From a virus (Duplodnaviria > Heunggongvirae > Uroviricota > Caudoviricetes), in IMG/VR virus record IMGVR_UViG_3300023707_000001: a stretch of 64,000 bases of DNA; one strand, given 5' to 3'. The position numbers and the translations under genes are program-made. Within the stretch, counting starts at the first letter, position 1. Each line of letters begins with the position of its first letter. The notes under the pieces are model-generated. The model worked only from the letters and a program-made list of their open reading frames with translations. It was not told the DNA's origin and did not search any database. Shown one piece after another: positions 1 through 64,000 of the stretch.

Positions 1-1
1 A

Positions 2-1336
2 ATCTCATTCGAGCAGAATGCCTTTAAGGTGGAAAATGCGGAAAAGGATGCCGAAATTGAACAGGAATTAATATTCCTCAAAAGAGGCAGATACTTCCTG
101 GACTATAAAGAGGAAGCCGTAAACGACGACCTCGATAAGCGGGTATACATCTTTGATTCAACTGAACCTAGAATTAAAGCCCCAGAGAAAACGAAGTTGA
201 AGTTCGACGAATTGCGTTATGGGAAAATTCCATACTTTGATATGGATAGGGATGGATACGTAAACATTCTTTGGCAGATTGCTTCCGGCCGCATATCCAA
301 TATCGCAATCAAAGATGATTGCCGGCAAGATTTTGTAACAACAGATGAGTCTGCAGAGGAAAAAGAAGGAAGTTACATCCTCTTAAAACTGAAAGGGATA
401 AAGGGGGCAAAATGGGTAGGCGTTATTGAAAAGACGCCGGCCGCAGCATTAACCCAAAAAATCCCATACAGTCTTTTTAGCTATGACGGCATGACGCTCG
501 ATATGGATGTGTCCCATGTAAAACTGGAAAGGCCATACAATTATGCATTCGAGTACATCGATGTAGATACCTGGAAGTTGACAATTACAGAGGTTGGAGA
601 GGACGAAGATGTTGTATACGAACATGTCTATCATTCCAAAAACACATCGGCCAGAATATTTGACAGCATAACGGCAACCATATCCAGCTTCACGCTGATT
701 AAGGAAGACGGGGAAGAAACGGATGTGATTAACCGCAGAACAATTCGCAAAATTGTCCCTGCAGCCGTTAAGGGCCCCATTATTGTCACGGATAGCGACA
801 ATATTCCACTTGACCTTTCTGCCTCGTACCGTATACTCCCGGATGGCCGGGCAATCTTTACCAATTATGAACGTGAGATTTTTGACGTAGCGGAATCGCT
901 GGTACTGGATAAAATTCCGAGCGATGGAGCGGATATTGTACTGTATGGTATTCGTGGTGATGTCGATAGGACTAAGCTGTATCATGTCCGGGACGAAGCG
1001 ATTGTAACCGACATTAGCGCAGCATCACAGCGATACGACTTGATAAGCGGTGACCTGTTCCAGCTTATAGATGGTCAAATCATAAAGCTGGACGACAGTG
1101 TTCTGCATAACGGATATAAAACATTTATCGTGGACTACTTAAAAGATGACAGCTATTGCATAAACATGTCCGAAGATGGCATGGAATATGTGGTCGATAT
1201 TGTTACAAAATCCGGCGTCGTAAATACGCTTTACGATATGGCAGAAGATGGCCGTGTCAGGGCCTACAAGATTGACGAAACAATAAAACCTGGAGATAAC
1301 AGTTACTTAGTATTGAGAAAGGATGAGTTAAGCTGA
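2..1336 (+). CDS. Phage structural-region protein, 5'-partial (frame open from window start)
   Basis: Long acidic ORF; the frame has no stop back to nt 2; first of a tightly coupled + strand operon. Confidence 0.6.
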   Translation: MSFEQNAFKVENAEKDAEIEQELIFLKRGRYFLDYKEEAVNDDLDKRVYIFDSTEPRIKAPEKTKLKFDELRYGKIPYFDMDRDGYVNILWQIASGRISNIAIKDDCRQDFVTTDESAEEKEGSYILLKLKGIKGAKWVGVIEKTPAAALTQKIPYSLFSYDGMTLDMDVSHVKLERPYNYAFEYIDVDTWKLTITEVGEDEDVVYEHVYHSKNTSARIFDSITATISSFTLIKEDGEETDVINRRTIRKIVPAAVKGPIIVTDSDNIPLDLSASYRILPDGRAIFTNYEREIFDVAESLVLDKIPSDGADIVLYGIRGDVDRTKLYHVRDEAIVTDISAASQRYDLISGDLFQLIDGQIIKLDDSVLHNGYKTFIVDYLKDDSYCINMSEDGMEYVVDIVTKSGVVNTLYDMAEDGRVRAYKIDETIKPGDNSYLVLRKDELS

Positions 1337-3108
1337 AAATATATCCATCTCCGCATGTTGTGCGGGCAACAAAAAAACCTGGCTTTTTAGACATCCCGCT
1401 CTCACACGTTGAAAAAGACTACCATCCCCAGAAAATTGTTGTCGAAGTAGAACCCGATTTTTCCGTGGGGAAAGAAACTTATGTTGCTCCATACCAATGG
1501 TTTACGACCCGAAACTTTATTGCATTTGACGAGAACAGGCAGGCAGTTGACCTGCCACTCCGTCACAGCAATCACCGGTTTATTTATGAGCCGGCCGGAT
1601 ATAAGGAATTTACACCAGAAGAATTTACATTCTCCTGTATGGTGAAACGCGATGACCGTTATTCCAGTATCAACGACTACAATATGCATATTGGTGTTCT
1701 GAATCAGACAGGAGCAAAAGATTTTGCTTCAACGATTATTGCGATATTCGGTGACGCCTCTTACCGTGGGGTATCACCAGCCAACGTAAAAGTAAATGGC
1801 CGTGACACCAACCCGGAAAGCCTCCTTGTAAAAGATACGGAAAATCTTGACTGGATTATCATTCAGTCAAAAGACGGTGTGCAAACCAAGGACGGCAGCA
1901 TTGCTGAGCTTGATTACGAAACCATAATGAAGAACGGGTGCAATGTTTGGGTTACACTCTCGGATGAAGGCATGGCTGCCTTTATGGATAAGAGCAAGGA
2001 TGCTTACACGATAAAGGCGGAAGACCTTGGTGTGAATGAACTCGGTGGAAAAACGGAGTATTCATTCTTCGCAGATTACGGGTATGTAATAAAAGAGAAT
2101 GTTAATTACGATGAAAACCTGAACACGGGCGCACTGAGCGTTATCCTTGACGGAAACGGAAAGAGTGCTCCAATGGCAATACTGGAAAAACCGGACCGAG
2201 GATACATTGTAATCTCCCATGAAAAGATTTTTTCGGAAAGAAACATCAAAACTTACGCACCGCTGATTTACAACATTTTGGTTTCCTGTTTTCTCAACGG
2301 GTATACGAGAACAAGGACGCAGTATTTGTGGATAACCAATGACGTTGTTGATTATATCGGTTCAACCAATACTCCATTGAGGAGAAAACACCCGGCTGTA
2401 AATATCCGAAAAGAAGTTGACTCTAAAATAGAAAATTTCCGCATCGTCGAGTATAGTATCGATAAAGCAGACGTAATGCTTGACATGATTGATAAAAACG
2501 GCGAAGTGTATTTCAGCAAGCTCTTGATAACAGACCCTCCGCGTCAAAACGGAGATATATCCGTATATACAACGCAGGGGACAGTTATGCTGCATAAACA
2601 GACACAGTATAGCCTTATTGAAGATGAGGTGCATCTGCTTACGGAAATCAATGACGAAAATTGTTATGTCACGGTGGAACCGTTCGTATCATCTTCCAAC
2701 CGACTGGTTTTAAGCAAGCCAAAACGGATGAAGATTGAGTACATTGATATGACCTATGATGTATATGCCCTTCCGATTGGCGTAGATGGTGAATCGGAAG
2801 TTATGCTGATAGAGCGCAGCAAATGGCAAACCATGGGCGCCGCAGTTAGAATAGCGAGTGTACATGTTGAATTTGTTGGCGAGCCTGCAGCATATGATAT
2901 CCGTCAGCTCGGAGGAGGCCTCCCTGCAGAATATACAGATTATGAAATGATGGATGTTGGGCATATTAAAGGGCGGCCATACCGTGTTGGTGTAAGCGCC
3001 GTTATAGAACTGCCGAAAAATTATCGTGAATACGATGCAAGAATCAAAGAGTCAGTAGACCGCTACAAAGTGGCCGCAGACCAAATTTATGTAACTTACA
3101 AGAATTGA
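1333..3108 (+). CDS. Putative baseplate/tail structural protein (start possibly CTG at 1333 overlapping the upstream TGA; track start 1360)
   Basis: 582+ aa ORF; C-terminal DIRQLGGGLP...GRPYR motif; translational coupling on both sides. Confidence 0.5.
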   Translation: MKIYPSPHVVRATKKPGFLDIPLSHVEKDYHPQKIVVEVEPDFSVGKETYVAPYQWFTTRNFIAFDENRQAVDLPLRHSNHRFIYEPAGYKEFTPEEFTFSCMVKRDDRYSSINDYNMHIGVLNQTGAKDFASTIIAIFGDASYRGVSPANVKVNGRDTNPESLLVKDTENLDWIIIQSKDGVQTKDGSIAELDYETIMKNGCNVWVTLSDEGMAAFMDKSKDAYTIKAEDLGVNELGGKTEYSFFADYGYVIKENVNYDENLNTGALSVILDGNGKSAPMAILEKPDRGYIVISHEKIFSERNIKTYAPLIYNILVSCFLNGYTRTRTQYLWITNDVVDYIGSTNTPLRRKHPAVNIRKEVDSKIENFRIVEYSIDKADVMLDMIDKNGEVYFSKLLITDPPRQNGDISVYTTQGTVMLHKQTQYSLIEDEVHLLTEINDENCYVTVEPFVSSSNRLVLSKPKRMKIEYIDMTYDVYALPIGVDGESEVMLIERSKWQTMGAAVRIASVHVEFVGEPAAYDIRQLGGGLPAEYTDYEMMDVGHIKGRPYRVGVSAVIELPKNYREYDARIKESVDRYKVAADQIYVTYKN

Positions 3109-5078
3109 GGCATCAAATGATAGAAAATAAATTAAAGGTGATAGACTTCTCTGCAGCCTTGCGGTCAGAACCTCTTAATTACAACTTTGATATCGTAAAG
3201 GGATGGGTTGACCGTGAACGCCTCCGCACAGGAGGTTACGGATTGGTAGAAGGTTTTGATATCTCCTATGCGGGAAATTATTTCGTGGATATTGGTGAAG
3301 GTATTCTAATTGACATGGCCGGCGAAGAAATCATTGTGCCGCCCACCAGACTTCAGTTCGCACCGCCCATGTATGAAAGAATTACAGAACGTGTACAGGT
3401 ATCGGAAGATGGTGAAATTCTGCTCAAGTATACGCCCTATTCTCCATCCGCAGAAGGACTGATATTTGTAAATGCTTATCGGGCAACCAATTACAAACCG
3501 GAAGAGCTTGTCATTAGGGAACCGAGTGGTACGCTCGGCAACCTGAAAGCTATCAATGTAGATGGCAGAAAGATTGGCGTTACTACTCGTGCTGCCGGCC
3601 TGATTGTCGAAGTAGAGTATTGCTACTGCAATGACCGTGTGGATGCCATTATGATTAATGATAAGGCCCAGTACAGCACAGAGTTTGGTATTAATGCAGA
3701 GTCGCCAAGTGCTGCCAACGTAAATCTCGATAAAAGATTCTTAATTGCTTTTGCGCACTGGATTATCGGCGAGACGATTGATGTGGAATTTATCGTTGAC
3801 GATAGAACATACCGAAAGGTATACGTTGACCGATTAAACCGCCTCTTCTTAAACGGCAAACTTTACCAGGAACCACGCTTTATCTATTTTGTGGAGCCGG
3901 AATCTCCCGAAGAAAATGATATCTGGTATGACTACGACAGCAATACCTTAAACATCTGGTCCAGAACAAATGGTGTATGGGGCTGGCGCATTATGAACGA
4001 TTTTACGAATGTGCCGCTTAGAACCATAAAAATGTGGACGGTAAAAGAATTCCCTGAAGACGGCCAGACCTTCCTGTTCGATGAAAGCGAAACGAATCTT
4101 CGGTTTATCCCCAACACGAATGCACTGGAAATCACCATTGACCAGCAGGTTGTTATGGCTGACCAGTTTACTGAGGTAGTGCAGGCGGGAACAAAACCAT
4201 ATTTATCATCCGGTATCGGCTTCAAGCTGGTTGAGCCTTTGGACAGGCCAACTGTTGTACAGTGCGTAGTTCATCATGTTGTAAAAAATGCTCCGTTAAA
4301 AAACGTGTTCCAGCGGGCGGCAATTTTTACGGCAGAGAACTTCTTCCCGTATAATGCAGCAATAAACCCGGACAAGATTTTTGTAACTGACCTTCCGTAT
4401 GCGATTAAGGCAAGTCAGCTTGAGGTATTTGTGGATGGCCGCAGACTGATTCGCGACCTGGACTTTGCTGAAATGGTAGATGGTGAAAAGAACGCTACTG
4501 ATTCGGACAAGGATGTTACAACAAAATACTTCCGCATCATGTGTCCAATTGAGGATGGGCAACAGGTTTCTTATAAAATTTCCCGTTATGTCTGGAGCTA
4601 TGACCAGCTTAACGAAATGATGAACGAGATTGAACAGAAGGCTGATAAGGCCCTGAAAGACCTGACCACACTCAATGATAAGGTTGATACGATGTCTGAT
4701 AATATCGGCAAAGTATTGGACTCCTTAAAAGAGAGAATGGAAAATGCGGAAGCAAAACTTGAAACGCTGAAAGAGTACAGAAAGACATCGGAAAAGATAA
4801 AGGTAGACGACCTGGCTGACGATTTACGCAAAGGCGTTATCAAGTCTCGCGCACAGATGGTATTTAACGCTTCCAATATTGATAACACAATTGCGGATTG
4901 CAAAAAAGAAGATTATGTACATATCGTGTGTGTTAATAACGAAGGTGTCGTACCGCTCAATGAGGATTCCGAGTATAGTCTCGTCTATGTAGAAGACGGC
5001 GCGATTATTGATTTGGAATCCGAATGGATGTCTCCGGATAATACTTTGTATGTAAACATTATCCGCATAGGACGATGA
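3105..5078 (+). CDS. Putative virion/tail structural protein with coiled-coil C-terminus
   Basis: EPESPEENDIWYD motif typical of tail-fibre proteins; LEVFVDGRRL beta domain; heptad-rich C-terminal region. Confidence 0.55.
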   Translation: MRHQMIENKLKVIDFSAALRSEPLNYNFDIVKGWVDRERLRTGGYGLVEGFDISYAGNYFVDIGEGILIDMAGEEIIVPPTRLQFAPPMYERITERVQVSEDGEILLKYTPYSPSAEGLIFVNAYRATNYKPEELVIREPSGTLGNLKAINVDGRKIGVTTRAAGLIVEVEYCYCNDRVDAIMINDKAQYSTEFGINAESPSAANVNLDKRFLIAFAHWIIGETIDVEFIVDDRTYRKVYVDRLNRLFLNGKLYQEPRFIYFVEPESPEENDIWYDYDSNTLNIWSRTNGVWGWRIMNDFTNVPLRTIKMWTVKEFPEDGQTFLFDESETNLRFIPNTNALEITIDQQVVMADQFTEVVQAGTKPYLSSGIGFKLVEPLDRPTVVQCVVHHVVKNAPLKNVFQRAAIFTAENFFPYNAAINPDKIFVTDLPYAIKASQLEVFVDGRRLIRDLDFAEMVDGEKNATDSDKDVTTKYFRIMCPIEDGQQVSYKISRYVWSYDQLNEMMNEIEQKADKALKDLTTLNDKVDTMSDNIGKVLDSLKERMENAEAKLETLKEYRKTSEKIKVDDLADDLRKGVIKSRAQMVFNASNIDNTIADCKKEDYVHIVCVNNEGVVPLNEDSEYSLVYVEDGAIIDLESEWMSPDNTLYVNIIRIGR

Positions 5079-5103
5079 CCTGATTTTGGAGGTAATGTAG
5101 GAC

Positions 5104-5553
5104 ATGGAAAAACCCTCAATAACATGGTTTGTTCGGCGCGAGCAGGAAGATAATTACGAAGAAACAAGTGACTTCTATGCTGGCTCGTACAATCAGGAGG
5201 ATAACCTGGAAATAGAGTTCATGATTTGGAACAATCGGTATGGTACAGAGCGTGTCGCGGATTTGAAGGATTTCGGCATCACGGTATCATTTGACCACGA
5301 AGAGGACGGGAGCCTGCTTAAGTACTGTCAGTTTGTATTAAACGGTGGTTACTGGCTCACGCCACAAGTGGCAGGCAATGAAGCCACGGTACAATTTCCG
5401 AAGGATACTATATTAAGTGGCGCAATCAATAATGGGGAGTTGGGTAACTCTGAAAATTACCTGACGCTCAAAATGATCTTGGCTGTTCCGTCAGGAAAGA
5501 AACTGAAGATGAACGATATCAAGGGCATGACTTTTAGTGTTACAAACTTATAA
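5104..5553 (+). CDS. Hypothetical structural-region protein
   Basis: 149-aa ORF with GGAGG/AGGA upstream. Confidence 0.55.
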   Translation: MEKPSITWFVRREQEDNYEETSDFYAGSYNQEDNLEIEFMIWNNRYGTERVADLKDFGITVSFDHEEDGSLLKYCQFVLNGGYWLTPQVAGNEATVQFPKDTILSGAINNGELGNSENYLTLKMILAVPSGKKLKMNDIKGMTFSVTNL

Positions 5554-5558
5554 AGGGG

Positions 5559-6638
5559 ATGCTGTTCTTGAATAATAAAACCACAATTGGTTTTAATGAC
5601 AATTATCCTTACGGGAATGGCGGAGCAAGCGTCACAGATAGGGTTATTACCGATAAGATGTTGTCTGATTTGGAGCTTCGTCTGGCGGCAGAAGGCCTTC
5701 CGGACAAGCTCAATCAAAAAACACTTGTACTTGACCCTACAACCGGGCAAATTGTAATTGGTGACGGGTCAGGAAATCCCAAAGTAATATCCTGCATAAA
5801 GGTAATTGGTACATTAGACGACCTGCCTGTAACCGGCCTTAATGACATGCTTTATGTCGCCATTTTTGAAAAAGCATTCGCTATTTGGGATAGCAGCAAC
5901 AATGCTTATGTAAAAATGGGAACCGGCGATTCGGGAAGTACCGCGCTGGATAAATCGGTTGAAACATATCCGTCGGTTGCAAATTTCCCGCTCGAAGGCG
6001 AAAAAGACAAACTGTATGTTACATATAGCGGCAAGAGCTACTTCTTTGTTGATGGAAAGTACCGCCCCTTGTTTAGTGGAGGTGTGGATGCTTACACGAA
6101 AGAGGAAGCAGACGAGCTTTTCGCAAAGGAAGAAGTTCTTGGACAAAAGGCAGACGCAGAGTCAGTTTACACAAAGAATGAAGTAGATGACCTTTTAAGC
6201 ACGGTTCAAGCTGAAAAAGGTGAGCAGGGCGAAAAGGGAGACCAAGGTGACCCGGGTAAATCTGCTTATGACATTGCTTCGGAGGCCGGATTTGACGGAA
6301 GCGAAGAAGAATGGCTGGAGTCTCTGCGTGGCGAGCAAGGTGCAGATGGTATTTCTGGACGAGATGGTGCGTCCGCTTACGAGATTGCCAAGAATAACGG
6401 CTTTACTGGGACAGAAGAGGAATGGCTCGAATCCTTAAAGTCGGATGCTGACGTTTCAGTTGTTACACCAGACGATATTGACGCACTCTTTAATGAAAGG
6501 GAAGAGCAGAAGCTGGAAGATGTTCTCTCCGTCGCTTCTCTTGAAGAGGTCGATGCCTTGTTCAAGAATAAGCCAGTCATGGAAGTAGAACCTCTGCGCA
6601 TCGCTTCCCTTGAAGAAATAGATGCTCTTTTTCAATAA
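5559..6638 (+). CDS. Collagen-like tail fibre/appendage protein
   Basis: GXY repeats (GEQGEKGDQGDPG); two SAY(D/E)IA...GFxGxEEEWLESL repeats; three C-terminal (E/D)(I/V)DALF repeats. Confidence 0.7.
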   Translation: MLFLNNKTTIGFNDNYPYGNGGASVTDRVITDKMLSDLELRLAAEGLPDKLNQKTLVLDPTTGQIVIGDGSGNPKVISCIKVIGTLDDLPVTGLNDMLYVAIFEKAFAIWDSSNNAYVKMGTGDSGSTALDKSVETYPSVANFPLEGEKDKLYVTYSGKSYFFVDGKYRPLFSGGVDAYTKEEADELFAKEEVLGQKADAESVYTKNEVDDLLSTVQAEKGEQGEKGDQGDPGKSAYDIASEAGFDGSEEEWLESLRGEQGADGISGRDGASAYEIAKNNGFTGTEEEWLESLKSDADVSVVTPDDIDALFNEREEQKLEDVLSVASLEEVDALFKNKPVMEVEPLRIASLEEIDALFQ

Positions 6639-6666
6639 AATAAAAACGAAAGGAACGGAGTGAAAC

Positions 6667-8097
6667 ATGGATACTCGTCCAGAGGAAGTAACTGAAGAAA
6701 ATATTGATGAAAAATTAATCAACTACGCCGACCTTAGACGTTTTGGTGAAAATATAAATAGGCATTATGCCTCCGTTGGCGTCTTAAAAGCAAAGGCCAA
6801 TATCACCGAAGTGTATACCCGCAAGGAAATCGATGATAAGCTGGCTGATATTTCTGTTGGCGAAGGCGTTAAGGGTGACAAAGGTGACCCCGGAGAACAG
6901 GGCCCAAAAGGTGACCCTGGCCAAGACGGACAAAACGGCCGTGATGGTACAGATGGGAAATCCGCCTTTGAAATCGCAAAAGAGAATGGCTTTGCAGGGA
7001 GCGAAGCAGAGTGGCTGAAATCACTGCAGGGAACCCCTGGCACAAATGGAGTTTCGGGACAAGATGGTGAGTCTGCTTACGAAATTGCCGTAAGAAATGG
7101 TTTTAAGGGCACAGAAAAAGAATGGCTGGAGTCCTTAAAGGGAGAAGGCGGCACGCCTGCAGACCCCATCGATACAACAAATTTTGTACAGAAGAATGAA
7201 CTGGAAGGATATGCTACGAAGGAAGACATCCCCGATGTTACCGGACTTGCCAAGAAAAGTGACATCCCGGATGTATCCAACTTAGCAAAAAAGAGCGATA
7301 TTCCTGATGTATCAAACCTTGCTACAAAGGATGATATTCCTGACCTTACAGGCTATGCTAAAGCTGAAGATATTCCCAAGCAGAAAACATTGGCGGAGCT
7401 GGGCGGCGTAACACAGACCGGCGTTGAGGCAATCATTCAGGCAAAAGATTTTACATCCACTGACGTTGTAAGGCAAATGATTGAAGCTGCCATTGCTGAG
7501 GCCTTGAAGAATAATGGTGGCAATAGTGGCAGTGGCGAGAGCGGTAGCGGCGGTAATAGTGGCAGCGACACTCCAGAACCGGAGCCTACTCCGCAACCAT
7601 CACTGCCTCAATTTGATGAAAGCGACTACGCATGGACGCACTACTTTGTAGTTCCGGCCGGCTGTCATTTTATAACTGACCATGCCAGCACCTTCTTCGG
7701 TGACCCGCTAACACCGGAAGACCTGTTTGGTCCCAACTATGACATGAAGAATGCTACAACCGAAATTCGTGTACTTGGTACATTGAGAGATAACGAAAAC
7801 ACCGAAACGGTGGTTGATGACGCCATTAAAGGGCGCACAATCGGTTACGACTTCACCGAGTATTATAAAGAGGGCTTAAGGGTGCCGCTGGATGCTGCCG
7901 AAGGGGTAGACGTGGATGGCTTCTGTAAAGAGCTCGATAGGGTTTGCCGTTGGAACGATGGCGCCATTAGCCACGACGGTGAAGAGATAATGGAAACAAC
8001 CTTGATGACTTCCGGATGTGGACTCCTATATATCATCCGTAAGCTGAAAGATGGCAAGACGTTCCCCGAGTATACAATTGGTGAAAAACTCAAATAA
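6667..8097 (+). CDS. Collagen-like tail fibre/appendage protein
   Basis: GXY repeats; SA(F/Y)EIA...EWLxSL repeats; 11-aa AKKSDIPDVSN repeats; Gly/Ser and PEP linker before a globular C-terminal domain. Confidence 0.7.
   Translation: MDTRPEEVTEENIDEKLINYADLRRFGENINRHYASVGVLKAKANITEVYTRKEIDDKLADISVGEGVKGDKGDPGEQGPKGDPGQDGQNGRDGTDGKSAFEIAKENGFAGSEAEWLKSLQGTPGTNGVSGQDGESAYEIAVRNGFKGTEKEWLESLKGEGGTPADPIDTTNFVQKNELEGYATKEDIPDVTGLAKKSDIPDVSNLAKKSDIPDVSNLATKDDIPDLTGYAKAEDIPKQKTLAELGGVTQTGVEAIIQAKDFTSTDVVRQMIEAAIAEALKNNGGNSGSGESGSGGNSGSDTPEPEPTPQPSLPQFDESDYAWTHYFVVPAGCHFITDHASTFFGDPLTPEDLFGPNYDMKNATTEIRVLGTLRDNENTETVVDDAIKGRTIGYDFTEYYKEGLRVPLDAAEGVDVDGFCKELDRVCRWNDGAISHDGEEIMETTLMTSGCGLLYIIRKLKDGKTFPEYTIGEKLK
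7210..7380 (+). repeat. 33-nt coding tandem repeat (about 5 copies of xAxKxDIPDxxx)
   Basis: YATKEDIPDVTG LAKKSDIPDVSN LAKKSDIPDVSN LATKDDIPDLTG YAKAEDIP. Confidence 0.8.
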
Positions 8098-8123
8098 GAA
8101 GTAAAGGAAAAGGAGCTCGTTGA

Positions 8124-8717
8124 ATGTATTCGAATAACGACGAACCGACAAAAAGCTTTAACGAGCTTCAATCCGATATACTCGGGGAGAAGCTTACAAG
8201 CAACCCATTGATGACAGCGCACAAGCTGGTCGGAAAAAACAAAGCTTTAAATACGAAACAGAAAACCATAGTCAATGCTATTAATGAAGTGTTGGCAACT
8301 ATGGAAAGAATTGAAGCAGCCACAGATAAAGACCTGAAATCGATGTATTCGTATTTGGGCTCGTTTAACACGAAACCAACTCTTATCAATGAGTTAAGTT
8401 CGAGGGATGCAGACTCCGTATTGTCGCTTGCAATGAAAGCTTACGATGATGTCCAAGAAATAAAAGATATTGCAAAAGATGATTATGAGGATGTGTTCCA
8501 TGTCGGTGAAGGGGAAACACAGTCTGTATTCAAATTATCCTACAAACCTATTGGTAAAATCCGTATGTATATCGACGGCATAAGATACTTCCATGATTGC
8601 ATCTCATATAATGCGGAAACAAACGAAGTGACTTGGATTAACGACTCGTCAAAAACTGAAGGGTTCGACATTACAGACGCAGACGTTGTTTTTGAATACG
8701 ACTGTATAAAAGAATAA
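8124..8717 (+). CDS. Structural-region protein
   Basis: LNTKQKTIVNAINEV motif common in phage tail-fibre proteins; AAGGAG RBS. Confidence 0.55.
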   Translation: MYSNNDEPTKSFNELQSDILGEKLTSNPLMTAHKLVGKNKALNTKQKTIVNAINEVLATMERIEAATDKDLKSMYSYLGSFNTKPTLINELSSRDADSVLSLAMKAYDDVQEIKDIAKDDYEDVFHVGEGETQSVFKLSYKPIGKIRMYIDGIRYFHDCISYNAETNEVTWINDSSKTEGFDITDADVVFEYDCIKE

Positions 8718-8722
8718 AGAAG

Positions 8723-9046
8723 GTGGCAACAATTTTCCTCACAAGATTAAAACAGATTACAAAAGGCGAAAAAGCGATATTTCGCATGGAGCAGGTTGAT
8801 GATGGAAAGAGTAAGCTCACCGGGAGCCTGTTGCTTGGCATAGGTGCTGTCGAAAGAAACAAGGAGTATTCAGTAGGAGAAAACCTGTTTAATGCAGGGA
8901 ATAGCATCGACTTCGGGTCAATTCTTGAATGTGTTAAGGCAGGAAAAACAGGCGATACTCCTATCACTATCCCAGACAATGCAAAAACTGGAGACGTCTT
9001 TAGTGACGGAGAAGTTGAATGGAGGCTCACAAAAGTCTACATTTGA
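8723..9046 (+). CDS. Small beta-domain protein, paralog of 54992-55324
   Basis: GAVERNKEY...LECVKAGKTG...DGEVEWRL shared with the 54992 ORF. Confidence 0.55.
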   Translation: MATIFLTRLKQITKGEKAIFRMEQVDDGKSKLTGSLLLGIGAVERNKEYSVGENLFNAGNSIDFGSILECVKAGKTGDTPITIPDNAKTGDVFSDGEVEWRLTKVYI

Positions 9047-9082
9047 TAAAACATCATAATGCAAAAGCAGCATTGGATAAAA

Positions 9083-9134
9083 ATACAAAACTGCCGTCCA
9101 CATACAATATGTAATGGGGAGGCAGTTTTTGTAT
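9083..9134 (+). terminator. Hairpin / intrinsic terminator
   Basis: ATACAAAACTGCC...GGCAGTTTTTGTAT inverted repeat with T tract. Confidence 0.6.
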
Positions 9135-9220
9135 TATGCAGTTTTCTCCAATAGCGCTCTACTTAATGGTAATACCTGAAAAGAGGATTTGCCGATGAAA
9201 CAGAAAGGATTGGTGGCGAT

Positions 9221-9904
9221 TTGGCTACGAAAACTCGCGGTATACGCAAAGTTAGCGAAAACGTTCTCGCTCCTGGCAGAGCGATAATTATTACCGAAAA
9301 AGATAAAGACAAGTACAAGTGGGGAGACATCCCTGTCGGCTCGAAATTTATCGACACAGCCACGGGAATCGAAATGGTCAAACTCGAAGGCGAGAGCGAC
9401 TGGGTTCCCGCAGGTGTTAAAAATGATGGAACGATTTGTATTTCCAAGGACTCCGTAATCACTTGTGAAATTTACACAATCACGGAAATAGATAAAGATA
9501 AAAGAACATTCCGGTATCATAACGAAGATGGTGAGTATAGGAACTCAACAATGGTTTATGATGAGGAAACCGAAGAGCTGACCTATTTGTTTAAAGTTGA
9601 AAAGGGCGATTTTCAGCCGGGACGAAACCTGCTGCAGGTAACCCTTAATGATGCACTGACCCGTTCCGCTGCATCGGGCGGCTTGGTTGAAATCACAAAC
9701 CGCCACTTTGGTTTCGTTGAAAACCTGGAAGTTGGCGATGAACTCACTGTTATTTATATCCATAAAATCAATATCGGCAATCCATATCCGAGAATTTTCT
9801 ACGGGGGCACGGTTCCTGTTGATGCGGAAGATGGAGACCTCTGGCTTGATACATCTTCGGCACCGTATAACGGAAATGAGATAGTTGAGGTACAAGGGGA
9901 ATAA
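9221..9904 (+). CDS. Structural-region protein; N-terminus paralogous to 15889-16911
   Basis: RGIRKVSENV...GRAII...IPVGSKFID vs QGVHKVSENI...GRGVI...VPDGSIWVN; C-terminal DAEDGDLWLDT fibre motif. Confidence 0.55.
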   Translation: MATKTRGIRKVSENVLAPGRAIIITEKDKDKYKWGDIPVGSKFIDTATGIEMVKLEGESDWVPAGVKNDGTICISKDSVITCEIYTITEIDKDKRTFRYHNEDGEYRNSTMVYDEETEELTYLFKVEKGDFQPGRNLLQVTLNDALTRSAASGGLVEITNRHFGFVENLEVGDELTVIYIHKINIGNPYPRIFYGGTVPVDAEDGDLWLDTSSAPYNGNEIVEVQGE

Positions 9905-9906
9905 AA

Positions 9907-11199
9907 ATGAGTGAAAGAAAGAAAAAGAAAACAGCCCTTATAAGGGAGCATATGCTTGAGCCGGATTTTCGCAAGAAGATTCGTCTCAACGACAAACTGA
10001 TTGGGCTTGACGACCTTACCCCCGAAATTCGTAAGAAGATAACCAATATTGCTTTGAATGAGGGAACGGCGTATGACGATAATGAACTCCGTGAGCGAAT
10101 TACAAATCTGGAAAACGGAGGAACTACGCTTGGTGAAGTATTCGTAAAAGACCTGGACAAGGTTTCCCGCAAAGACCTGGATTATAATGCTCAGGTGGCA
10201 TATGACAGAGCAAATGAAGTCCCGGAACTGCAGGAGAAGAAAGCGGATAAAGAATATGTGGATGAAAACTTCCGCAAGAAGGCTATCCCAGTAATTCAGG
10301 GCGACTTTGACCCACTGCTGCAGAAAAAGCTTAATGATATGCAGGCAAATCTTAACAGTATCATGGCAAATTTTGATTCCAATAGCGGTGCAGTAACCTC
10401 CGTCCAAGCCCTCGAAGAGGCAGTTAAAAACCTTAGTACGACGAAGGTTGAAAAGACCTACGTGGATAAAACCTTCCGTAAGGCTATTGACCAAATTTCG
10501 TTGTCTGATGTGGATAGCACTATCGCAGAGCCTGTCAATTCAATCCCGCAGATGCAGAAAAAATTGGATGACGCGGCAATGCTGTCAGACCTGGAAAACT
10601 ACCGGCCAAAAGCAGATCAAATCCGAATGGAAGATATGACAAACGATTTGCGCGATAAGCTTAAGAAAGTTTTCGATAGTGCGGACGATGCTAAGAAGGC
10701 CGCAGAAGAGTCATTCAAAGAAAACTTTGATTCCTATGGTATAACCCAGATACTCGACCGTTATGGTGACCTTATCTGTACAGACCCTGTTAACCCGCAT
10801 GTAATTGCTGGTGTTGACCAGATGAGTGACATGGAAAGAAAGTTCAAAGGTATTTATCCGTTCAGTCTTGCCGTAAACATCACAAAGTATATCGGGACGT
10901 ATGGTATCGGGGAGTCCAATCCATTGGGCGGCCGCATGAGTTTTTCCGGAGCTATCAATTATCTGTACGATTTGATTATGAAGACGTCCGGTGATGAAAG
11001 CCCGTTTGGCCTGTTCTTGAACTCTGGTAAAAAAGATATTAAGAAGCTCCGGGATGAATTGGATGCCTTAACGGAAACGGTCGAAACTATGCAGGGCGAT
11101 ATTGAAGACCTGCAGACGGAAAACACTGCACTGAAAGAGCGCGTCAAAAAACTGGAAGATAGCAGTAGCAGCGGAAGCGACAGCGGTGGAAAAAAATAA
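9907..11199 (+). CDS. Coiled-coil structural-region protein
   Basis: YDDNELRERITNLE, KADKEYVD and a C-terminal coiled coil. Confidence 0.55.
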   Translation: MSERKKKKTALIREHMLEPDFRKKIRLNDKLIGLDDLTPEIRKKITNIALNEGTAYDDNELRERITNLENGGTTLGEVFVKDLDKVSRKDLDYNAQVAYDRANEVPELQEKKADKEYVDENFRKKAIPVIQGDFDPLLQKKLNDMQANLNSIMANFDSNSGAVTSVQALEEAVKNLSTTKVEKTYVDKTFRKAIDQISLSDVDSTIAEPVNSIPQMQKKLDDAAMLSDLENYRPKADQIRMEDMTNDLRDKLKKVFDSADDAKKAAEESFKENFDSYGITQILDRYGDLICTDPVNPHVIAGVDQMSDMERKFKGIYPFSLAVNITKYIGTYGIGESNPLGGRMSFSGAINYLYDLIMKTSGDESPFGLFLNSGKKDIKKLRDELDALTETVETMQGDIEDLQTENTALKERVKKLEDSSSSGSDSGGKK

Positions 11200-11217
11200 G
11201 AAAGAGCAGGATAAGCA

Positions 11218-11847
11218 ATGAGATTACTTAGGTACGATGCAAAAAAGAAACGGTGGATACAGCTGTTTGCCGATTCTGCCTTGGATAAGTATAAAAACCT
11301 TTCGGATGTCGTTGATAAAAAAGCGGCACGAGATAATCTCGAACTGGATGAATATTATTGGAATAAAGCGGCGTTGAAAGACGGCGCCGCTGTCAATTCC
11401 ATCCATAACGTATGTGTTATCCAGGATGAGAAAGCTCAGTTTGTAACGAAGGCAGATAAAGAAAACTGGAACCAGAAGGTAGACCGGCCAATCGTAAAAT
11501 CCACTGCGGATGAAGAACTTCCCGAAATGACGGAAGGCCAGATGGTTTACAACCGCGCTACGGATACCATCAAGGTTAAGATTGACGGTAAAATTCGCGA
11601 TTTTGAAAACAACCGCGAAATCCATGGCACAGCAAATTTTGCAGGAATGGGAAATGAAGTTAAGATTGAACATCATCTGGAAACCATTCACGGCGTAAAA
11701 ATAACGCCAAAATTTGTTGGCATATCATGTGTCACCAACCCTGGAGGAATGTTAGGTGAAACATGGACGAGAAAAGACGATACGTATTTTTATGTAGGGA
11801 ATACAGGTAGTTATCAAGGGCCATTTGAATATATGGTTTACTACTAA
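11218..11847 (+). CDS. Tail-fibre-like protein
   Basis: NLSDVVDKKAARDNLEL and QFVTKADKENWNQK motifs typical of phage fibres. Confidence 0.6.
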   Translation: MRLLRYDAKKKRWIQLFADSALDKYKNLSDVVDKKAARDNLELDEYYWNKAALKDGAAVNSIHNVCVIQDEKAQFVTKADKENWNQKVDRPIVKSTADEELPEMTEGQMVYNRATDTIKVKIDGKIRDFENNREIHGTANFAGMGNEVKIEHHLETIHGVKITPKFVGISCVTNPGGMLGETWTRKDDTYFYVGNTGSYQGPFEYMVYY

Positions 11848-11869
11848 GGTTTTTTTGGAGGAAATAATT

Positions 11870-13144
11870 TTGAGACAACTACCAACAGCGGCAAGCTTAC
11901 TTTTAACGGAAAACTGCAACTTGCGATGCACTTATTGTTTTGAGAAACACAACAAAACAAAAATGAGCAAAGAGGTTGGACGAAAGGCAATCGACTGGCT
12001 TTCGGATAATGCTGTGAAAACAGGCCTGGATGAGTTTTCCGTTCTCCTCTTTGGGGGAGAACCGCTACTCAATATCGACACGATTGAGGAAGTGTTAGAA
12101 TACGGCGTAAAAGTCGCAGACGAAAAAGGACTCCGCTTTACGGCGTCAATGGTTACGAATGCCACAGTAATGAATGACCATATTTATAGCGTACTCCGTA
12201 AATACCGCGACATGGTTAATCTTGGCATACAGCTTTCTGTGGATGGAATTCCTGAAGTACAGGACAGATACAGATTGACGGTTGCCGGAAAAGGCTCGTG
12301 GCATATGGTTGAAAAGAATCTGCCAAGATTCAAGGAGCTTTACGATAACAACCCGGACGATAACCGCCTGTCCATTCATGGCTGCATCAATAAGGAAACA
12401 ATGCCATTCCTGTATGAGAATTACAACTTCTTCCGTAAGGAATTAGGGTTCAAGCGTATCTGGTTCCTTCCGATAGCCGAGGAAAAATGGGATGCGTCAG
12501 ATGTAAAGCTCTATCAGGAAAACAGCCAAAAAATCTTCAACGACTGTGTCGCAGATTTGCTGCAGAGCATGGACTATCAGGAAGCTCTCAATTATGCGCC
12601 GTTTGATAAGTTTGCAAATGGTCTGGAGTGTCGCCCGGACGCACCGTGCGGCGCCGGCAGAAGTTTTGTCACAATAACCGCAACGGGCGAAATTTATCCA
12701 TGCCATCAAATCTACTTCAATGACCCGGAAAAAGATACGCTGATTGGCAATGTGATGGGCGATGGAGAACTGGATGAAGACAGACGAAGAATTTTCCTTG
12801 AATACGAAGAGGAAGATATTGGATGTCAGGATTGCCCAAATACACAGTGCTACAGATGTCTTGCTACAAACTATGTAAACAACGGAGGCATTCTCTCTCA
12901 AATTAGGGGGCTGTATTGTGCCCTGTCTGGTATCGACAGATATTTCCAAGGCAAAATGTTGGAGGTTGTACGGAAATTGCGTCTGGCATCACAGGGCGAC
13001 GATGAAGTGCAGGACTGCTTGTGTAATTCCCGAAGTGCAACGTCAGTTAATGGCTGCGATATCGTAAATAACAAAGACTTGTGTCAGTCGGGAAACAATC
13101 CTAAAGCGCCGGGATGCCTCTGCGACGTAGATAGCGGATTTTAA
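11870..13144 (+). CDS. Radical SAM/SPASM-domain enzyme (anSME/peptide-maturase type) with Cys-rich C-terminal tail
   Basis: CNLRCTYC; FGGEPLL; SPASM CGAG...GEIYPCH...CQDC...CYRC...C; GGAGG RBS before TTG 11870. Confidence 0.92.
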   Translation: MRQLPTAASLLLTENCNLRCTYCFEKHNKTKMSKEVGRKAIDWLSDNAVKTGLDEFSVLLFGGEPLLNIDTIEEVLEYGVKVADEKGLRFTASMVTNATVMNDHIYSVLRKYRDMVNLGIQLSVDGIPEVQDRYRLTVAGKGSWHMVEKNLPRFKELYDNNPDDNRLSIHGCINKETMPFLYENYNFFRKELGFKRIWFLPIAEEKWDASDVKLYQENSQKIFNDCVADLLQSMDYQEALNYAPFDKFANGLECRPDAPCGAGRSFVTITATGEIYPCHQIYFNDPEKDTLIGNVMGDGELDEDRRRIFLEYEEEDIGCQDCPNTQCYRCLATNYVNNGGILSQIRGLYCALSGIDRYFQGKMLEVVRKLRLASQGDDEVQDCLCNSRSATSVNGCDIVNNKDLCQSGNNPKAPGCLCDVDSGF

Positions 13145-13171
13145 CAGAATAATGAATAAGAGGACGATAGG

Positions 13172-13957
13172 ATGGCTTTAAGAAGCTTAAAAAACACATA
13201 CAGCCGAATGGTTGATGATATAAGACAAAGCGGGCCAGCCAATAATGATTGGAAGGATTTGGCAACCTTAAAGGACCGGCTTGACAAAATGTATAAGTAT
13301 CGCAATAACGAGATAATCGATAGCGACCCCAGAAATTCAAATGATGATACGCCAGGACAGATTCATAATGTGTGTACGCAACATTATTACAAAAGCTTCA
13401 AGGACTTCCAGCAGAAAATGGGAGTGGATTACAGCCTGTCCATCGGTGATATCGACAATGCTCTCGATAGTATGCCGTATTGTACATGCAATGGCCGGTC
13501 TATGCAAGCATGCAAATGTGTGGCCCGAGATGCTGGCGATCATTGTTCGTGCAATGTAAGAGCGCCTATTGGGTGCGCTTGCGTATACCGCAACGGTGGC
13601 AAGTATGGCAGCCCGTGTGCAATAAATAGCTACAATTTTGGATGCAGCTGTGTAAGCCGGGCGGCTACTAGAGATTGTGATTGCAACGGTCGTTGCTCCT
13701 GTAATGTGGTGAATGAATACACCATGAAAACATATAGACAGAAGCTAAACGACGAAGGCATTACGGAAACCTGCCGTTGTGTATCAAGGCAGCTTGGCGA
13801 TGTATGCCTGTGTCACGCCAGAACTGTTGCAGCACAACCCCCTACTCATAGGCATACAATGGGGTGTAATACAAAGTATAATGTGCCGCAAAAATATTGT
13901 GACTGCGTACAGAGAACGTCATCAATATCGTGTGAATACCACGAAATACATTTATAA
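13172..13957 (+). CDS. Cys-rich CxCxxR-repeat protein, putative radical SAM substrate
   Basis: 24 Cys; nine CxCxxR motifs after an approximately 100-aa Cys-poor N-terminus; GAGGA RBS. Confidence 0.8.
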   Translation: MALRSLKNTYSRMVDDIRQSGPANNDWKDLATLKDRLDKMYKYRNNEIIDSDPRNSNDDTPGQIHNVCTQHYYKSFKDFQQKMGVDYSLSIGDIDNALDSMPYCTCNGRSMQACKCVARDAGDHCSCNVRAPIGCACVYRNGGKYGSPCAINSYNFGCSCVSRAATRDCDCNGRCSCNVVNEYTMKTYRQKLNDEGITETCRCVSRQLGDVCLCHARTVAAQPPTHRHTMGCNTKYNVPQKYCDCVQRTSSISCEYHEIHL

Positions 13958-13986
13958 GTAGTTAGTTAAGTAGTTAAGGAGTTAAT

Positions 13987-14880
13987 ATGCTGGAAAGATA
14001 CGTCATTCACGTTACCAAAGCATGCAATATGGATTGTTTTTACTGCTACGAGCAGGACAAAACAAGCAAGTATACAAAAGAGGAAGTTCTTGGCACCGTT
14101 GAAAAAATCGCCGCAAATTGCAAAGACAAAGAATTTGGTGTGGAATTTCTTGGCGGTGAGCCAATGCTTGCTTTTGATATTATCAAGGCGGTATATGAAT
14201 ATTTGGAGGAAAATTACAAGGGCCGCGTCAGGGATTACGTCATCACAACAAACGGCACAATACTGACGGATGATATGTTGGCATACCTACAGGAAAATCC
14301 TAAAATCGTATATGCTGTTAGCCTGGACGGTACGAAGTGGGCAAACCAGCTTCGCCGTTTTAAGGGCGGGGCCGGAGCATTTGAGCCGGTTGTGGCAAAC
14401 TTAAAGAAAGCAATCAACGGGCTTTCCGATGAACAGATAAGCGTACATATGGTAACGCATCCATTTAATGTCGGCAACATATTTAATAGCATTAAGTTTA
14501 TTCATAGCATGGGTGTTAAATACATCGGTGTTGGTACAGTGGAAAGTACAATGCTTATTGATGCGATGTACTGTGAAAGATTCGTTCAGGAAATGGATAA
14601 AGTAAGCCAGGCTATTGTTAGTGGTGAGCTGGCCGGGGTGGAGATAGATATTCTAAACACCGTTAAGCCTGTTGATGATGTGCGTACGTACATTAAAGAT
14701 GATACCGGCAAGGTAATCGGCGAAAGCTATGGTAGAAGCAAGGACGATATAACGTATACGAATGAATTTAACAGCGTGCGTACGGCATCGCCGATTGGGG
14801 ATGTAATTGTTTCGCTGCGCAGATGCGTTTATGAAAATCACCAGTATAGACTCGGAGGAAATAATGATAAAATCGCTTGA
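13987..14880 (+). CDS. Radical SAM enzyme lacking SPASM cysteines
   Basis: CNMDCFYC; FLGGEPML; ITTNG; VSLDG; AAGGAG RBS. Confidence 0.9.
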   Translation: MLERYVIHVTKACNMDCFYCYEQDKTSKYTKEEVLGTVEKIAANCKDKEFGVEFLGGEPMLAFDIIKAVYEYLEENYKGRVRDYVITTNGTILTDDMLAYLQENPKIVYAVSLDGTKWANQLRRFKGGAGAFEPVVANLKKAINGLSDEQISVHMVTHPFNVGNIFNSIKFIHSMGVKYIGVGTVESTMLIDAMYCERFVQEMDKVSQAIVSGELAGVEIDILNTVKPVDDVRTYIKDDTGKVIGESYGRSKDDITYTNEFNSVRTASPIGDVIVSLRRCVYENHQYRLGGNNDKIA

Positions 14881-15853
14881 ACACATCAAAGGACTTTGGG
14901 CAAAGTTAGACAAAAACGAAAAGCTGAGCATATACATCAATATCCCGTTCTGTAAATGTCAGTGCAGGTATTGCCTTTATAAAGGAGAGCCGGGCGCGGG
15001 GGACGAAGAACATCGAAAGTTTGTATACGATTACCTGATTCCGTCAATCAAAAGATTCCATGACTTATTCGATGAGCATGAAATCGAAACGATATACTTC
15101 GGTGGCGGAACACCAAATGCAATCCCCATAAAATACATTATGGATATATGCGATGCAACAGCATGCTTCAATCGAGCAAAGAATAGAATTATTGAAATGA
15201 ATCCGGCGTACTGCTCCGTTCAGGACGTAGAACTGTTAACCGATTTTGGTTTTACACTGATTACGTTCGGCGTTCAGTCGTTCTGCAAAGAAGCTCTTAA
15301 TTTCCAGCAAAGGCCATACTGCAGCGAGGATAAAATCACAAAACTTGGCAAGGCTATCCAGTCTCTTGGCGGAAAGTTCAGTCTGGACATCATGTGCTAT
15401 TTGCTAAAGTATGACAAGAGCGACCTTGAGATATTCAAACAGGATGTTGAGATTGCGAAAAGAACGAACGCGGACTTTGTAACGATATACCCGGAGCTGA
15501 ACCTAATCCTGAATGATGAACAGGCAGCAAACGATTTTGTGCAATGCGTAAAGAATGTTGACTGGAGCGGATATTGGCTGGACGATGATACTACCAATAT
15601 AGAAAAGACGCACAGATTGATAACTCGGATGGTTAAGGACAAATACAGTGAAGAAGAATTCTATGAAAGCATCCTTCCTTATTATGCGGACGACTTCCCA
15701 TACGCAACACAAAACATTGTTAGTTTTGGCGCAGGAAATGGTAAGCATGATGTAATGTCCTATGTGCCGGGAGAATTCTATTATGTAGAAGTCAACCTGG
15801 GAACCAATACACCAATATACAATATGAAATTCGAAGAAGGGGAACCGCAATAG
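14864..15853 (+). CDS. HemN-like (class C) radical SAM enzyme
   Basis: SIYINIPFCKCQCRYC; TIYFGGGTP; TFGVQSF; GGAGG before ATG 14864; overlaps the upstream stop. Confidence 0.88.
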   Translation: MIKSLEHIKGLWAKLDKNEKLSIYINIPFCKCQCRYCLYKGEPGAGDEEHRKFVYDYLIPSIKRFHDLFDEHEIETIYFGGGTPNAIPIKYIMDICDATACFNRAKNRIIEMNPAYCSVQDVELLTDFGFTLITFGVQSFCKEALNFQQRPYCSEDKITKLGKAIQSLGGKFSLDIMCYLLKYDKSDLEIFKQDVEIAKRTNADFVTIYPELNLILNDEQAANDFVQCVKNVDWSGYWLDDDTTNIEKTHRLITRMVKDKYSEEEFYESILPYYADDFPYATQNIVSFGAGNGKHDVMSYVPGEFYYVEVNLGTNTPIYNMKFEEGEPQ

Positions 15854-15888
15854 AACCCCTCCATCGAAAAAGAAATGGAGGAGCATAA

Positions 15889-16911
15889 ATGTCCAAGCCT
15901 CAGGGTGTCCATAAAGTCAGCGAAAACATTGTTCAGCTGGGAAGAGGAGTAATCTATACAGAAGAACTGGACAATATCGATATGGAAAAAGTCCCAGATG
16001 GTTCTATTTGGGTGAATGTAGACAATGGTGGTTTGGCGGTAAAGTTGAGAGGGAGCGATTCATTCACAGAGCTCCCAATCGGCCTTGCTGACGCTGATGA
16101 TGACGAAAGTCAGAAACTGCTGGAAGAGTTTGTAAAAAAGTATGCAAACGCCGATATCCAGCACAAGCACATCGAGGAAGATGTCCTAAAAAATAAAGAG
16201 AAGATACAAGAGTTAAAATCTCTGCTTGAAAAACTGCAAGAGCAAATTCACAACATAAACATATACGCCCTATACGAAAGTTTGACTGACAGGTTTACAG
16301 AGCAGGGAAACGAAATTATAACACTGCGAAGGGAAAAACTCGATAAGAAGGACCTAAAGCTCTTTGTTACAATAGACCAGATGGAACCGATTATCCAGGA
16401 AAGGACAGCGCAGTTTGCAAGCAGAAAAGAGCTTGCTGAAATAAAAACCGACTTCAACAATGTCGTAAAGACCTTTGCAACAAAAGATGAGCTGGATAAA
16501 AAGCTGTTTGAAAAAACACAGCCACTGGCTCAAGAGAAAGACGTTCAAACGTTAGGGGAGCAGTTAAAAACGCTTATTCAGGAAGTAGAGGAAATCAAGC
16601 TTGATAACCAGGAGAAAGCAAAAGAGCTAGATGAAAAGTTTGGGGATATTGACGATAAGCTTATTGAGCTCGACGCAGCAACCGGAGATAAGGTTATCAA
16701 ATCGCTTACACTGGAAGCTGGACAAACCAAGCCATGCGAAATTGACGAAGGAAAGCAATATCGCATAATGCAAGTTTATATCAAAAAGCCGAGCGAGGAC
16801 TTGTGGTCATTCGATACAGAGCAAATTGATGTTGCAGCTGATGAGAATGGGGCAGTTAATGTTACAAACAAGTCATCGAATGAACTTGATTGTTTACTGA
16901 TACTGATGTAA
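15889..16911 (+). CDS. Coiled-coil structural-region protein (N-terminal paralog of 9221)
   Basis: GGAGG RBS; shared KVSEN N-terminal domain; long heptad region. Confidence 0.55.
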   Translation: MSKPQGVHKVSENIVQLGRGVIYTEELDNIDMEKVPDGSIWVNVDNGGLAVKLRGSDSFTELPIGLADADDDESQKLLEEFVKKYANADIQHKHIEEDVLKNKEKIQELKSLLEKLQEQIHNINIYALYESLTDRFTEQGNEIITLRREKLDKKDLKLFVTIDQMEPIIQERTAQFASRKELAEIKTDFNNVVKTFATKDELDKKLFEKTQPLAQEKDVQTLGEQLKTLIQEVEEIKLDNQEKAKELDEKFGDIDDKLIELDAATGDKVIKSLTLEAGQTKPCEIDEGKQYRIMQVYIKKPSEDLWSFDTEQIDVAADENGAVNVTNKSSNELDCLLILM

Positions 16912-16914
16912 TAG

Positions 16915-18000
16915 GTGATAACAATGAAATCAAAAGCTACAGCACTTCATGTTGCAGAATTGAATGAGAGAGTCTTGGATAACGCAAGAAATGTAAGACG
17001 CTGTCTCGAAATGGTTGAAGAAATAGCCATACAGATTAACGAAGCGATTGAAAGCTACCGTAATTTTAAGCGGGATAAGAAAGTTTGCATGGATGCCGTT
17101 AATCTGGAGGTAACAAACCGAGAACTCCAGTACGGAGTAATTGAAAAGCAGATGGCCGGTATCCAAAAAGCTGCCCGTGAGATGGAGGACATGCGGGAGA
17201 GCTTTGAAGAAACCAGAGCAACTGTGGTGGAGAATTCGTCAACCATCACAGATATTACGAAAAACATTGAACAGCTAAAAAACGACGTCACAAAAGAATT
17301 TGCAAAGAAGATAAGCACATCTGGCGGCACGATATATGGTGACCTGACCGTAACCGGCATGGTTAATGGCCGTGCTGAGAAAGCAAAGGAAGCGGAAAGT
17401 GTCGAGTGGGATGCTGTGCAAAACAGGCCGGAATATTATCCGCCCGCACAACATAACCATGATGACCTTTATCCTGCAATCAATGGTGAGCGGGCCGAAG
17501 GTAAATGGAATATCGATATTTCTGGTAAGGCAGATAAGGCTGGCGATGCAGACCGAGCCGATAATGCCGACCATGCAGCAGTTGCAGATAAGATTGATTG
17601 GGCAGGTATTGAGAACAAACCAGAAAATTACCCGCCGGCAGAGCATAACCACGATGCCTTGTATCCATCCATAAAAGGTGAACGTGCAGAAGGTGTCTGG
17701 AATATTGATATCGACGGTGAGGCAAAAAGGGCCAAATCCGACAGCGAAGGCAATATTATCACTGCAACCTATGTGAAAAAAACTGACATGGGGGAACTGC
17801 AGAAAGAAATCGGCAAAATTTCGACGGAGATAAAAGAATCCTTAAAGGGGACATCTGTTGAAAACGAAACGCCGGATGAAAAAATCACGCTGCGCTGTGA
17901 AGTTGAAAATGGCATGCTCACGGTTGTTCCTTATGTGAATGGGGAGCGGGCCTACATTACTTCCAGTGTTATTGCCTGTGAAGACACCAGTGAAGAATAA
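16915..18000 (+). CDS. Tail-fibre-like protein with internal repeat
   Basis: Two copies of W..(V/I).N(R/K)PE.YPPA.HNHD.LYP.I.GERAEG.WNIDI; GGTIYGDLTVTG motif. Confidence 0.65.
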   Translation: MITMKSKATALHVAELNERVLDNARNVRRCLEMVEEIAIQINEAIESYRNFKRDKKVCMDAVNLEVTNRELQYGVIEKQMAGIQKAAREMEDMRESFEETRATVVENSSTITDITKNIEQLKNDVTKEFAKKISTSGGTIYGDLTVTGMVNGRAEKAKEAESVEWDAVQNRPEYYPPAQHNHDDLYPAINGERAEGKWNIDISGKADKAGDADRADNADHAAVADKIDWAGIENKPENYPPAEHNHDALYPSIKGERAEGVWNIDIDGEAKRAKSDSEGNIITATYVKKTDMGELQKEIGKISTEIKESLKGTSVENETPDEKITLRCEVENGMLTVVPYVNGERAYITSSVIACEDTSEE

Positions 18001-18080
18001 TAAAGAAAAACATAACGCGGTCTTGTTTAGACCGCCGTTTGTGTGCGTAATATTCCGACAAGAAAGATAAAATAAGAAAG

Positions 18081-21000
18081 TTGGTGTACCTTTTGAGTTT
18101 GCCATACAGTCGCAAATTTAATAGCGGCAGACAATCAGAGCAGCTTCTCAATGAGGAACTGCATAAAATATATGAATCGGTAAAACACCTGACGGATACG
18201 CCGCCCAAGATGGAGGTTCCACAGGCAAAGCTGCATCGTGCAATATGGCATGATATGGAAACCAACCAGCTCAAATGGTGGGATCAGGGGTCGAGTAAGT
18301 GGCGCAAGTATTTTGAGCGAGAGTTCAAACTTACGGAAAACATTATGTCGACGCTGCCGCCAGAGGACCCTGTCAGAGGCGAACTTTGGATATACAATGG
18401 CGTACTGTGTTATTACGATGGCATTAACTGGGCGCCCATAAAAGCCCTCTTGCAGGACGGCTCGCAGTTTAGCTTGGACGTGTTTAGAAACTTTCTTTTG
18501 GTTAGTCCTCTTTGGAGAATTGGTAACACAATCGTCGAGGATGACGAAATTGAAAGCTACAAAACAGAGTTAAGAAAATATCTGCAGGGCGTGCTGGACG
18601 GAGAAACGGATTCTATGATAACCGGCGATGGAGAGAAATACTCCATTGACCAGCACCAGTGTATAGAAAATCCTCCGCAAGTACCGGCAATCCCGTTCAA
18701 TAAAAAGGCGCAGCTCCTTGTGCCGAATATCGACAACGCAAGGATATTCCTGGACCACGAACTGGATACGGAAAAATTCGAAGAAGTATCCAAGGTGTGC
18801 ATCCAGTACGATAAGAGAGACCTTATCAATTCGACTCCTTCGCTTGTTCATATAAACCCTGGCCGAATGACCAGGATTGTAAAGCGCATTATCAAGATTG
18901 ACCGAGATAACCCGCGCATCCAAATTCCTGCAGCGGATACGGAGTTTTACGGCTTCCATGAAAGTCAGTATTTTGGCGACCTGCTTCTTCCTGACCAGGA
19001 GAAAAAGGAAGATGACGGAACGGTATCGGTAGAACCGAAGGATTACACCATCGTCGAAGATGGTATCCTTTTGTCTTACAATGCTTCTCAGAACTACGAC
19101 TATGTTCTTGCAATCACCTATGAATTTTCATGGATGAAAAGCACAGGCCGCATGGATAAGTCCTGTTCCAAAGATGCCACAAATGCTTATTTCGTAGATA
19201 AGTACAACGGGCCGTTCAATGTCTTTGTGGAAGGCTATAACTACGAAGACCCATACTATGAAACCGACAGCATGTCGCAGACCATAAAGACGAAGGAAGA
19301 TACCAGAGAACTTGAAGTATCCCTCCTGCACGTACCAAAACGTGAGTATGGTTACATGCGCACAATAAACGTTGCCGGCGAAGGAATAATCCGCCCGCTG
19401 CGTGATTATAAAAACCCGTTAGTCTTTGTAAATGGTGAAGCCCTGTCGGAACAGAACGGGGACATCATTATCGAAAGTGACGGCCTCATCCGCGTAAGAG
19501 ACGCAAAAGACGATATGGCATGGTGTATCGTTGACCTTTTCGAGGAAGCGAATGAGAAAAACGAATTCAAGGACTACACTCCTACAGTTGTTACGGGCAA
19601 GGTTGGCAATGACAATCTGATTAGCTATGACGCCAGTGTTGTTCCCGACCAGAAAACCTGTGTGCTGTTTATCGATGGCCTTTTGGTTAAGAAGGAAGCC
19701 ATTGAATACGACCGTGCAAATTGCAAAATCGATGTAGAGGGCGGCCTTACTGCAGGGCAGGAATACATCCTTGTCGAGGATAAATATGGATGGCTTTACA
19801 ATGAAGAAGCATTGCAGCCGGCCCTGTCTGTTGGTAAATTCTCCGACTCACTCGTTTATTTTAACAACCATTTGATTTGCAACAACGTTGCGATTGATAC
19901 TTCGGACGAACCTTATACCGCAGAGGTTTATCCAGACGGAACGAAAGTTTACAAACCGTATCCGGGTGTGTTTAACGAAATCAAAAACTTCAAGTCGATT
20001 TATGATGACGTTATTGAGATGGACACCATGGATGACCTGGATGCTTTGATTAAAGCAAATACGGGCAGACATGAACTGGATATCGAACGCGAGGTTGAAA
20101 AACAGGTTCGCGAAGAGTTGGCAGACAAAGGAATGTCTGACGGGCAAATTACATCCGAAGTTGAAAAAGCTAAAAGACGGCGGGTGTTCCACAGTGGAGT
20201 TCTTTACTATATAAAGGATACCAAAGATGGATATGTTGGCGAAAAGAACAACTTTGATGAGAAGTACCCGTGCAAAATCCAGAAGGTGTTCTCAAATGAC
20301 GATACCGATGCCATTCGGGAAATCCAGCGCGATAGTATAGGAAACATTGTTCAAATAGCAAACAGCCGTTATCGCATTTTCGACATCAAAGCAGATAAAT
20401 GGGTTCCTATGGCCATGGAGGATATTCCAAAGGTAAAAGCCTTTGCATATTCTTACGAGAACATGCCGCGTTCCATTCGACTGCTTCTGCCGTACAGCAA
20501 CAAGGATGTCATTCAGACATATGCATTTAATCTTGCTAACGCTATCGAGCATCCGTTAATCATTAAGTCGGTTGATGTTCGGGACGAAGATAAGATATAT
20601 GTAAATGGCCAGTATGTCTTTGGCGCCAATAGCCTCAGAGTGTGGTGCAACGGGATAAGACAGTATCCGAACACTGCGCCGACAGGTGACCCACCAAACG
20701 GCATTATTGAATCGCTTGATGGCAAATCATTTAAGCTCCCGGAAAAGTTCACCGGAATGGTAACGTATGTTATCGAGCTTCCGGAGAAAAATCAGGCTCA
20801 GTCCTGCAGTATGGAAATTCTTGACCGGAACAACGTACTTCCTGACCACATCAATATGTATAAAACCAAAATGCCGTTATTCCCTGGCAGGGTAACGATT
20901 TACGTTAATGGCATAAGACTGGGGTCAGACCAGTACAGCATCATGGATAACCATACGCTCTTAATTGATAACGAAGAGCCTCTGCTTGGAAGTACAAAGA

Positions 21001-21434
21001 ATTTCCCATCTGAAACATTCGTTGCAAATAATAAGCGACATACCATTCATTGGCCTACGGACGATAAACTTCTTGTAGAAGTTCGACAGGATGACCGTGT
21101 GGAAACCACTTTTGAATGTAAAGGGCACCCAGTCTTTGAGCTGCCAATTCTGAAGTATGGCATTGACCCGACTATCCTGGAGGCAGCTGACGAAATCATG
21201 ATTTTCGTTAACGGCCTGTACTTTGGTCCGACAAAGAATGAAGGGTATTCGATTAATATATCCCGAGGGGCAGTTTCTGTAACCCAGGAAGAAATTCTCG
21301 AAATCATGAACCATGACGAAGAGGACATCTTCCTAAAAGGAAATGAAGAGTATTACGAGCACAGTTACAAGGCCGTTACAAACGGACAGCCTTATGAACA
21401 GAAAAACGCCTTATTAACACTGGAATGGAGATAA
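18081..21434 (+). CDS. Large virion structural protein (baseplate/tail-like)
   Basis: 1117 aa; repeated (V/I)(F/Y)(V/I)(N/D)G beta modules; PEDPVRGELW motif. Confidence 0.6.
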   Translation: MVYLLSLPYSRKFNSGRQSEQLLNEELHKIYESVKHLTDTPPKMEVPQAKLHRAIWHDMETNQLKWWDQGSSKWRKYFEREFKLTENIMSTLPPEDPVRGELWIYNGVLCYYDGINWAPIKALLQDGSQFSLDVFRNFLLVSPLWRIGNTIVEDDEIESYKTELRKYLQGVLDGETDSMITGDGEKYSIDQHQCIENPPQVPAIPFNKKAQLLVPNIDNARIFLDHELDTEKFEEVSKVCIQYDKRDLINSTPSLVHINPGRMTRIVKRIIKIDRDNPRIQIPAADTEFYGFHESQYFGDLLLPDQEKKEDDGTVSVEPKDYTIVEDGILLSYNASQNYDYVLAITYEFSWMKSTGRMDKSCSKDATNAYFVDKYNGPFNVFVEGYNYEDPYYETDSMSQTIKTKEDTRELEVSLLHVPKREYGYMRTINVAGEGIIRPLRDYKNPLVFVNGEALSEQNGDIIIESDGLIRVRDAKDDMAWCIVDLFEEANEKNEFKDYTPTVVTGKVGNDNLISYDASVVPDQKTCVLFIDGLLVKKEAIEYDRANCKIDVEGGLTAGQEYILVEDKYGWLYNEEALQPALSVGKFSDSLVYFNNHLICNNVAIDTSDEPYTAEVYPDGTKVYKPYPGVFNEIKNFKSIYDDVIEMDTMDDLDALIKANTGRHELDIEREVEKQVREELADKGMSDGQITSEVEKAKRRRVFHSGVLYYIKDTKDGYVGEKNNFDEKYPCKIQKVFSNDDTDAIREIQRDSIGNIVQIANSRYRIFDIKADKWVPMAMEDIPKVKAFAYSYENMPRSIRLLLPYSNKDVIQTYAFNLANAIEHPLIIKSVDVRDEDKIYVNGQYVFGANSLRVWCNGIRQYPNTAPTGDPPNGIIESLDGKSFKLPEKFTGMVTYVIELPEKNQAQSCSMEILDRNNVLPDHINMYKTKMPLFPGRVTIYVNGIRLGSDQYSIMDNHTLLIDNEEPLLGSTKNFPSETFVANNKRHTIHWPTDDKLLVEVRQDDRVETTFECKGHPVFELPILKYGIDPTILEAADEIMIFVNGLYFGPTKNEGYSINISRGAVSVTQEEILEIMNHDEEDIFLKGNEEYYEHSYKAVTNGQPYEQKNALLTLEWR

Positions 21435-21441
21435 CAGACGT

Positions 21442-23616
21442 ATGACAATGGTAAAACCGGGGCACACAAGCCTCAACATGCAAGATATATCAGAAGACCT
21501 GCGTGTCGTGCATCGCCATGTAACAAAGGTAGCACCAACCACAATTGACCCCGAAACGGGAAAAGTCATTGACATGCGTGAAGAAGGAAGCATCGATAAA
21601 CCGGTGCTTCCGGAATTCCGCAAAAAGATTGTCAAGGCAGATGATGTAGACCAGGTTGCAGGTGTGGATGCAGACCGCATTGCCGTAGCGGTAAGCGAGG
21701 ACGACCGTACGACAATTAATAATGCATTAAATCTTGGTGGCCGGCCGGCAGATGATTTCACTTCTGCTGAAGAAGGACAGAAGATAAAGCGCATGACAAC
21801 GGAGGTCACGAAGCATTACGGTGACGATATTGCTTCCATCCGTGATGAACTCTATCAGCTGAAACATGCTCTGGAAAAGAACGGCCTTGTTCATCTGACA
21901 AATGAACATTTTGGCTATAACGATACGTTCCGCAACGGCTATCTGCCGTATGAATATGAAGAACTTGGCCGCCCAACGATTGACTGCCCGGCAGCAAACA
22001 AGATTCGTCTGGATGAAGAAGCGGTTGCAAAGATTGACGAGGGCGACTATATTGCCATCTACTTCCGTGACGAAGAAAAGGTGGATGTCATTCAGGTTGC
22101 AGAAATTGGCCCGGACGGCCAGACGCTTACGCTGGATGAAGGTATGACGCACGGCAACCTTACAAAGGAAAACATTATTGTATACAAGAGCTTTGGTGTT
22201 TCCCGTGACGGCAACTTCTACTTCGCCCGCGATGTAGAATTCAAGGTTGGCGATGAAAATATCTGGACTGGTCTCGACGATGACACGACTACGACACTTT
22301 ACCGTCCTGTAACGGAAGAGCAGAGTTCCTATGGTTATGGCTTCCGTATCCCGGAAACAAAGCAGGGCTTCCTCACCAAGTTCCAGATTTACACCCATGC
22401 AATCGGCAATCCGACACTGACCTGTTATATCTTTGACGAACAGGATATTGGTAACTTCAAGAACCCTGTTCAGGCAGAGAACCTTTACAAGAGCGGGGAT
22501 GTAAATGCAGACGGCGAACCCAAGATGCACTTCTTTGCAAAGTCTAAGCCGGTCAGCCTTGACCCGACACTTGGAGAGCATATTGTAACATTTGACTTCT
22601 GGAATGCAGATTCGGAGTCTTACCCTCTGATTCAGAGAAAAGACACGCCGACCAATCGCGTACGTTATGTTGCGGTTATCTGCGGAACGTTTGTCGATAG
22701 TAACAACTATGCTAATATCCGCTTTATTATGAATAGCAGCGAAGAGGGCGGCGACCTGGAAACAAACAACAAGGTTTACCGTTATTCCGAGCAGCTTGAT
22801 ACAGCTGTTGCGTCGGCGCTGTCCCATGACCCGAAAGACAACAACAAGGATATGTACTATGCGGTTATTATGCGCGAAGCAATCCGCCATGAAATGGATG
22901 CGCAGACTCGTGGGTTGTACTCGGCAATTATTACAAGCCCGAAAGGCATGCCAGTATCCAGAGCAAGACTTACTATGCGTGTTAAGCGCGAAGGTGGCCT
23001 TTGGGATGCAAACATCACAGAACCTGGCGTATATGGTATCAGCGAGCGCGTAGCTTTCCCCGTTGAAGTGTTCAATAACTTCCCGACCAAGAAAGCATCG
23101 TTTAGAACGACAGATACGCTTGGTTTGCAGGATGATATTCGCCTGCCGATGGAACTTCGCACGGATGATAAAATCTTTACGAGAAAGCCGGACACGATTA
23201 TCGGCAGCAATATCGTAAAGGGTTCCCCGAACAACACCTCCATCATTCCTGCAGAGCCTATCATGGTTAAGCCGAACGACATGGTATACCGTAATGCATA
23301 TCAGGTTTCCGTAAAAGGCAAACTCTATGAGTATGATGAAGAGAAGAAGAAATTCATCGTAACGTCACAGAATAAAGTATTCTTGAAGCCGATTGCGGTA
23401 ATCCCGGACGGCTGCAAGGATAAAAAGGATGTATACTCTGACCGGATTATCTGGGAGGGCGATTTCCGCACAGAAGCAGGAAACCCGCTTTACTTCAACG
23501 AGTTGGAACTCCAGGTATTCTGGCACAAACCAGCATTCTCGGAACTGAATATGGTTGCAAACGAGCAGATGGGTATTATCCATGACCTCGTATTCTCAAC
23601 CGACCGTACCGTGTAA
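21442..23616 (+). CDS. Virion structural-region protein
   Basis: 724-aa ORF coupled to the upstream gene; followed by a terminator. Confidence 0.55.
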   Translation: MTMVKPGHTSLNMQDISEDLRVVHRHVTKVAPTTIDPETGKVIDMREEGSIDKPVLPEFRKKIVKADDVDQVAGVDADRIAVAVSEDDRTTINNALNLGGRPADDFTSAEEGQKIKRMTTEVTKHYGDDIASIRDELYQLKHALEKNGLVHLTNEHFGYNDTFRNGYLPYEYEELGRPTIDCPAANKIRLDEEAVAKIDEGDYIAIYFRDEEKVDVIQVAEIGPDGQTLTLDEGMTHGNLTKENIIVYKSFGVSRDGNFYFARDVEFKVGDENIWTGLDDDTTTTLYRPVTEEQSSYGYGFRIPETKQGFLTKFQIYTHAIGNPTLTCYIFDEQDIGNFKNPVQAENLYKSGDVNADGEPKMHFFAKSKPVSLDPTLGEHIVTFDFWNADSESYPLIQRKDTPTNRVRYVAVICGTFVDSNNYANIRFIMNSSEEGGDLETNNKVYRYSEQLDTAVASALSHDPKDNNKDMYYAVIMREAIRHEMDAQTRGLYSAIITSPKGMPVSRARLTMRVKREGGLWDANITEPGVYGISERVAFPVEVFNNFPTKKASFRTTDTLGLQDDIRLPMELRTDDKIFTRKPDTIIGSNIVKGSPNNTSIIPAEPIMVKPNDMVYRNAYQVSVKGKLYEYDEEKKKFIVTSQNKVFLKPIAVIPDGCKDKKDVYSDRIIWEGDFRTEAGNPLYFNELELQVFWHKPAFSELNMVANEQMGIIHDLVFSTDRTV

Positions 23617-23620
23617 ACAG

Positions 23621-23652
23621 GAAGCCGCCCGAACAAATCCGGGCGGCTTTTT
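23621..23652 (+). terminator. Intrinsic terminator
   Basis: AAGCCGCCCG-loop-CGGGCGGCTTTTT. Confidence 0.85.
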
Positions 23653-23722
23653 ATTAAATCAACCCAATAACGCAGAACAAATGGTAATACCAACGATAGC
23701 AGTTAATTTTAGGGAGGGCCGT

Positions 23723-24577
23723 ATGGCGACGATAACAAACTCTGACGAACTTGTCAGCAATATAAAACACCTGACGACACCTATTAATCTCCCATCCAAT
23801 ACATTTAGTGAGAAAATGGACGCAGGTGAAGTTAATGGGTTATTCGAGGGAATCGAAATATGCCTGAATAATCTGTATGAAAAATTACGCATGCTGGAAG
23901 ACCTTCACGATTTTAGCGAAGAATATATAAAGAATGAATTCAATAAAGTAAAACCTGCGCTGGATGACGCAATCGTTAAGCTCGGTGATGCAGCCGAGGA
24001 CTATGCAAACACGACAACAAAGGCAAACCTTTTAACCTTCCGTGGAGGCACAATCGTTACAGACCGTGACGGAACCGCAATTAACTCCGCTCAGGTAATC
24101 GATGGAAAGATTATTATGGCCGGCGCAGCAAAAATATCGGAAGCGACGCCGACAAGAGCGGTTGTTGGTTCTACGGACATTGTGTATAGGCGCAGTGAAA
24201 TGCCTGCAGATAACTACAAGTCGTTTTATGTAATGGAGTCTTACCCTGTAAGGCCGGTAGAAGAATACATTGACTTTTTCTTTGCGCGGCCCACGATAAT
24301 CAACTTCATTAAGGCATCGGCATTCAATGCGGAGCTCAGCAATATCACAATATATAAATCGAATAATGAGATACTGGAAGTAAGCGGTGAAAACATGGTA
24401 TTCCCGGAATGCACGGCAATTGGTATCCACGTCGAGCTAAAAGGCGGAAAAATAGAGCCTGTCCGTATGGAAGTAACCGGGGATAAGGATACATTTAGCA
24501 GCCTTGAGAATGTGTACGAAGAAGATGCGCTCAACAGTATATTTGAAAAACATATAAAAGATAATGGCGGTGTATGA
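23723..24577 (+). CDS. Structural-region protein (probable start ATG 23723)
   Basis: AGGGAGG RBS upstream of ATG 23723; the track start at 23555 spans the terminator. Confidence 0.55.
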   Translation: MATITNSDELVSNIKHLTTPINLPSNTFSEKMDAGEVNGLFEGIEICLNNLYEKLRMLEDLHDFSEEYIKNEFNKVKPALDDAIVKLGDAAEDYANTTTKANLLTFRGGTIVTDRDGTAINSAQVIDGKIIMAGAAKISEATPTRAVVGSTDIVYRRSEMPADNYKSFYVMESYPVRPVEEYIDFFFARPTIINFIKASAFNAELSNITIYKSNNEILEVSGENMVFPECTAIGIHVELKGGKIEPVRMEVTGDKDTFSSLENVYEEDALNSIFEKHIKDNGGV

Positions 24578-25296
24578 TGTATATTAATCTACTGACTGCC
24601 CAGCATATCCCCGATGAGGCCGTTATAAAAGAAACGGATACAGGGCTTCTGTATTTTGAGGGAAACAGCTGGAAGTACCTGACCAAAAAAGAATATAAGG
24701 TTTTGGAGGACGGGGCGTACGGTACGAAAAAAATCGGGAAGAAAACGTACGCCGACCTTCCTGAAAACGAAATCGTGCCGGCCGAAAAAGCCTCCACAAA
24801 GTCCTTTCGTTATTACACGAACTTCTTCGGATTAAACGAACTGATTGTTGGTGACCGAAAGTTTTACAATACAAACGGCCTGGTTACAGAAGACATTGCA
24901 GTTGAAAAAGGAAAACCTGTGCGCCTGAAAGCAGATATGAGGCCGCAGGATTTTACCAGTGTAGAATTTTCCATTATCGACGGAACAGAAGAAGTTCCCA
25001 TCCTTTTAAGTGGAGAGGATAAAGTAGTTGACGAAAAGGTGTTTTTTAATTGCGGTACACGTATGAATGGAGAAGATAAGATATACCGCAAAGATTTTCG
25101 GCCACTTACCAGGGAACCGGACAATGGCGACTTTTTCAGCGACAGTATCCTTACAGTCTCCTATACGCCGGATAGCAGATACCATACTTATGTGCCAAAA
25201 CATGACACGGTAAAGGTAAAAGTCGTTATCCGTGTTTATACGGAAGGCGCTATCACACCGGAAATTTCTAACCTAACACTTACGCAGGGGGGTTGA
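24574..25296 (+). CDS. Hypothetical structural-region protein
   Basis: ATGA overlap coupling. Confidence 0.55.
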   Translation: MMYINLLTAQHIPDEAVIKETDTGLLYFEGNSWKYLTKKEYKVLEDGAYGTKKIGKKTYADLPENEIVPAEKASTKSFRYYTNFFGLNELIVGDRKFYNTNGLVTEDIAVEKGKPVRLKADMRPQDFTSVEFSIIDGTEEVPILLSGEDKVVDEKVFFNCGTRMNGEDKIYRKDFRPLTREPDNGDFFSDSILTVSYTPDSRYHTYVPKHDTVKVKVVIRVYTEGAITPEISNLTLTQGG

Positions 25297-26786
25297 AGAT
25301 GCCAACAACAGAATTATTGGACGGTTCGCTGGAACTTCAAAAAGACCTGTACAGCATTGTGGTTCCGGAAGAAAGCGTTATCAAAACCAGTGATTTCCGC
25401 AAAGAGTATGCGAAAATGATTGCGTCAGCTCCGTTCTTAGATGAGAAGCGGGCGGATGAGATTGCAGGCAGCAAGGAAGATGAGCCGATTTTTGCCATTA
25501 AAAAACTGCATGCGGAAGATCAACCAAAGCGCATGGACTTGGTACAGATGACTACGGATGTATCAATGGATTTAGCGACCGCTGATTATAAAATAATCGA
25601 TACGGCAAACAAATACACCATGCTGATAGCGGGGACAATCAATCGCATGAACGCAGTAAGAGAAAGGCTCATGCGTGATAAGGAACGACTGGAAGATATT
25701 AATTTTATAACATCTGCCTATAAAGGGCTTAGCAATGCGGCCATGATTACAGAAGATATGTGTTCCGGCTCCTATCTTTACCATGATGGTGTGTATGGTG
25801 CATTCTGTCCGTACGGCCCAGTGGAAACAAAACAAGAGATACAGATTCTGTCGGTAGAGGGAAATGGTTATGTAGGCAATGGCCATGTTTTGAGTGCCGG
25901 CGATGCATACCTGGAAGAAACGGATAATCGTGGGAAAATCGAGTACATCGCAGACAGCAGCCCGATGACCGTATTTGAATACTCCAGAATCTGCAGCAAT
26001 GACAAATCGCAGTACCAGTCCAACGATGACAGCGTATATGATGTAAACCAGGATGACAAGGATGTAACCTGCATTATCACGGCTATGAGCAAAGGAGAGG
26101 GCGGTATCAATATGCTCGATATTGATTCTCCAAACGATGATATAAAAATCAAAGACATCCTTATCTCTGGCAACAATATTAGTTACAGAAGCGTACTGCA
26201 GTCGGAAATCGACTTCCGCACGGATATGTACCACTCTGTAAATCAAATTGCAGGAAGCAAGAAGGTATGCTTCCCCACCACGCGGTATGTAAAAATCGTG
26301 CTGACATCCAGTCATTGTGAACCAGGCGAACAGCTCGGATACAGCGAAGTAGATGTTAGTGGCCAAAAGCCCGTCACGGTAATCCGCAGATTAAAAGGGG
26401 CTATCAGAAAAGTAATTCAGATAGGCAGCCTGAATGCGTATCGCTGTGAATACGAAAACGGGACAATCCTTACAAGTGACCTTGCTCCGGAGGGCGGCTG
26501 CAGGACAGTAGCCCTGTTTGCCAATGAGTACATCCCGTTTGGCATGGAAGACCCTGAAACAGCCATCACCTATGAGCTTCACATAAACGGTGAAAAACAC
26601 AACGTTGTTCCCATTAACGGCAACCGGCCGGGATATAAAATGATTTCCTGTACGGAAAGTCAGTTCGAGGACAGCAACGTAAAGTTCGTTGGTGAAAAAA
26701 TCAACACGGTGCAGGTTCGCATTAATATCCGAAGCGACGGCGACCTTACACCGCTAGTCGGAAATCTTAAACTTTGTATAGGGTAG
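25293..26786 (+). CDS. Hypothetical structural-region protein
   Basis: 497-aa coupled ORF. Confidence 0.55.
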   Translation: MKMPTTELLDGSLELQKDLYSIVVPEESVIKTSDFRKEYAKMIASAPFLDEKRADEIAGSKEDEPIFAIKKLHAEDQPKRMDLVQMTTDVSMDLATADYKIIDTANKYTMLIAGTINRMNAVRERLMRDKERLEDINFITSAYKGLSNAAMITEDMCSGSYLYHDGVYGAFCPYGPVETKQEIQILSVEGNGYVGNGHVLSAGDAYLEETDNRGKIEYIADSSPMTVFEYSRICSNDKSQYQSNDDSVYDVNQDDKDVTCIITAMSKGEGGINMLDIDSPNDDIKIKDILISGNNISYRSVLQSEIDFRTDMYHSVNQIAGSKKVCFPTTRYVKIVLTSSHCEPGEQLGYSEVDVSGQKPVTVIRRLKGAIRKVIQIGSLNAYRCEYENGTILTSDLAPEGGCRTVALFANEYIPFGMEDPETAITYELHINGEKHNVVPINGNRPGYKMISCTESQFEDSNVKFVGEKINTVQVRINIRSDGDLTPLVGNLKLCIG

Positions 26787-26790
26787 GACA

Positions 26791-27981
26791 ATGTATATAG
26801 AACGATTAAAGAAACTAAAAGAGCTTAAAGAGCTTACGGAACGTGCCCTGCTGCAGCAAGGTGAGTTTCCAGACAAAGCATATGTAAAGCAACTGCTTTC
26901 CAGCATGGATACGCGCTATGCAATCTTTGATTACGACAAGGTTGCGCCGGACACAAAATTCGACTTGGAGAAAATGGTCAATGACCTGCGCTGTATCGAA
27001 AAAGACCTGAAAATAATCTATGAAATCATAGACGAACTAACCAGAGAGCGTTATATCCGTCTGGAAGCGTTTGTTAATGGCTATCTATCATCACTGGAAG
27101 AAGTAGCGGACCGGGCCGACAAAAAGGCGATGGAGGAAATCGAAGCTACATCACTTGGCGCTTCCATGGTATATTTTACCAATAATATCATGTCAGCATA
27201 TATGGAAGATACCACGGCATATATTGACGTGGGAACTATTCACTGCAGTCCGCAAAGCAAACTTTGTGGTTCCATTATCGGTTCTGGATTCAATGTGGAA
27301 GATGTCGTATTCCAGGTTGTGGATAAAAAGTTTTCCCCATACTCGGTAAACCGGAGCACTATGAAAGTTGGCGGAGAATTACAGAAGAACACATACACTT
27401 ATGCAATTAATGACAACTATCCTGTTGGAAAAGCGTTTAAGCTCCCAAACTCTGCGATTGTTGCAAGTGAGAAAAACCTGTATGAGGTGTATGGCGGCCG
27501 CGGATATGTAAAGGGCGTTTCCAGTAAATATACAGGCCTTGTGTCGGCAAACGAATTGCAAAACAGCGTAGTAAACGAAACAACAACGTATTCCTTCTAC
27601 CTGAGCGATGCAACCAGAATTACGTTCGATTTTTCCATTGAGCCGACTTACAAAAACTTTGAAAACTACGACATGCAAAACCTGAAGCGCGGAAAGGTAT
27701 ATCACTTTGAGTTTACCATGCCAGCAGGAACCGCATTTTCGTGGGCGCATGACGGAACGGTATTTGCCACAAAAGAAAAAACGGCGGTCAGTGGAACAGA
27801 GCTATGCATCGTAGAGCATACACTGGCCAACGACTTTATTATCTATGAATATGCTCCCGGCGACAAAGTTGTGTATGACAATGTAAAGGTAATTATCCAT
27901 AATGTGAAGCAGGAAGTATTCCACATTGACTCCATTGCGATAAAGGAAATTTGTGAAACGGGGGTAGCTGTGTCGGTATGA
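26791..27981 (+). CDS. Hypothetical structural-region protein
   Basis: 396-aa coupled ORF. Confidence 0.55.
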   Translation: MYIERLKKLKELKELTERALLQQGEFPDKAYVKQLLSSMDTRYAIFDYDKVAPDTKFDLEKMVNDLRCIEKDLKIIYEIIDELTRERYIRLEAFVNGYLSSLEEVADRADKKAMEEIEATSLGASMVYFTNNIMSAYMEDTTAYIDVGTIHCSPQSKLCGSIIGSGFNVEDVVFQVVDKKFSPYSVNRSTMKVGGELQKNTYTYAINDNYPVGKAFKLPNSAIVASEKNLYEVYGGRGYVKGVSSKYTGLVSANELQNSVVNETTTYSFYLSDATRITFDFSIEPTYKNFENYDMQNLKRGKVYHFEFTMPAGTAFSWAHDGTVFATKEKTAVSGTELCIVEHTLANDFIIYEYAPGDKVVYDNVKVIIHNVKQEVFHIDSIAIKEICETGVAVSV

Positions 27982-28202
27982 TTTTGTATAATTTACGTTA
28001 CCGTGGCCCATATGAATATGAAAAGTTTATCCTCAACGTACTGCAGTATCATAATGAGATATTGCGTATGAAAAAAGAGCTCGGTGAACAAAATGATAAA
28101 AACATAGCGGAGCTCACTGCAAAGCTTGATAAAATCTGCAATAAATTTGATGAGCTGAGTGAGGAGCTGCTGGTGCTGCGAGAAAAGGCCACGGCGGTAT
28201 AA
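27978..28202 (+). CDS. Small coiled-coil protein (RYRGP motif)
   Basis: ATGA overlap; 74 aa. Confidence 0.55.
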   Translation: MILYNLRYRGPYEYEKFILNVLQYHNEILRMKKELGEQNDKNIAELTAKLDKICNKFDELSEELLVLREKATAV

Positions 28203-28223
28203 TGGATTAGCGAGGAAATAAAA

Positions 28224-29267
28224 TTGATTGATAAACCAACAACAAGCGAAGTCATGGATATTTTTAACGAAGCGTACGACGACGCCAAAAAGATTGGCCA
28301 GGACATCCGTGACACCAAAAAAGTATTGAGTGAGAAGCTGGAACTGCTTAGCGCACAGGTGGAGTATATGGCAGGCCAGGTGTCGCTGGCAGGCGAGCAA
28401 AAGGGTATCGTGGAGGAAAAAATCTTCTTGGCAGATGCCGATAAGGTAGGCCGTTATGACCAATTCGGTATGACCATCCATCCAAAATTCGTAAAAGACC
28501 CGAGAGACCTTTTCAATTTCAAATCGACAAAGGGCTATCTCTTTAAGGGAAATGTCGTCACAAAAATCAATGGGGAGGAAGACCTTGAGTATACGGAATG
28601 CTTAAAACAGGACACCGTCCCCAGTAAAAAGTATAAAATCAAAGAGTATGATGACAGCAACCTTGTTTTAACGATTCTCCCAAATCTCAAGGCTCCGCTC
28701 GGAAGTCTGCAGTTTAATATGCTGGAAATCATGCCGTATCTTCCCGGCTCGTTCAACATTGAGTCAATCAAGGTTTATTCCCGTGATAATCTTGAGGTGG
28801 AAACGCAGGCACTTGAGCACGGTATCATCCGTGTCGGCCCGCAGCGCATTATCTTTTCGGGCAAGACAGAGCTGGGAAAAATCGAGATAAGGGTACGCCT
28901 GCTTTATAAAAATGCAGCAGGGAAATACCCGTTCGGATTAAAGCATCTGTATGTGCAGGAAGCAGACTTTGAGGATAACTGCTACGTGTTTGTCCGAGCA
29001 GATAAACCCAAAGCGGTTTCCTATATCTACGACAATGTCGTAATCAAAAACCAGTATGGCGTGGATACAAACGCATCCAGTAAAGAGTACGGCATCCACT
29101 ACTACGCATTTTTTGACGGGGAAACGCCTGACCGCGAAATGGAAGTATCCAAGCCGGCCAGCTTGAATTACATTGCGACCAACACAAAAACCGTATTTAT
29201 CAGAATTCCTGTGGAAACATCCCTGATGGCCATAACGCCAAATATCTCCACGGAAACCATAAACTAA
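28224..29267 (+). CDS. Hypothetical structural-region protein
   Basis: GAGGA RBS, TTG start; followed by a hairpin. Confidence 0.55.
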   Translation: MIDKPTTSEVMDIFNEAYDDAKKIGQDIRDTKKVLSEKLELLSAQVEYMAGQVSLAGEQKGIVEEKIFLADADKVGRYDQFGMTIHPKFVKDPRDLFNFKSTKGYLFKGNVVTKINGEEDLEYTECLKQDTVPSKKYKIKEYDDSNLVLTILPNLKAPLGSLQFNMLEIMPYLPGSFNIESIKVYSRDNLEVETQALEHGIIRVGPQRIIFSGKTELGKIEIRVRLLYKNAAGKYPFGLKHLYVQEADFEDNCYVFVRADKPKAVSYIYDNVVIKNQYGVDTNASSKEYGIHYYAFFDGETPDREMEVSKPASLNYIATNTKTVFIRIPVETSLMAITPNISTETIN

Positions 29268-29273
29268 GAACAG

Positions 29274-29300
29274 CGTCCGTTTTTCGGACGTTTTTCTTTC
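29274..29300 (+). terminator. Intrinsic terminator ending the structural operon
   Basis: CGTCCG-TTTTT-CGGACG followed by TTTTTCTTT. Confidence 0.7.
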
Positions 29301-29347
29301 CTTCTTATCCGAAATCAGAAAATTCTCAAAAAATTTCCCCAAAGGTA

Positions 29348-29376
29348 TTGCATCTTCTTAATGAATATGTTAATAT
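29348..29376 (+). promoter_or_regulatory. Sigma70/SigA-type promoter for replication genes
   Basis: TTGCAT-17nt-TAATAT with TG extended -10. Confidence 0.55.
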
Positions 29377-29416
29377 GTAATTAAGAAAAGGTAAGTAAGA
29401 ATAGGAGAAAAAGGCT

Positions 29417-30082
29417 ATGGAAATTACAGATGCAGAGTTTTTCTTTAAAAACTACGTGGGGTATCACCCAGAAGAAGAATGGATGTACGAAAGCACAAAA
29501 GGCATGATTGAGCATTATGTGGAGTCCGGACTGAAAGACAGGCTGCTTGATATCTATGAAGCCTGTGCGGAAGACGGGGTGCTCACTGCTGACAATATCC
29601 CGCACCATTTATGGCAGGATGGGAATATACTGATTCCTGGACAGTTTTATCTACACCCGGAACTTACGCTTATGCAGCGGGCGCCAGAAATAAATATTTT
29701 TACAGGCGAGGCTGTAGTAAAGGAACATTACAGGGAAATAAAGGAACTGTACACCCTAAACGACGTCCTGATTTACGCCAGCAAGCTGCTCCGCCGGGAT
29801 ACGCTTCTGAAAGACGAGAACCAGGATATAGGTGCTGTAAAACACCTTCTGAAACGATACGCACGGCAGGAAGCCGAGCTTGGTATCATGGCCCTCGATA
29901 TGGTGATGTTTCTGATTCGCCACCACAAAGGCGAAAGGATAGAGCTTATCAATATTTCGCAGGGAGAAGATGAAGTAGCACTGCAGGTCAGGGCATATGC
30001 AGAAAAATTAAAGTCGATGAACAGACACAGAATAATATGGAGAGGAAATATTAAATGCTGTCAGAAGGATACATCGAAGTAG
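29417..30082 (+). CDS. Hypothetical protein upstream of primase
   Basis: AGGAGA RBS; 221 aa. Confidence 0.6.
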   Translation: MEITDAEFFFKNYVGYHPEEEWMYESTKGMIEHYVESGLKDRLLDIYEACAEDGVLTADNIPHHLWQDGNILIPGQFYLHPELTLMQRAPEINIFTGEAVVKEHYREIKELYTLNDVLIYASKLLRRDTLLKDENQDIGAVKHLLKRYARQEAELGIMALDMVMFLIRHHKGERIELINISQGEDEVALQVRAYAEKLKSMNRHRIIWRGNIKCCQKDTSK

Positions 30083-31116
30083 GCGGGAAGTGCGGCAACT
30101 ACTTCACGAGAAATATGGTCTACCCGCTTAGCGGGCGGCAACAGGCCTTTACGGACTTAAAAAAGAAAACGGGCGGCAGGGATATGTATTACTGCACCTA
30201 TGTATTTGACAATAAAGAGCGAAAAGAAGGTACACGGTACTTTTCTCCCCTCTATTTCGATATTGATGGGGACATCCAGACGGATGATGGTTTTGAGCGT
30301 GTAAGACTGGCAACGCTGTCACTGGCAACGATTCTGAATCTGGAATTGCGCTTAAAGGTAAATGAAATGAAGTTCTACTTTTCAGGAGGAAAAGGATTTC
30401 ATGTTTTTATCGACCCGCGGGTGCTCGGTGTAAAGCCGACATCAAAACTCCCCATGCTCTATAAGTCCTTTATCAGCTATATCAGCACAAAGATTGAAAA
30501 CAGTGCCCTGCTTGATACAAGGATTTATGACAATCGCCGCCTGATTCGCTTTCCCAATACGGTAAACGATAAGACGGGATTGTATAAGATTCCAGTAACA
30601 TATAATCAGCTTAGAACCTTAACGAGGGCGCAGATTCTGGAACTTGCCAAAACGCCGCAACAGGAATATGTAACGTCAGCAGCACTTAATCCCGAAGCAA
30701 GCAGCCGTTTTGTTGACAAGCTCCGTGAAATCATACAGAGTGTGCCGCAGAAAACAACAGGGAATATCCATATCCCAAGCAGCGTACAGAAGCTTCCGTT
30801 ATGTGTAAAGTATCTGCTTACAACAGCGGTAAATAAAGGCGGGCGCAATAATACACTGGCGCTTATAGCTTCCCTTTTGGTCCAGAATGGTTACGTGGGA
30901 GATGTGGCCATAGGAATCTTACAGAAGTGGAATCTGAACAATGAAGAACCTCTGACAGACCATGAGCTTATCACGACATACAACAGCGCCGAGAGAATGG
31001 CAAAAGCTGGCCGTGGATACGGATGTTCTTCAATTAGACAACAAGGGGTTTTTGCACCTCGGGAGGTTTGCCCGAAATGCAAAATTTTCATTAGTAAACA
31101 AAAGCAAGGGGCTTGA
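30055..31116 (+). CDS. Archaeo-eukaryotic-type primase (AEP) with PriCT domain
   Basis: YFDIDG, FSGGKGFHV, RLIRFPNT...TGLYKIP; GGRNNTL...WN...EPL...E PriCT; C-terminal Cys cluster. Confidence 0.85.
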   Translation: MLSEGYIEVGGKCGNYFTRNMVYPLSGRQQAFTDLKKKTGGRDMYYCTYVFDNKERKEGTRYFSPLYFDIDGDIQTDDGFERVRLATLSLATILNLELRLKVNEMKFYFSGGKGFHVFIDPRVLGVKPTSKLPMLYKSFISYISTKIENSALLDTRIYDNRRLIRFPNTVNDKTGLYKIPVTYNQLRTLTRAQILELAKTPQQEYVTSAALNPEASSRFVDKLREIIQSVPQKTTGNIHIPSSVQKLPLCVKYLLTTAVNKGGRNNTLALIASLLVQNGYVGDVAIGILQKWNLNNEEPLTDHELITTYNSAERMAKAGRGYGCSSIRQQGVFAPREVCPKCKIFISKQKQGA

Positions 31117-32246
31117 TAGGGATGGCAGAAGAAAACGTAACAGAAGTAAAAGAGCAGGAGGCTGACCTGGGTTTCTTGGATAACGCTTTCGTGGAAGAAC
31201 TCAATGTCCATGATGCGCAGGAAATCGGAACCGTTGATAAATACGCAGTGCAGCCAATCGATGTATTTGAGGCATCCAGACAGTACATCGAAGATTTTGA
31301 TAATACATGTCAGAATGAGGGAACAGGCTATGAGGCGCCAAACTTCCCGATTTGGTCGCAAAAAATGGAAGGGCTTATGAACGGCTTTTACATCTTTGCG
31401 GGATACTCAAACAGTGGTAAGTCTGCAACTTGTATGAATATAGCAATGGACTACGCCTTAAACGAAGACAATCACCTGTATCTTATCTATTATTCCTTGG
31501 ACGACACGAAAGAAGACATCTACTCCCGCATTATTGCTATGCGGTCGCGCATTCCTATTTCTATTGTCCGGAAGCCGAAGCGTTACGAAAAGATGATTGA
31601 AGAAGGCGTGGAAGATTCCGCTCACTACAGAGAAATGCTGGAACTGCGCAAGGAAGCTGTGAAAAACATCATGGACTATTCCCATAAGTTCATGGTTAAG
31701 GATAGCGAAGATATTGACTGCATTGAAAAACTGCTCAACCATGCAAAGATGGTAAAGAGCTATCTGCAGACCCGCGATCCGCAGGCAAACGTAATCATTG
31801 TAATTGACTCCCTTATGGATATCAATATCGATTCCAAGAACTACAGGGAAGAAAAAGACCGCAATACGGCAATTTCTCAGCTTGTCAAACACTATGCAAC
31901 GACGGAGATTAAGTGCCCTATCTTTGGTACGGCTCACGTTCGCAAAAACTCCGGCCGTCGTATTACCATCAGCGACCTGAAAGAATCCGGCCGCTACGAA
32001 TACGATGCCCGCGCAGTATTCCTTATCACAAATGATGTATCCCGTAACGGCCAGAATGCAGAGATTTACTACACGCAGAAGAACGATACGCAGAAACATC
32101 CAGTGCTTGAAATTTATTGGGCCAAGAACAAAACCTCCTCATTTAAGGAGCGCACCTACTGTTACTTCTGCCCGGAAAACTCCCTGGCTATTGAAGTCAA
32201 GAAAGAACAGCAGGAAGAATTCGACAGCATTATATATGCAGAGTAA
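31113..32246 (+). CDS. DnaB-like replicative helicase
   Basis: Walker A GYSNSGKS; YYSLDD; IVIDSL; DLKESGRYEYDA; KNK. Confidence 0.85.
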   Translation: MIGMAEENVTEVKEQEADLGFLDNAFVEELNVHDAQEIGTVDKYAVQPIDVFEASRQYIEDFDNTCQNEGTGYEAPNFPIWSQKMEGLMNGFYIFAGYSNSGKSATCMNIAMDYALNEDNHLYLIYYSLDDTKEDIYSRIIAMRSRIPISIVRKPKRYEKMIEEGVEDSAHYREMLELRKEAVKNIMDYSHKFMVKDSEDIDCIEKLLNHAKMVKSYLQTRDPQANVIIVIDSLMDINIDSKNYREEKDRNTAISQLVKHYATTEIKCPIFGTAHVRKNSGRRITISDLKESGRYEYDARAVFLITNDVSRNGQNAEIYYTQKNDTQKHPVLEIYWAKNKTSSFKERTYCYFCPENSLAIEVKKEQQEEFDSIIYAE

Positions 32247-32248
32247 TT

Positions 32249-32280
32249 AAGACTTGCCTCACGGCAAGTCTTTTCTCTTT
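32249..32280 (+). terminator. Intrinsic terminator
   Basis: AAGACTTGCC-TCAC-GGCAAGTCTTTT. Confidence 0.85.
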
Positions 32281-32316
32281 CTTACTCGTTTTATCAATCT
32301 TAATAACAAGTTTTTA

Positions 32317-32346
32317 TTGACAAAATGGTAAGTAAGGATATATAAT
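32317..32346 (+). promoter_or_regulatory. Consensus sigma70 promoter
   Basis: TTGACA-18nt-TATAAT. Confidence 0.75.
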
Positions 32347-32413
32347 AAACACATAAAGCAACACAAAAGAATACAGCAAGCGCCAGATATAAGGGCGCGG
32401 AAAGGAAAAACAG

Positions 32414-32632
32414 TTGATTACTATTTCTTTAAAAGACACAGAAATCCCAGGACCTCTCAAGGAAATGTGCGTAAGCTACAATCCCGCTACGGAAGGAAGC
32501 GTGCTCGACGAGGACCTGACGGTAGAAGAAAAGGCCACCATCCTTAATGGTAAGTTTAAAGATTTGCTCGACAGCTGGGGAAGACTGGTAGTCGGTGACA
32601 CAGATTTTCAGCGAGCGTATTTGGAGGGATAA
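32414..32632 (+). CDS. Hypothetical protein
   Basis: AAGGA RBS, TTG start, 72 aa. Confidence 0.5.
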   Translation: MITISLKDTEIPGPLKEMCVSYNPATEGSVLDEDLTVEEKATILNGKFKDLLDSWGRLVVGDTDFQRAYLEG

Positions 32633-32637
32633 TCATT

Positions 32638-33378
32638 ATGGACACAATCGAATGCAAAGGGCTGACCATCACGATTATGTGTGATACTCCCATGATTGAC
32701 AGCAAGGAACTGGCAAGAGAATTTGGGAAGAAACATCAGAACTTCCGAAACGCAACGGAAATTTATTTGAATTCTCTCCCGACAGCGAAATCGCATATTT
32801 TGCTGGCTAAGGATGGAAAGAGCTATCTGTTTGACCTGCAAGGCTTTACGTCGATTGCCCCATACCTCGTGGGGAACAAAAACACGAAAGCCATGGAAAT
32901 TGCAGAGGCATTTGAAGAAGCTTATCATAAAGTCTCTCGAAAGCGGGAGGAAAAAGCTACTACAAAGTTAAAACAGACGGCCATGCAGCTTCGCGACGAA
33001 CGCGACGATGCCATGGAAAAAGTAAAGGCACTCGATGCGTTATGCAACACGAAAGACTACTACTCTTTCTCGGACGCAGCCAAGTTGATTGGCATTCCGC
33101 GCAAGAAATTAATCCGGGCGCTTGAGGAACACGAATATGTTGTTCGTAAGGCAAGAGCGGGCCGTTACAATCAGACGACACTGATTCCGAAGGCAAAATA
33201 CATGGCAGACGGTTATGGCGAAGGATTGTTCGTATTAAAGCAGCTAAAGTTCGGCCCCGCCTGGAAAAACGAAAAAGGCGAAACTTGTCAGAGCACGACA
33301 ATGTGGCCATACCTTACGGAAAAAGGCATTGTAAAAATGCAAAGTCTCTTGAGGAGATGGGGTGAAATCGCTGCGTGA
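32638..33378 (+). CDS. Rha-like / KilAC (ANT) phage antirepressor
   Basis: IDSKELAREFGKKHQN (Rha-like N-terminus); YSFSDAAKLIG...LF...T.KG C-terminal ANT domain. Confidence 0.75.
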   Translation: MDTIECKGLTITIMCDTPMIDSKELAREFGKKHQNFRNATEIYLNSLPTAKSHILLAKDGKSYLFDLQGFTSIAPYLVGNKNTKAMEIAEAFEEAYHKVSRKREEKATTKLKQTAMQLRDERDDAMEKVKALDALCNTKDYYSFSDAAKLIGIPRKKLIRALEEHEYVVRKARAGRYNQTTLIPKAKYMADGYGEGLFVLKQLKFGPAWKNEKGETCQSTTMWPYLTEKGIVKMQSLLRRWGEIAA

Positions 33379-33601
33379 GATAAAGACTTGGAATTCTGCA
33401 CTCGGCGCAGAAAAGCACTGTCCCAATTTTGACCCATGTCCACTTTGTTTTGGATGCAGGAATTATACAGAAAAAGCGGTGCGGTGCGATAAGTGTGCAG
33501 AAGACAATTATAAAAAGAACATATGTAACACGGAGCGTCATACGGAAAAGGCGCTTGGTATGATGATAAGACAAACAGAATTAAAATTGTATGAGGCATG
33601 A
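33362..33601 (+). CDS. Small Cys-rich (Zn-finger-like) protein
   Basis: CPNFDPCPLCFGC...CDKC...C...H; coupled to both neighbours. Confidence 0.55.
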   Translation: MKSLREIKTWNSALGAEKHCPNFDPCPLCFGCRNYTEKAVRCDKCAEDNYKKNICNTERHTEKALGMMIRQTELKLYEA

Positions 33602-34281
33602 GTAAGAAAATGGAAGATTATCGCATCAATAAAATTTACGCAAGCCCCGAAGATATGTATTCGTGGCAGGACAGAATTAAGGGATATATTGCAGGAACTG
33701 AAAATTGTGACGGTATCACAATTCTCGCTCCAGAGGGATATGGCAAAACGTACTTTTGCCGCGACGTTGTAAACGAGGGACTGGAAATGCTTAGTCCTGG
33801 CGCAAACGTGCTGTATTATTCCCCTGACAATAAAACCTGTGACCGTGTAGCGGTAACCAGCGCTTTTATTCAGAAAGGGCATATGACAAAAGACTATACG
33901 GTTACCAATGAAGAACAGCAGACCATTGTGGTTCCGGCCAGCATGGCACAGCTGAAAAAGATTCTGTCCTCTGCTATGAAGTTTGACCTTATCGTCATTG
34001 ACGATGCAGACATGATAAGCAACCCTGTTCTTCATTCTGTAGTCTTGAAAAACATGATTGATGACGGAAAGCTCATTATTGTCGGCACATCATATGAACG
34101 TCAGGAAGTCCAGCTCACGAAAAGCATTTGGAAATGGCTCCTCAATCATCCGTGTTACACTGCATTTGAGGTTATCCGCCCGAGCAGCATAGCAGACAGC
34201 GAAGAGTATGATAGCGGGAATTTGGCACTGAGCCATCTGATTAGCATTCTCCATCCGCAGAATTATCGTTACACAGCATAA
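33598..34281 (+). CDS. P-loop NTPase (helicase/terminase-ATPase-like, degenerate)
   Basis: APEGYGKT Walker A; IVIDDAD Walker B; IIVGT motif III. Confidence 0.6.
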
Positions 34282-34301
34282 GAAAGCAGGTAAACAAAAA
34301 C

Positions 34302-34607
34302 ATGGTAAAAATTATTCCGATTGGCGAAAAACTGTTAGTTAAGCCGGAAACCGTTGAGACAAAAATGACCGAGGGCGGTATTGTTCTTCCGGAAACACTC
34401 ACGGAAAAGCCGCAGATTGGCGAGGTTGTTGCAACCGGCGAAGGCCGTATCCTGGAAAACGGCAAAATGATGCCGCTGACGGTAAAGGTAGGCGACCGCA
34501 TTATCTTCCGCAAATTTGCAGGAACGGAAATCAAAATCGACAAAAAGGATGAACCGCTTCTTCTTATCACGGAACGTGATATTCTGGGCATCATCGTAAA
34601 GCAGTAA
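34302..34607 (+). CDS. groES: Co-chaperonin GroES
   Basis: [11 protein letters not shown]...TEGGIVLP...[13 protein letters not shown]...[16 protein letters not shown]...ERDILGI. Confidence 0.95.
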
Positions 34608-34663
34608 GAAACTAGCCGTCGCAAAATAGCGGCGGCCGGACTTCTAAAACGGAGGAAATAAAC

Positions 34664-35254
34664 TTGCAATCTAATAATCAAAACGTCAACTATCTCGAGG
34701 AATGGGCTAACAGGCCGGATGTCCTTACCGAATATCTTGACGATAAGCTGACGGAAAAGCTGGAAGATGCCATAAAAAGACTTTACTATCCTGAGCTGCA
34801 GCAGTTTGTTGTGCTGGTTCTTACAAGGGAAAATGAGTTTATATCGGACATCGAAGATGCTCTTGGCGCTTTTCAGCTTGGCCTCAAATACTTCACGGAG
34901 CGTGGCTATTATCACATAATGGCACCGAGCAAGCAGACTTGCACATTCCTGGCATCGCTTCTTCTTCATAATGTTTATTTTAACCACCATGAACATGACG
35001 CATTTGACTGGCTCAGGGTGTTCTCCTTGCGGGATAAAACCGAAGGGCTCGCCTACGCACTGTATGAAAATATGGACTACAATGACCGTGGCATGTTTGA
35101 GTTTGTATATCAGAATGTTGAAGCGCAGCTCGGCGAAGCAATGCCGACTCCGGGCAACCGTCCTGTTCGTGGCCAGAATACGGAACACTTTTGGAATGTA
35201 CTCTGGTTCTATTATAACGGCAGAGTAGATATCTATGATAATCGAGATAACTGA
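34664..35254 (+). CDS. Hypothetical protein
   Basis: GGAGG RBS, TTG start. Confidence 0.55.
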   Translation: MQSNNQNVNYLEEWANRPDVLTEYLDDKLTEKLEDAIKRLYYPELQQFVVLVLTRENEFISDIEDALGAFQLGLKYFTERGYYHIMAPSKQTCTFLASLLLHNVYFNHHEHDAFDWLRVFSLRDKTEGLAYALYENMDYNDRGMFEFVYQNVEAQLGEAMPTPGNRPVRGQNTEHFWNVLWFYYNGRVDIYDNRDN

Positions 35255-35963
35255 AGAACAACTCTTTGATTATATGAATTGTCCTGTGCGGTACGCAATT
35301 AAATATGGTAAGAACCATATCAAAGTACCGCCGCAGGTTACATATCCAAAATTACTGAATCAGGTTGTTTATGGATTTTGCCAATCTCTTAAAGATGGCA
35401 TCATTATGCCGCCCGATAAATTAAAGAGGCGGTGGGATGGAATCTGCAAGCAATACCCTGATAAAGTAACACCAGACAAAATCCGTGAAGGTTTTGGGGC
35501 TCTGTATAGATTCTATGAATATGCAGAGAGTAATCAAATCCTGGTTGCCGACATTGGTTCATCCTATATCCTTCGCGTTAAAGATGGAGAAGATACATAC
35601 ATCTATAATGGTACGCTTGGTATAATCCTTGCTAACCAAAATGGCGAGCCGGAGAACTTTAAGACAGACTTTTCCTCGAAGTTCCCTGACCAAAGCCGAT
35701 TGGACATGAACCTTAAAATCACGTTGGACCATGTAGGGTTTTACAATCTTTACAATACGCCGCTGACTGGCACGCGGGTCCATCATGTTAAGAAAAGCAG
35801 GGATTATTATACGACGCGCGATATACCAAGTGCAACGAAAAAGGTTGGCACGATTATCGCCAATGTATGCAAGTCCATAAAACAGAATATCTGGTATCCG
35901 CATGAAAATCCACTGTGTTCTTCTTGCGAGGTGCGGGATTTCTGCATGATGTATGGCTCCTAA
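35235..35963 (+). CDS. Cas4/AddB-like PD-(D/E)xK-fold protein with 4-Cys Fe-S staple
   Basis: N-terminal YMNCP and C-terminal CSSCEVRDFC; nuclease motifs appear degenerate. Confidence 0.65.
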   Translation: MIIEITEEQLFDYMNCPVRYAIKYGKNHIKVPPQVTYPKLLNQVVYGFCQSLKDGIIMPPDKLKRRWDGICKQYPDKVTPDKIREGFGALYRFYEYAESNQILVADIGSSYILRVKDGEDTYIYNGTLGIILANQNGEPENFKTDFSSKFPDQSRLDMNLKITLDHVGFYNLYNTPLTGTRVHHVKKSRDYYTTRDIPSATKKVGTIIANVCKSIKQNIWYPHENPLCSSCEVRDFCMMYGS

Positions 35964-35994
35964 TAAAGCCAAAGTAGTTTAAGTGAGGTACAAG

Positions 35995-36156
35995 ATGTTA
36001 GAGTTAACAGAACGTGTAGGGGCAAAGCCCAAACTGGTAAAAAGGGTGCCGGGTGTATCGGTGAGTATTGGTGACACCATTCCTTTCGATGAAGCTGACA
36101 TGCCGGAAGAAGTTGCCAAAAAGGTAAAAGAAAACACGGAAACGAAAAAGGGGTAA
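35995..36156 (+). CDS. Small hypothetical protein (53 aa, MLELTERVGAKPK..., absent from the ORF track)
   Basis: GAGGT RBS then ATG 35995; fills the intergenic gap. Confidence 0.55.
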   Translation: MLELTERVGAKPKLVKRVPGVSVSIGDTIPFDEADMPEEVAKKVKENTETKKG

Positions 36157-36162
36157 TTTCCT

Positions 36163-36771
36163 ATGCCGTTTCTCCGTAGAAGAGCAGCAAAAAAGACAAC
36201 AACCATAAAAAAGACAACAAAGACTTATGAGGTTGACGGAAAGACTTACAGCAGTAAGGCACTAAAAGATTATCACGTAGAGCTAAGTGGATATGTAGAG
36301 TCTGGGCTGATAAAATCTTTCGAATTGCCGGAGGGGAAACTTGCAAAGTCAAAATTTCACTCCATAAAGGCAACTATTGACGGTATCGAATTTGACTCAC
36401 TTAATGAGTCACGTTACTACATCCATGTTTTGGAGGAAGTAAAGGCCGGAAATATTAAGTCTTTTGAGCTGCAAAAAGCGTATGAAATCGTGCCATCACA
36501 TATTCGGCGCGGAAAAAAGATACGTAAAATGGAATACCTGGCGGATTTTGTATGTCAGATGTCGGATGGTACGGAAAAAGTCATCGATGTAAAAGGCATT
36601 GAAACAGATGTCTTTAAGATGAAAAAGAAATTAGTAGAATACCTTTATCCGAATGTTGAAGTGCAATGCGTCCGGTATGTTGCAAAAGAACGAGCGTGGC
36701 TGACGACTAAGGAATGCAAAGCCCGCGAAAAAGCCAAAAAGGCTTCGAAGGAGAAGAAGCTGGCAGGCTGA
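36163..36771 (+). CDS. DUF1064-family phage endonuclease
   Basis: DGIEFDS..E..YY, FELQ, YLADF, IDVKG motifs. Confidence 0.8.
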   Translation: MPFLRRRAAKKTTTIKKTTKTYEVDGKTYSSKALKDYHVELSGYVESGLIKSFELPEGKLAKSKFHSIKATIDGIEFDSLNESRYYIHVLEEVKAGNIKSFELQKAYEIVPSHIRRGKKIRKMEYLADFVCQMSDGTEKVIDVKGIETDVFKMKKKLVEYLYPNVEVQCVRYVAKERAWLTTKECKAREKAKKASKEKKLAG

Positions 36772-36800
36772 CAACTAAAAACTGTTGGAATCTCTAGTGA

Positions 36801-37820
36801 TTGGTAATCTTAAGCAGAAAGAAGATAACCATCATAAAAAAGAGAAAAAAACTTTTAGAAGACGTTGTTGTGCGCGACGTCGATAAAACCCAGGTTTTCG
36901 AAAATGGTTTTGTAACCATCCGAACTGTCTTTAAGGAAGAAGCAGATTATCTCTGGGATTTATACCAGCACGAAGATGAATGGCGCGAAATCGATGAGCT
37001 TGTGCGTCAGTATCAGGGGCAATTTAAAGAAGGGGCCACAGAAGAAGCCCGTCAGATTGCAAACGCAGCTGGCACAGAGCTCTTAAACAGATTCCAGCCG
37101 TTATTCAAAAAGTATGTAATCCTTTTAAAAAATGGCCAGATTAACTTCCATAATAGTGAGCAACGTCAGTTTGTACGCCTGTTTATTCAGGAGCTTCACC
37201 TGCAGAAGGCACTTAGCCGTAAAAATCCTGGCCGGGATTACTGTGAACAGATTACAGCCCGTTTTAACTTTTTGATTGAGGGCTATGGACACCAAGATGA
37301 AGAAGAGATTTATGACGATATGCGGGTGATCTTCTTCATGCTTGTTAAACGATATAAGGACGTGGGCCGCAGTTTCTGCTGTTACGTCTACAACGTGTTT
37401 AAGTACGAGGTTTGCCGTCATATTCAAAAATATCAGCGCAACCCGGCAAACTTTCATTATAAAATTGCAGAACTCGAGGATAACTGCAAAACGGTTATGG
37501 ATGACTACAGCTCTATCGAAGATGTCGTCTATGAAGATGACCAGGGGCTTCCCGATATGACATGGATTCGAGGCGATACATGTTCGGAAATCTTCCAGCA
37601 GTTTACCGATGAAGAACGGCTGATATTCTCGAAATATTACCTGCAGGATTGGAACGATAGTCAGATTGCCCAGCTTCTCGGTATGCATATCAACACTGCA
37701 AACCAGAGAAGAAAGAGCATTACCAGACGCTTATGCAAAACGCTTGGTTTTGACCCGAAGGACATTGTGAGACATCGTAAATCCGGAAAGAAAGCCATCC
37801 TCAACACAGAGGTAGCTTAA
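36801..37820 (+). CDS. Phage RNA polymerase sigma-like factor (start uncertain)
   Basis: Region-2-like ELLNRFQPLFKKY; region-4 HTH EERLIFSKYYLQDWNDSQIAQLLGMHINTANQRRK. Confidence 0.7.
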   Translation: MVILSRKKITIIKKRKKLLEDVVVRDVDKTQVFENGFVTIRTVFKEEADYLWDLYQHEDEWREIDELVRQYQGQFKEGATEEARQIANAAGTELLNRFQPLFKKYVILLKNGQINFHNSEQRQFVRLFIQELHLQKALSRKNPGRDYCEQITARFNFLIEGYGHQDEEEIYDDMRVIFFMLVKRYKDVGRSFCCYVYNVFKYEVCRHIQKYQRNPANFHYKIAELEDNCKTVMDDYSSIEDVVYEDDQGLPDMTWIRGDTCSEIFQQFTDEERLIFSKYYLQDWNDSQIAQLLGMHINTANQRRKSITRRLCKTLGFDPKDIVRHRKSGKKAILNTEVA

Positions 37821-37867
37821 GTAAGGTTGGGGGCAATAAGCCCCCAAAAAATTGGAGGAAATAAATT

Positions 37868-38230
37868 TTGACCCCGAAGAAGAATTTAAAAAGTTTTTCG
37901 CCCGTGGTGAAATGGTCATCAGTAATAGTAAACCTTTTTGCGTGCCTCGCATGGTTATCATCGATAGGCGAAGGAAAATATGCAGCGTGGTTTTGCGTTA
38001 CCAATCTCATTAACACGATTGCGGCCTTTTTGTGGGCGAAGAATTTTTTGTATGACTATGCATTTTGGGCAATTTTAAGTATTATGAGCTTCTTGCAAGC
38101 AGCAGCCTATTTTAAAGACGGTGGCATGACTATGCTTGGCTTAACCTGTTGCTTTGCATTGTCCTTTGCGCTCATAGCGTATATTGCCCGTAAAATACTT
38201 GTGGAGGGATTACTTGATGACGAAGAGTAA
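37868..38230 (+). CDS. Membrane protein (about 4 TM)
   Basis: Hydrophobic segments; GGAGG RBS. Confidence 0.6.
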   Translation: MTPKKNLKSFSPVVKWSSVIVNLFACLAWLSSIGEGKYAAWFCVTNLINTIAAFLWAKNFLYDYAFWAILSIMSFLQAAAYFKDGGMTMLGLTCCFALSFALIAYIARKILVEGLLDDEE

Positions 38231-38774
38231 AATTATTGCAATTATCGTAGCCGTATTGCTGGCACTGTTCCTGGTGGGGAATTTTAACTCCCTTACCAAT
38301 AAGGATGTGGAAGTCCAGACGGCAGCCGCCCAGATTGATGTTCAGCTGCAGCGCCGTGCAGAGCTTATTCCGAACCTTGTAAACACGGTTAAAGGCTACG
38401 CTTCCCATGAAAAGGAAACGCTTACCGCAATTACCGAGGCTCGTGCAAAACTGCAGGACCCCAACGCAACACTTAAAGATAAAGCTCATGCAGACGGTGA
38501 GCTCACCAGTGCTCTTAACCGGCTGATGATGGTACAGGAAAACTATCCGAACCTTAAAGCGGACGCACACTTTACCGAACTTATGCGTGAACTTGCTGGC
38601 ACTGAAAACCGTGTCACGGTGGCCCGCACCCGTTATAATAAGGCGGTAGCCGATTACAACACTTCTGTTCGCACCTTCCCGGGCAATATCTGTGCAGGTG
38701 TTTTTGGTTTTGAACAGGCTGAGCCGATTGAGGCGACGGAAACCGAAAAGAAAAACCCCGAAGTAAAATTCTAA
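38217..38774 (+). CDS. lemA: LemA family protein
   Basis: N-terminal TM; IDVQLQRRAELIPNLVNTVKGYASHE; ENYPNLKAD; TENRV..AR.RYN. Confidence 0.93.
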   Translation: MTKSKIIAIIVAVLLALFLVGNFNSLTNKDVEVQTAAAQIDVQLQRRAELIPNLVNTVKGYASHEKETLTAITEARAKLQDPNATLKDKAHADGELTSALNRLMMVQENYPNLKADAHFTELMRELAGTENRVTVARTRYNKAVADYNTSVRTFPGNICAGVFGFEQAEPIEATETEKKNPEVKF

Positions 38775-38797
38775 ACCCGTAAAGGTGGCGAAATAAT

Positions 38798-39655
38798 ATG
38801 CAGAAAAAGATTATGGGCGCCATCCTTGTAGCCATTGCGTTAATCGTAATGGCTATGGGTGGCTCTTTTTGTCAGGCAGGCTCTATCCATGATGAAGCAC
38901 CCGCCCGCCTCGTCGATACGACAAAGACGTTGACGGTAGAAGAAAAAGCCAAGATTAACGACCAGCTCGAAGCACTCCATAATGCAGGAAAGGCCGAAAT
39001 GGTTGTTGTTATGGTTCCTGACCTTGAAGGAAAAACCGTGGAGGAATTCTCCATGGATATTGCAGAACGCTGGAAAGTTGGCAAGAAGGGCGAAGATAAT
39101 GGACTTCTCCTTGTTATCGCCAAAGACGAACATAAGATGCGTCTTGAGGTTGGCCGTGGTCTGGAAGGAAGTATCACAGACGGTATGGCCGGCGAGATAA
39201 TCGACCGGATGAAACCACAACTCCGAAACAACGATTTCGCAGGAGCAATCCTTAGTGCAACAGCAGATGTGGAATTAAAGATTGACGGCAAGGAAATTGA
39301 GCATGAAGGTGTAGATGGCCTTATCGATACGATATGCGATATTATCATCGTGCTCGCTTGCATTTATGCAGTGCTGATTTTCTTTACATGGTTGTACGAG
39401 GCACATAGGGCAAAATATCGGTACGGATTTATCAACAAAAGTTATGCTTATCGCTTCTTCTCGATTACTGTGTTCCTGTGGGCGGTTGAGAGCGTTTTTG
39501 AAGCAACGTTCGATATACTTATCACCATACCGCTCGATTGTTTAGGCGGTGGAAGCAGCGGCGGATATTCCGGCAGCTCAAGCTCGTTCGATTCAGGCAG
39601 CTCATTTGATTCGGGCGGCTTCTTCGATGGTGGGGGCTCATCGGGAGACTGGTAA
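38798..39655 (+). CDS. TPM-domain (YgcG-like) membrane protein
   Basis: WKVGKKGEDNGLLLVIA...RLEVGRGLEG; C-terminal GG.FDGGGSSGDW. Confidence 0.9.
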   Translation: MQKKIMGAILVAIALIVMAMGGSFCQAGSIHDEAPARLVDTTKTLTVEEKAKINDQLEALHNAGKAEMVVVMVPDLEGKTVEEFSMDIAERWKVGKKGEDNGLLLVIAKDEHKMRLEVGRGLEGSITDGMAGEIIDRMKPQLRNNDFAGAILSATADVELKIDGKEIEHEGVDGLIDTICDIIIVLACIYAVLIFFTWLYEAHRAKYRYGFINKSYAYRFFSITVFLWAVESVFEATFDILITIPLDCLGGGSSGGYSGSSSSFDSGSSFDSGGFFDGGGSSGDW

Positions 39656-39705
39656 AATATTTATAGGGGGCCAAGTCGGGCCCCTAAATTTTATCTAAAA
39701 AACTA

Positions 39706-39734
39706 TTGCTTTTTTACCTTGAATGTTGTATACT
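39706..39734 (+). promoter_or_regulatory. Sigma70-type promoter
   Basis: TTGCTT-17nt-TATACT, downstream of a GGGGCC/GGCCCC hairpin. Confidence 0.55.
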
Positions 39735-39764
39735 TAAATCAACGAAAGGGCGGTGGTAAATTAG

Positions 39765-40154
39765 ATGAAGAATGGGCATTACACCAAGGCAGACATTGTT
39801 GAGTTAAATACTTACAAGGAATCAAAGTTTGTGCGGGTTGCCGTAGCGGAGCTGATAAGCGGCACAAAAATATGGAGCAACGGACTGGACGTACAAATCA
39901 TAGAACCGTCTGGCGAGAAACAGATGTATATGGATTTTACAAAAGATAAGATTCCTGCGGTTTACGCAGTGGTTGCTGAAATGGTTTGTAAAAAGGCATA
40001 CGGGCATGGAGGTTACCGGCCTGGCGCCGGCAGGAAAAAAGACGAAAGCAAGGCACCCAAAATCGCATGTTCGTTCCGGCTGACCGCAGAGGAACGTGAA
40101 AAAGTAAAACAGTTTATTAATGATATGCGAGCAGAAAGTGGTGAGAAAAAATGA
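39765..40154 (+). CDS. Hypothetical DNA-binding protein
   Basis: HGGYRPGAGRK motif followed by an RHH-like SFRLTAEERE. Confidence 0.55.
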   Translation: MKNGHYTKADIVELNTYKESKFVRVAVAELISGTKIWSNGLDVQIIEPSGEKQMYMDFTKDKIPAVYAVVAEMVCKKAYGHGGYRPGAGRKKDESKAPKIACSFRLTAEEREKVKQFINDMRAESGEKK

Positions 40155-40756
40155 ATAAGGTTTTCAGAGCACTACTTACAATACTTACTGGTTTATCTGT
40201 TTGGGTATCTGCTGCAGGCAGCAGCGAAGCAACCAATTACCTGGCTATCGGGTTTTGGAATGATGCGGAAAACTACACATTCAACAACACCAGCAACAGG
40301 CTGTGGGCGGAAGAATACATAAGGTCCAAAATGCTTGAAGAGCACGGACAGAGATGGATTGTAGAACACAAGCTCGCCGAAGATATTGGTAAGTTCGACT
40401 ACATGTCGGAGGCCGCCAAAGTTGCAGGAAATTGGGACCCGAACGCATATGTACTCCTGATTTGCGTAGATGAATGTTTTATAAACCATACTGATTTTAG
40501 TCATTGGAGAACCGGACATGTAGACCTCAAGGACCCCTTCGTTGGAATAAACATGTTCCTTTTCACGGGATACGGAGAAAGCATTTGTTCCAAAGGACTT
40601 AGCAAACATTTGTCAAACAGGCAGGAAGAGCCCGCGATACTGTTCAATGCACTGTATCGTCACTGCTTCCGCGATGCCTGGGATAACTTTTTTGACCCAT
40701 GGTTATTTCCAAAAAGGAAAAGACCACAAGGAAATTATACAGAGGATTACCTCTGA
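40151..40756 (+). CDS. Secreted hypothetical protein
   Basis: Signal-peptide-like N-terminus. Confidence 0.5.
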   Translation: MNKVFRALLTILTGLSVWVSAAGSSEATNYLAIGFWNDAENYTFNNTSNRLWAEEYIRSKMLEEHGQRWIVEHKLAEDIGKFDYMSEAAKVAGNWDPNAYVLLICVDECFINHTDFSHWRTGHVDLKDPFVGINMFLFTGYGESICSKGLSKHLSNRQEEPAILFNALYRHCFRDAWDNFFDPWLFPKRKRPQGNYTEDYL

Positions 40757-40779
40757 TAAATATAAGGATGTGAAATACA

Positions 40780-42507
40780 TTGGTTAACAAGTATGTAAAA
40801 AGGAAACCGCCAGCAAATGGCTTCACCCTGCAGGATGTAATTGAAATATCCGCGGTAAGCCAAATTCCTCAAGTTCTTATTGCGGCCATGGCAAATCGTG
40901 GTTTTTCCCCTGCCGAAGTAAAGGATATTATTTTAAACGATAATCCTGCTCAAACATTAATCACAACCCCTCTGCGGGGAGCCGAAGATGCGGCAGAAGA
41001 AATCCTTAATCACATTAAAAAGGGTGATGCTATTGGGATTTTCGCCGATTACGATTGCGACGGGGTAACATCGGGCTTTGTAATGTATGAAGGCCTTAAT
41101 GAAATCATAAAACATCTTGACTCTGTAAGTAAGATTGGGGTATACTATCCACAGCGCAGTGAAGGCTATGGACTTAATATGGACTATTGCCAAAAGGCAG
41201 TAGAGCATAAAGTCGGCCTTGTAGTAACGGTTGATAACGGCATCACCGTAAAGGAACAATGTAATTTCCTTAAAAAACATGGCATTAACCTTGTTGTTAC
41301 TGACCATCACGAACCGATTAAAACAAAACTTCCGAATTGCACAATCGTTGACCCGTGCTTTTCTGATATTGACCGCAGCTATATGGCGGGCGTGGCAGTC
41401 GCTTTTAACGTAATCCAGACTATGGCAAACAAAGTAAATTGCAAGTTGGATATGGAAAGACTTTATCCCGCAGTAGCTATCGGCACCATTTCGGACTGCA
41501 TGCCAATGTGTTATGAAAATTCGGCTTATGTAAAAATTGGTCTGGGGCTTATCAACAATGGTGAAGCAGGGAAGTTCCTGTCCATGCTTAAAGGTGATAA
41601 TCCGTTAGACTATACGCCGACAGATATTTCCTTTAGCATCGCCCCGCTTATCAATGCGGCATCCCGCATGGGCGACACCAGGATTGGGGCGGCAGGGTTC
41701 CTTACGGATGACGACAGTAAAATCTCGGCAATTATCCGTAGTCTGCAGGAGCTCAACAAAAACCGAAAAGAAATCACTGACAATGCAAGAGAAGTTGTTT
41801 CTCATATCGATCCGAAAGACAATCGAATCATTTGCTTTAATGGTGCCAATTACGGTAAGGGAATCCACGGTATTATTGCCGGCGAAATTTCCAAACGCTT
41901 TCCGGATTATCCGGCGTTTGTTTACAACATAAAACCGTTTGATGGAAAAGATGTTGCAGCAGGCTCTATCCGCTGTGCAAATGCTGGCCTTAATTGCATG
42001 GAAATGTTTGACCAGCTGAAAAAACGTGGGATTATCCGTATGGTTGCAGGGCATGCTTCTGCCTGTGTATTGGAAGTCTATGCCGATAAAATGGGAGAGT
42101 TTGTAGCAGAATTTAATTCCATGTATGACAATATGGAAATTCCACCCACGGTAAAAGAACTGGATGCCTCCATCACGATTAAGGAAGCAACCAACAACCA
42201 GACGCTTATCGCACTCAATAAAATCCCGTTCACGGCGCAGGAAGAACCGCTCTTCGGTATTTCCAACGTAATGATTAATGACGTGTACGCCTCCAAGAAC
42301 AATCCTGAAAATGTCCGCTTTACGCTTGCCGATAGTACAGGGTATAAGCAGGCGTGGGCATGGAAGTTTGGTTCTCGTTATAAAGAACTGGGAGAGCCGA
42401 CACAGGTTCATCTTGTCTGCACCATCACGCAGGATTTTATGAACAAACGCTCGCCGAAAGCAACGATTAAGATAGTAGATATGATTCCGGTTAGAGTACC
42501 GGCTTAA
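40780..42507 (+). CDS. recJ: RecJ-like ssDNA exonuclease (DHH family)
   Basis: DYDCDG, TVDNG, TDHH, GTISD, PLINAASR, GSIR, AGHASA. Confidence 0.92.
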   Translation: MVNKYVKRKPPANGFTLQDVIEISAVSQIPQVLIAAMANRGFSPAEVKDIILNDNPAQTLITTPLRGAEDAAEEILNHIKKGDAIGIFADYDCDGVTSGFVMYEGLNEIIKHLDSVSKIGVYYPQRSEGYGLNMDYCQKAVEHKVGLVVTVDNGITVKEQCNFLKKHGINLVVTDHHEPIKTKLPNCTIVDPCFSDIDRSYMAGVAVAFNVIQTMANKVNCKLDMERLYPAVAIGTISDCMPMCYENSAYVKIGLGLINNGEAGKFLSMLKGDNPLDYTPTDISFSIAPLINAASRMGDTRIGAAGFLTDDDSKISAIIRSLQELNKNRKEITDNAREVVSHIDPKDNRIICFNGANYGKGIHGIIAGEISKRFPDYPAFVYNIKPFDGKDVAAGSIRCANAGLNCMEMFDQLKKRGIIRMVAGHASACVLEVYADKMGEFVAEFNSMYDNMEIPPTVKELDASITIKEATNNQTLIALNKIPFTAQEEPLFGISNVMINDVYASKNNPENVRFTLADSTGYKQAWAWKFGSRYKELGEPTQVHLVCTITQDFMNKRSPKATIKIVDMIPVRVPA

Positions 42508-42531
42508 GAATAAGATACAGGGGGTTAAGAT

Positions 42532-43362
42532 TTGAGCATAAAAATTCCAGAAAAAGAAGTCGACGTCATGGTCCAAATGTACAATGCTGGAAAAAATACA
42601 ACTCAAATTGCGGAGGCCTTACACCGGGATAGACATGCAGTATCGAGAAATTTAAAGAAGCGTGGCGTTGATGTTAAACCCACTCAATTTACGCAAATTA
42701 GTAAAGATTTTGATAAAAAGTATTTCGACAAAATCGATACTGAACAAAAGGCGTACATATTAGGCTTGTTGTTTGCAGACGGCACCTGTAATAAGTATGG
42801 CTCAACGTCGATACAGTTACAGGAATGTGACAAGTATATTTTAGACGAAATAAAAGCAGAAATGAAGCATGGCGGAAAAATAATAAGAATCGCCCAGAAA
42901 CAAAATTTCAAAGAATGTAAAAAGTCTAAAACGAGATATCGGTTTACCGCGTCCTGCAAATATATGACAGAAAAACTAATACAAATGGGGATGAGAAGTA
43001 AGGAACACATCCCCGAAATGCCAAAAGAAATGATTCCTCACTTTTTAAGAGGGAATTTTGATGGCGACGGGTGTATATATGTGCCTGAAAAACCAAGAAG
43101 TAAAAGTGATGGTTTGTTTTATTTCATGGGGGAGCAAAGCTTTTGTGCTGATATTGTAAAATATTGCAGAGAGAATAATATATGTGATTTTACAAAAATT
43201 GACAAGAGAAAAGGCATATACCAAATTAGGAAAAGCGGAAACAAGCAGGCCATGAAGAATATGTATGGTCTTCTTTATAAAAATGCAAAAATCTATATGA
43301 AAAGGAAGAAAGAAAAATGGGACTTGTACATGAAACGGAATCCGGAGTTATTGCAGGCATAA
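42532..43362 (+). CDS. Free-standing double-motif LAGLIDADG homing endonuclease with N-terminal HTH
   Basis: AYILGLLFADG and HFLRGNFDGDG; AT-rich relative to neighbours. Confidence 0.88.
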   Translation: MSIKIPEKEVDVMVQMYNAGKNTTQIAEALHRDRHAVSRNLKKRGVDVKPTQFTQISKDFDKKYFDKIDTEQKAYILGLLFADGTCNKYGSTSIQLQECDKYILDEIKAEMKHGGKIIRIAQKQNFKECKKSKTRYRFTASCKYMTEKLIQMGMRSKEHIPEMPKEMIPHFLRGNFDGDGCIYVPEKPRSKSDGLFYFMGEQSFCADIVKYCRENNICDFTKIDKRKGIYQIRKSGNKQAMKNMYGLLYKNAKIYMKRKKEKWDLYMKRNPELLQA

Positions 43363-45493
43363 TAAAACAGGAGCACGAGGATAGGCCTGAAATAAAAGAC
43401 TTCGTTCACCTCCATGTTCATACAATTTATTCAACCTTAGATGGGTTGTGTAAACCGGACGTGTTGGCCGCTCGCGCAAAAGAACTGGGTATGAAGGCCG
43501 TTGCGGTGACCGACCATGGTCATTGTGGTTCTGCGCTCGCCTTTCAGACGGCCATGAAAAAACAGGGGATTAAGCCGATTCTTGGTGCAGAACTTTACTA
43601 TACGCCGGATATGAAAATTGCGGCCATGGAAAAAGAGGACCGCGATGCATGGGGTATCCGTGAAGTCTTAAAAGACCAGGAAGCAAGAAACCATTGTGAT
43701 TGGGGTATCACCAAGAAAAAGGGCGACAGAAAAACCCTGGACGAATATATGTTGATGTTGCTGGCAACCATCAAAGATGAAACCAAGCGTGACATTAAGA
43801 ATGTATCGCTGGAAGCCATAAGAGAAGTATTTAATAAAGATGAAATCTCTGCATTTAAGCGCCTTAATGCAGGCATCTTTGAAGAGTTTGCTTACGACAT
43901 GCGCCAGTACCATTTGATTGTGCTGGCCATGAATCAGACGGGCTGGAAAAACCTTGTAGCAATCCAATCGATTGCTTCCCGTGAATGTCAGTATAATAAC
44001 CGTGCGCTCACTGACCTTAATCTCCTTAAAAAATACAACGAGGGGCTTATCGTGGCCACGGCATGTGTCGGCTCAATCTTTAGCCGCTACGTACAGAAGC
44101 GCAGACCTGACCTCGCTGAACAAGCACTGTTTGAATTCAAGGAAGTGTTCGGCGACAGATTTTATCTTGAAATCCAGCCCATCGCAATCCCGCAGCAGAT
44201 GATGACCAATCCATTCTATATGGAAATGGCCAAGAAACATGATATTAAGACCATCGCTACAACCGATACGCATTATGTCTTTAAGGAAGACCATGAAGTG
44301 CACGACGCTTACATGTGTATCAGCACGGGCCGTTATCTGGATGACAAGATTGATAAAGAACGCTGGCTCGAAAAACATAAAAGCGGTAAAACGGAATACA
44401 AGGGGCGCATGAAATATACCAACGATTACTGGCTCCGTGACATCCCCGAAATGATTGATGCCTTCCTTGTGCAGGAAGATTACGGCAAGAACTTTTTCTC
44501 GGAAGGAAATCAATTATCCATCGAAGAATACCGCAAATATTGGATTGCCGCAATAAAGGAAACAGCAAAGGTTGCAGACCGTATCGAAGATAATATTCTG
44601 ATTGGCTCGGCAACAACTCTTTACCCAAAAGTAAAGGATATCCCCAAAGGTTTTACGCCGGACAGCTGGCTCACCGCACAGGCTGTAAATGGTTTGGTCC
44701 AGTATGCCGATAAGATGAAAAATGCTGGCACGCCGATTGACTTCAAGGTTTATTCCGACCGTCTTTTTGATGAGCTGGCCGTTATTAAGACGAAGCATTA
44801 TGCAGACTACTTCCTCGGTGTGCAGGAATACACCAACTGGGCAAACTCCATCAATCCGGAAACGGGCCTGCCGTTCTGTGTTACGGGACCGGGCCGCGGA
44901 AGTGCAGCAGGAAGCCTTGTCCTCTACATGCTCGGTATAACGAAAAATATCGACCCGATTAAATTTAACCTGATGTTTGGTCGATTCCTCACCATGGATA
45001 GAGATACACCCCCCGATGTGGATACTGACTTTTCATGGAAACATAGACCACTTGTTATTAACCATCTTGAAGATGTATACGGTGAAGACCATGTATGTCA
45101 TATCGGCGCCTGGACAACAGAATCCATTTATACGGGTATCAAAGACTTTGCGCGCGTTCTTGCTCGTCCTGTAAGTGTAGCTGATAAGATTAACAAAGAG
45201 CTGCAGGCAATCTGCAATAGCGATCCGAAAGCATGCTTTAAGATGTTTGACGGGATGAAGGAATCTAATCCCGAAGGATACAAGCGCTTTAAAGAACTCG
45301 AGGAAAGCGAACCGCAGGTATTTAATTATGCCAGACAATGTGAAGGCGTTATCCGTCAGTGGACAACGCACGCATCCGGCGTTATCGCTTGTCCGGAAAG
45401 TCTCATTGGACTGGTCCCGACACGATACGATACTAAAGAAAATACCACAGTGGCACTTTTCACTGGTGTGGAATGCGAAGAGATAGGCCTCAT
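43317..45493 (+). CDS. dnaE: DNA polymerase III alpha subunit, exon 1 (PHP + palm)
   Basis: HLHVHTIYSTLDG, TDHG, GRGSAAGSL, PDVDTDF, HASG; ends ...GL(I) at the 5' splice site. Confidence 0.95.
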
Positions 45494-46948
45494 TTAATGT
45501 CAGATTTGGTGAGGGATAAAGCGGGTAATATGCTGGAACCCCTAAAGACCTATTTACCACAACGAAATCACATAACAGATGATAAACGTGAAGGTTATGA
45601 AAAACAATAGTGTATGAACCGTCCTGGTAGGCCAGGCTCCGGTGATGAAATGGGCAATCAGCAGGCACGATAAGTTCCGCCTCAGAGAGTATGGGAATAT
45701 CCCACTGCTATATGGGTGACTGTATAGTAGATCCCCGATAAGGTCATTAGACCGAATGATGTACTCCGAACTTATGGGAGACCATAAGATCTAAGCAGAA
45801 ATGACTTAGAAATTACATCTTTGGAATTATTAAGCGCAAAAACATTAGTAATGGTCCGTTTAGAAAGGACTGGTACTAATGACCGCTAAAATTCCGTCTA
45901 ATTTAATACTGGAAGATATAAGACGAGTTATTGCCGAAACAGGCAGTACAAAATTCAAGGATTACAAGAGTAAAGGCAAATATTCAGAATGCGCCGTCAC
46001 GAGGGTAATTGGTAGCTGGACTAAATTTTTGAAGTCAGAAGGGTATGTAAATGCTTATCACCACGGCGTATCAAAAAAAGAACTTGTTGACGATGTAAAA
46101 AGCGTATTTGCCAAAACAGGAAACACAAAACAGGAAAACTATATTCGAAATGGAAAGTTTTCAAGGGCTGTTGTTAAGAGACTATTTGGTTCATGGAACA
46201 AAATGCTGTGTGAACTTGGATATCAGGTTAATATGTTAAAACCAGGACAATATACAAAAGAAGGAATCCTGGAAAACTACAAGGAATTAAAAAAGGACTT
46301 TGGTCGTCCGTTAAGCGCAGCAGAGTTTCGGAAATATGGTAGATATTCTCAGCCAATAATTGACAGGGTCTTTGGTTCTTTTACTAATATGAAAAGAGAA
46401 CTCGGAGAATTGGTTGATGGGCGTTTTGTGTCAAATGAAGAGCTAGAGAAAGATATTAGACAACTATACGAAAAATATGGCGTATTGTCCGAGGAGATAA
46501 TTGGTCAGGAAGCAATCTTGTCATACCCAACCATATTGGCCAGATATGGTACTCTGGATAATTTATGTAGTAAGCTAAAAATACCACAAGGGCCGCTAAG
46601 GAACAAATCAAAATTCCTGATTAAGTGTTTAACAACAATAAAAGAACACCTTGGCAATGAATACGTATTAGAAAAGACCTTCCCATGGCTTCGAAATCCT
46701 GCAACAAATAGGCCAATGTTTATCGATATATTTTATCCAAAGCTAAAATTAGCCATAGAAGTTGATGGCGGGCAGCACCGTGAGATTTGTATGTACACGC
46801 CAACACAAGATGCGCTAAAAAGAATTCAACAAAGGGATAAGGCAAAGGATAACTTGCTGTTGAAAAATGGTTATAAAGTTATTCGTCTAAACAAATCTTC
46901 CTCGTCTTACATAGAAAAAGAATTAAAAGATGTAATTTAACAAAATCG
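45494..46948 (+). mobile_element. Group I intron 1 in dnaE
   Basis: P1 CCTCAT/GTGAGG with U.G; P10 ATGTCAGATTTG pairs with 3' exon CAAATATGACAT; P4 TGCTG/CAGCA; P7 GAGTA/TACTC; terminal G at 46948; splicing restores GLIKYDILGLKTLD. Confidence 0.92.
45879..46940 (+). CDS. Intron-encoded homing endonuclease: helical repeats + Vsr/DUF559-like PD-(D/E)xK (EDxHD-type) domain
   Basis: About 4 repeats ending FGSW/F-type; IDIFYPKLKLAIEVDGGQH. Confidence 0.8.
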   Translation: MTAKIPSNLILEDIRRVIAETGSTKFKDYKSKGKYSECAVTRVIGSWTKFLKSEGYVNAYHHGVSKKELVDDVKSVFAKTGNTKQENYIRNGKFSRAVVKRLFGSWNKMLCELGYQVNMLKPGQYTKEGILENYKELKKDFGRPLSAAEFRKYGRYSQPIIDRVFGSFTNMKRELGELVDGRFVSNEELEKDIRQLYEKYGVLSEEIIGQEAILSYPTILARYGTLDNLCSKLKIPQGPLRNKSKFLIKCLTTIKEHLGNEYVLEKTFPWLRNPATNRPMFIDIFYPKLKLAIEVDGGQHREICMYTPTQDALKRIQQRDKAKDNLLLKNGYKVIRLNKSSSSYIEKELKDVI

Positions 46949-47189
46949 CAAATATGACATCTTGGGCCTTAAAACCCTGGATATCATCGAAGGCACGTTG
47001 TTGTCAATTGACAAAGACTTCAACTGGCTCTACGATACCGTAACTATGAATGATAAAAAGACATTCAAAATGATTCGTGATTTAAAAACGGATGCGGTAT
47101 TCCAGATTGAGTCCGACATGATGAAAGGGCTTGTAAAAGACATTCAGCCGGATAACATAGAAGACCTTTCGGCTCTTGTGGCGCTCGGT
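46949..47189 (+). CDS. dnaE: dnaE exon 2 (241 nt)
   Basis: KYDILGLKTLD...AVFQIES..MK...QP..IEDLSALVALG. Confidence 0.92.
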
Positions 47190-48957
47190 TAACCAGGACA
47201 GGCCGAGGATAAAGCGGGTAATATGCGGGAACCCCTAAAGACTTGCACACTACAACGAAATGTTATCATAATAAACATAAGCGTGACAGTTTTAAAAAGA
47301 AGCAAGTATGAACCATCCTAGTGGGCTAGGCTCTGGTGATGAAATGGGCAATCCGCAGGCACGATAAGTTCCGCCTCAACGAGTATGGGAATATCCCATT
47401 GCTGTATAGGTGACTGTATAGCAAATCCCCGATAAGGACAATAGTCCGAATGATGTACTCTGAACTTATGGGAAACCATAAGAATTAAGCAGAAATGACT
47501 TAATCGAAAGCGAAGATAGAAATGACTAAACAAGAAATAGCTCAAAGATTACAACGAGAATACAAACAATACGGGAAAGTTGACGCAAACAAACTTAATA
47601 ATAATGAATATAATTTTTACATGGAAATTCTTGAAAAGTTTGGAGCCATGTGGAGGGCTCTAAGGTTTGCGAACATCCCGCAGAAAGTTCCTGTAATAGG
47701 AATAACGAAAGAAGAATGCATTGAAGAACTTCGGCGCCTACAAAAAGAACACGGCAAAGTTACTACTAAAATAATAAAAGACTTCTCGTTCGTCAGTGTC
47801 GTTAAGTTCCATAAGACTTTCGGTTCTTTGTCGGCAGCGAAAGAGGAAGCAGGCATTGCGAACCTCCAGCCAAAGATAGATAAAAGAAAACGAATTATAA
47901 AGTGCTTACAGGATATGTATAAAGCAGACGGTAGGGTAGACTCTTATAAACTTAAAGCCCAACATAGCGGAATATACAAAGATATTTTGCAGGAATATAA
48001 TGGCGGTTTGTGGAGGGCCTTAAAAGACGCAGGAATTCAACAGGACTGTTTAGTTGCGAACTTAACAAAACCAGAAGCAATAGAAGAACTGCAACGGCTA
48101 TATAAAAAGCACGGAAAAGTAACAAAAGATATAATAGATGAATACGGGATTATGTCTTCGAGTCTTGTTGGATGTTTATTTGGTGGTATCCAAGCTGCCT
48201 TAGTCGAGGCGGGGATAGAAAAACGCGTTGTTGGGCAAAGAAAGAATATCTCTAAGGAAGAACTCGATGCTGAAATATTTCGTCTGGTGGCGAGATATGG
48301 ATATATCAGCAAGCCAATGATGGAAAAGCATTCAACCATTAACTATAAAGTCGTTAATAGGATATACGGCGGCTTTAAGAAAATGTATGACGAACTAGGA
48401 GTCCCTCATAGTAAAAATGGAAGAACCCCAACCGACGAAGAGCTAATTGATGAGTACCTAAGGATATGCAGTGAGTTTAAAGAGGTGACTCAAGATATTA
48501 TAACTCAGGAGTCCGAATACTCGACAACCTGTTATAAAGATAGGTTTGGTTCACTAAATAAACTTAGGGAAAAGCTAGGAATGAAGCCTAACCCAAACGG
48601 CGTCAGAAAATCTTCAAAAACAGCAGCATGGTGTATAAAAAAGTACGAAAAATTTTTAAAGCGCAAAGCTGTAAAAGAAAAATCATTTCCATGGCTAAGG
48701 AATAAAGAAACCGGGAAAAAGCTTAGAATAGATGCTTACTTCGAAGATTTAAAAGTTGGTATTGAATATAATGGTCCACAACATTATATAGACACTCCTT
48801 TATATTACAAAAATAAAGGCGAACTTGAGCACCGCCAAAAATTAGATAAATTAAAAATCGAACTGTGTAAACAACATGGTATAAAAATCATTTCTGTCAA
48901 ATACGACGATAAAGTCACAAACGACTATATCAAACAATCGCTTTTGTAACAAATTTG
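47190..48957 (+). mobile_element. Group I intron 2 in dnaE
   Basis: P1 CTCGGT/GCCGAG with U.G; P10 CCAGGAC(A)G with CGTCCTGG; P4 TGCGG/CCGCA; P7 GAGTA/TACTC; terminal G at 48957; splicing restores ALG|RPGPM. Confidence 0.92.
47522..48949 (+). CDS. Intron-encoded homing endonuclease: about 6 helical repeats + PD-(D/E)xK domain
   Basis: Repeated LQR..K.HGKV...FG..AL..AGI units; RIDAYFEDLKVGIEYNGPQHY. Confidence 0.8.
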   Translation: MTKQEIAQRLQREYKQYGKVDANKLNNNEYNFYMEILEKFGAMWRALRFANIPQKVPVIGITKEECIEELRRLQKEHGKVTTKIIKDFSFVSVVKFHKTFGSLSAAKEEAGIANLQPKIDKRKRIIKCLQDMYKADGRVDSYKLKAQHSGIYKDILQEYNGGLWRALKDAGIQQDCLVANLTKPEAIEELQRLYKKHGKVTKDIIDEYGIMSSSLVGCLFGGIQAALVEAGIEKRVVGQRKNISKEELDAEIFRLVARYGYISKPMMEKHSTINYKVVNRIYGGFKKMYDELGVPHSKNGRTPTDEELIDEYLRICSEFKEVTQDIITQESEYSTTCYKDRFGSLNKLREKLGMKPNPNGVRKSSKTAAWCIKKYEKFLKRKAVKEKSFPWLRNKETGKKLRIDAYFEDLKVGIEYNGPQHYIDTPLYYKNKGELEHRQKLDKLKIELCKQHGIKIISVKYDDKVTNDYIKQSLL

Positions 48958-50298
48958 CGTCCTGGCCCGATGGGCGCAGGCTCACATAAGCAGTACGCTG
49001 AGTGGAAAAAAGACCCATCAAAACGTGAAGAATATCTGCCGAATATCGAAAACATCTTGGAGAGAACCTCTGGCGTAATCTGTTATCAGGAACAGCTCAT
49101 GCTTATCTCCAAACAGGTTTCCGGGTTTAATGACGGTCAGGCAGACTCTATTACGCGTAAGGTTACGGCAAAGAAAAAACTCGATATGATGCCGATGATG
49201 CGTCGCTGCCATATTTACGGCAAAAAGAACTGTGAAGGTCCAGAAGGATGGGAAAACGACAATAATGCTCCGTGGTATGACCCGGATGGGCATTATGGCC
49301 CGGAAATTCCCGGCGCAATCGCAAATGGTTATACGGCAGAACAGATGGACAACTACTTTGCGAAAATCCAGAAATTTGCCGAATATGCGTTCAACCAGTC
49401 TCACTCTGCCTGCTACGCATATATTTCTCTTCTTAGTGCTTATCTGAAATCACATTATCCGTCCCAGTTTATGGCCTCTGTAATTTCCATGGCACAGACG
49501 GATGAAAAGAAAGAAAAATACATGAAGGCCTGTGAAGACCTCGGCATTAAAATCACGCCGCCGAATGCAAATCTTTCCAAAGAAGGTTTTACGGCAACGA
49601 GCGACACAACCATTTCTTATGGTCTTTCCTCTATTAAGGGAATCAAGCAGACGGCAGATATTATTGCCAATGCGCCTTATAAAGACCTTGAGGATGCATA
49701 TAACCGCATTCCAAAGAAATCCTTTAATAAGAGAGTAGCGGAAGGACTCATTAAAGCAGGCGCTTTTGATTTCGTCAATCCGAACCGCAAGGAACTGCTA
49801 AACGCATATATCACGCTTACCAATGAGGGAAAGACGAAGAGTCAGCAGCGTGAACTTTTAGAGAACACAACCTATGACCGTCTGGAATGCATGCAGATGG
49901 AAGTGGAAACCCTTGGCCGCTCCATTACTTACGAACCGGCATGGAAAGGTGCCCTTGCAGGCGAACCGCTTGAAGGCAATTGCACGCTTAAGGGAATCAA
50001 ACACCACATTGCAAAAACCAGCGGTAAACGCATGGCCATGCTTACGGTCGTAAATGAAACTTACGCTATTGAAGCACTTCTCTTCCCGCGCGAGTATCCT
50101 AAATACATGAACCTCCTGAAAAGCTATGAAGATGGCCAGTTGGTTTACATTAAGGGAGTCATGGACAAGGAAGGCAAGAAACTTATCATAAACAGCATCA
50201 GCGCACCGCAGATTGAAAATGAAGAGCCGGAAAAAGCAGTGAATACGGCTGGCATGCCGGAATTTAACTTTGACCCGTTTGGCTTCAGCGCTGCGTAA
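48958..50298 (+). CDS. dnaE: dnaE exon 3 (fingers, HhH, OB)
   Basis: RPGPM, GVICYQEQLM, FAEYAFNQSHSACYA, LSSIKGI, LIKAGAFD. Confidence 0.95.
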   Translation, partial: RPGPMGAGSHKQYAEWKKDPSKREEYLPNIENILERTSGVICYQEQLMLISKQVSGFNDGQADSITRKVTAKKKLDMMPMMRRCHIYGKKNCEGPEGWENDNNAPWYDPDGHYGPEIPGAIANGYTAEQMDNYFAKIQKFAEYAFNQSHSACYAYISLLSAYLKSHYPSQFMASVISMAQTDEKKEKYMKACEDLGIKITPPNANLSKEGFTATSDTTISYGLSSIKGIKQTADIIANAPYKDLEDAYNRIPKKSFNKRVAEGLIKAGAFDFVNPNRKELLNAYITLTNEGKTKSQQRELLENTTYDRLECMQMEVETLGRSITYEPAWKGALAGEPLEGNCTLKGIKHHIAKTSGKRMAMLTVVNETYAIEALLFPREYPKYMNLLKSYEDGQLVYIKGVMDKEGKKLIINSISAPQIENEEPEKAVNTAGMPEFNFDPFGFSAA

Positions 50299-50368
50299 TA
50301 ACCTAAAAGGCAGGTAATATAGGAATCGTACCAGTCAAGTTAACTATCGAGCAGAAAGGAAAGAATGC

Positions 50369-50650
50369 ATGATGGAAAAACCCGATCAGGTAACGATTCA
50401 GAAATCTATTGAGGCTTCCCTGAAGGTGCTGGAAACCATTGGTGACCCGACCGTAGTCAATGAAGCCAAAAAGATTGAAGAAAATGTAGGCAAGATGGTT
50501 CAGATTAACCGTCCCATGGTTGAAGCTTACGCTGCAGAGCTGAAAGCTTTTGACCAGGGTTTGGTTGCCAAGTACGGCATGAAGGTTGCCCGCGTCATCG
50601 AGGGCGTTATCCTCGTAGCGCTGGCAGTAAAGACCTTCTATCTGGGGTAA
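50369..50650 (+). CDS. Small protein with C-terminal TM segment
   Basis: AAGGA RBS; hydrophobic C-terminus; terminator follows at 50661-50690. Confidence 0.55.
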   Translation: MMEKPDQVTIQKSIEASLKVLETIGDPTVVNEAKKIEENVGKMVQINRPMVEAYAAELKAFDQGLVAKYGMKVARVIEGVILVALAVKTFYLG

Positions 50651-50716
50651 TTTGCCAAAAGAAAAAAGGCTGGAGCAATCCGGCCTTTTTCTTATTCTTA
50701 AAAAGGAGTCGGTAAG

Positions 50717-50932
50717 ATGCGGCCAACAATACTTAGTGATGACCCGTATATTGGAGAAAAGCGGGAGCTTATTGAAAAAATCCGCAACATCTGTCATGCG
50801 GGCGGAGATACAGGCAGAGCACTCTATGAGCAGATACCAGAGTTTGAACACAGTGAAGGGCCAAACGGAGAATGGATTTACCTGAAACCTGTTAAAGATG
50901 GCTTTTACGGATGGGCAATCCCGGAATGGTAA
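50717..50932 (+). CDS. Hypothetical protein
   Basis: AAGGAG RBS. Confidence 0.5.
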   Translation: MRPTILSDDPYIGEKRELIEKIRNICHAGGDTGRALYEQIPEFEHSEGPNGEWIYLKPVKDGFYGWAIPEW

Positions 50933-51141
50933 GAAAAGACACCGAAAGCGAATCAATTAAGACAAAATTTGATAAACGGCAGTAAAAGGTCCCTACTTTG
51001 GGGCTTTTTATTTTTGAAAAAAACTTTTTTGGAAATGTTTATATGACGAACACTATCTGTAATGTCGGGGTGGGATTGAGCAAAACAGTATACTTTTTTC
51101 TTTCCGCGCATCTTCACTTAAAGGAAAGAGGTGGCAAGGTT

Positions 51142-51405
51142 TTGTTTAAGCAACTTCTTAAAGCGCTTTTCTATGAAAATGGAGAAGCCAGTTTATCCAA
51201 GGTGCTTACTGCTCTGTATTTTTTGCTGTTTGCAGGGGTAAGCATCTATCTCGTAGCGTATGGCATTCATTGGCAGAGCTATGAGATTTTCTCAGCCTTT
51301 GCCGGCGGTGGTGGCGCTGTAGCACAGGTTTCGCATAAGTTTATTAACAGCAAATACAATTCGGTTCCGGGCGGCTTTGAAGCAAACCAAGTCGAACGGA
51401 AGTAA
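51142..51405 (+). CDS. Holin-like membrane protein (probable start TTG 51142)
   Basis: ENGEASLSKV followed by TM segments; GAGGT RBS; sits directly before an amidase-like gene. Confidence 0.5.
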   Translation: MFKQLLKALFYENGEASLSKVLTALYFLLFAGVSIYLVAYGIHWQSYEIFSAFAGGGGAVAQVSHKFINSKYNSVPGGFEANQVERK

Positions 51406-51407
51406 CC

Positions 51408-51821
51408 GTGAGGATTTTAAGTATGAGAACTGAATTTTGGAATGAGCTCGAAGAAATCGCGCTCGAAGCCAAGGAAGCTCTCTGGTGTCAGGCTGAAGTG
51501 GAAGACGTCGATATTACCATCAGCGTCTTCCGCCAAGCCACAATTTTCGAAGACTACCATATTGTCATCGACGAGTCGGGAAAACTTATAACTATCGATG
51601 AAAATTTCAAATACAGTGGTGCAGATATTCGCGTAGCGGTAATTTCCGACCGTGGCGAAATTAACGAAGACCAGGTGCAGACATTGGCCGGAGCATTGGC
51701 CGTATTGGTTGACGTGCTCGATATTGAATTCGACGATGAACACATTTTTCTTCCGGATTGCCTACCTGCAGATGATGTTATGACAAGTGCAGAGTGGTAT
51801 CTGGAAAATGGTTTTGAATAA
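51408..51821 (+). CDS. Degenerate N-acetylmuramoyl-L-alanine amidase-like protein
   Basis: DYHIVIDESG and EDQVQTLA..LAVL...LDI resemble Amidase_2; the Zn-ligand His motifs are absent. Confidence 0.45.
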   Translation: MRILSMRTEFWNELEEIALEAKEALWCQAEVEDVDITISVFRQATIFEDYHIVIDESGKLITIDENFKYSGADIRVAVISDRGEINEDQVQTLAGALAVLVDVLDIEFDDEHIFLPDCLPADDVMTSAEWYLENGFE

Positions 51822-51837
51822 AGCGGAGGATACCCAA

Positions 51838-52035
51838 ATGGCATTACAAACAATTGAAGTAGCCAGTGATCGCCCTGTCAGCTCCGTAGAGATGTCGAAA
51901 ATCCAGGACATCCTGGTAGAATCCAAATGTGAATACGAATCTCTGAAAAACTCCATTGATGGAGTCACCGGGTTTTATGACGGTGTAATTACAATCGGCA
52001 CCGGCATTGGCTACAAAGCCTATATCGAGATTTGA
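51838..52035 (+). CDS. Hypothetical protein
   Basis: GGAGG RBS before ATG 51838; terminator at 52045-52083. Confidence 0.5.
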   Translation: MALQTIEVASDRPVSSVEMSKIQDILVESKCEYESLKNSIDGVTGFYDGVITIGTGIGYKAYIEI

Positions 52036-52213
52036 GAGCAAAACAAAAAGAGCGGCAACCCGATTAAGGTGCCACTCTTTTTGTGTAGAGCTAAGTAGTT
52101 TAAGGAGGAAATAAACGCTTGTCTTAAAGACACTCGCACCCCTATATTACCCGTTTTTTGCTCTATGCTCCCAGTACACGATTGAATAAATTTTAGTTTT
52201 TGAGGTTTTAACG

Positions 52214-52714
52214 ATGGCTTTAAAAAGCATTTACAAGGAATTACTGGAGGCGGTAAGGCCTCCGCAGGATAGCGTGGAAGGTATGGAAATGTTCAGCTCC
52301 TTTATGGATGACATGGACGACGACATTATGTCCCGCTACGCTAAATCAGAAAGCAACCTTGCCTACCTGCCGATAAACAGACATTTTATCGAGCAGAATG
52401 GTTTAAGATTTGATATAAGCAGTATTAATTCCTGCGTCATAAAAGACAAGCTGCCCAAGAAAGTGCTGGACGAATATATCGACGGCAAGTATTTTAACGA
52501 TTATCCTATCGCTGTTTCATTCCTTATGCGGCGGGATGAGTACATCAATATGCAGCGGGAAACCATTTCCGATGGACTGTATAACATTTTGCGGTTCAGC
52601 CGCGGCATGTGTAACGTGTTCTCTCAGGGGCATATCGTATCAGTATATGGAGACTCGGATACGGTTACTGTAATCGCAGGCTTTAGTAAGGAAGGAGAAG
52701 AGTTTGATGACTGA
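52214..52714 (+). CDS. Hypothetical protein
   Basis: GAGGT RBS. Confidence 0.55.
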   Translation: MALKSIYKELLEAVRPPQDSVEGMEMFSSFMDDMDDDIMSRYAKSESNLAYLPINRHFIEQNGLRFDISSINSCVIKDKLPKKVLDEYIDGKYFNDYPIAVSFLMRRDEYINMQRETISDGLYNILRFSRGMCNVFSQGHIVSVYGDSDTVTVIAGFSKEGEEFDD

Positions 52715-52988
52715 CTTCATAAAACTTGCCCAGGAATTATCAACAGAAAATGACGGCGTCCTAAATGTCTTTGTCGTTCGTGATTTTGAATATAAACTTT
52801 TCGTAAACAACGAGAACTTTTCCGAAAAAGACCTGCTGCATATTGCGGCGGACGCAGTGTATGTAGATGGCGCAATGCCGCACTGGAAAATACCCATGCC
52901 AAAAAACGGCGAAAAAAAACTCATTTTGGAATCAAATTTATTTCTCCTCTGCTCGAAGGTGTTGGGGAAAACGAAAAATAAGGCGTAA
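52704..52988 (+). CDS. Hypothetical protein
   Basis: AAGGAG RBS; overlaps the upstream gene. Confidence 0.5.
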   Translation: MMTDFIKLAQELSTENDGVLNVFVVRDFEYKLFVNNENFSEKDLLHIAADAVYVDGAMPHWKIPMPKNGEKKLILESNLFLLCSKVLGKTKNKA

Positions 52989-53044
52989 TACCCGACTGTA
53001 GAGTAAAAAGTAGTAAGGCTGAAAGCCTTTGGAGGAAAAGACTT

Positions 53045-54238
53045 TTGGAAATCAAAAATGAGTATAACCAGTCTCTTGGTGAGACTTACGATGATTGGAA
53101 ATATCGAATAATCCTTGGCAAGAAAGATGGCCATGTGGATATGAGTTGGGATGAAATCATTAAGATGCTCGGCCTGACCTATTCCCGTGACTACCTGCGC
53201 AAGCTGTCCACAGGTATCGGCGAATATCGTGACTATCTGCGGACGCGTAATGAGGAAACACTTGAAAACGCTCCACAGTCTGCCATTGACGCTATTGACG
53301 ATAAAGAGTTCCAGCTCCGCCGTCAGAAGATGCGGATGCAGGACCAAAAGCGCGAGTTAAACAAAAAGCTGCGCGAATGGGCGCGGGCAGAACATATCCA
53401 GGAAGAATTCGTCAAGGCTATTAAAGAACTGCCGAAGCTTCCCCCGGTAAATCCGATTCACAAAGTCGATGGTGATAAAGAGGGCATTTTGATGCTTTCT
53501 GACTGGCATGCCGGCATGGTATCCAGCAACGCCTGTAACGTATTCAATACCCGTATTCTACAGGAACGCGTGAAGCGTTTGACGGAAAAGACGATTGAAG
53601 CTTGCCTTTGCCACGACATTGGCAAAGTTCATATATTCTGTCTGGGGGATATGGTAAACGGACTTATCCATGTAACCACACGCATTAACAACGAAGAAGA
53701 TGTCGTAAAACAGTCCATGCTGGTAGCCGAACTCATCTGCCAGATTATCCACGATGTATCGGAAGTGGCAGACGTTGAGCTTTATTGGAGCCGGGGAAAT
53801 CATGACCGGGTTACGGCAAATAAAAAAGAGTCTATTTGTGCAGAGAGCTTTGCCGATATGATTCTTTGGTATATCAAAGCACGTATGGAGGGCGCAAAAG
53901 GAATTGCGTTCCACGAAAATGAGGTAGACGATGAGATTATCGTGGCAGACATTATGGGCAACACTGTATTCGCTGCCCATGGCCATAAAGATAAACCGAC
54001 AAAGGCCGTGGAGTCCCTTTCGCTTCTTCTGAAGAAGTTTCCAGATATGGTGCTTCTTGGCCACTTCCATAGCGCTGCGGAGCGTGAGGTCCAGGGCGCC
54101 GAAGTGATTGTGAACGGTTCTTTATGCGGTACAGACTCCTACGCATTTAATTTGCGCAGAACGAGCCATCCCGTACAGAAGTTTTTGGTTATAAACGAAC
54201 AAGGGCGAGAATGTACATACAACATTCGTCTGGATTAA
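53045..54238 (+). CDS. Calcineurin-like metallophosphoesterase with N-terminal helical/coiled-coil domain
   Basis: LSDWHAG, LGDMVNG, RGNHDR, AHGH, GHFH. Confidence 0.88.
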   Translation: MEIKNEYNQSLGETYDDWKYRIILGKKDGHVDMSWDEIIKMLGLTYSRDYLRKLSTGIGEYRDYLRTRNEETLENAPQSAIDAIDDKEFQLRRQKMRMQDQKRELNKKLREWARAEHIQEEFVKAIKELPKLPPVNPIHKVDGDKEGILMLSDWHAGMVSSNACNVFNTRILQERVKRLTEKTIEACLCHDIGKVHIFCLGDMVNGLIHVTTRINNEEDVVKQSMLVAELICQIIHDVSEVADVELYWSRGNHDRVTANKKESICAESFADMILWYIKARMEGAKGIAFHENEVDDEIIVADIMGNTVFAAHGHKDKPTKAVESLSLLLKKFPDMVLLGHFHSAAEREVQGAEVIVNGSLCGTDSYAFNLRRTSHPVQKFLVINEQGRECTYNIRLD

Positions 54239-54386
54239 TATGTATGGAAAGGTGTTTTTCGCGGTAATATTGCCCATAGAAAAATAATAAACTATCCAGT
54301 AGATATATTATTATTTTGCTAACCCTAGTATAAGGAGAAGAGACGCCTTATCAAAGCACTCCAAAATAACACAAAGGTAAGGATGT

Positions 54387-54797
54387 GTGAATATGGAGCT
54401 TGAAGTTGTTGGTCAGGTGGTTGGCGTACTGGGATTCTTGGGCACCGTATTTGGCTTTCTTTTTAAGACATACGGGAAGATCCGCGACTATCTGAACACA
54501 CAAAAAACTTTTCATGAGCGAATGGAGGAAGAGTCCGCTGACATGAAACGTGTTATGACTGGTCTCCGAGAAGAAGTTATCAAGATACGGGAATCAGATG
54601 CCGTACAATCCGAAGGGCTGCAGTGCGTACTCCGTGAGCAGCTGCTGAAAAATATGGAGCCATGCCTGAAACATGGCGTAGCAGATGACCATACCCGTGA
54701 AAATGTTGAGCATATGTATGTTGCTTACAAAGCCCTCGGCGGCAACGGTATGATTGAAGCTATGTATAAACAGTTCGGAAAACTTCCACCGCTCTGA
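54387..54797 (+). CDS. Phage membrane protein, holin-associated type
   Basis: N-terminal TM, coiled coil, YKALGGNG motif. Confidence 0.6.
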   Translation: MNMELEVVGQVVGVLGFLGTVFGFLFKTYGKIRDYLNTQKTFHERMEEESADMKRVMTGLREEVIKIRESDAVQSEGLQCVLREQLLKNMEPCLKHGVADDHTRENVEHMYVAYKALGGNGMIEAMYKQFGKLPPL

Positions 54798-54853
54798 AAA
54801 GGTTAGCGCCCCTATTTGGGGCGCTGGAATTATCCATATGTTTTATAAGACGC

Positions 54854-54882
54854 AAAAGCCCTTTTCGGGGCTTTCTTTTTTT
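54854..54882 (+). terminator. Intrinsic terminator
   Basis: AAAAGCCCC-TTTTC-GGGGCTTTCTTTTTT. Confidence 0.75.
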
Positions 54883-54991
54883 GTCCGTAACCTTGTAAAT
54901 TTGGAGACTTGCCCCGTAATTAACGGTTGTAATGAGAATCATAAAATGCGCATAAGCTTAATCAATAAACAAAAGGGACGAGGGTATAAAC

Positions 54992-55324
54992 ATGTCAATG
55001 GCTAGTCTATTGCAGTTGAGAGAGGGCAAAGAACTTCTCGAACGACTGGCTAGTTTGGAAGAACAACTGGCAAAAAAACAAAATGGCATTGCGATGGCAA
55101 ACATGGGGGCAGTTGAACGCAACAAAAAATATGACAAAGGTGCAGTTGTGTTTAACGCAGATGAAGATATAGATTTTAGCTGGCTGCTTGAATGTGTAAC
55201 CCCCGGCACTACTGGCAGTATTGCAGTTAAAATTTCAGACGATGCAAAAAATGGCGACACGCTTACAGATGGGGAAGTCGTTTGGAAACTGGATGATTAT
55301 ATAGGGGCTCACAGAAAAGGCTAA
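54992..55324 (+). CDS. Paralog of 8723-9046
   Basis: GAVERNKKY...LECVTPGTTG...DGEVVWKL. Confidence 0.55.
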   Translation: MSMASLLQLREGKELLERLASLEEQLAKKQNGIAMANMGAVERNKKYDKGAVVFNADEDIDFSWLLECVTPGTTGSIAVKISDDAKNGDTLTDGEVVWKLDDYIGAHRKG

Positions 55325-55416
55325 AGCATTGCAGATAAAGGTGGCTTGTTGGGCATCATGCTTGTAAGGTCACCACAACAGAAATATTCAGAAAAAACAG
55401 AAGGGGACAACGATTT

Positions 55417-55626
55417 ATGACGCTCGCAAAGATGATAAAGAACGTTTATGAAAAACTCAATGCAAAATTTGACAAGCACGGCGGTAAGGTTGATGGAAAC
55501 GTAACAATCACAGGCACGCTGAATGTCGAAAATATTAACTGTCCGAATTTTAGTGCCGGCGGGAAGGGCCTCAAAGTAAAAAGCTATGACCCGGAAACCA
55601 TGACGCTTGAGCTGGAGGATGCATAA
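55417..55626 (+). CDS. Small fibre-like protein
   Basis: KFDKHGGKVDGNVTITGTLN motif typical of tail fibres. Confidence 0.5.
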   Translation: MTLAKMIKNVYEKLNAKFDKHGGKVDGNVTITGTLNVENINCPNFSAGGKGLKVKSYDPETMTLELEDA

Positions 55627-55627
55627 A

Positions 55628-56386
55628 ATGAAAGCCAGTGTAATCGTGCCGGTATATAATGTTGGAGGTTATTTGAGAAAATGTCTGGATAGTATACTGG
55701 CCCAGTCTTATAAAGATATGGAAATCGTTATTGTTGACGACTGCTCTACAGACAGCAGCGGCAAGATTTGCGACGAGTACGCAGCAAAAGACGAGAGAAT
55801 TACCCTGGTTCACCATCCCGAAAACCGCGGATTATCAGCCGCCCGCAATACAGGTTTGAACCTCGCAACCGGCGAGGTTTTCTTTTTTATCGACAGCGAC
55901 GACTGGATTGAAAAAGATATGGTGAAAACGGGTGTAGAAGAGCTTGAGCAAAATACCGATGTGGATATCGTATGCTTTAGCTATAACAGAATATATAAAA
56001 GCGGGAAAGCTTTTCCGTACTGCACATTCTTTAATAGCCGAAAGGTTGAACCAGAAAAAGCAATCGAAATGACAATCGATCAAATAATCAGTATTGATGT
56101 CTGGAACAAATGTTTCCGCAAGAGCCTGTTCGACAATTTGCGCTTCCCGGAGGGGCTTATCGGAGAATGCTGCGAAATTACATTCCAGCTCTTCGACAAA
56201 GCAAGGCTTGTTTTATTATCCACCTATATTGCTTACAACTTTGTGTTTGAGCGGGCGGACAGTATCCGTAACTCACAAAGTGATAAACTTGCACAGCATA
56301 CAAGCATATTGATGAAACGAGTAAGCAGTATGATTAAAGCAAAATATCCGAGAGTTTACAGACATATCGAGAAAGAGGGGCTATAA
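55628..56386 (+). CDS. Family 2 glycosyltransferase
   Basis: SVIVPVYNV, VDDCSTD, NRGLSAARNTG, FIDSDD, WNK. Confidence 0.92.
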   Translation: MKASVIVPVYNVGGYLRKCLDSILAQSYKDMEIVIVDDCSTDSSGKICDEYAAKDERITLVHHPENRGLSAARNTGLNLATGEVFFFIDSDDWIEKDMVKTGVEELEQNTDVDIVCFSYNRIYKSGKAFPYCTFFNSRKVEPEKAIEMTIDQIISIDVWNKCFRKSLFDNLRFPEGLIGECCEITFQLFDKARLVLLSTYIAYNFVFERADSIRNSQSDKLAQHTSILMKRVSSMIKAKYPRVYRHIEKEGL

Positions 56387-58101
56387 TGGCAAAAGGTGTT
56401 GGTACGGGAGATAGGTTTTTGCAAAGCGAAAGAAGCGGGTGGTATGCAATATGTACAGATATTTACGAGATAAAAAGTGCCCCAACGCTAGATGAGTTTA
56501 AAAGATTAAAAGAAATATGCTCAAAAGACCCGACCGCAACAAGAGTGAAGCTTCACGAAGCCGGGACGACAGTGGGGTGCTGTTATGGTACACAGCACTT
56601 AAGGAAGCTGGAGGATGGCGCAGATTATAGTGTCGGAGACATTGTGATTGTAGACAAAATCTACATAGCACAGTGCATAAAAGCTGGCAATATCGGCGTG
56701 GTTGACATGGATACATTTCGAGCTGGCAACAAAGAAAATAAAGTTGTCACTGCAACGCAAGGCGAAACGCAATGGAAGACCTATTTTACAAACGGGCGCT
56801 ATTCAATAGAGGAAACCATCCCTAAAACATGCAATATAAATTGGCTGTATTTAATCGAAACAAACAGCCAAGAAAAAATGTATGAAATCTATTATATTTC
56901 CCCTGCCCACTTGCCGGAATATAATACATGGGGCGGAATATTAAAGTGGGCAACAGATGGGCAAGCTGGAGAGTTTGATAGTGAGGTAAACCGGACAGGA
57001 GAAAAAACTGGAAGACATTACTCGGTTGCAGAAAATATGCTCGCTGAATATATAGAGACAATTGGGCTTACATACGAAGAATACTGTGACGATAAAGAAT
57101 GGACAAGTGAGGATGAAACCAGAAAGGAAGAACTCCAAGCCGAATTCAACGAGCTTGAAGAATGGGACCCCGCGTCAACGCCAATAATTTATGACGAGCT
57201 TGTACGGGGTATATATAAGTATGACGGAATCACATATCGTTATAATGGACGCGAGGGGATAAATCTATACTGCAATAATAAGGCGGTTATGTCGGTAAAA
57301 TATAACGGTGTAGTACTGAAAGACGTTGCGTTGCCAAAAACAGACATAACTTTTATACCAATAACTGACGACGAAATAAAAAACGGGGGCGATGAATACT
57401 GGGCTCCCTATCCAAACCTAAAAATGCGAACATACCCATTTAGCGCATTAGACTTTAAAAATGTAACATATATGGGGCACTTGTTCAGCGTGTACCCCTA
57501 CAAACAATACAGCTCAATAGACGTAACAGGATTGCGGACAAATAATGTTACAAGCATGTGTGGAATGTTTGAGTATTGTAGCGAGTTGAAAACGCTTGAT
57601 GCGTCAAATTTTCAAACGGAAAATGTTACCAACATGAATGAGATGTTTAGTGAATGTGGAGAATTAACATCTGTTAAAATACCATTGCAAATGGCAACAT
57701 TAGAGATGGATGATATGTTCTCATACTGCTCAAAGCTCGAAAAACTCACCCTTATGTGTCGCGACAAAGTAACCATCACAACAATGTTTTGTGCGTTTAA
57801 CTTCTGCCAGAGCTTAACGGAATTGGATTTTTCAAATCTTGACACAAGTAACTGTACAAATATGAAAAGGGCGTTCGAGCTCTGCAAAAGCCTTGTTTCA
57901 ATAAAAGGCGTATTCGACTTGAAGTCGGCGGCAGGAGTGGATAATTGGGGACGAAAAGGATACGCGGATATGTTTAGATACTGTACCAAACTCACCGGCG
58001 TACAAATCAAGAATCCGCCAGAAGGCTTTACTACACATGATGCAAAGACCGGTCTTAATCCTGCCGGCCTCCGTAAAGACCAATATGTCATTGTTCAATA
58101 A
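56386..58101 (+). CDS. BspA/DUF285-like leucine-rich-repeat protein
   Basis: Repeats such as TNNVTSMCGMFEYCSELKTLD and TENVTNMNEMFSECGEL. Confidence 0.8.
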   Translation: MAKGVGTGDRFLQSERSGWYAICTDIYEIKSAPTLDEFKRLKEICSKDPTATRVKLHEAGTTVGCCYGTQHLRKLEDGADYSVGDIVIVDKIYIAQCIKAGNIGVVDMDTFRAGNKENKVVTATQGETQWKTYFTNGRYSIEETIPKTCNINWLYLIETNSQEKMYEIYYISPAHLPEYNTWGGILKWATDGQAGEFDSEVNRTGEKTGRHYSVAENMLAEYIETIGLTYEEYCDDKEWTSEDETRKEELQAEFNELEEWDPASTPIIYDELVRGIYKYDGITYRYNGREGINLYCNNKAVMSVKYNGVVLKDVALPKTDITFIPITDDEIKNGGDEYWAPYPNLKMRTYPFSALDFKNVTYMGHLFSVYPYKQYSSIDVTGLRTNNVTSMCGMFEYCSELKTLDASNFQTENVTNMNEMFSECGELTSVKIPLQMATLEMDDMFSYCSKLEKLTLMCRDKVTITTMFCAFNFCQSLTELDFSNLDTSNCTNMKRAFELCKSLVSIKGVFDLKSAAGVDNWGRKGYADMFRYCTKLTGVQIKNPPEGFTTHDAKTGLNPAGLRKDQYVIVQ

Positions 58102-58177
58102 CACCTCTATAAAGAACCCTCTATTTTGGGAGGCCACTGAAAAACTTTCATTTATGAAAATCTGAAAGTTATCCACA

Positions 58178-58228
58178 AAAAAGAACCGTACTACTTGATA
58201 GGCATTATCAGGTGGTACGGTTCTTTTG
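58178..58228. terminator. Bidirectional terminator inside the IS left end
   Basis: AAAAGAACCGTAC...GTACGGTTCTTTT. Confidence 0.7.
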
Positions 58229-58262
58229 ATATATCCGCTTACAGACGGCATATTTATTGCTG

Positions 58263-59747
58263 TCATTCCTCCATAAGCTTGATTATCCTCTTTATATTTG
58301 TTACAAAGAGCGTAGTTGCTCCTTGTAATTCCATGCCTTTCAGGCCTGATGACGATGCTATATCGTAACCATGCCTGTGCTTAATTTCGCTATTCTTAGC
58401 TTCTATCATATATCTCAGAGATGCCAGTTCTTTGAAATGCGCTGTTTCTTGGAAATCTTTCTGTCGTTTATGCTGATCGCATATGATTCTGACAGAATAA
58501 GTTTTAGATTTGGCACCTGGCTTGTAGCAGGCGCCGCACTGCGGGCAATTTTTACATTTTTCAATATCGAAATAGTAGGTAGTTATTTGATTCTTATTTA
58601 CGTTCTTACGGCCAGTACGGGCTTTCCGGATAGCCATATGGCCTTCGGGGCACACAAACATATCGGCGTCCTTGTTATAGTGGAAGCCGCCGTCTCCTTC
58701 TGCGTGAGTGCTATCAGATATAACAGGGTTCAGCTTAGATATAAGTTCAAAAGATTTCTCTGGCGACCCCGCTGACTCTGCCAGCTCAAGATTTTTCTTT
58801 CCTGAATATGCGGTATCACCTATAACCGTATCGACATCCACTCCTGCAGCTTTCGTTTTATTTACCAACATTTCGAGTTGTTCGCCATCGCTGCGCTCCC
58901 CACTGGTGATTACGGCAGCAGTAATAATTCTCTCATCTGTCATAGCAATGTGCGTTTTGTAGCCAAAGAAGGACGTATCAGCAGTTTTGTGACCAGTTCT
59001 AGCGTCAGTATCTTTTGACTGCTGTAGATGCTCAGCATTGTCATTTACAACTTCACTGAGCATGTTCAATTTTTCTTTGACTGCAGGAATAGATGATACA
59101 ATAGAATCTTCTTCAATAACATGTGTTAAATCACGACAATATTGAAGAGCATCTTCAATATTGTCGTTCTCTACCTTCTTGGGGAACTTCTTTTTCCAGT
59201 CCGGGGAAGCGGTCTTATATACTGTCTTACGCAAAAGCTTGGCCTGTTCCAGCAGTTGGGCATAAGCAGACTTCTGGTTATATCTTGCCTTGGTGTGGGT
59301 GGCATCTACGATTATGCGATTGCTCTTGAGTACGCCCTTATCTATAGCTATTTGCACACTTTTAGCGATGAGCATATCCAGAAGGTTCTCATCTGCCAGT
59401 CTCAGTTTGCGGAATTTGGTCAGAGTGGTAGAGTGTATAACATCATCCTCCGGGCGCAGGCCAAGAAAATATTTGAATGACATATCATAACGGCTGCGCT
59501 CTACCAAATCGGCATCAGACATATTGTACAATACTTTAAGGAGAAGATACTTGAACAATAGGATAGGCGATACTGCCATGCGCCCATTATCCAAGCAATA
59601 CTTCTCCCTTAGCTCGTCATATATAAAAGAGAAGTCAACGAGTTTGTTGAATTTTCTGAGAAAATGGTCTTTAGGTATGAGATTGTGGTATAACCCTTCA
59701 TAGGAACTAAACTCAAGTTGCTGAGCGTTGACAAGCATAAATGCCAC
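58263..59747 (-). CDS. IS1182-family DDE transposase
   Basis: IPKDHFLRK, IVDATH, DTDAR.GHK....FFGYKTH, GDTAY, FVCPEGH, RYMIEAKNSEIK. Confidence 0.93.
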   Translation of the reverse strand: MAFMLVNAQQLEFSSYEGLYHNLIPKDHFLRKFNKLVDFSFIYDELREKYCLDNGRMAVSPILLFKYLLLKVLYNMSDADLVERSRYDMSFKYFLGLRPEDDVIHSTTLTKFRKLRLADENLLDMLIAKSVQIAIDKGVLKSNRIIVDATHTKARYNQKSAYAQLLEQAKLLRKTVYKTASPDWKKKFPKKVENDNIEDALQYCRDLTHVIEEDSIVSSIPAVKEKLNMLSEVVNDNAEHLQQSKDTDARTGHKTADTSFFGYKTHIAMTDERIITAAVITSGERSDGEQLEMLVNKTKAAGVDVDTVIGDTAYSGKKNLELAESAGSPEKSFELISKLNPVISDSTHAEGDGGFHYNKDADMFVCPEGHMAIRKARTGRKNVNKNQITTYYFDIEKCKNCPQCGACYKPGAKSKTYSVRIICDQHKRQKDFQETAHFKELASLRYMIEAKNSEIKHRHGYDIASSSGLKGMELQGATTLFVTNIKRIIKLMEE

Positions 59748-59831
59748 CTCTAAAAAGACATATATTCTTATAATAGATAATTATGCTTTAATCATTATAA
59801 GCAAATCAAATGGTAATATATAATTATATCC

Positions 59832-59860
59832 TTGATTTTATTTGTTAATTCTGCTACTAT
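59832..59860 (+). promoter_or_regulatory. Sigma70 promoter for the small RNA
   Basis: TTGATT-17nt-TACTAT with TG extension. Confidence 0.65.
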
Positions 59861-59866
59861 AACTAT

Positions 59867-60009
59867 AAGAGCAGAAGGCAACCTACACAATGATGGTCGC
59901 CTGGTGCTTTCTGAGAGAGATTAGGTAAGAACCCAACATCATCAGATTGCCGTCTGATGGAACGAGACTCAACATGGAGGAGCCGCCCTTGCCGGGGCGG
60001 CTTTTTCTT
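59867..60009 (+). ncRNA. Putative cis-antisense antitoxin sRNA (about 145 nt)
   Basis: Own promoter; stems CAGAAGGCA/TGCTTTCTG and CATCAGA/TCTGATG; terminator AGCCGCCC...GGGCGGCTTTTTCTT. Confidence 0.65.
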
Positions 60010-60130
60010 CATGTGCTTGCTGAGAGCCAAGGCTAGATACTCACCAAAAAGAAAGAACAATAATTCTTAGTATCCCCGGAGGCACCGGAGAATACGAGGT
60101 TTTGCCCAGTGGTATAAATCTTTTCCCATC

Positions 60131-60232
60131 TCAGAGAAAAAACTCTTCCCAATAGCAGCTCCCATAAAGGAGCCAATAGCTGTAAAAACGCTCATCGATT
60201 TGGTTATGTAGATTTAGGAGCGATAGAAACAT
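60131..60232 (-). CDS. Putative type I toxin peptide (33 aa, MFLSLLNLHNQIDERFYSYWLLYGSCYWEEFFL); an alternative 42-aa ORF lies at 60067-60195
   Basis: SD GAGGGAG just upstream, sequestered by the predicted 5'-3' fold-back; promoter at 60337-60365. Confidence 0.4.
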   Translation of the reverse strand: MFLSLLNLHNQIDERFYSYWLLYGSCYWEEFFL

Positions 60233-60336
60233 CACTCCCTCAAGCTTCGGAGTAAAGCACCAGGAAGCTCGACTAGACTTACTTCGACCATCATTATGCG
60301 ACCGTAGCAAAATACGGTAGATTGCCTTCCTCATAT

Positions 60337-60365
60337 AGAATACCAATAAAACGCCCGAAAGTCAA
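60337..60365 (-). promoter_or_regulatory. Sigma70 promoter for the putative toxin mRNA
   Basis: TTGACT-17nt-TATTCT with TG extension on the minus strand. Confidence 0.65.
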
Positions 60366-60620
60366 AAACTTATTGTCCATTATAAAAGTCCACCTAAGTA
60401 GATGAAACTATAGGTGGACTTTTTCAGTGGCCTTCTATTTTGGTTGGGTTCTTTTTGTTTGCACCATATTCAAAATTGTTTTGCCATTTTTCACTATATA
60501 ACAGTCGGTTGAATAAGGCGAAATGTGAAGGTGGAGAAAAATAAAAGTAATATTCCAAACACAGGTAGATAAACGGCGGTTATTAATATACCGCCTATAA
60601 AGATACGAAGAAAGGGTAGT

Positions 60621-60890
60621 TTGAATATGCCAAACAAGAGCTTACTGTCCATGTTTATATCTCTTGCTAAGAAAGTAAGAAATCTTGAAAAAAATGGAAT
60701 TTCATCTGGTACTGGCGGCGGATGTTTATGGGAGCGAGATGAAAACGGCGCCCTGATGCCATCAGATGGAACAAGCAGCGGTGGCGGCGTACCATCAACC
60801 GGAAAAGGAGAAAGCTATTGGATAGAAGATGAAAACGGTGCGCTCGTTCCGGTTCGCTCGGTTCCAGACAAGACAGATTCATCAAAATAG
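60621..60890 (+). CDS. Small tail-associated protein with two W..DENGAL.P repeats
   Basis: LWERDENGALMP / YWIEDENGALVP. Confidence 0.55.
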   Translation: MNMPNKSLLSMFISLAKKVRNLEKNGISSGTGGGCLWERDENGALMPSDGTSSGGGVPSTGKGESYWIEDENGALVPVRSVPDKTDSSK

Positions 60891-60906
60891 GTAAGGAAAC
60901 GATTTT

Positions 60907-61974
60907 ATGACAAATAATGATGTAGTCCCACGTAAAGACCTAGAGGGCAATCTCGGCACAGAGAAAAAGAAATGGGATACTCTGTGGGTAGATAAGATAA
61001 ACGGTGAGAATGCCGAAGAAGTTATTGCAGGCGCAGTTGGTATCGGCGCCGTGCAACAATTCTTACAGACATCTATCCCGGACGGCTGGCTTTCTCTGGA
61101 AGATGGGATAGAAGTTTCGAGAAATACCTACCCAAGTCTTTGGGCATGGGTACAGGAAAATGCTCCGCTGATTACCGACGAAGAATGGTTGACTAAAGCA
61201 GTTACTCAAAAAGCAGTTGCTTATTATTCTCTTGGCGATGGTGAAACTACCTTTAGATTACCACGATTATTAGGATTCGCCGAAGGCAAAGCCGCTAAAA
61301 ACGTTGGCGAATTAAGTGAAGCTGGATTGCCAAACATTACAGGTGAATCTGGCGTACGATTTATTATGAATAATAATGTACCAAAAAGTGGTGCTTTAGA
61401 TGGTTATGCAATGCAATCAAAAGAAGGGTGCGGCTTAGCCTTCGGTTCCTCTAGCGTTTCCTGTGGTGGTGTTGCTATGGATGCCTCTCGCTCCTCCCCC
61501 ATTTACGGTAACTCCATCACGGTACAACCTGAATCCTTTGGCCTTGTCTGGTGCGTAAAAGCTTTCGGCGCCGCCATAAAACAAGGGGTAGTTAATGTCA
61601 CTTCTCTTTCCCATGATGTGGCAATGAAAGCGAATAGAGATTTATCCAATCTCTCGGATAAAGGCAACCGGAAAGGATTCCCAAGTAAAACATGGGTTAG
61701 TATTCCTATAACGGACAATAAAAAACTAATATATACGCCTCCAGCTAACGGATGGGTTCAGGCTTCAATGAGTGCATCAATTAATAATACCGCTGCTGCA
61801 TGGCTTACATTCGGTAACGGTTCAATGGCGACATTCGCCTACCACAGTACACATGATGCCGGATTGGGATTTGCAAACAGTATTCCTGTGGTAAAAGGAA
61901 GAGGGGTGAGTGTGCAAGCGGAAAACTGCACAATCACATCCGCATCTTTTATCTATGCAGAAGGAGAAATTTAG
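60907..61974 (+). CDS. Tail fibre protein with collar domain
   Basis: IPDGWL..DG..VSR.TYP.L, GDGETTFRLP, AGLPNITG, DASRSSPIYG...TVQP. Confidence 0.85.
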   Translation: MTNNDVVPRKDLEGNLGTEKKKWDTLWVDKINGENAEEVIAGAVGIGAVQQFLQTSIPDGWLSLEDGIEVSRNTYPSLWAWVQENAPLITDEEWLTKAVTQKAVAYYSLGDGETTFRLPRLLGFAEGKAAKNVGELSEAGLPNITGESGVRFIMNNNVPKSGALDGYAMQSKEGCGLAFGSSSVSCGGVAMDASRSSPIYGNSITVQPESFGLVWCVKAFGAAIKQGVVNVTSLSHDVAMKANRDLSNLSDKGNRKGFPSKTWVSIPITDNKKLIYTPPANGWVQASMSASINNTAAAWLTFGNGSMATFAYHSTHDAGLGFANSIPVVKGRGVSVQAENCTITSASFIYAEGEI

Positions 61975-61980
61975 ATAAAT

Positions 61981-62367
61981 ATGAGTAGTTATATTGCATA
62001 TAAAGAAAATGAAGACGGTTCTATCCAGGTTCTGGCGGGCAGCCCAAATCCTGCTGTGTTCTCAGCAATCCTGCCGGACGGAACCGAATATAAAATTCAT
62101 AACGGTGAAACATTTACAGCGGGCGGCAAAACCTGGCTCGCAAATACTGCAGACGGCTATCTTGAAGCCAAAGCAGAGGAAGAAAAGCAGGCTGCCATTG
62201 CCCAGCTCGATAGTAAGTATAATACCGATAAGGCTTCTTTAAGCGAACAGTATACCTCTGCTATGATGGCGGACGACATAGAACTCGCCGATGAGATTAA
62301 AGCGGAGCTTATTGCACTTAATGAACAGTATGACGCCGATTATACAAAAATCATGGAGGAAAAATAA
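61981..62367 (+). CDS. Tail fibre assembly/chaperone-like protein
   Basis: Follows the fibre gene; IAQLDSKY...AMMADD motif shared with the 63749 ORF. Confidence 0.55.
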   Translation: MSSYIAYKENEDGSIQVLAGSPNPAVFSAILPDGTEYKIHNGETFTAGGKTWLANTADGYLEAKAEEEKQAAIAQLDSKYNTDKASLSEQYTSAMMADDIELADEIKAELIALNEQYDADYTKIMEEK

Positions 62368-62368
62368 T

Positions 62369-62590
62369 ATGGCATTAATTCCAAGATGCAACCGCTGCAT
62401 CCACAAGATGCGTAACGATGGTACGGAACAGGCACCCAAATGGGTTTGTAATAACAAAAAATGCGTAAAGTATGTAAAACCTGTTCCAAAAGAAGAGATT
62501 AAGCCAGTTACCGAAGAGGTTGCAGAAACACCCGTCACTCCTGCAGAGGATGTAAAGCAGGAAGAACCTGCGGATAAAACACAGGCATGA
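62369..62590 (+). CDS. Small Zn-ribbon protein
   Basis: GGAGG RBS; RCNRC...VCNNKKC. Confidence 0.55.
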   Translation: MALIPRCNRCIHKMRNDGTEQAPKWVCNNKKCVKYVKPVPKEEIKPVTEEVAETPVTPAEDVKQEEPADKTQA

Positions 62591-62650
62591 AATATAAAAG
62601 CGGGCGGATTAAATTTCGCCCGAAAATTCATGTCTTAAAAGGAGAATCTT

Positions 62651-63682
62651 ATGTTAGAAACAAGAGATATTGTTCCCATGCAAAATGGCGAGGGTAATAT
62701 TGGTACAGAGAGTAAAAAGTGGAAAAACCTCTGGGTTGAAAATATTAATGGTGCAAATGCTGATGGCATACCGGTTGGTATAATTCTCGCTTATGGCGGT
62801 AACGGCAATGTTCCTGCAGGGTATCTTCTGTGTGATGGTTCTACCGTATCGCGCGAGATGTTCCCCGATTTATTCAAGGCCGTTGGAACGGATTACGGTG
62901 CTGGAGATGGAAGCACAACATTTAATCTCCCCGATTACAACCAGGCAAAACGTTTCGTGCAGGGCAGTATGACTGCAGGTACGGTTAAAGAAGCAGGGCT
63001 CCCAGATATCAAGGGGAGAATAATGGATACTCCAGAGGTAAACGGTGGATATGCTGGAACAGGAGCTTTTGCTGTTGACAGTGGGGTTGCAGGGGGTGGA
63101 ACGAATGGTATTACACCAGGAGCTAATTGGGTTGGGAGTACTCTCGATGTTGTGTGGAGAAGTTTTGACGCCTCCCGCTCCTCCAATATCTATGGCAAGA
63201 GCGATACGGTTCAACCGGATGCTCTTACCGCACGTTATATTATCAAGGCATTTAGTGGCCAAAGTGAGGATAGTGCACTTGTAAATATTACGAACTATGT
63301 AAATGACCTTGCCGGCAAAGCTAATCGCAGCTTGAGCAACCTGACGGAAGCTGGAAGGGCATTCAGTTTTCCGAGCGATACGTTTGTGAGTATGGGGATC
63401 GCAGCCAACGGACAGACATATATTACGCCTGCCGATGGCTGCGTTTATCTTACTTGTGTCGCACTCGGTTCCAGTTGGATAGCGTGCACCGATTCCGTTA
63501 GCGGGCTACGTTTTACAGATGTTACAGGTACAGCAAGCCAAATCTTAGCTTTTGTACAACCAGTAAGAAAAGGGCAAACGCTAATAATAGGGTATTCTAA
63601 CGTAGGCGGTTTTGACGCCAGATTCTACTATGCCCAAGGCGAAGTACCTGGTGGGGATGCGCTTGTCGAAAATCCCACTTAA
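62651..63682 (+). CDS. Second tail fibre protein with collar domain
   Basis: IPVGIILAY...PAGYLLCDGSTVSR..FPDLF...GAGDGSTTFNLPD; paralog of 60907. Confidence 0.88.
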   Translation: MLETRDIVPMQNGEGNIGTESKKWKNLWVENINGANADGIPVGIILAYGGNGNVPAGYLLCDGSTVSREMFPDLFKAVGTDYGAGDGSTTFNLPDYNQAKRFVQGSMTAGTVKEAGLPDIKGRIMDTPEVNGGYAGTGAFAVDSGVAGGGTNGITPGANWVGSTLDVVWRSFDASRSSNIYGKSDTVQPDALTARYIIKAFSGQSEDSALVNITNYVNDLAGKANRSLSNLTEAGRAFSFPSDTFVSMGIAANGQTYITPADGCVYLTCVALGSSWIACTDSVSGLRFTDVTGTASQILAFVQPVRKGQTLIIGYSNVGGFDARFYYAQGEVPGGDALVENPT

Positions 63683-63748
63683 AAAGCTGCGCTTACCATA
63701 AAGATTTACAGTAATGGTTAGTTAAGAAAAGGAGTAACCAAAAACAAA

Positions 63749-64000
63749 ATGATTTGGTATAACACAGAAACACACGTGATGCAGACAACAAATCCTGCGG
63801 GCGGATGGCGTTCTGCAGAATACATGGCCCAGAATTATCCCGAGTGGAAACAGGTAGAGGACGATTTTGAGCCGCCCGCAGTTGAGCACGTTCCAACAAA
63901 AGAGGAAAAGCTTGCTGCACTGGACAAAGGGTATGAAGCACAGCGCAAGGAGCTGACGGATTACTTTGTTCAGGCAATGCTTTCTGGAGACACAGAACTT
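63749..64000 (+). CDS. Tail fibre assembly-like protein, 3'-partial
   Basis: AAGGAG RBS; MIWYNTETH...KLAALDKGYEAQRKELTDYFVQAMLSGDTEL, paralog of 61981. Confidence 0.6.
   Translation, partial: MIWYNTETHVMQTTNPAGGWRSAEYMAQNYPEWKQVEDDFEPPAVEHVPTKEEKLAALDKGYEAQRKELTDYFVQAMLSGDTEL

Follow-up and report, generated by a model that had tools for sequence, protein, structure and literature searches.

Organization of the Locus

The window, the whole 64,000-nt stretch of Caudoviricetes DNA that was analyzed (IMG/VR record IMGVR_UViG_3300023707_000001), comes from a giant phage whose hosts are anaerobic bacteria of the gut type. Its plus strand carries a cassette of four genes: rSAM1 (11870-13144, TTG start, 424 aa), the Cys-rich protein CysR (13172-13957, ATG start, 261 aa), rSAM2 (13987-14880, ATG start, 297 aa) and rSAM3 (14864-15853, ATG start, 329 aa). 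All four starts were set by ribosome-binding sites, with GGAGG-type sites present in front of each gene, and the rSAM2 and rSAM3 reading frames overlap by 17 nt. An earlier sequence-only reading of this DNA had described a cluster of a SPASM radical SAM enzyme, a 261-aa Cys-rich protein, a SPASM-less enzyme and a HemN-like enzyme; this cluster was recovered on the plus strand at the coordinates given here.

Three further plus-strand genes precede the cassette. The first, p227 (9221-9904), encodes a fiber-type protein with homologs in the related loci L001, L016, and L017; in L017 its N-domain (48% identity) forms the start of a 439-aa fiber-like protein ending in CNCRCRC. The product of p430 (9907-11199), a gene whose position is kept in the same three loci, is a coiled-coil protein with sub-threshold Pfam coiled-coil matches and is probably the fiber shaft. 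The third, p209 (11218-11847), encodes a short, probably fiber-type protein that itself has no PHROG match; a domain made up of its last ~70 residues (about aa 135-209) is shared with other fiber proteins. Downstream of the cassette, p340 and p361 (15889-18000, plus strand) belong to the same transcription unit; they are missing in L001 and L016 and therefore lie outside the conserved module.

No convincing promoter or terminator was found from 11218 to 18000, and the first terminator-like break 3' of the cassette is a plus-strand hairpin at 18017-18035, in agreement with the uninterrupted operon reported previously. The proposal that the flanking genes are tail-fiber-like was upheld in part: the C-terminal domain of the gene at 11218 is common to tail fibers, p361 (gene 16915) has weak matches to tail-fiber families, and the gene at 15889 gave no match in the profile search. 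Likewise, neither a transporter nor a protease had been noticed nearby, and Pfam and PHROGs searches of the window recognized none.

Radical SAM Enzymes

All three enzymes are assigned to the radical SAM superfamily by their CxxxCxxC motifs (C16/C20/C23 in rSAM1, C13/C17/C20 in rSAM2, and C30/C34/C37 in rSAM3) and by Pfam Radical_SAM (PF04055) scores above the gathering cut-off (34-65 bits vs. 29.5).

Besides Radical_SAM, rSAM1 matches Fer4_12 and, at 18.4 bits and below the 21.5-bit cut-off, SPASM. Its seven SPASM Cys residues (C260, C278, C319, C322, C327, C330, and C350), arranged as C260-x12-G-x4-C278, C319-x2-C322-x4-C327-x2-C330, and C350, fit the pattern Cx9-15Gx4C ... Cx2Cx5Cx3C ... 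C with slightly different spacings; rSAM2 and rSAM3 lack this seven-Cys pattern. The best NCBIfam model for rSAM1 is PapB (NF047865; 205 bits, profile positions 4-326 of 330), followed by SCIFF, QhpD, nif11, CcpM, and CXXX-repeat maturases. The closest solved relative is CteB (5WGG, E 2.8e-32), and since the alignment begins only at CteB residue 98, rSAM1 has no N-terminal RRE.

Nevertheless, rSAM1 falls below the cut-off of every curated family. It was rejected as a member of the PapB family (205 bits vs. the curated 340), as a SCIFF maturase of the TIGR03974/CteB type (146 bits vs. 425, RRE missing), as a CrpC-type TIGR04463 maturase (82 bits vs. 525, N-terminal half only) and as an anaerobic sulfatase maturase (TIGR03942; 82 bits vs. 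349, with a different spacing from C/S-x-P/A-x-R). A CXXX-repeat system formed by rSAM1 and CysR (TIGR04115; 110 bits vs. 350) was also rejected, CysR fitting no NCBIfam model. The enzyme is classified as a three-cluster-type radical SAM/SPASM protein, its nearest relatives being PapB and CteB, which form thioethers in ranthipeptides.

The C-terminal tail of rSAM1 (13016-13141, plus strand) contains CLCNSR and CLCDVD, copies of the substrate-type motif. A GNN-x5-CxC element is kept in this tail, with G408, N410, C416, and C418 invariant across seven homologs. Three motif copies are found in the tail of the L014 enzyme and none in that of L024, where the adjoining Cys protein is of another type; tails with one to three CxC(D)xR copies are confined to the rSAM1 clade with CxCxxR partners.

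Among rSAM2 homologs, the only invariant Cys residues are those of the CxxxCxxC motif, with neither an auxiliary cluster nor a conserved H-donor Cys. The best-scoring NCBIfam family is again PapB (105 bits vs. the 340-bit cut-off), and the AF2 model (pLDDT 94.6) is structurally most similar to CteB (Foldseek E 3e-15), anSME, ChlB, and SkfB. rSAM2 is a one-cluster paralog with a peptide-maturase core.

rSAM3 combines CxxxCxxC with a HemN-type GGGTP motif. Its NCBIfam matches (STM4012, HemW, and ChuW, 68-77 bits) are all under cut-off, and its structural matches include HemN (1OLT) and NocN (9P2U). Membership in the HemN/HemW family was rejected: the core and GGGTP are present, but HemN_C (PF06969) is missing from rSAM3 and its clade and is present in the more distant HemW matches. 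The clade comprises ~27 clusters, with a gap between them and HemW, all on uncultured metagenome contigs, the longest of which, at 210-340 kb, are giant-phage-sized. The enzyme classes originally proposed are borne out for all three proteins, as PapB/CteB-like SPASM, SPASM-less with a peptide-maturase core, and HemN-like.

The CxCxxR-Repeat Protein

CysR contains 24 Cys residues, 10 CxC pairs, and nine CxCxxR motifs. When residues 101-261 were shuffled in 20,000 trials, CxCxxR occurred 0.25 times on average and three times at most, vs. the nine observed; the coding DNA is not a tandem repeat. The N-terminal domain (13172-13480, plus strand; aa 1-103) is helical, has one Cys and carries a conserved DL..LK..L..MY..RN motif. 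Residues 1-100 are modeled by AF2 with a pLDDT of about 70-92, and structure searches gave no match of the domain to known folds; we infer a leader-like or docking role for it. The repeat region (13481-13957, plus strand; aa 104-261), with nine CxCxxR units and one CxCxxV, is presumed to be the substrate region, and AF2 gives it no fold (pLDDT about 30).

Across the family, 494 repeat units yield the logo C-[STD]-C-[NVQD]-[SATG]-R(79%)-T(36%), and 87% of Cys residues lie in CxC pairs. Members range from 165 to 612 aa, some with extra non-Cys domains (a ~340-aa C-terminal extension in P0024, an internal insert in P0033). No NCBIfam model matched CysR, which is assigned to a new CxCxxR-repeat protein family. 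The long members, the non-Cys domains and the failure to recognize a protease or transporter in the window suggest that CysR is not a cleaved peptide.

Conservation of the Cassette and Its Link to Tail Fibers

Both CysR and rSAM2 are present in every one of about 14 phage or prophage loci that are complete and encode an rSAM1 of at least 41% identity (L001, L007, L010/L021, L011/L012, L013, L014/L020, L016-L019, L022, and L023). Left out as incomplete were L009, which ends before rSAM2, L015, which has only the rSAM1 end, and L008, which ends inside rSAM1. The linkage is kept in L011 and L013, where gene order is shuffled. CysR, rSAM1, and rSAM2 are co-inherited. Homologous enzymes without the Cys-repeat gene, named at the outset as evidence against a joint pathway, did not occur among these loci; in the 67 loci where the rSAM1 relative is more distant (L031-L097, 27-32% identity), the CysR and rSAM2 set was never found.

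rSAM3 always occurs within the cassette (the window, L001, L015, L016, and L017) and is missing from L007-L014 and L018-L023. It is accordingly classed as an accessory of one sub-clade, outside the conserved core. Of the three radical SAM clades expected to accompany CxCxxR proteins in tail modules, rSAM1 and rSAM2 do so, but the HemN-like enzyme is confined to this sub-clade.

Nearly all cassette loci also encode a tail fiber ending in the p209-type ~70-residue domain; in L014 no such domain was detectable upstream. The p209 domain is 27-49% identical to the C-terminal ends of these neighboring fiber proteins, whose N-terminal parts match PHROG tail-fiber/tail-collar families with E values down to 5e-80; for the proteins matching tail-fiber families the identity is 34-47%. 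These N-terminal parts vary (P2-type tail-collar, fiber repeat, a PHROGs 'head protein' domain) and the C-terminal domain is common to them. In L010 the module lies 3' of the fiber gene, after tape-measure-sized and other putative tail-module ORFs, and in L007 it comes after distal-tail genes and an ORF of tape-measure size (1477 aa). As judged from these gene neighborhoods, the cassette is tied to tail-fiber genes across unrelated phage backbones. Because of this tie, a structural part is favored over a bacteriocin, in line with the preference for a structural appendage expressed in the sequence-only reading.

Proposed Function of the Cassette

With a probability of about 0.55, the preferred explanation is that a fiber-docked protein is cross-linked enzymatically; equally probable, the cassette would be a late-gene module of the phage that encodes CysR, as part of the tail-fiber apparatus, together with the enzymes that modify it. 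The folded N-terminal domain of CysR would be retained and act as a leader or in docking. Near the CxC pairs, rSAM1 would take hydrogen from carbons of side chains and bond Cys sulfur to them, and the resulting ranthionine-type thioethers could make of the disordered repeats a knot or rod that is insensitive to redox conditions and resistant to proteases. rSAM2 might introduce a second, different radical modification and, in one sub-clade, rSAM3 a further one, most likely methylation; the roles of these two enzymes are guesses. The CxCxxR copy in the rSAM1 tail could act as a pseudo-substrate or docking element. Finished CysR would dock on the conserved C-terminal domain of the fiber as a distal tip or adhesin; that it may do so is suggested by one line of evidence, gene neighborhood. 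A more specific version, in which radical SAM enzymes encoded by phages of anaerobic Bacillota, one with a built-in pseudo-substrate, install covalent cross-links other than disulfides in a Cys-repeat protein at the fiber tip, is tentative, at slightly short of even odds. No published description of such a modification route was found.

Against the thioether reading, CxCxxR differs from the acceptor patterns known in ranthipeptides, CxxxD/E among them, and rSAM1 scores under all curated family cut-offs. CysR could be a substrate for other chemistry, namely anSME-like formylglycine formation, epimerization, C-C cross-linking, or a change to the invariant Arg. The anSME target C-x-P/A-x-R resembles the Cys and following conserved Arg (79%) of the repeats, rSAM1 matches both the anSME model (82 bits) and anSME structures, and anSME ranks high for the rSAM2 model. 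However, rSAM1 scores far higher with PapB (205 bits), SCIFF (146), and QhpD (138), the Cys-Arg spacing in CysR is +3 or +5 vs. +4 in the sulfatase motif, and epimerization is opposed by the lack of a conserved H-donor Cys in rSAM2. Non-thioether chemistry is considered rather unlikely.

No more probable is a role of CysR as a metal- or iron-sulfur-binding fiber component, with the radical SAM enzymes acting elsewhere, for example on the conserved C-terminal domain of the fiber. CxC pairs are classic metal-thiolate ligands, and the HxH iron sites in the T4 long-fiber tip provide a model for CxC ligands in CysR. The concentration of family Cys residues in such pairs is metal-thiolate-like, and the failure of AF2 to fold the repeat region alone is expected of a metal- or oligomer-dependent fold; a metal role was also considered for CrpA by its authors (PMC13692751). 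Yet this would explain neither why CysR is strictly co-inherited with two enzymes of the peptide-maturase type nor the substrate-like motif in the rSAM1 tail, and the p209 C-terminal domain, as a target, has no conserved Cys. Metal binding and cross-linking of CysR can coexist.

A leader followed by repeated cores is also the layout of multi-core RiPP precursors, and the relatives of the maturases are RiPP enzymes, so the cassette could make a released RiPP-like bacteriocin or effector instead of a virion part. The one protease candidate is a gene 3' of the cassette with a weak Peptidase_U32 match, seen in L001 only; no protease or exporter was recognized in the window. CysR lacks a signal peptide, large extra domains occur in some members, and the module is consistently found in tail-fiber gene sets of unrelated phages, beside one fiber end-domain. 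A released product is quite improbable. Finally, although QueE- or NrdG-type radical SAM enzymes are often phage-borne and rSAM3 resembles HemN, of a cofactor enzyme family, modification of a nucleotide, cofactor or DNA with CysR unrelated is highly improbable, given that the best matches of rSAM1 and rSAM2 are peptide or protein maturases, that sequence and fold searches grouped none of the enzymes with nucleotide enzymes such as QueE and NrdG (QueE not among the matches listed, MoaA and viperin low, NrdG a weak PHROG match to rSAM2 at E 7e-4), and that the genes lie in a fiber operon, not in the replication block at 30-50 kb.

Radical SAM thioether chemistry is known for small peptides and, since 2026, for one archaeal protein; the same enzyme type is now linked to phage tail fibers and a new CxCxxR-repeat family. 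If cross-linking of a fiber-docked CysR is correct, it would be the first case of a virion protein modified post-translationally by radical SAM enzymes, and it would define a new and large class of RiPP-like substrates that are protein-sized and have two or three enzymes dedicated to them. The host-binding organelle would be 'hardened' enzymatically, in a new kind of virion maturation step. This would explain how an exposed receptor-binding part could be stabilized in phages whose hosts are strict anaerobes, in which disulfides are unreliable.

Comparison with Known Systems

Several characterized systems share features with the cassette. rSAM3 shares CxxxCxxC and GGGTP with HemN, HemW, and the class C methyltransferases NocN, NosN, TbtI, and ChuW, but forms a separate clade without HemN_C. 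In QhpD/QhpC, a SPASM enzyme likewise introduces Cys thioethers into a subunit retained in the final assembly (quinohemoprotein amine dehydrogenase gamma); however, rSAM1 scores below the QhpD cut-off (138 vs. 453 bits), the acceptors are Cys-Asp/Glu, and the enzyme is periplasmic and not part of a virion. CteB/CteA (SCIFF, thermocellin; 5WGG/5WHY) provides the closest solved structure for both rSAM1 and the rSAM2 model, but rSAM1 lacks the RRE, rSAM2 lacks SPASM, and the substrate is unrelated. With PapB/PapA (freyrasin) the likeness extends to a near-full-length alignment, the SPASM domain and many repeated Cys motifs in the substrate, PapA being a short peptide with CxxxD in contrast to the 261-aa CysR with CxCxxR.

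In phages of the T2/S16 type, the gene for the fiber-tip adhesin gp38 lies directly 3' of the fiber gene, and this small protein has an N-terminal attachment domain and short conserved, glycine-rich C-terminal motifs between variable loops, with no modifying enzymes needed. CysR resembles gp38 in gene placement and in its N-domain followed by a C-terminal motif array; this is an analogy only, the two having no sequence or fold relation.

By analogy, the nearest characterized counterpart is CrpC/CrpA of Methanococcus voltae (TIGR04463 family), in which CrpC adds ranthionine links to CrpA, a 28-kDa Cys-repeat protein with a leader-like N-terminal domain (Dieter et al., 2026; PMC13692751). Unlike rSAM1, CrpC has an RRE; the CrpA repeat is of 17 residues with C-x-x-Q/D as opposed to CxCxxR, and the archaeal system is cellular, whereas the rSAM1 set lies in a phage tail-fiber module and includes a second (and a third) enzyme of the radical SAM type. 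Both systems pair a SPASM enzyme with a whole Cys-repeat protein that has a leader-like N-domain and C-terminal repeats, of low confidence in AF also for CrpA, and with no protease identified.

Organization of the gene cassette

The window is phage DNA. Tail-fibre genes, collagen-like and others, are located at 5.5–8.1 kb, including two collagen-like ones (359 and 476 aa; 5559–8097) with strong PHROG tail-fibre and collagen-repeat matches, and a replication block at 30–50 kb comprises primase, DnaB helicase, RecJ and DNA polymerase. An identical CysR, the 261-aa CxCxxR-repeat protein considered here, is encoded on contigs of up to 340 kb. The DNA polymerase gene is divided between two ORFs (43317–45497 and 48955–50298) about 3.4 kb apart, between which lie an ORF (45879–46940) and an HNH/homing-endonuclease-like gene (47522–48949); an intron or some other mobile insertion could account for this interruption. 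A 339-aa protein (36801–37820) has a weak PHROG match to RNA polymerase sigma factor (E 7e-8).

A run of nine plus-strand genes begins at about 9.2 kb and ends at a hairpin (18017–18035); no convincing promoter or terminator separates these genes. Four of them form a cassette, whose starts were set by GGAGG-type ribosome-binding sites: the SPASM radical SAM enzyme rSAM1 (11870–13144, plus strand, TTG start, 424 aa), CysR (13172–13957, plus strand, ATG start, 261 aa), the SPASM-less radical SAM enzyme rSAM2 (13987–14880, plus strand, ATG start, 297 aa) and the HemN-like radical SAM enzyme rSAM3 (14864–15853, plus strand, ATG start, 329 aa), which overlaps rSAM2 by 17 nt. CysR and rSAM2 are separated by 29 nt, in which the 8-nt unit TAGTTAAG occurs 2.9 times (13963–13985), directly upstream of the rSAM2 ribosome site.

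Co-inheritance of the cassette genes

Loci for comparison were gathered by exact look-ups of CysR and rSAM3, by a scan of IMG/VR with rSAM1 and by a scan of 185,579 species genomes, and were compared by BLAST of all ORFs. Wherever an rSAM1 homologue of at least 41% identity is found with enough flanking DNA, CysR and rSAM2 are present as well. The complete loci are L001, L007, L010/L021, L011/L012, L013, L014/L020, L016, L017, L018, L019, L022 and L023; among the partial ones, L009 ends before rSAM2, L015 contains only the end of rSAM1, and L008, cut off within rSAM1, is uninformative. The 67 loci L031–L097, which encode ordinary Clostridial SPASM maturases with 27–32% identity to rSAM1, all lack both CysR and rSAM2. 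In L011 and L013 the cassette genes stay together despite a different gene order, which speaks for linkage by function and not by inheritance alone.

Under genetic code 11, rSAM1 and rSAM2 of L014 (7983–11909; equivalent to L020, 127,832 bp, filed as ‘Candidatus Izimaplasma bacterium HR2’) look broken. Every in-frame stop is, however, a TGA at a conserved Trp position, so that TGA is read as Trp in this phage or contig and inactivation of the enzymes is ruled out.

All genomes with the module belong to anaerobic Bacillota or to phages of these, which would fit oxygen-sensitive enzymes and a need for cross-links independent of disulfides. Assemblies of Tissierella and Peptostreptococcaceae contain the complete module, and members of the rSAM2 family occur in the cultivable Desulfitobacterium chlororespirans and Clostridium sp. 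LBM24168. DNA and protein searches of isolated phages revealed no relative of CysR, and radical SAM proteins were found there at 23–32% identity only. A scan of IMG/VR with the first CysR alignment gave no match, the patterns being too weak.

The CysR family

CysR contains 24 Cys and ten CxC pairs, nine of them extended to CxCxxR, all located after residue 103. Shuffling of its Cys-rich part produced on average 0.25 CxCxxR motifs, with a maximum of 3 in 20,000 trials. A tandem DNA repeat as the source of the motif was ruled out, the DNA not being tandemly repeated. Pfam, PHROGs and NCBIfam scans yielded no match for CysR, for p209, a short fibre-type protein encoded upstream of rSAM1 (11218–11847), or for p340, encoded by one of two genes at 15889–18000.

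A profile search of 1.84 billion representatives recovered only 33 clusters. All members share the same layout, with an N-terminal domain of about 70–100 residues almost devoid of Cys, followed by as many as 25 CxC pairs, 5–18 of them extended to CxCxxR, in the alignment without L014; the L014 protein has 81 Cys and 27 CxCxxR units. A logo of 494 CxC units reads C-[STD]-C-[NVQD]-[SATG]-R(79%)-T(36%), spacings of 6 and 9–11 residues are favoured, and CxC pairs contain 87% of all Cys in the family.

In an AF2 model based on 37 sequences, the N-terminal domain is folded and mostly helical (pLDDT about 70–92), while the repeats adopt no fold (pLDDT about 30). Searches with this protein gave no meaningful match in PDB representatives (VIA-align, Z ≤3.8), BFVD (Foldseek, E ≥1.3) or the ESM Atlas (no usable match), and no fold is therefore assigned.

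The radical SAM enzymes

In rSAM1, C16/C20/C23 form the radical SAM triad, and seven further Cys make up a SPASM pattern. Its best curated NCBIfam family is the ranthipeptide maturase PapB, at 205 bits over profile positions 4–326 of 330, below the cut-off of 340 bits; the next families, SCIFF, QhpD, nif11, CcpM, CXXX-repeat and CefB, are all Cys-peptide maturases. Among solved structures the nearest is CteB, a thioether synthase (E 2.8e-32); since CteB is aligned only from residue 98 onward, rSAM1 lacks an N-terminal recognition (RRE) domain.

Downstream of the SPASM domain, rSAM1 carries a tail (residues 383–424) with a conserved GNN-x5-CxC motif, in which G408, N410, C416 and C418 are invariant across seven homologues (42–55% identity) and most of them read CLCD.RG. 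The window enzyme has two copies of the motif (CLCNSR and CLCDVD), and that of L014 has three (C.CDLR.G). Such a tail is absent from the L024 enzyme (39% identical to rSAM1), which adjoins a Cys protein of another type. The tail thus links rSAM1 to CxCxxR by evidence other than gene order and may act as a pseudo-substrate or docking element.

rSAM2 is paralogous to the N-terminal half of PapB/CteB-type maturases. In 44 homologues the only invariant Cys are the three cluster Cys, so that it has neither an auxiliary cluster nor a conserved Cys as H-donor; lacking the former, it probably catalyzes a reaction other than thioether formation. The best structural matches of its predicted model (pLDDT 94.6) are CteB, anSME, ChlB, SkfB and TigE, with viperin, NifB and PFL-activase ranking lower.

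The HemN-like rSAM3 contains CxxxCxxC, GGGTP and GVQSF motifs, shows matches to HemN (1OLT) and to NocN, a class C methyltransferase, and lacks the HemN_C domain; most simply, it would be a class C-type methyltransferase. Its clade is tight, with about 27 clusters exclusively from uncultured metagenome contigs, below which the score falls from 177 to 88 bits, followed by Lachnospiraceae and HemW proteins. rSAM3 is restricted to the sub-clade of the window, L001, L015, L016 and L017, where it is always the fourth cassette gene; its absence from all other loci makes it an accessory component. In L001, a relative with 48–61% identity, the gene downstream of rSAM3 (12881–13819) codes for a 312-aa protein above the Pfam Peptidase_U32 cut-off over 66 residues. 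This protein, which has no counterpart in the window, may be a protease or else an oxygen-independent hydroxylase of the U32 type.

Association with tail-fibre genes

In nearly all loci, a gene adjoining the cassette ends in one common domain of about 70 residues (p209 residues ~135–209), with the consensus F.G.G.E..I.HGL...P......P..NP.G.LGE.W.R.D..N.YVGN.GS.TG.F.W. Since p209 has no PHROG match, its identity as a fibre protein rests on this domain. The N-terminal parts vary among loci: a P2-type tail-collar fibre domain in L010 (E 5e-80), tail-fibre repeats in L009, L011 and L013, and in L007 a domain labelled ‘head protein’ by PHROGs, whose start, judged by eye, may resemble a lactococcal-phage baseplate protein. 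It follows that the cassette is passed among unrelated phage backbones in company with one particular fibre end.

In L010, tape-measure-sized and other putative tail-module ORFs come first, then the fibre gene and then the module; in L007 the module lies downstream of distal-tail genes and of an ORF of tape-measure size (1477 aa). The slot downstream of tape-measure, distal-tail and fibre genes is the usual place for fibre chaperones or tip adhesins.

A fibre-like protein of L017 (439 aa) opens with the N-terminal domain of p227 (9221–9904), another window protein. The L017 protein ends in CNCRCRC and belongs to a second system (8041–13085), with two radical SAM genes above the Pfam cut-off and a third, weakly matching ORF downstream. 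L011 likewise has a second cassette (3365–5343). Situated upstream of the CxCxxR module, it encodes a radical SAM protein of 418 aa that shares 27% identity with rSAM1, together with a 241-aa protein whose 27 Cys follow a non-CxC pattern. An rSAM1-like enzyme (32–39% identity) is also encoded in prophages of Clostridium rectalis, a Lachnospiraceae MAG and a Clostridia MAG (L024–L026). On one side of it lies a fibre gene and on the other are small Cys-rich proteins containing runs of CNC or D/N-C; rSAM2 is absent. In L025 these are followed by genes that, judged by eye, code for small membrane proteins and a lysozyme-like product.

Proposed function and comparison with known systems

The comparisons establish the enzyme classes, the co-inheritance and the fibre neighbourhood. 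If rSAM1 works like PapB, CteB, QhpD and especially CrpC/CrpA, it would form thioethers between Cys sulfur and side-chain carbons within or between CxCxxR units. The N-terminal domain of CysR may likewise serve in recognition, fibre docking or both, and the end product would be a covalently braced fibre part.

Another chemistry on CysR, such as anSME-like conversion of Cys to formylglycine, is a rival explanation, consistent with the conserved Arg of the repeat; the anSME model scores only 82 bits against rSAM1. Alternatively, CysR could bind metal while the enzymes act elsewhere, which would leave the motif-bearing tail of rSAM1 unexplained. The cassette could also yield a released RiPP-like product, but some family members carry extra non-Cys domains (about 340 C-terminal residues in P0024, an internal insert in P0033), which argue against a short cleaved peptide. 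Nucleotide or cofactor chemistry is clearly disfavoured: none of the three enzymes groups with QueE or NrdG, a grouping that the sequence-only reading had named as one that would refute it, and family scores and structural matches rule out a QueE/NrdG-type function.

In the full-text literature outside subscription journals, no paper was found that pairs radical SAM enzymes with Cys-repeat proteins in phage tail modules. The closest known system is CrpC/CrpA, described in a paper that does not mention phages (PMC13692751); the SPASM enzyme CrpC places ranthionine cross-links in CrpA, a Cys-repeat protein of 28 kDa whose N-terminal domain is leader-like. The phage cassette resembles it in combining a SPASM enzyme with a protein-sized Cys-repeat partner headed by a leader-like domain. 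Neither the likely chemistry nor the notion of protein-sized substrates is new; the novel elements are the CxCxxR family, the obligatory pair of SPASM and SPASM-less enzymes, the HemN-like clade of uncultured contigs, the motif-bearing enzyme tail and the tail-fibre context.

Follow-up and report, generated by a model that had tools for sequence, protein, structure and literature searches.

A CxCxxR-repeat protein from the tail-fibre region of an uncultured phage as a candidate whole-protein substrate of adjoining radical SAM enzymes

Introduction

To our knowledge, crosslinking by radical SAM enzymes was long known for short peptides only. For the ranthipeptide/SCIFF maturases (CteB-CteA, PapB-PapA and Tte1186), the substrate is a peptide of about 45 amino acid residues, and Asp, Glu and Thr, but not Arg, are known as acceptors. 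The CXXX-repeat system (TIGR04115/TIGR04114) combines a radical SAM/SPASM enzyme with a Cys-repeat protein that has one Cys every 3–4 residues. QhpD, likewise a radical SAM/SPASM enzyme, makes several intraprotein Cys thioethers in the form of Cys-Asp/Glu links, and its target QhpC, a small, non-repeat subunit, stays in a larger assembly. The first experimental proof of a large Cys-repeat protein as a radical SAM substrate dates from 2026 and comes from one archaeal system, in which CrpC puts thioethers on the protein CrpA, which has a leader-like N-terminus, at C-x-x-acceptor sites (PMC13692751).

The window analysed here is a stretch of 64,000 nucleotides from a large uncultured phage of the Caudoviricetes (IMG/VR record IMGVR_UViG_3300023707_000001). 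A gene for a CxCxxR-repeat protein, P0001, lies among its tail-fibre genes, in a small cassette of four or five genes that includes three radical SAM genes. A first-pass annotation of the window had read the protein either as a multi-core precursor with each motif as a modification site or as a metallothionein-like fibre, an overall interpretation that is partly supported by the present analysis. The features are as follows.

9221..11199, plus strand: two conserved genes upstream of the cassette, within the same syntenic block (synteny BLAST)
11218..11847, plus strand: fibre-tip-like protein of 209 aa, directly upstream of rSAM1 (weak profile and Foldseek matches)
11825..13144, plus strand: rSAM1, radical SAM/SPASM enzyme of the CteB/PapB type (Pfam, NCBIfam and PDB matches)
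13016..13033, plus strand: CLCNSR in the C-terminal tail of rSAM1, residues 398–403 (C-L-C-x-x-R invariant in four orthologs)
13115..13132, plus strand: second CLCD motif in the rSAM1 tail (CLCDVD here, CLCDVRS or CLCDSRS in orthologs)
13172..13957, plus strand: CxCxxR-repeat protein P0001, 261 aa
13172..13480, plus strand: N-terminal domain of P0001, helical, Cys-poor, about 100 aa (family alignment, AF2)
13481..13954, plus strand: Cys-rich region of P0001, nine CxCxxR motifs and CSCNVV (regex scan, family alignment)
13987..14880, plus strand: rSAM2, 297 aa, radical SAM enzyme without SPASM (only the three CxxxCxxC Cys invariant)
14807..15853, plus strand: rSAM3, HemN-like (class C type) radical SAM enzyme (likely start near 14864, giving 329 aa)

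Results

The CxCxxR-repeat protein and its family

The P0001 gene starts with ATG, with a Shine-Dalgarno-like box (GAGGA) located about 9 nt upstream. A regex scan returned exactly the motifs listed in the first-pass annotation, with CxCxxR at residues 104, 114, 125, 135, 158, 169, 201, 212 and 243 and CSCNVV at residue 175. The protein contains 24 Cys, 23 of them in residues 101–261; the only one in residues 1–100 is C68, in agreement with the single Cys reported earlier for the first 100 or so residues. Nine of the 13 Arg in residues 101–261 are motif Arg. Shuffling these residues 100,000 times never yielded nine motifs (maximum 4). The earlier statement that the DNA is not a tandem repeat also holds: TRF and a direct-repeat finder detected no DNA repeat within the open reading frame, and hence the motif in P0001 is kept at the protein level.

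About 30 sequences, all from metagenome assemblies, make up the small, unnamed family of P0001. No match was obtained with Pfam (run on 18 family members), NCBIfam (run on P0001), PHROG including its structural families, or PDB sequences in a profile search of the family. Relatives were found neither in the phage GenBank collection, by DNA or by protein, nor in IMG/VR, JGI metagenome contigs and GTDB genomes, and a profile search of a set of 5.8 billion proteins returned only three further members. A protein of 722 aa from the HMMER list (P0026) was dropped as an unrelated repeat protein. In the 612-aa family member P0021, the C-terminal 323 residues are an orphan region without homolog and thus have no bearing on a fibre-tip fusion.

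Almost every invariant column in an alignment of 18 family sequences, with identities down to about 29–30%, is Cys or Arg. Judged by this alignment, the CxCxxR motif is under selection, as the first-pass annotation had proposed. Within the family, 86% of the Cys are located in CxC pairs, and 75% of the Arg in the Cys-rich parts occupy motif position 6. Two earlier claims on the motif, an invariant Arg and a position 4 that is nearly always N or V, apply to the nine motifs of P0001 but do not extend to the family, in which Arg occurs at position 6 in 310 of 393 CxC pairs (79%, against an Arg background of 6.7%) and N or V at position 4 in 150 of 277 motifs (54%). The motif recurs every 10–11 residues; its family logo reads C-[TSD]-C-[NV]-[SAG]-R-[TS], and small residues predominate at position 5. 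Homologs carry 5 to 16 motifs, separated by short and variable spacers without a conserved cleavage site. Conserved landmarks outside the repeat are GGKY, a terminal CxCNGRCSCNVVNEY block and a CxxH in the N-terminal domain. In some columns the Cys pair is retained where the Arg is lost, so that Cys, not Arg, is the primary constraint, a pattern that also fits metal binding.

AF2 modelled residues 1–100 of P0001 with a pLDDT of 54–79, except for residues 51–70 (42–46), and the Cys-rich part with a pLDDT of 25–50; the ESM Atlas model had a pLDDT of 0.34. These values suggest that the Cys-rich part may lack an autonomous fold; AF2 confidence this low would be just as likely for a fold that depends on metal. 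The ESM Atlas contained no usable match for P0001, and a Foldseek search of the model against the PDB gave none.

By analogy, the archaeal CrpA/CrpC pair is the nearest experimental precedent for the cassette. P0001 has an architecture analogous to that of CrpA, a large protein in which a leader-like N-terminal region poor in Cys is followed by repeated Cys motifs. As in that system, the distance from the donor Cys to the candidate acceptor is 3 residues, structure prediction of the Cys-rich part has low confidence, and the adjoining enzyme is a SPASM radical SAM protein closer to ranthisynthases. The motifs differ: C-x-C-x-x-R with a period of 10–11 residues in P0001, in contrast to C-x-x-Q/D in a 17-residue repeat in CrpA, and no sequence similarity between the two proteins was detected. 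Unlike CrpC, rSAM1 has no RRE; two additional radical SAM enzymes are encoded beside P0001, and the Crp genes reside on an archaeal chromosome instead of in a phage tail-fibre module. Compared with the ranthipeptide/SCIFF peptides, P0001 is a far larger candidate substrate, of 261 aa with 24 Cys. It also differs from the target of the CXXX-repeat system by its C-x-C pairs, one per 10–11 residues, and its fixed Arg, by the presence of three radical SAM enzymes and by the lack of a match to the target family models; the first-pass annotation had rightly set the protein apart from that type.

The radical SAM enzymes

Gene callers place the start of rSAM1 at 11870, which gives a protein of 424 aa with Pfam matches to Radical_SAM, Fer4_12 and SPASM. 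Its top NCBIfam matches were PapB (NF047865, 205.2 bits, cut-off 340), SCIFF (ScfB, TIGR03974, 146.1 bits, cut-off 425) and QhpD (TIGR03906, 138 bits, cut-off 453), all thioether formers. The QhpD/QhpC system has no phage context. Lower scores were obtained with the CXXX-repeat enzyme model TIGR04115 (109.7 bits, and 54.3 bits for rSAM2, cut-off 350), with the CrpC family model TIGR04463 (82.4 bits over the N-terminal part only, cut-off 525) and with the anSME model TIGR03942 (82.2 bits, cut-off 349). rSAM1 thus falls under every NCBIfam equivalog cut-off. None of the cassette genes matched an NCBIfam helper model.

The top PDB match of rSAM1 was CteB (5WGG, E=1.5e-32). The alignment pairs rSAM1 from residue 17 onwards with CteB from residue 93 onwards, and the cluster motif of rSAM1 follows from residue 31; the N-terminal RRE is therefore absent from rSAM1. 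The invariant Cys are C31/C35/C38, C275, C293, C334, C337, C342, C345 and C365, with the SPASM spacing C275-x17-C293 ... C334-x2-C337-x4-C342-x2-C345 ... C365. An eighth SPASM Cys, C270, occurs in two of the four rSAM1 orthologs, so that only seven are invariant. In CteB, three Cys ligate auxiliary cluster 1 and four Cys auxiliary cluster 2 (PMC10177961). The CteB-like seven-Cys spacing of rSAM1 points to an auxiliary cluster 1 with three Cys ligands and a free site at which a substrate thiolate could bind. In its CxxxCxxC motif, its seven-Cys SPASM domain and its closest sequence matches, rSAM1 hence resembles the ranthipeptide/SCIFF maturases, and it is distinguished from them by the missing RRE, the scores under the equivalog cut-offs and an extra C-terminal tail with CxCxxR. 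A comparison of the P0001 family alignment with that of rSAM1 in hhalign gave a probability of 5.7%; the tail and P0001 accordingly have the motif alone in common, with no demonstrable homology.

A strong ribosome-binding site (AAGGAG) precedes rSAM2. L005, the most distant lineage, has an unrelated radical SAM gene instead of rSAM3.

Linkage to radical SAM genes and genomic neighbourhood

Radical SAM genes adjoin the family member in all nine informative contexts (the window, L001, L002, L003, L004, L005-7, L092, the ERZ1029112 contig and L093), an adjacency that holds down to about 25–30% identity. All six contexts flanked on both sides contain three radical SAM genes. Wherever the flank is long enough, a context comprises a SPASM enzyme, a SPASM-less radical SAM enzyme, a third radical SAM enzyme and, just upstream, the fibre-tip-like protein. 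The SPASM enzymes of these contexts are CteB/PapB-like, without RRE, and carry a conserved CxCxxR tail of their own. The usual order is rSAM1, the CxC protein, rSAM2 and rSAM3; in L005 it is rSAM1, rSAM2, the CxC protein and the other radical SAM gene. The gene set thus stays together after rearrangement of the gene order. The block is syntenic in L001, L003, L092 and ERZ1029112. No protease, exporter/transporter or immunity gene was found in the cassette in the window, L003, L092 and L005. The gene after the cassette in L001 has a partial match to Peptidase_U32 (27.5 bits); U32 proteins were found in none of the remaining contexts.

The neighbours of the cassette match tail-fibre PHROGs. Upstream, the conserved block encodes a coiled-coil protein of 430 aa and a protein of 227 aa that has its N-terminus in common with the fibre gene at 15889..16911. 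The C-terminal part of the 209-aa fibre-tip-like protein is a beta domain of some 70 aa that is conserved throughout the contexts with upstream DNA and was modelled by AF2 with a pLDDT of 67–89. This protein matched small L005 proteins in BLASTP (1e-15 and 3e-11), had a weak profile match to the short tail fibre gp92 (9zd7), and its top weak Foldseek matches were the R2 pyocin tail fibre (E=0.04, prob 0.98) and phage receptor-binding domains. The alternative substrate candidates near the cassette are Cys-poor (0–2 Cys). No strong promoter or terminator was detected in the cassette region before 18017–18035.

Discussion

In our judgement, the cassette is best explained by P0001 being a whole-protein substrate of the surrounding radical SAM enzymes, i.e. 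an analogue of a RiPP precursor that is not released as peptides, a proposal that we hold with only a little more confidence than doubt. The conservation of the motif, the strict gene linkage and the class of the enzymes are observations; from these we infer the substrate relation, the thioether chemistry, the part played by the Arg and the location in the virion. Docking or recognition may be the task of the N-terminal domain, which is helical and about 100 aa long. With its seven-Cys SPASM pattern, rSAM1 would leave an iron of auxiliary cluster 1 open to binding by the thiolate of a motif Cys; the enzyme would then take a hydrogen from a side chain close by, and an intramolecular thioether would be closed. 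The conserved Arg, located at +3 from the second Cys and +5 from the first, may act as the acceptor or as a recognition residue, and rSAM2 and the third radical SAM enzyme may add further modifications to P0001. The repeat domain, with its period of 10–11 residues, would end up stapled in a way that resists reduction. Because of the fixed place of its gene beside the fibre-tip-like gene in the tail-fibre block, stapled P0001 is probably built into or onto the phage fibre apparatus; the gene neighbourhood is what points to a location in the virion. The tail of rSAM1, with an invariant CxCxxR as in P0001, suggests a relation of enzyme and substrate. The missing RRE, which CteB and CrpC use for substrate engagement, and the scores of rSAM1 under every equivalog cut-off count against it.

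Several other readings of the cassette were weighed. P0001 could bind metal or iron-sulfur clusters as an accessory of the three radical SAM enzymes, donating clusters to them, carrying electrons or providing a scaffold; their true substrate would then be another protein, e.g. the fibre-tip-like protein upstream. CxC pairs are typical metal-thiolate ligands and at some columns outlast the Arg, no confident fold is predicted for the Cys-rich part without metal, phage radical SAM enzymes, three in this case, need clusters and electrons, and the motif in the rSAM1 tail could serve docking or cluster transfer. We nevertheless regard this reading as unlikely: P0001 is unlike any ferredoxin, metallothionein or scaffold family, an Arg at +3 after the second Cys in 79% of the pairs serves no evident purpose in metal binding, and a motif number varying from 5 to 16 suits a repetitive substrate or a shaft better than a cofactor site of fixed size. 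The alternative substrates nearby are, moreover, Cys-poor, whereas Cys-rich substrates are used by all of the closest relatives of the enzyme. The least probable of the readings is an unmodified structural protein that owes its stability to disulfides or Zn, with the radical SAM genes adjacent by coincidence, although such Cys-rich repeat proteins are common and the P0001 gene stands among structural genes. The adjacency persists in all nine contexts, down to low identity, and survives a change of gene order, and no family member was found away from radical SAM genes. P0001 matched no known Zn-binding, metallothionein or disulfide fold or family in the Pfam, NCBIfam, PHROG, PDB-sequence and Foldseek searches, and phage proteins fold in a reducing cytoplasm, in which disulfides would not be formed. 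The condition that the first-pass annotation had named as refuting its reading, a match to a known Zn-binding structural family that occurs independently of radical SAM genes, thus did not arise.

The remaining alternatives accept a modification of P0001. Its Cys might be converted without a cross-link to Arg, to formylglycine as by anSME or by another non-crosslinking change, with the Arg serving recognition only. The sulfatase target motif, C/S-x-P/A-x-R, likewise has a fixed Arg shortly after the target Cys, position 5 of the CxCxxR motif is mostly a small residue, and rSAM1 also matches the anSME model and the structures 4K36–4K39. The thioether formers are, however, matched far more strongly (PapB and SCIFF in bit score; CteB against an anSME E-value of 1e-7), the Arg lies at +3 and +5 and not at +4, and rSAM1 has seven invariant SPASM Cys as in CteB, in contrast to the fully ligated auxiliary clusters of anSME; such a conversion therefore appears improbable. 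Still more improbable is the multi-core RiPP precursor proposed by the first-pass annotation as one of its two options, the CxCxxR units of which would be modified and cut out as small secreted peptides with an antimicrobial or signalling role. It would account for repeated units open to modification behind a leader-like N-terminus with few Cys, for the adjoining enzyme of the RiPP-maturase type and for the Peptidase_U32 match in one relative, L001, but U32 proteins are missing from the other contexts, the spacers offer no conserved cleavage site, and no strong promoter or terminator delimits the cassette from the tail-fibre genes before 18017–18035. The whole-protein substrate fits better because the cassette contains no protease or exporter (nor an immunity gene), because GGKY and the terminal RCSCNVVNEY block point to a single folded unit, and because the genes lie in a conserved tail-fibre block.

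A more specific version of the whole-protein substrate is put forward only tentatively, and we doubt it more than we believe it: a fibre-associated phage protein, each repeat unit of which is locked by a thioether from Cys to the Arg side chain, matured by an RRE-less SPASM enzyme that carries the substrate motif in its own tail, as a primer, a mimic or a self-modified latch, together with two more radical SAM enzymes. No description of a Cys-Arg thioether was found in the literature searched. The only precedent for an Arg side chain that we found is a C–C link, reported for WprB (PMC11851443).

If P0001 is indeed a whole-protein substrate, its family would extend protein-level crosslinking to viruses, with C-x-C-x-x-R as a new motif, Arg as a possible acceptor and an enzyme set of three radical SAM proteins without RRE. 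Should the stapled protein belong to the tail-fibre apparatus, phages would chemically staple their own host-recognition machinery, for which we found no description in a paper. Stapling could explain how fibre structures stay intact in reducing, protease-rich anaerobic habitats.

Other features of the window

An IS1182-type transposase was considered as an indicator of the host; its identities were merely 56–61%, to many Bacillota and some Bacteroidota, and no host was assignable from it. No tRNA genes were found in the window. Promoter-like sites occur at chance level, and terminator-like sites are in modest excess (24 against 14.7±4.1).

A CxCxxR-repeat protein among radical SAM genes

The gene of the CxCxxR-repeat protein P0001 sits among three radical SAM genes (rSAM1, rSAM2 and rSAM3), with which it forms a cassette.

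11218..11847, + strand: 209-aa small protein, directly upstream of rSAM1
11825/11870..13144, + strand: rSAM1, with Radical_SAM, Fer4_12 and SPASM domains
13172..13957, + strand: CxCxxR-repeat protein P0001, ATG start, 261 codons
13987..14880, + strand: rSAM2, invariant Cys only the three of CxxxCxxC, no SPASM domain
14807/14864..15853, + strand: rSAM3, HemN-like

Strong Shine-Dalgarno-type sites precede the starts of P0001 (a GAGGA box ~9 nt 5' of the start) and rSAM2. The spacer between these two genes is occupied by a short TAGTTAAG tandem (13963-13985, 2.9 copies), immediately followed by the AAGGAG ribosome-binding site of rSAM2.

A regular-expression scan of P0001 returned precisely the strings listed in the first-pass annotation, nine CxCxxR motifs (residues 104, 114, 125, 135, 158, 169, 201, 212 and 243) and an additional CSCNVV (residue 175). 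The Cys-poor N-terminus described there was also recovered, C68 being the only one of 24 Cys within residues 1-100. Nine of the 13 Arg within residues 101-261 are motif Arg; shuffling of this region produced nine motifs in 0 of 100,000 trials, with four in the best shuffle. TRF and a direct-repeat finder both detected no DNA repeat inside the ORF, as the annotation had stated. In a six-frame translation of the 64-kb window, CxCxxR clustering was confined to P0001; elsewhere the motif occurred in single copies, one being in the tail of rSAM1, whose gene lies upstream.

Pfam, PHROGs and NCBIfam gave no family match for P0001, and nothing was matched in the PDB by profile, in the GenBank phage collection or by fold comparison. 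When 1.84 billion cluster representatives were searched exhaustively with HMMER, 24 proteins were retrieved at E≤1e-3, from which P0026 was dropped as an unrelated repeat protein, and a word-indexed profile search added three further members. All members are unnamed proteins originating from metagenome assemblies; motif counts run from 5 to 16 per protein. In an 18-sequence alignment reaching down to 29% identity, the invariant columns are nearly all Cys or Arg. Across 29 members, 785 of 918 Cys (86%) lie inside CxC pairs, and Arg occupies position 6 in 310 of 393 pairs (79%; Arg background 6.7%), accounting for 310 of the 413 Arg (75%) of the Cys-rich parts. The logo of 277 motifs reads C-[TSD]-C-[NV]-[SAG]-R-[TS], with 11 and 10 residues as the commonest spacings. 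The claim that position 4 is almost always N or V holds for P0001 but not for the family, where these residues fill it in 54% of the 277 motifs.

The array is not featureless: conserved landmarks outside the repeats include an inserted GGKY and, at the end, a CxCNGRCSCN(V/I)VNEY block, while the N-domain conserves a C-x-x-H. The two most distant members, P0027 and P0028, with highly regular CxCxSRT arrays, end at the same terminal block. Member P0021 (L002 325-2163) is extended at its C-terminus by ~330 Tyr/Asn-rich residues, an orphan segment for which no homolog was found. P0024 (165 aa) consists of the N-domain followed by unrelated Cys-poor sequence and may represent a variant or else an artefact of assembly.

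Linkage with radical SAM genes

Besides the window, the loci of nine further family members were examined. Radical SAM genes adjoin the family member at every place with an annotated neighbour (L001, L002, L003, L004, L005-L007, L092, an ERZ1029112 contig and L093); the tenth place, that of P0023, with only truncated neighbours, was left out of the count. All six contexts flanked on both sides contain three radical SAM genes. The small protein directly upstream of rSAM1 is a fifth constant of the cassette.

In L005, which holds the most distant member, the order is rSAM1-rSAM2-CxC-rSAM instead of rSAM1-CxC-rSAM2-rSAM3, and the HemN-like rSAM3 is replaced by a different, non-HemN radical SAM protein (5995-6984, 329 aa, CMAKCPMC motif). 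The third enzyme is thus exchangeable, and the core set persists through rearrangement and partial replacement. This persistence is the strongest evidence that P0001 and the rSAM enzymes probably work together. In L001, the third rSAM gene is followed at 12881-13819 by a gene whose 312-aa product partly matches Peptidase_U32 (27.5 bits) and which has no counterpart in the window.

A tail-fibre setting

All long ORFs of the window lie on the + strand, and the genes at 5559, 6667 and 16915 matched tail-fibre PHROGs. The products of 9221..9904 and 15889..16911 have a common N-terminal segment of ~65 aa (34% identity) and diverge thereafter. Fibre adaptors often have a common N-terminal segment, and the two look like fibres that use one attachment domain, one on each side of the cassette. 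The block (227 aa - 430 aa coiled coil - 209 aa - rSAM1 - CxC - rSAM2 - rSAM3 - ... - 1117 aa - 724 aa) has a syntenic counterpart in L003, a partial one in L001 and, judged by gene sizes, further ones in L092 and ERZ1029112.

The 209-aa protein has a C-terminal domain of ~70 aa that recurs in the two small proteins of L005 (E=1e-15 and 3e-11). Its profile weakly matched the short tail fibre 9zd7 gp92 (E=0.0018). The C-domain was modelled by AF2 with pLDDT 67-89, and Foldseek gave weak matches only, headed by phage receptor-binding domains and the R2 pyocin tail fibre (E=0.04, prob 0.98 for the latter). The contigs that carry P0001 number 15 and reach 340 kb in length; together with the tail-fibre neighbours, this places the cassette in the tail-fibre module of an uncultured phage of very large size.

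The coiled-coil protein of 361 aa at 16915-18000, with weak tail-fibre PHROG matches, contains two copies of a PE(Y/N)YPPA(Q/E)HNHD(D/A)LYP unit with H-x-H within; directly after it lies the single notable terminator-like hairpin (18017-18035). An IS1182-type transposase (58263-59747, - strand) is located inside the phage; its closest relatives, only 56-61% identical, come from Bacillota and in part Bacteroidota, and so point to no particular host.

The radical SAM enzymes

The top NCBIfam matches of rSAM1 were the thioether formers PapB (205 bits), SCIFF maturase (146 bits) and QhpD (138 bits), each below its own cut-off; TIGR04115 (CXXX-repeat) scored 110 and TIGR04463 (CrpC family) 82 bits. 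The closest solved structure is CteB (E=1.5e-32). CteB, of the ranthipeptide/SCIFF type, has an N-terminal leader-binding domain (RRE), whereas rSAM1 lacks one, because the alignment begins only at CteB residue 93. The invariant rSAM1 cysteines C275, C293, C334, C337, C342, C345 and C365 are spaced like the CteB ligands, where auxiliary cluster 1 has three Cys and binds Cys or Sec of the substrate, and cluster 2 has four Cys (PMC10177961).

C-terminal to the SPASM domain, rSAM1 carries a conserved Cys-rich tail with C398-L-C400-x-x-R403 (CLCNSR, 13016-13033), which does not vary among four orthologs as little as 43% identical. Another tail motif, CLCDxRS in two orthologs, has decayed to CLCDVD in the window (13115-13132). 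Bearing the presumed substrate's motif, the tail may mimic the substrate, undergo self-modification or hold an additional metal; hhalign detected no homology with the repeat family past the shared motif.

Interpretation

The most economical reading of the analysis would be that P0001 is the substrate of the cassette and is modified as a whole protein; functional statements past gene linkage and enzyme class are what we infer. The first-pass annotation had suggested a multi-core precursor. Release of small peptides is unlikely, because the cassette in the window encodes no protease or exporter, the family conserves non-repeat landmarks and the genes are placed in a structural operon; a Peptidase_U32 match was seen only in L001, and is partial. 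The main rival is a metal or Fe-S accessory protein, which fits some columns of the 18-sequence alignment in which Arg is lost and the Cys pair kept. With the family alignment, AF2 predicted a helical N-terminal domain (residues 1-100, pLDDT 54-79, falling to 42-46 at residues 51-70), whereas from residue 101 the Cys-rich region was not folded with confidence (pLDDT 25-50); the ESM Atlas model was likewise poor. This fits a Cys-rich region that may need modification or metal for folding, and the low confidence is equally compatible with either.

As a modified substrate, P0001 has a direct precedent in the archaeal Cys-repeat protein CrpA, which has a leader-like N-terminus and in which the SPASM enzyme CrpC forms ranthionine-type thioethers at C-x-x-acceptor sites (PMC13692751). 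The cassette would work like ranthipeptide and Crp maturation, yet it falls outside each named family by scores, RRE, motif and substrate size. A literature search found no paper on the CxCxxR motif, on Cys-Arg thioethers or on radical-SAM-modified phage fibres; the putative substrate family and its motif would be new, with an unusual enzyme set and a viral structural context. In CxCxxR the second Cys stands to the Arg as i to i+3, like the CrpA sites, and the first as i to i+5. The Arg could be a crosslink acceptor, or could serve as recognition residue only. WprB, a radical SAM enzyme, is reported to act at the C-gamma of Arg, for a C-C link (PMC11851443).

Follow-up and report, generated by a model that had tools for sequence, protein, structure and literature searches.

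The window analysed here, i.e. the whole stretch of 64,000 nucleotides of DNA from a Caudoviricetes virus, carries an intact insertion sequence (IS) of the IS1182 family, and the carrier of this IS is a large (jumbo) phage of the gut or rumen. The left inverted repeat (IR) is GAGGCCACTGAAAAA and the right IR is its reverse complement. The element is flanked by a 9-10-bp target duplication, (T)CTATTTTGG, with copies at 58120/1-58129 and 60434/5-60443. Terminal IRs, target duplication and a DDE transposase with DUF772 and DDE_Tnp_1_6 domains place the element in the IS1182 family. The transposase is identical to the database protein P0004, present on 8 contigs, and proteins P0005-P0016 are 74-85 % identical to it. 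When the flanks are joined without the IS they give AAAGAACCC-loop-GGGTTCTTT-TTT, the terminator of a DUF285 gene (56386-58101); since the joined flanks rebuild this hairpin, the IS must have landed in the terminator loop. The element is not a simple IS without passenger, as about 560 bp of additional DNA lie within its IRs. The preliminary description had placed the region of interest inside the IRs, about 690 bp upstream of the transposase; location of the IRs and of the duplication bears this out, the gap between the IR and the transposase ATG (59738) being about 695 bp, in comparison to about 100 nt in 101 relatives (among the matches listed).

Table 1. Features of the IS1182-family element and its passenger (positions in the window)
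Feature	Position	Strand	Remarks
IS1182-family IS	58130..60434	−	2305 bp; intact; IRs 58130-58144 and 60420-60434
Transposase	58263..59738	−	491 aa; DUF772, DDE_Tnp_1, DDE_Tnp_1_6
IR-proximal hairpin of the IS	60377..60430		same feature in relatives
Passenger module	59818..60376	−	stretch homologous to IS-free L188 (93.6 % over 560 nt)
Peptide mRNA promoter	60337..60365	−	TTGACT-17-TATTCT; from promoter scan; boxes conserved in homologues
Antisense sRNA promoter	59833..59861	+	TTGATT-17-TACTAT; homologues TTGACT-16/17-TATAAT
Antisense sRNA (predicted, ~140 nt)	59869..60009 (approx.)	+	5' blocks equal mRNA 5' blocks
42-aa peptide ORF (p42)	60067..60195	−	MSVFTAIGSFMGAAIGK...LRGY; candidate toxin
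Overlapping leader ORF	60131..60232	−	33 aa, from the SD-linked AUG; frame and length not conserved
5' arm of long-range helix	60251..60330	−	blocks 60330-60319, 60299-60285, 60264-60251
3' arm of long-range helix	59873..59912	−	40 consecutive paired positions
SD-like GAGGGAG and AUG	60216..60241	−	local 10-bp hairpin (60239-60216); analogous hairpin in other subtypes

The IS was compared with 176 related loci (among the matches listed), whose transposases are ≤72 % identical to its own. In the dozens of relatives read (among the matches listed) the IR lies about 100-110 nt upstream of the transposase ATG, and next to it come a terminator hairpin, a promoter of the TTTGCTGTATAAT type and an AGGTGG RBS. 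The IR-to-IR length of 101 relatives (among the matches listed) has a median of 1695 bp (range 1656-2170), in comparison to 2305 bp here. Both ancestral parts are retained in this IS, namely the IR-proximal hairpin (60377-60430), which blocks read-through into the element, and the transposase-proximal promoter with RBS (59738-59809); about 560-577 bp must accordingly have entered the gap between the two. With ordinary IS1182 elements this IS shares the transposase domains, the IRs and the IR-proximal hairpin, as well as the hairpin or terminator-loop targets and the 8-10-bp duplication; it differs from them in its greater length and its two-promoter passenger.

Two observations on the related elements were made in passing. 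The clade targets hairpin apices, for the most part those of rho-independent terminators, with duplication of the 8-10-nt loop: for 81 related elements the mean pairing energy is -16.2 kcal/mol between an element's own two flanks and -9.8 between mismatched flanks, and many relatives show a clear stem-IS-stem arrangement with a duplicated loop of 8-9 bp. A different insert of about 190 bp, GC-rich and repeat-like (…CGCGGGGCG..TTGAGCCTCCTC..GCGGGGTCTCA…), occupies the same gap between IR-proximal hairpin and promoter in L052:2695-3000 and L067:2705-3000, and likewise in L004, L012, L041, L070 and L073. This spot seems to tolerate or attract nested insertions in the IS clade.

Homologues of the passenger were found in one further IS and in bacterial chromosomes. 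A full-library HMMER search with p42 gave P0128, a 157-aa miscalled ORF on a 1395-bp ENA contig, known from the protein alone. Over its C-terminal 42 residues P0128 shares 79 % identity with p42, and what precedes them is an IS1182-type IR (…CTGCTGAAAAAGTCC), the IR-proximal hairpin, the promoter and the 5' UTR, all translated by read-through; the 34 residues covering the 5' UTR are identical to the corresponding frame of the window, and the promoter and spacer parts have diverged, with indels. A second, diverged IS copy, as judged from this upstream translation, thus holds the module at the same junction. The module is absent from 101 related IS copies (among the matches listed), and blastn and tblastn with the passenger against the 176 related-transposase loci (≤72 % identity, among the matches listed) gave nothing. 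Its retention in another copy of the IS is indicated by P0128, at the protein level, and the contigs of the 74-85 % identical transposases P0005-P0016 may include additional IS-borne modules.

A search of sampled genomes matched one genome (G908), and the follow-up search covered the family of this genome, which makes up the entire order (one of the orders of Bacillota), 262 genomes in all. About 10 of them (9-10) are module-positive. Matches to the 16-mer core CACAATGATGGTCGCC number 18 and are spread over 10 genomes, with as many as 4 in a single genome, and the reversed control pattern gave 0 matches in the 262 genomes. One copy, L188 (genome G1401), lies in a bacterial chromosome with no IS and matches the window at 93.6 % identity across 560 nt (60376 to 59818). 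The IS1182 transposase is absent from all five module-bearing genomes examined. The flanking genes are ordinary and differ between copies, and homology ends sharply at the two -35 boxes, across different chromosomal contexts. Besides the window type, a second subtype (L182, L184, L185 and L186) encodes a 40-aa peptide, MEYQLLLYAIGTFVLVPILSGFWSEFGKDLYTWLKAKLLG, and a third (L189, L191 and eight further copies) carries an unrelated, strongly hydrophobic ORF on the same RNA scaffold. L192 is truncated at the 5' end. Two orphan loci, L187:1400-1600 and L190:1-140, consist of the sRNA part with promoter, 5' blocks and own terminator, in genomes that show no full module. Taken at the sequence level, the module is a stand-alone chromosomal family captured by an IS1182 lineage, and not an invention of the IS.

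The family is apparently undescribed and unannotated. Rfam gave nothing near any gathering score for the window region and five homologous loci, so that the search proposed with the preliminary description yielded no known RNA family. None of the small ORFs matched Pfam (none at E ≤ 10) or NCBIfam, the ESM Atlas search gave no usable lead, and homologous-protein searches with p42 and with P0128 gave no additional members. Nothing was obtained by blastn of the passenger against phage and plasmid collections, nor in IMG/VR with four exact or degenerate patterns, the empty target site among them; about 800 sampled genomes of Clostridia and Lachnospiraceae gave short AT-rich chance matches only. 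Full-text searching of the literature turned up no account of a type I module carried by a simple IS.

Two convergent sigma70 promoters had been proposed for the region. The promoter scan flagged the minus-strand site and missed the plus-strand site, and the number of promoter-like matches in the region (4 found, 3.6 expected) is at chance level, so the scan alone is not evidence. What remains of the proposal is the conservation of both sites: their -35 and -10 boxes hold position in the homologues, with spacers that vary. The peptide mRNA is predicted to start near 60331. The predicted antisense sRNA comprises a hairpin at 59940-59959 and a 14-bp GC-rich terminator hairpin at 59981-60002, followed by a U-run to 60009, which the terminator scan overlooked. 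In RNAalifold this terminator covaries across the homologues, with the U-run on the sRNA strand only, and the peptide mRNA should therefore read through to the 3' arm. That a plus-strand sRNA is antisense to the 3' region of the mRNA, as first suggested, holds by geometry; the predicted sRNA lies opposite the 3' UTR and the 3' arm and not opposite the start region (60216-60241). As in type I systems, there appears to be an antisense RNA gene with its own promoter and terminator, able to pair with the peptide mRNA.

The 42-aa peptide has a hydrophobic N-terminus with a GxxxGxxxG pattern, which is only moderately hydrophobic, a basic tail and a net charge of +4. In addition to P0128 it aligns without indels to the peptides of L188 (86 % identity) and of subtype 2 (about 50 %). 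Comparison of the window with L188 gave a dN/dS ratio of 0.21, the subtype 2 peptides gave 0.09-0.32 among themselves, and subtype 3 gave a pooled value of 0.25; the changes are biased to third codon positions. Between the window and L188, 13 of 129 coding nt and 2 of 104 nt of the 5' UTR differ, and the 40-nt 3' arm is identical. This pattern of substitutions indicates that the peptide ORF is under purifying selection; it is a truly coding gene for a small (<60 aa) hydrophobic peptide, of the kind found in type I loci.

p42 has no SD of its own, and the AUG to which the SD-like GAGG(GAG) belongs is another one, 37 nt upstream. The reading frame starting there overlaps the peptide ORF in all three subtypes, with frame and length that vary: it has 33 aa in the window and 44 aa in L182, and relative to the peptide it is in the +1 frame in the window, in L188 and in subtype 2 and in frame in P0128. 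Among the peptide ORFs of the preliminary description the 42-aa ORF without SD is thus the conserved one, whereas the ORF behind GAGGGAG is a non-conserved leader frame. The 33-aa ORF was rejected as a toxin candidate on account of its lack of conservation and an indel in P0128. A conserved upstream ORF starting from AUGAUG in block 2 was also rejected, its frame differing among the subtypes. In subtype 3 (L191:1164-1358 and nine paralogues, L194-L197, L204, L205, L207, L208 and L210) two ORFs overlap in different frames, one of 20 aa preceded by an SD at good spacing (MKNVICRGFDNSVPRKGKRL) and one of about 59 aa that is hydrophobic. Hardly any nucleotide varies in either, which may reflect dual coding or RNA structure.

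Folding of the minus strand from 60332 to 59850 (ViennaRNA) gave an MFE of -181.3 kcal/mol, in comparison to -139.8 ± 5.7 kcal/mol for shuffled sequences (z -7.2), and the fold contains the expected pairing of the two ends of the mRNA. The predicted helix begins at the predicted +1 of the peptide mRNA promoter, consists of 36 Watson-Crick and 4 G.U pairs with a mean pair probability of 0.90, and contributes about 20 kcal/mol. Its 5' arm is split by two hairpins (60318-60300 and 60284-60265). Three blocks had been described earlier as inverted copies of a 37-nt stretch with one G.U-compatible difference; these blocks are the cores of the 40-bp helix, which has four wobbles and not one. All four are G.U on the mRNA (minus) strand only. 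The arms reach -65.6 kcal/mol on the minus strand and -56.1 on the plus strand, the whole region -181 and -159 kcal/mol, respectively. The suggested pairing of the SD GAGGGAG with 59913-59919 is possible on paper but could not be upheld: it is absent from the MFE structure, in which SD and AUG lie in the local hairpin, and L188 lacks 2 nt of CUCUCUC.

The closing helix was predicted in 8/8 full-length modules of the three subtypes (23-42 bp, z -5.2 to -9.4), and RNAalifold recovered it unprompted from a plain MAFFT alignment. In this helix 91 % of the cells are paired; when the partners are slid, the share falls to 35-60 %. Changes on both sides affect nine pairs, a number matched by 2 of 500 shuffles; the covariation score, which rests on about three independent lineages, was matched by none of the 500. 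The covariation expected of a real fold-back was in this way recovered in the homologues. No change occurs in the helix core, AAUGAUGGUCG/CGACCAUCAUU. In block 3 the window type and subtype 2 differ by five double changes that preserve pairing, and in block 1, almost wholly replaced between subtypes, the pairing persists. Gene conversion homogenising the inverted repeat could mimic part of the covariation.

The predicted fold-back depends on the 3' end of the mRNA, as a transcript that stopped at the GC-rich hairpin would not fold back. In most chromosomal copies 4-7 U directly follow the 3' arm, and the closing helix may for this reason terminate the mRNA; helix and U-run together may form a terminator whose 'hairpin' is the whole mRNA. 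The tract is poorer in the IS copy and in L188. A TATAAT box at 60377-60382, a remnant of the ancestral IS promoter region, stands directly upstream of the module. It could yield a 5'-extended peptide mRNA, and such a 5' end would be at odds with the closing helix.

In txpA/RatA, located in a prophage-like element of Bacillus subtilis, a convergent antitoxin RNA reportedly overlaps the 3' end of the toxin mRNA. The promoter and terminator geometry described above corresponds to such a convergent, 3'-overlapping antitoxin, and a Firmicute host and residence on a mobile element are further common points. A convergent antitoxin RNA also lies over the toxin mRNA 3' end in bsrG/SR4, from a prophage-like element of the same species (PMC3834814). 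By analogy with both systems, the first contact of the two RNAs is likely to be made via complementary hairpin loops, and RNase III would be expected to take part. In contrast to the module, no closure by a long 5'-3' helix is reported for the mRNAs of these systems, and no match in Pfam, NCBIfam or Rfam points to homology with their toxins or RNAs.

The closed mRNA has its counterpart in hok/mok/Sok of plasmid R1 and in the chromosomal hok loci, where pairing of the extreme 5' and 3' ends closes the mRNA and inhibits it by fold-back (PMC5416894). The module appears to share with them closed mRNA ends, here through a predicted, conserved and covarying 40-bp helix, as well as a sequestered start, an overlapping leader ORF, a small membrane-directed peptide and several copies per genome. 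It differs in that the antisense RNA covers the 3' arm, whereas in hok/Sok the mok leader start region is targeted, in the splitting of the 40-bp closing helix by two hairpins, and in the Gram-positive host. The likeness is one of the way of working and not of homology; no Hok_Gef domain was found in the peptide (Pfam, E ≤ 10). In aapA1/IsoA1 of Helicobacter pylori the full-length mRNA is inert by its fold, 3' processing activates it and RNase III cuts the antisense duplex (PMC5416894). An inert, closed full-length mRNA is predicted here by analogy. In contrast, IsoA1 overlaps the 5' translation start region, aapA1 needs no overlapping ORF, and there is no sequence or peptide similarity. Toxin-antitoxin passengers that adjoin the transposition genes are known in Tn3-family transposons, where they are of type II with a protein antitoxin (PMC7157771). 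The resemblance consists in a toxin-antitoxin-type module lying within a transposable element and inherited with it; the difference is between type II modules in large transposons and one of the RNA-antitoxin type in a one-gene IS.

The data support the view that, in terms of sequence, the region shows every anatomical part of a type I toxin-antitoxin locus. The passenger of about 560 bp is probably, though by no means certainly, a type I toxin-antitoxin-like module which the IS1182 lineage acquired from, or which is common to, the chromosomes of one Bacillota order. A type I-like module belonging to an IS had been proposed at the outset: locus anatomy, covarying fold-back and selected peptide speak for the module, but it is not specific to the IS, as IS-free chromosomal copies exist.

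The mechanism that such a module would follow can be outlined. The minus-strand mRNA would start near 60331, pass the sRNA terminator hairpin, with which no U-tract is associated on this strand, and end after the 3' arm. The three 5' blocks would then zip with 59873-59912 into the 40-bp closing helix, a step suggested by modelling and covariation, with both RNA ends buried; the SD-like site and AUG would stay in their local hairpin, and the mRNA would presumably be stable and untranslated. The convergent sRNA of about 140 nt would be perfectly complementary to the last ~140 nt of the mRNA, 3' arm included. After a first contact, probably through the hairpin loops, it would displace the 5' blocks and form a long duplex, to be cut by RNase III with decay of the mRNA, as in txpA/RatA and bsrG/SR4. 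If the sRNA were lacking, slow opening or trimming of the closed mRNA may allow translation of the leader frame and production of the putatively membrane-active, SD-less p42, on the model of hok/mok and aapA1. The overlapping leader resembles that of mok/hok, and its role in peptide translation is putative. The direction of sRNA action, to repress or to activate, is likewise inferred.

The same anatomy might belong to a small membrane-protein gene with a cis-antisense regulator, the peptide being not a toxin but, e.g., a stress or envelope peptide with no addiction or toxin-antitoxin role. Such a function would agree with the purifying selection on the peptide, the ordinary genes next to the chromosomal copies, the only moderate hydrophobicity of the p42 N-terminus and the lack of matches to known toxin families. 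However, the module occurs in several copies per genome with a patchy distribution, includes orphan sRNA copies and one truncated copy, has had unrelated hydrophobic ORFs swapped on one RNA scaffold, shows an extreme sequestration of the start region and resides on an IS. Multiple copies, patchy occurrence, orphan sRNAs, ORF exchange, sequestration and residence on an IS are what type I loci typically show and would be unusual in a small housekeeping protein, and a non-toxin function seems unlikely. It is highly improbable that the sRNA is the main product, acting in trans on other targets with the peptide mRNA as a secondary feature. The orphan copies L187 and L190 without a peptide gene, together with the core CACAAUGAUGGUCGCC, invariant in the homologues, would fit a trans-acting RNA, but the peptide ORFs are under purifying selection and the 5' UTR of the mRNA is the most conserved part of the module (2/104 nt changed in comparison to 13/129 coding nt, L188).

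The position of the module upstream of the transposase raises the question of its service to the IS. A regulatory leader with an antisense RNA, tuning transposase synthesis like RNA-IN/RNA-OUT of IS10, could be read from the minus-strand transcript directed at the transposase and from the lack of a clear U-run after the 3' arm in the IS copy, which makes read-through possible. This is very unlikely to be the function, as a 93.6 % identical module stands alone in the chromosome of a genome without the IS1182 transposase, and other subtypes likewise; moreover, the 101 related IS copies (among the matches listed) lack the module, the relatives read keep their own promoter and RBS within about 100 nt, and here, too, the transposase-proximal promoter and RBS persist. 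An explanation purely at the level of DNA, i.e. decayed IRs of a nested non-autonomous element or protein operators downstream of two promoters, with no RNA pairing, is scarcely credible. The sharp ends of homology at both -35 boxes in differing chromosomal contexts and the 8-bp direct repeat CATTATAA (59793-59800 and 60378-60385) bracketing the extra DNA would suit it, but 4/4 arm mismatches are G.U on one strand, both arm insertions are themselves hairpins, and compensatory changes preserve the pairing as the sequence changes. The repeat was rejected as a firm target duplication, being not kept in P0128 and lying 17 nt outside the L188 homology.

Lying within the IRs, the putative type I module moves with the IS. 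That the IS also uses it as an addiction or control device is doubtful. With no U-run after the closing helix in the IS copy, the mRNA would in that case read into the transposase, and the sRNA level would gate both transposase and killing, so that the IS, together with the phage or host replicon that carries it, would tend to be retained.

The family can be regarded as RNA-controlled small-peptide loci of gut or rumen Bacillota, with three peptide subtypes on one RNA scaffold. Its predicted design is unusual in that a 23-42-bp helix brings together the outermost nucleotides at the two ends of the mRNA, with the antisense RNA encoded exactly opposite the 3' arm; the hok/aapA1 principle of an inert closed mRNA would be combined with the Bacillus principle of a 3'-overlapping antitoxin. 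As far as found, this is the first such module as passenger of a one-gene IS, and it was the IS that brought it into the jumbo phage. If the peptide is toxic, the module would be a compact means for the IS to secure its own retention and a route for the spread of toxin-antitoxin genes between chromosomes and phages.

Two short sequences of the module deserve mention. The 11-mer AAGAACCCAAC in the sRNA (59927-59937) is the reverse complement of the right IS flank (60443-60453), the 3' arm of the split terminator. Within the window the 11-mer is unique, and over the entire passenger about 0.02 chance matches are expected. That RNA guidance links the sRNA to the IS target was rejected, and the match is most likely due to chance, since the IS-free L188 has the 11-mer too, between unrelated flanks. 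The octamer AGCAAGCA (alignment A1 columns 365-372; window ~60018-60025), located in the stretch that separates the peptide stop from the sRNA terminator hairpin, does not vary among the 8/8 aligned modules of the three subtypes and is replaced in some further subtype-3 copies (L195, L204).
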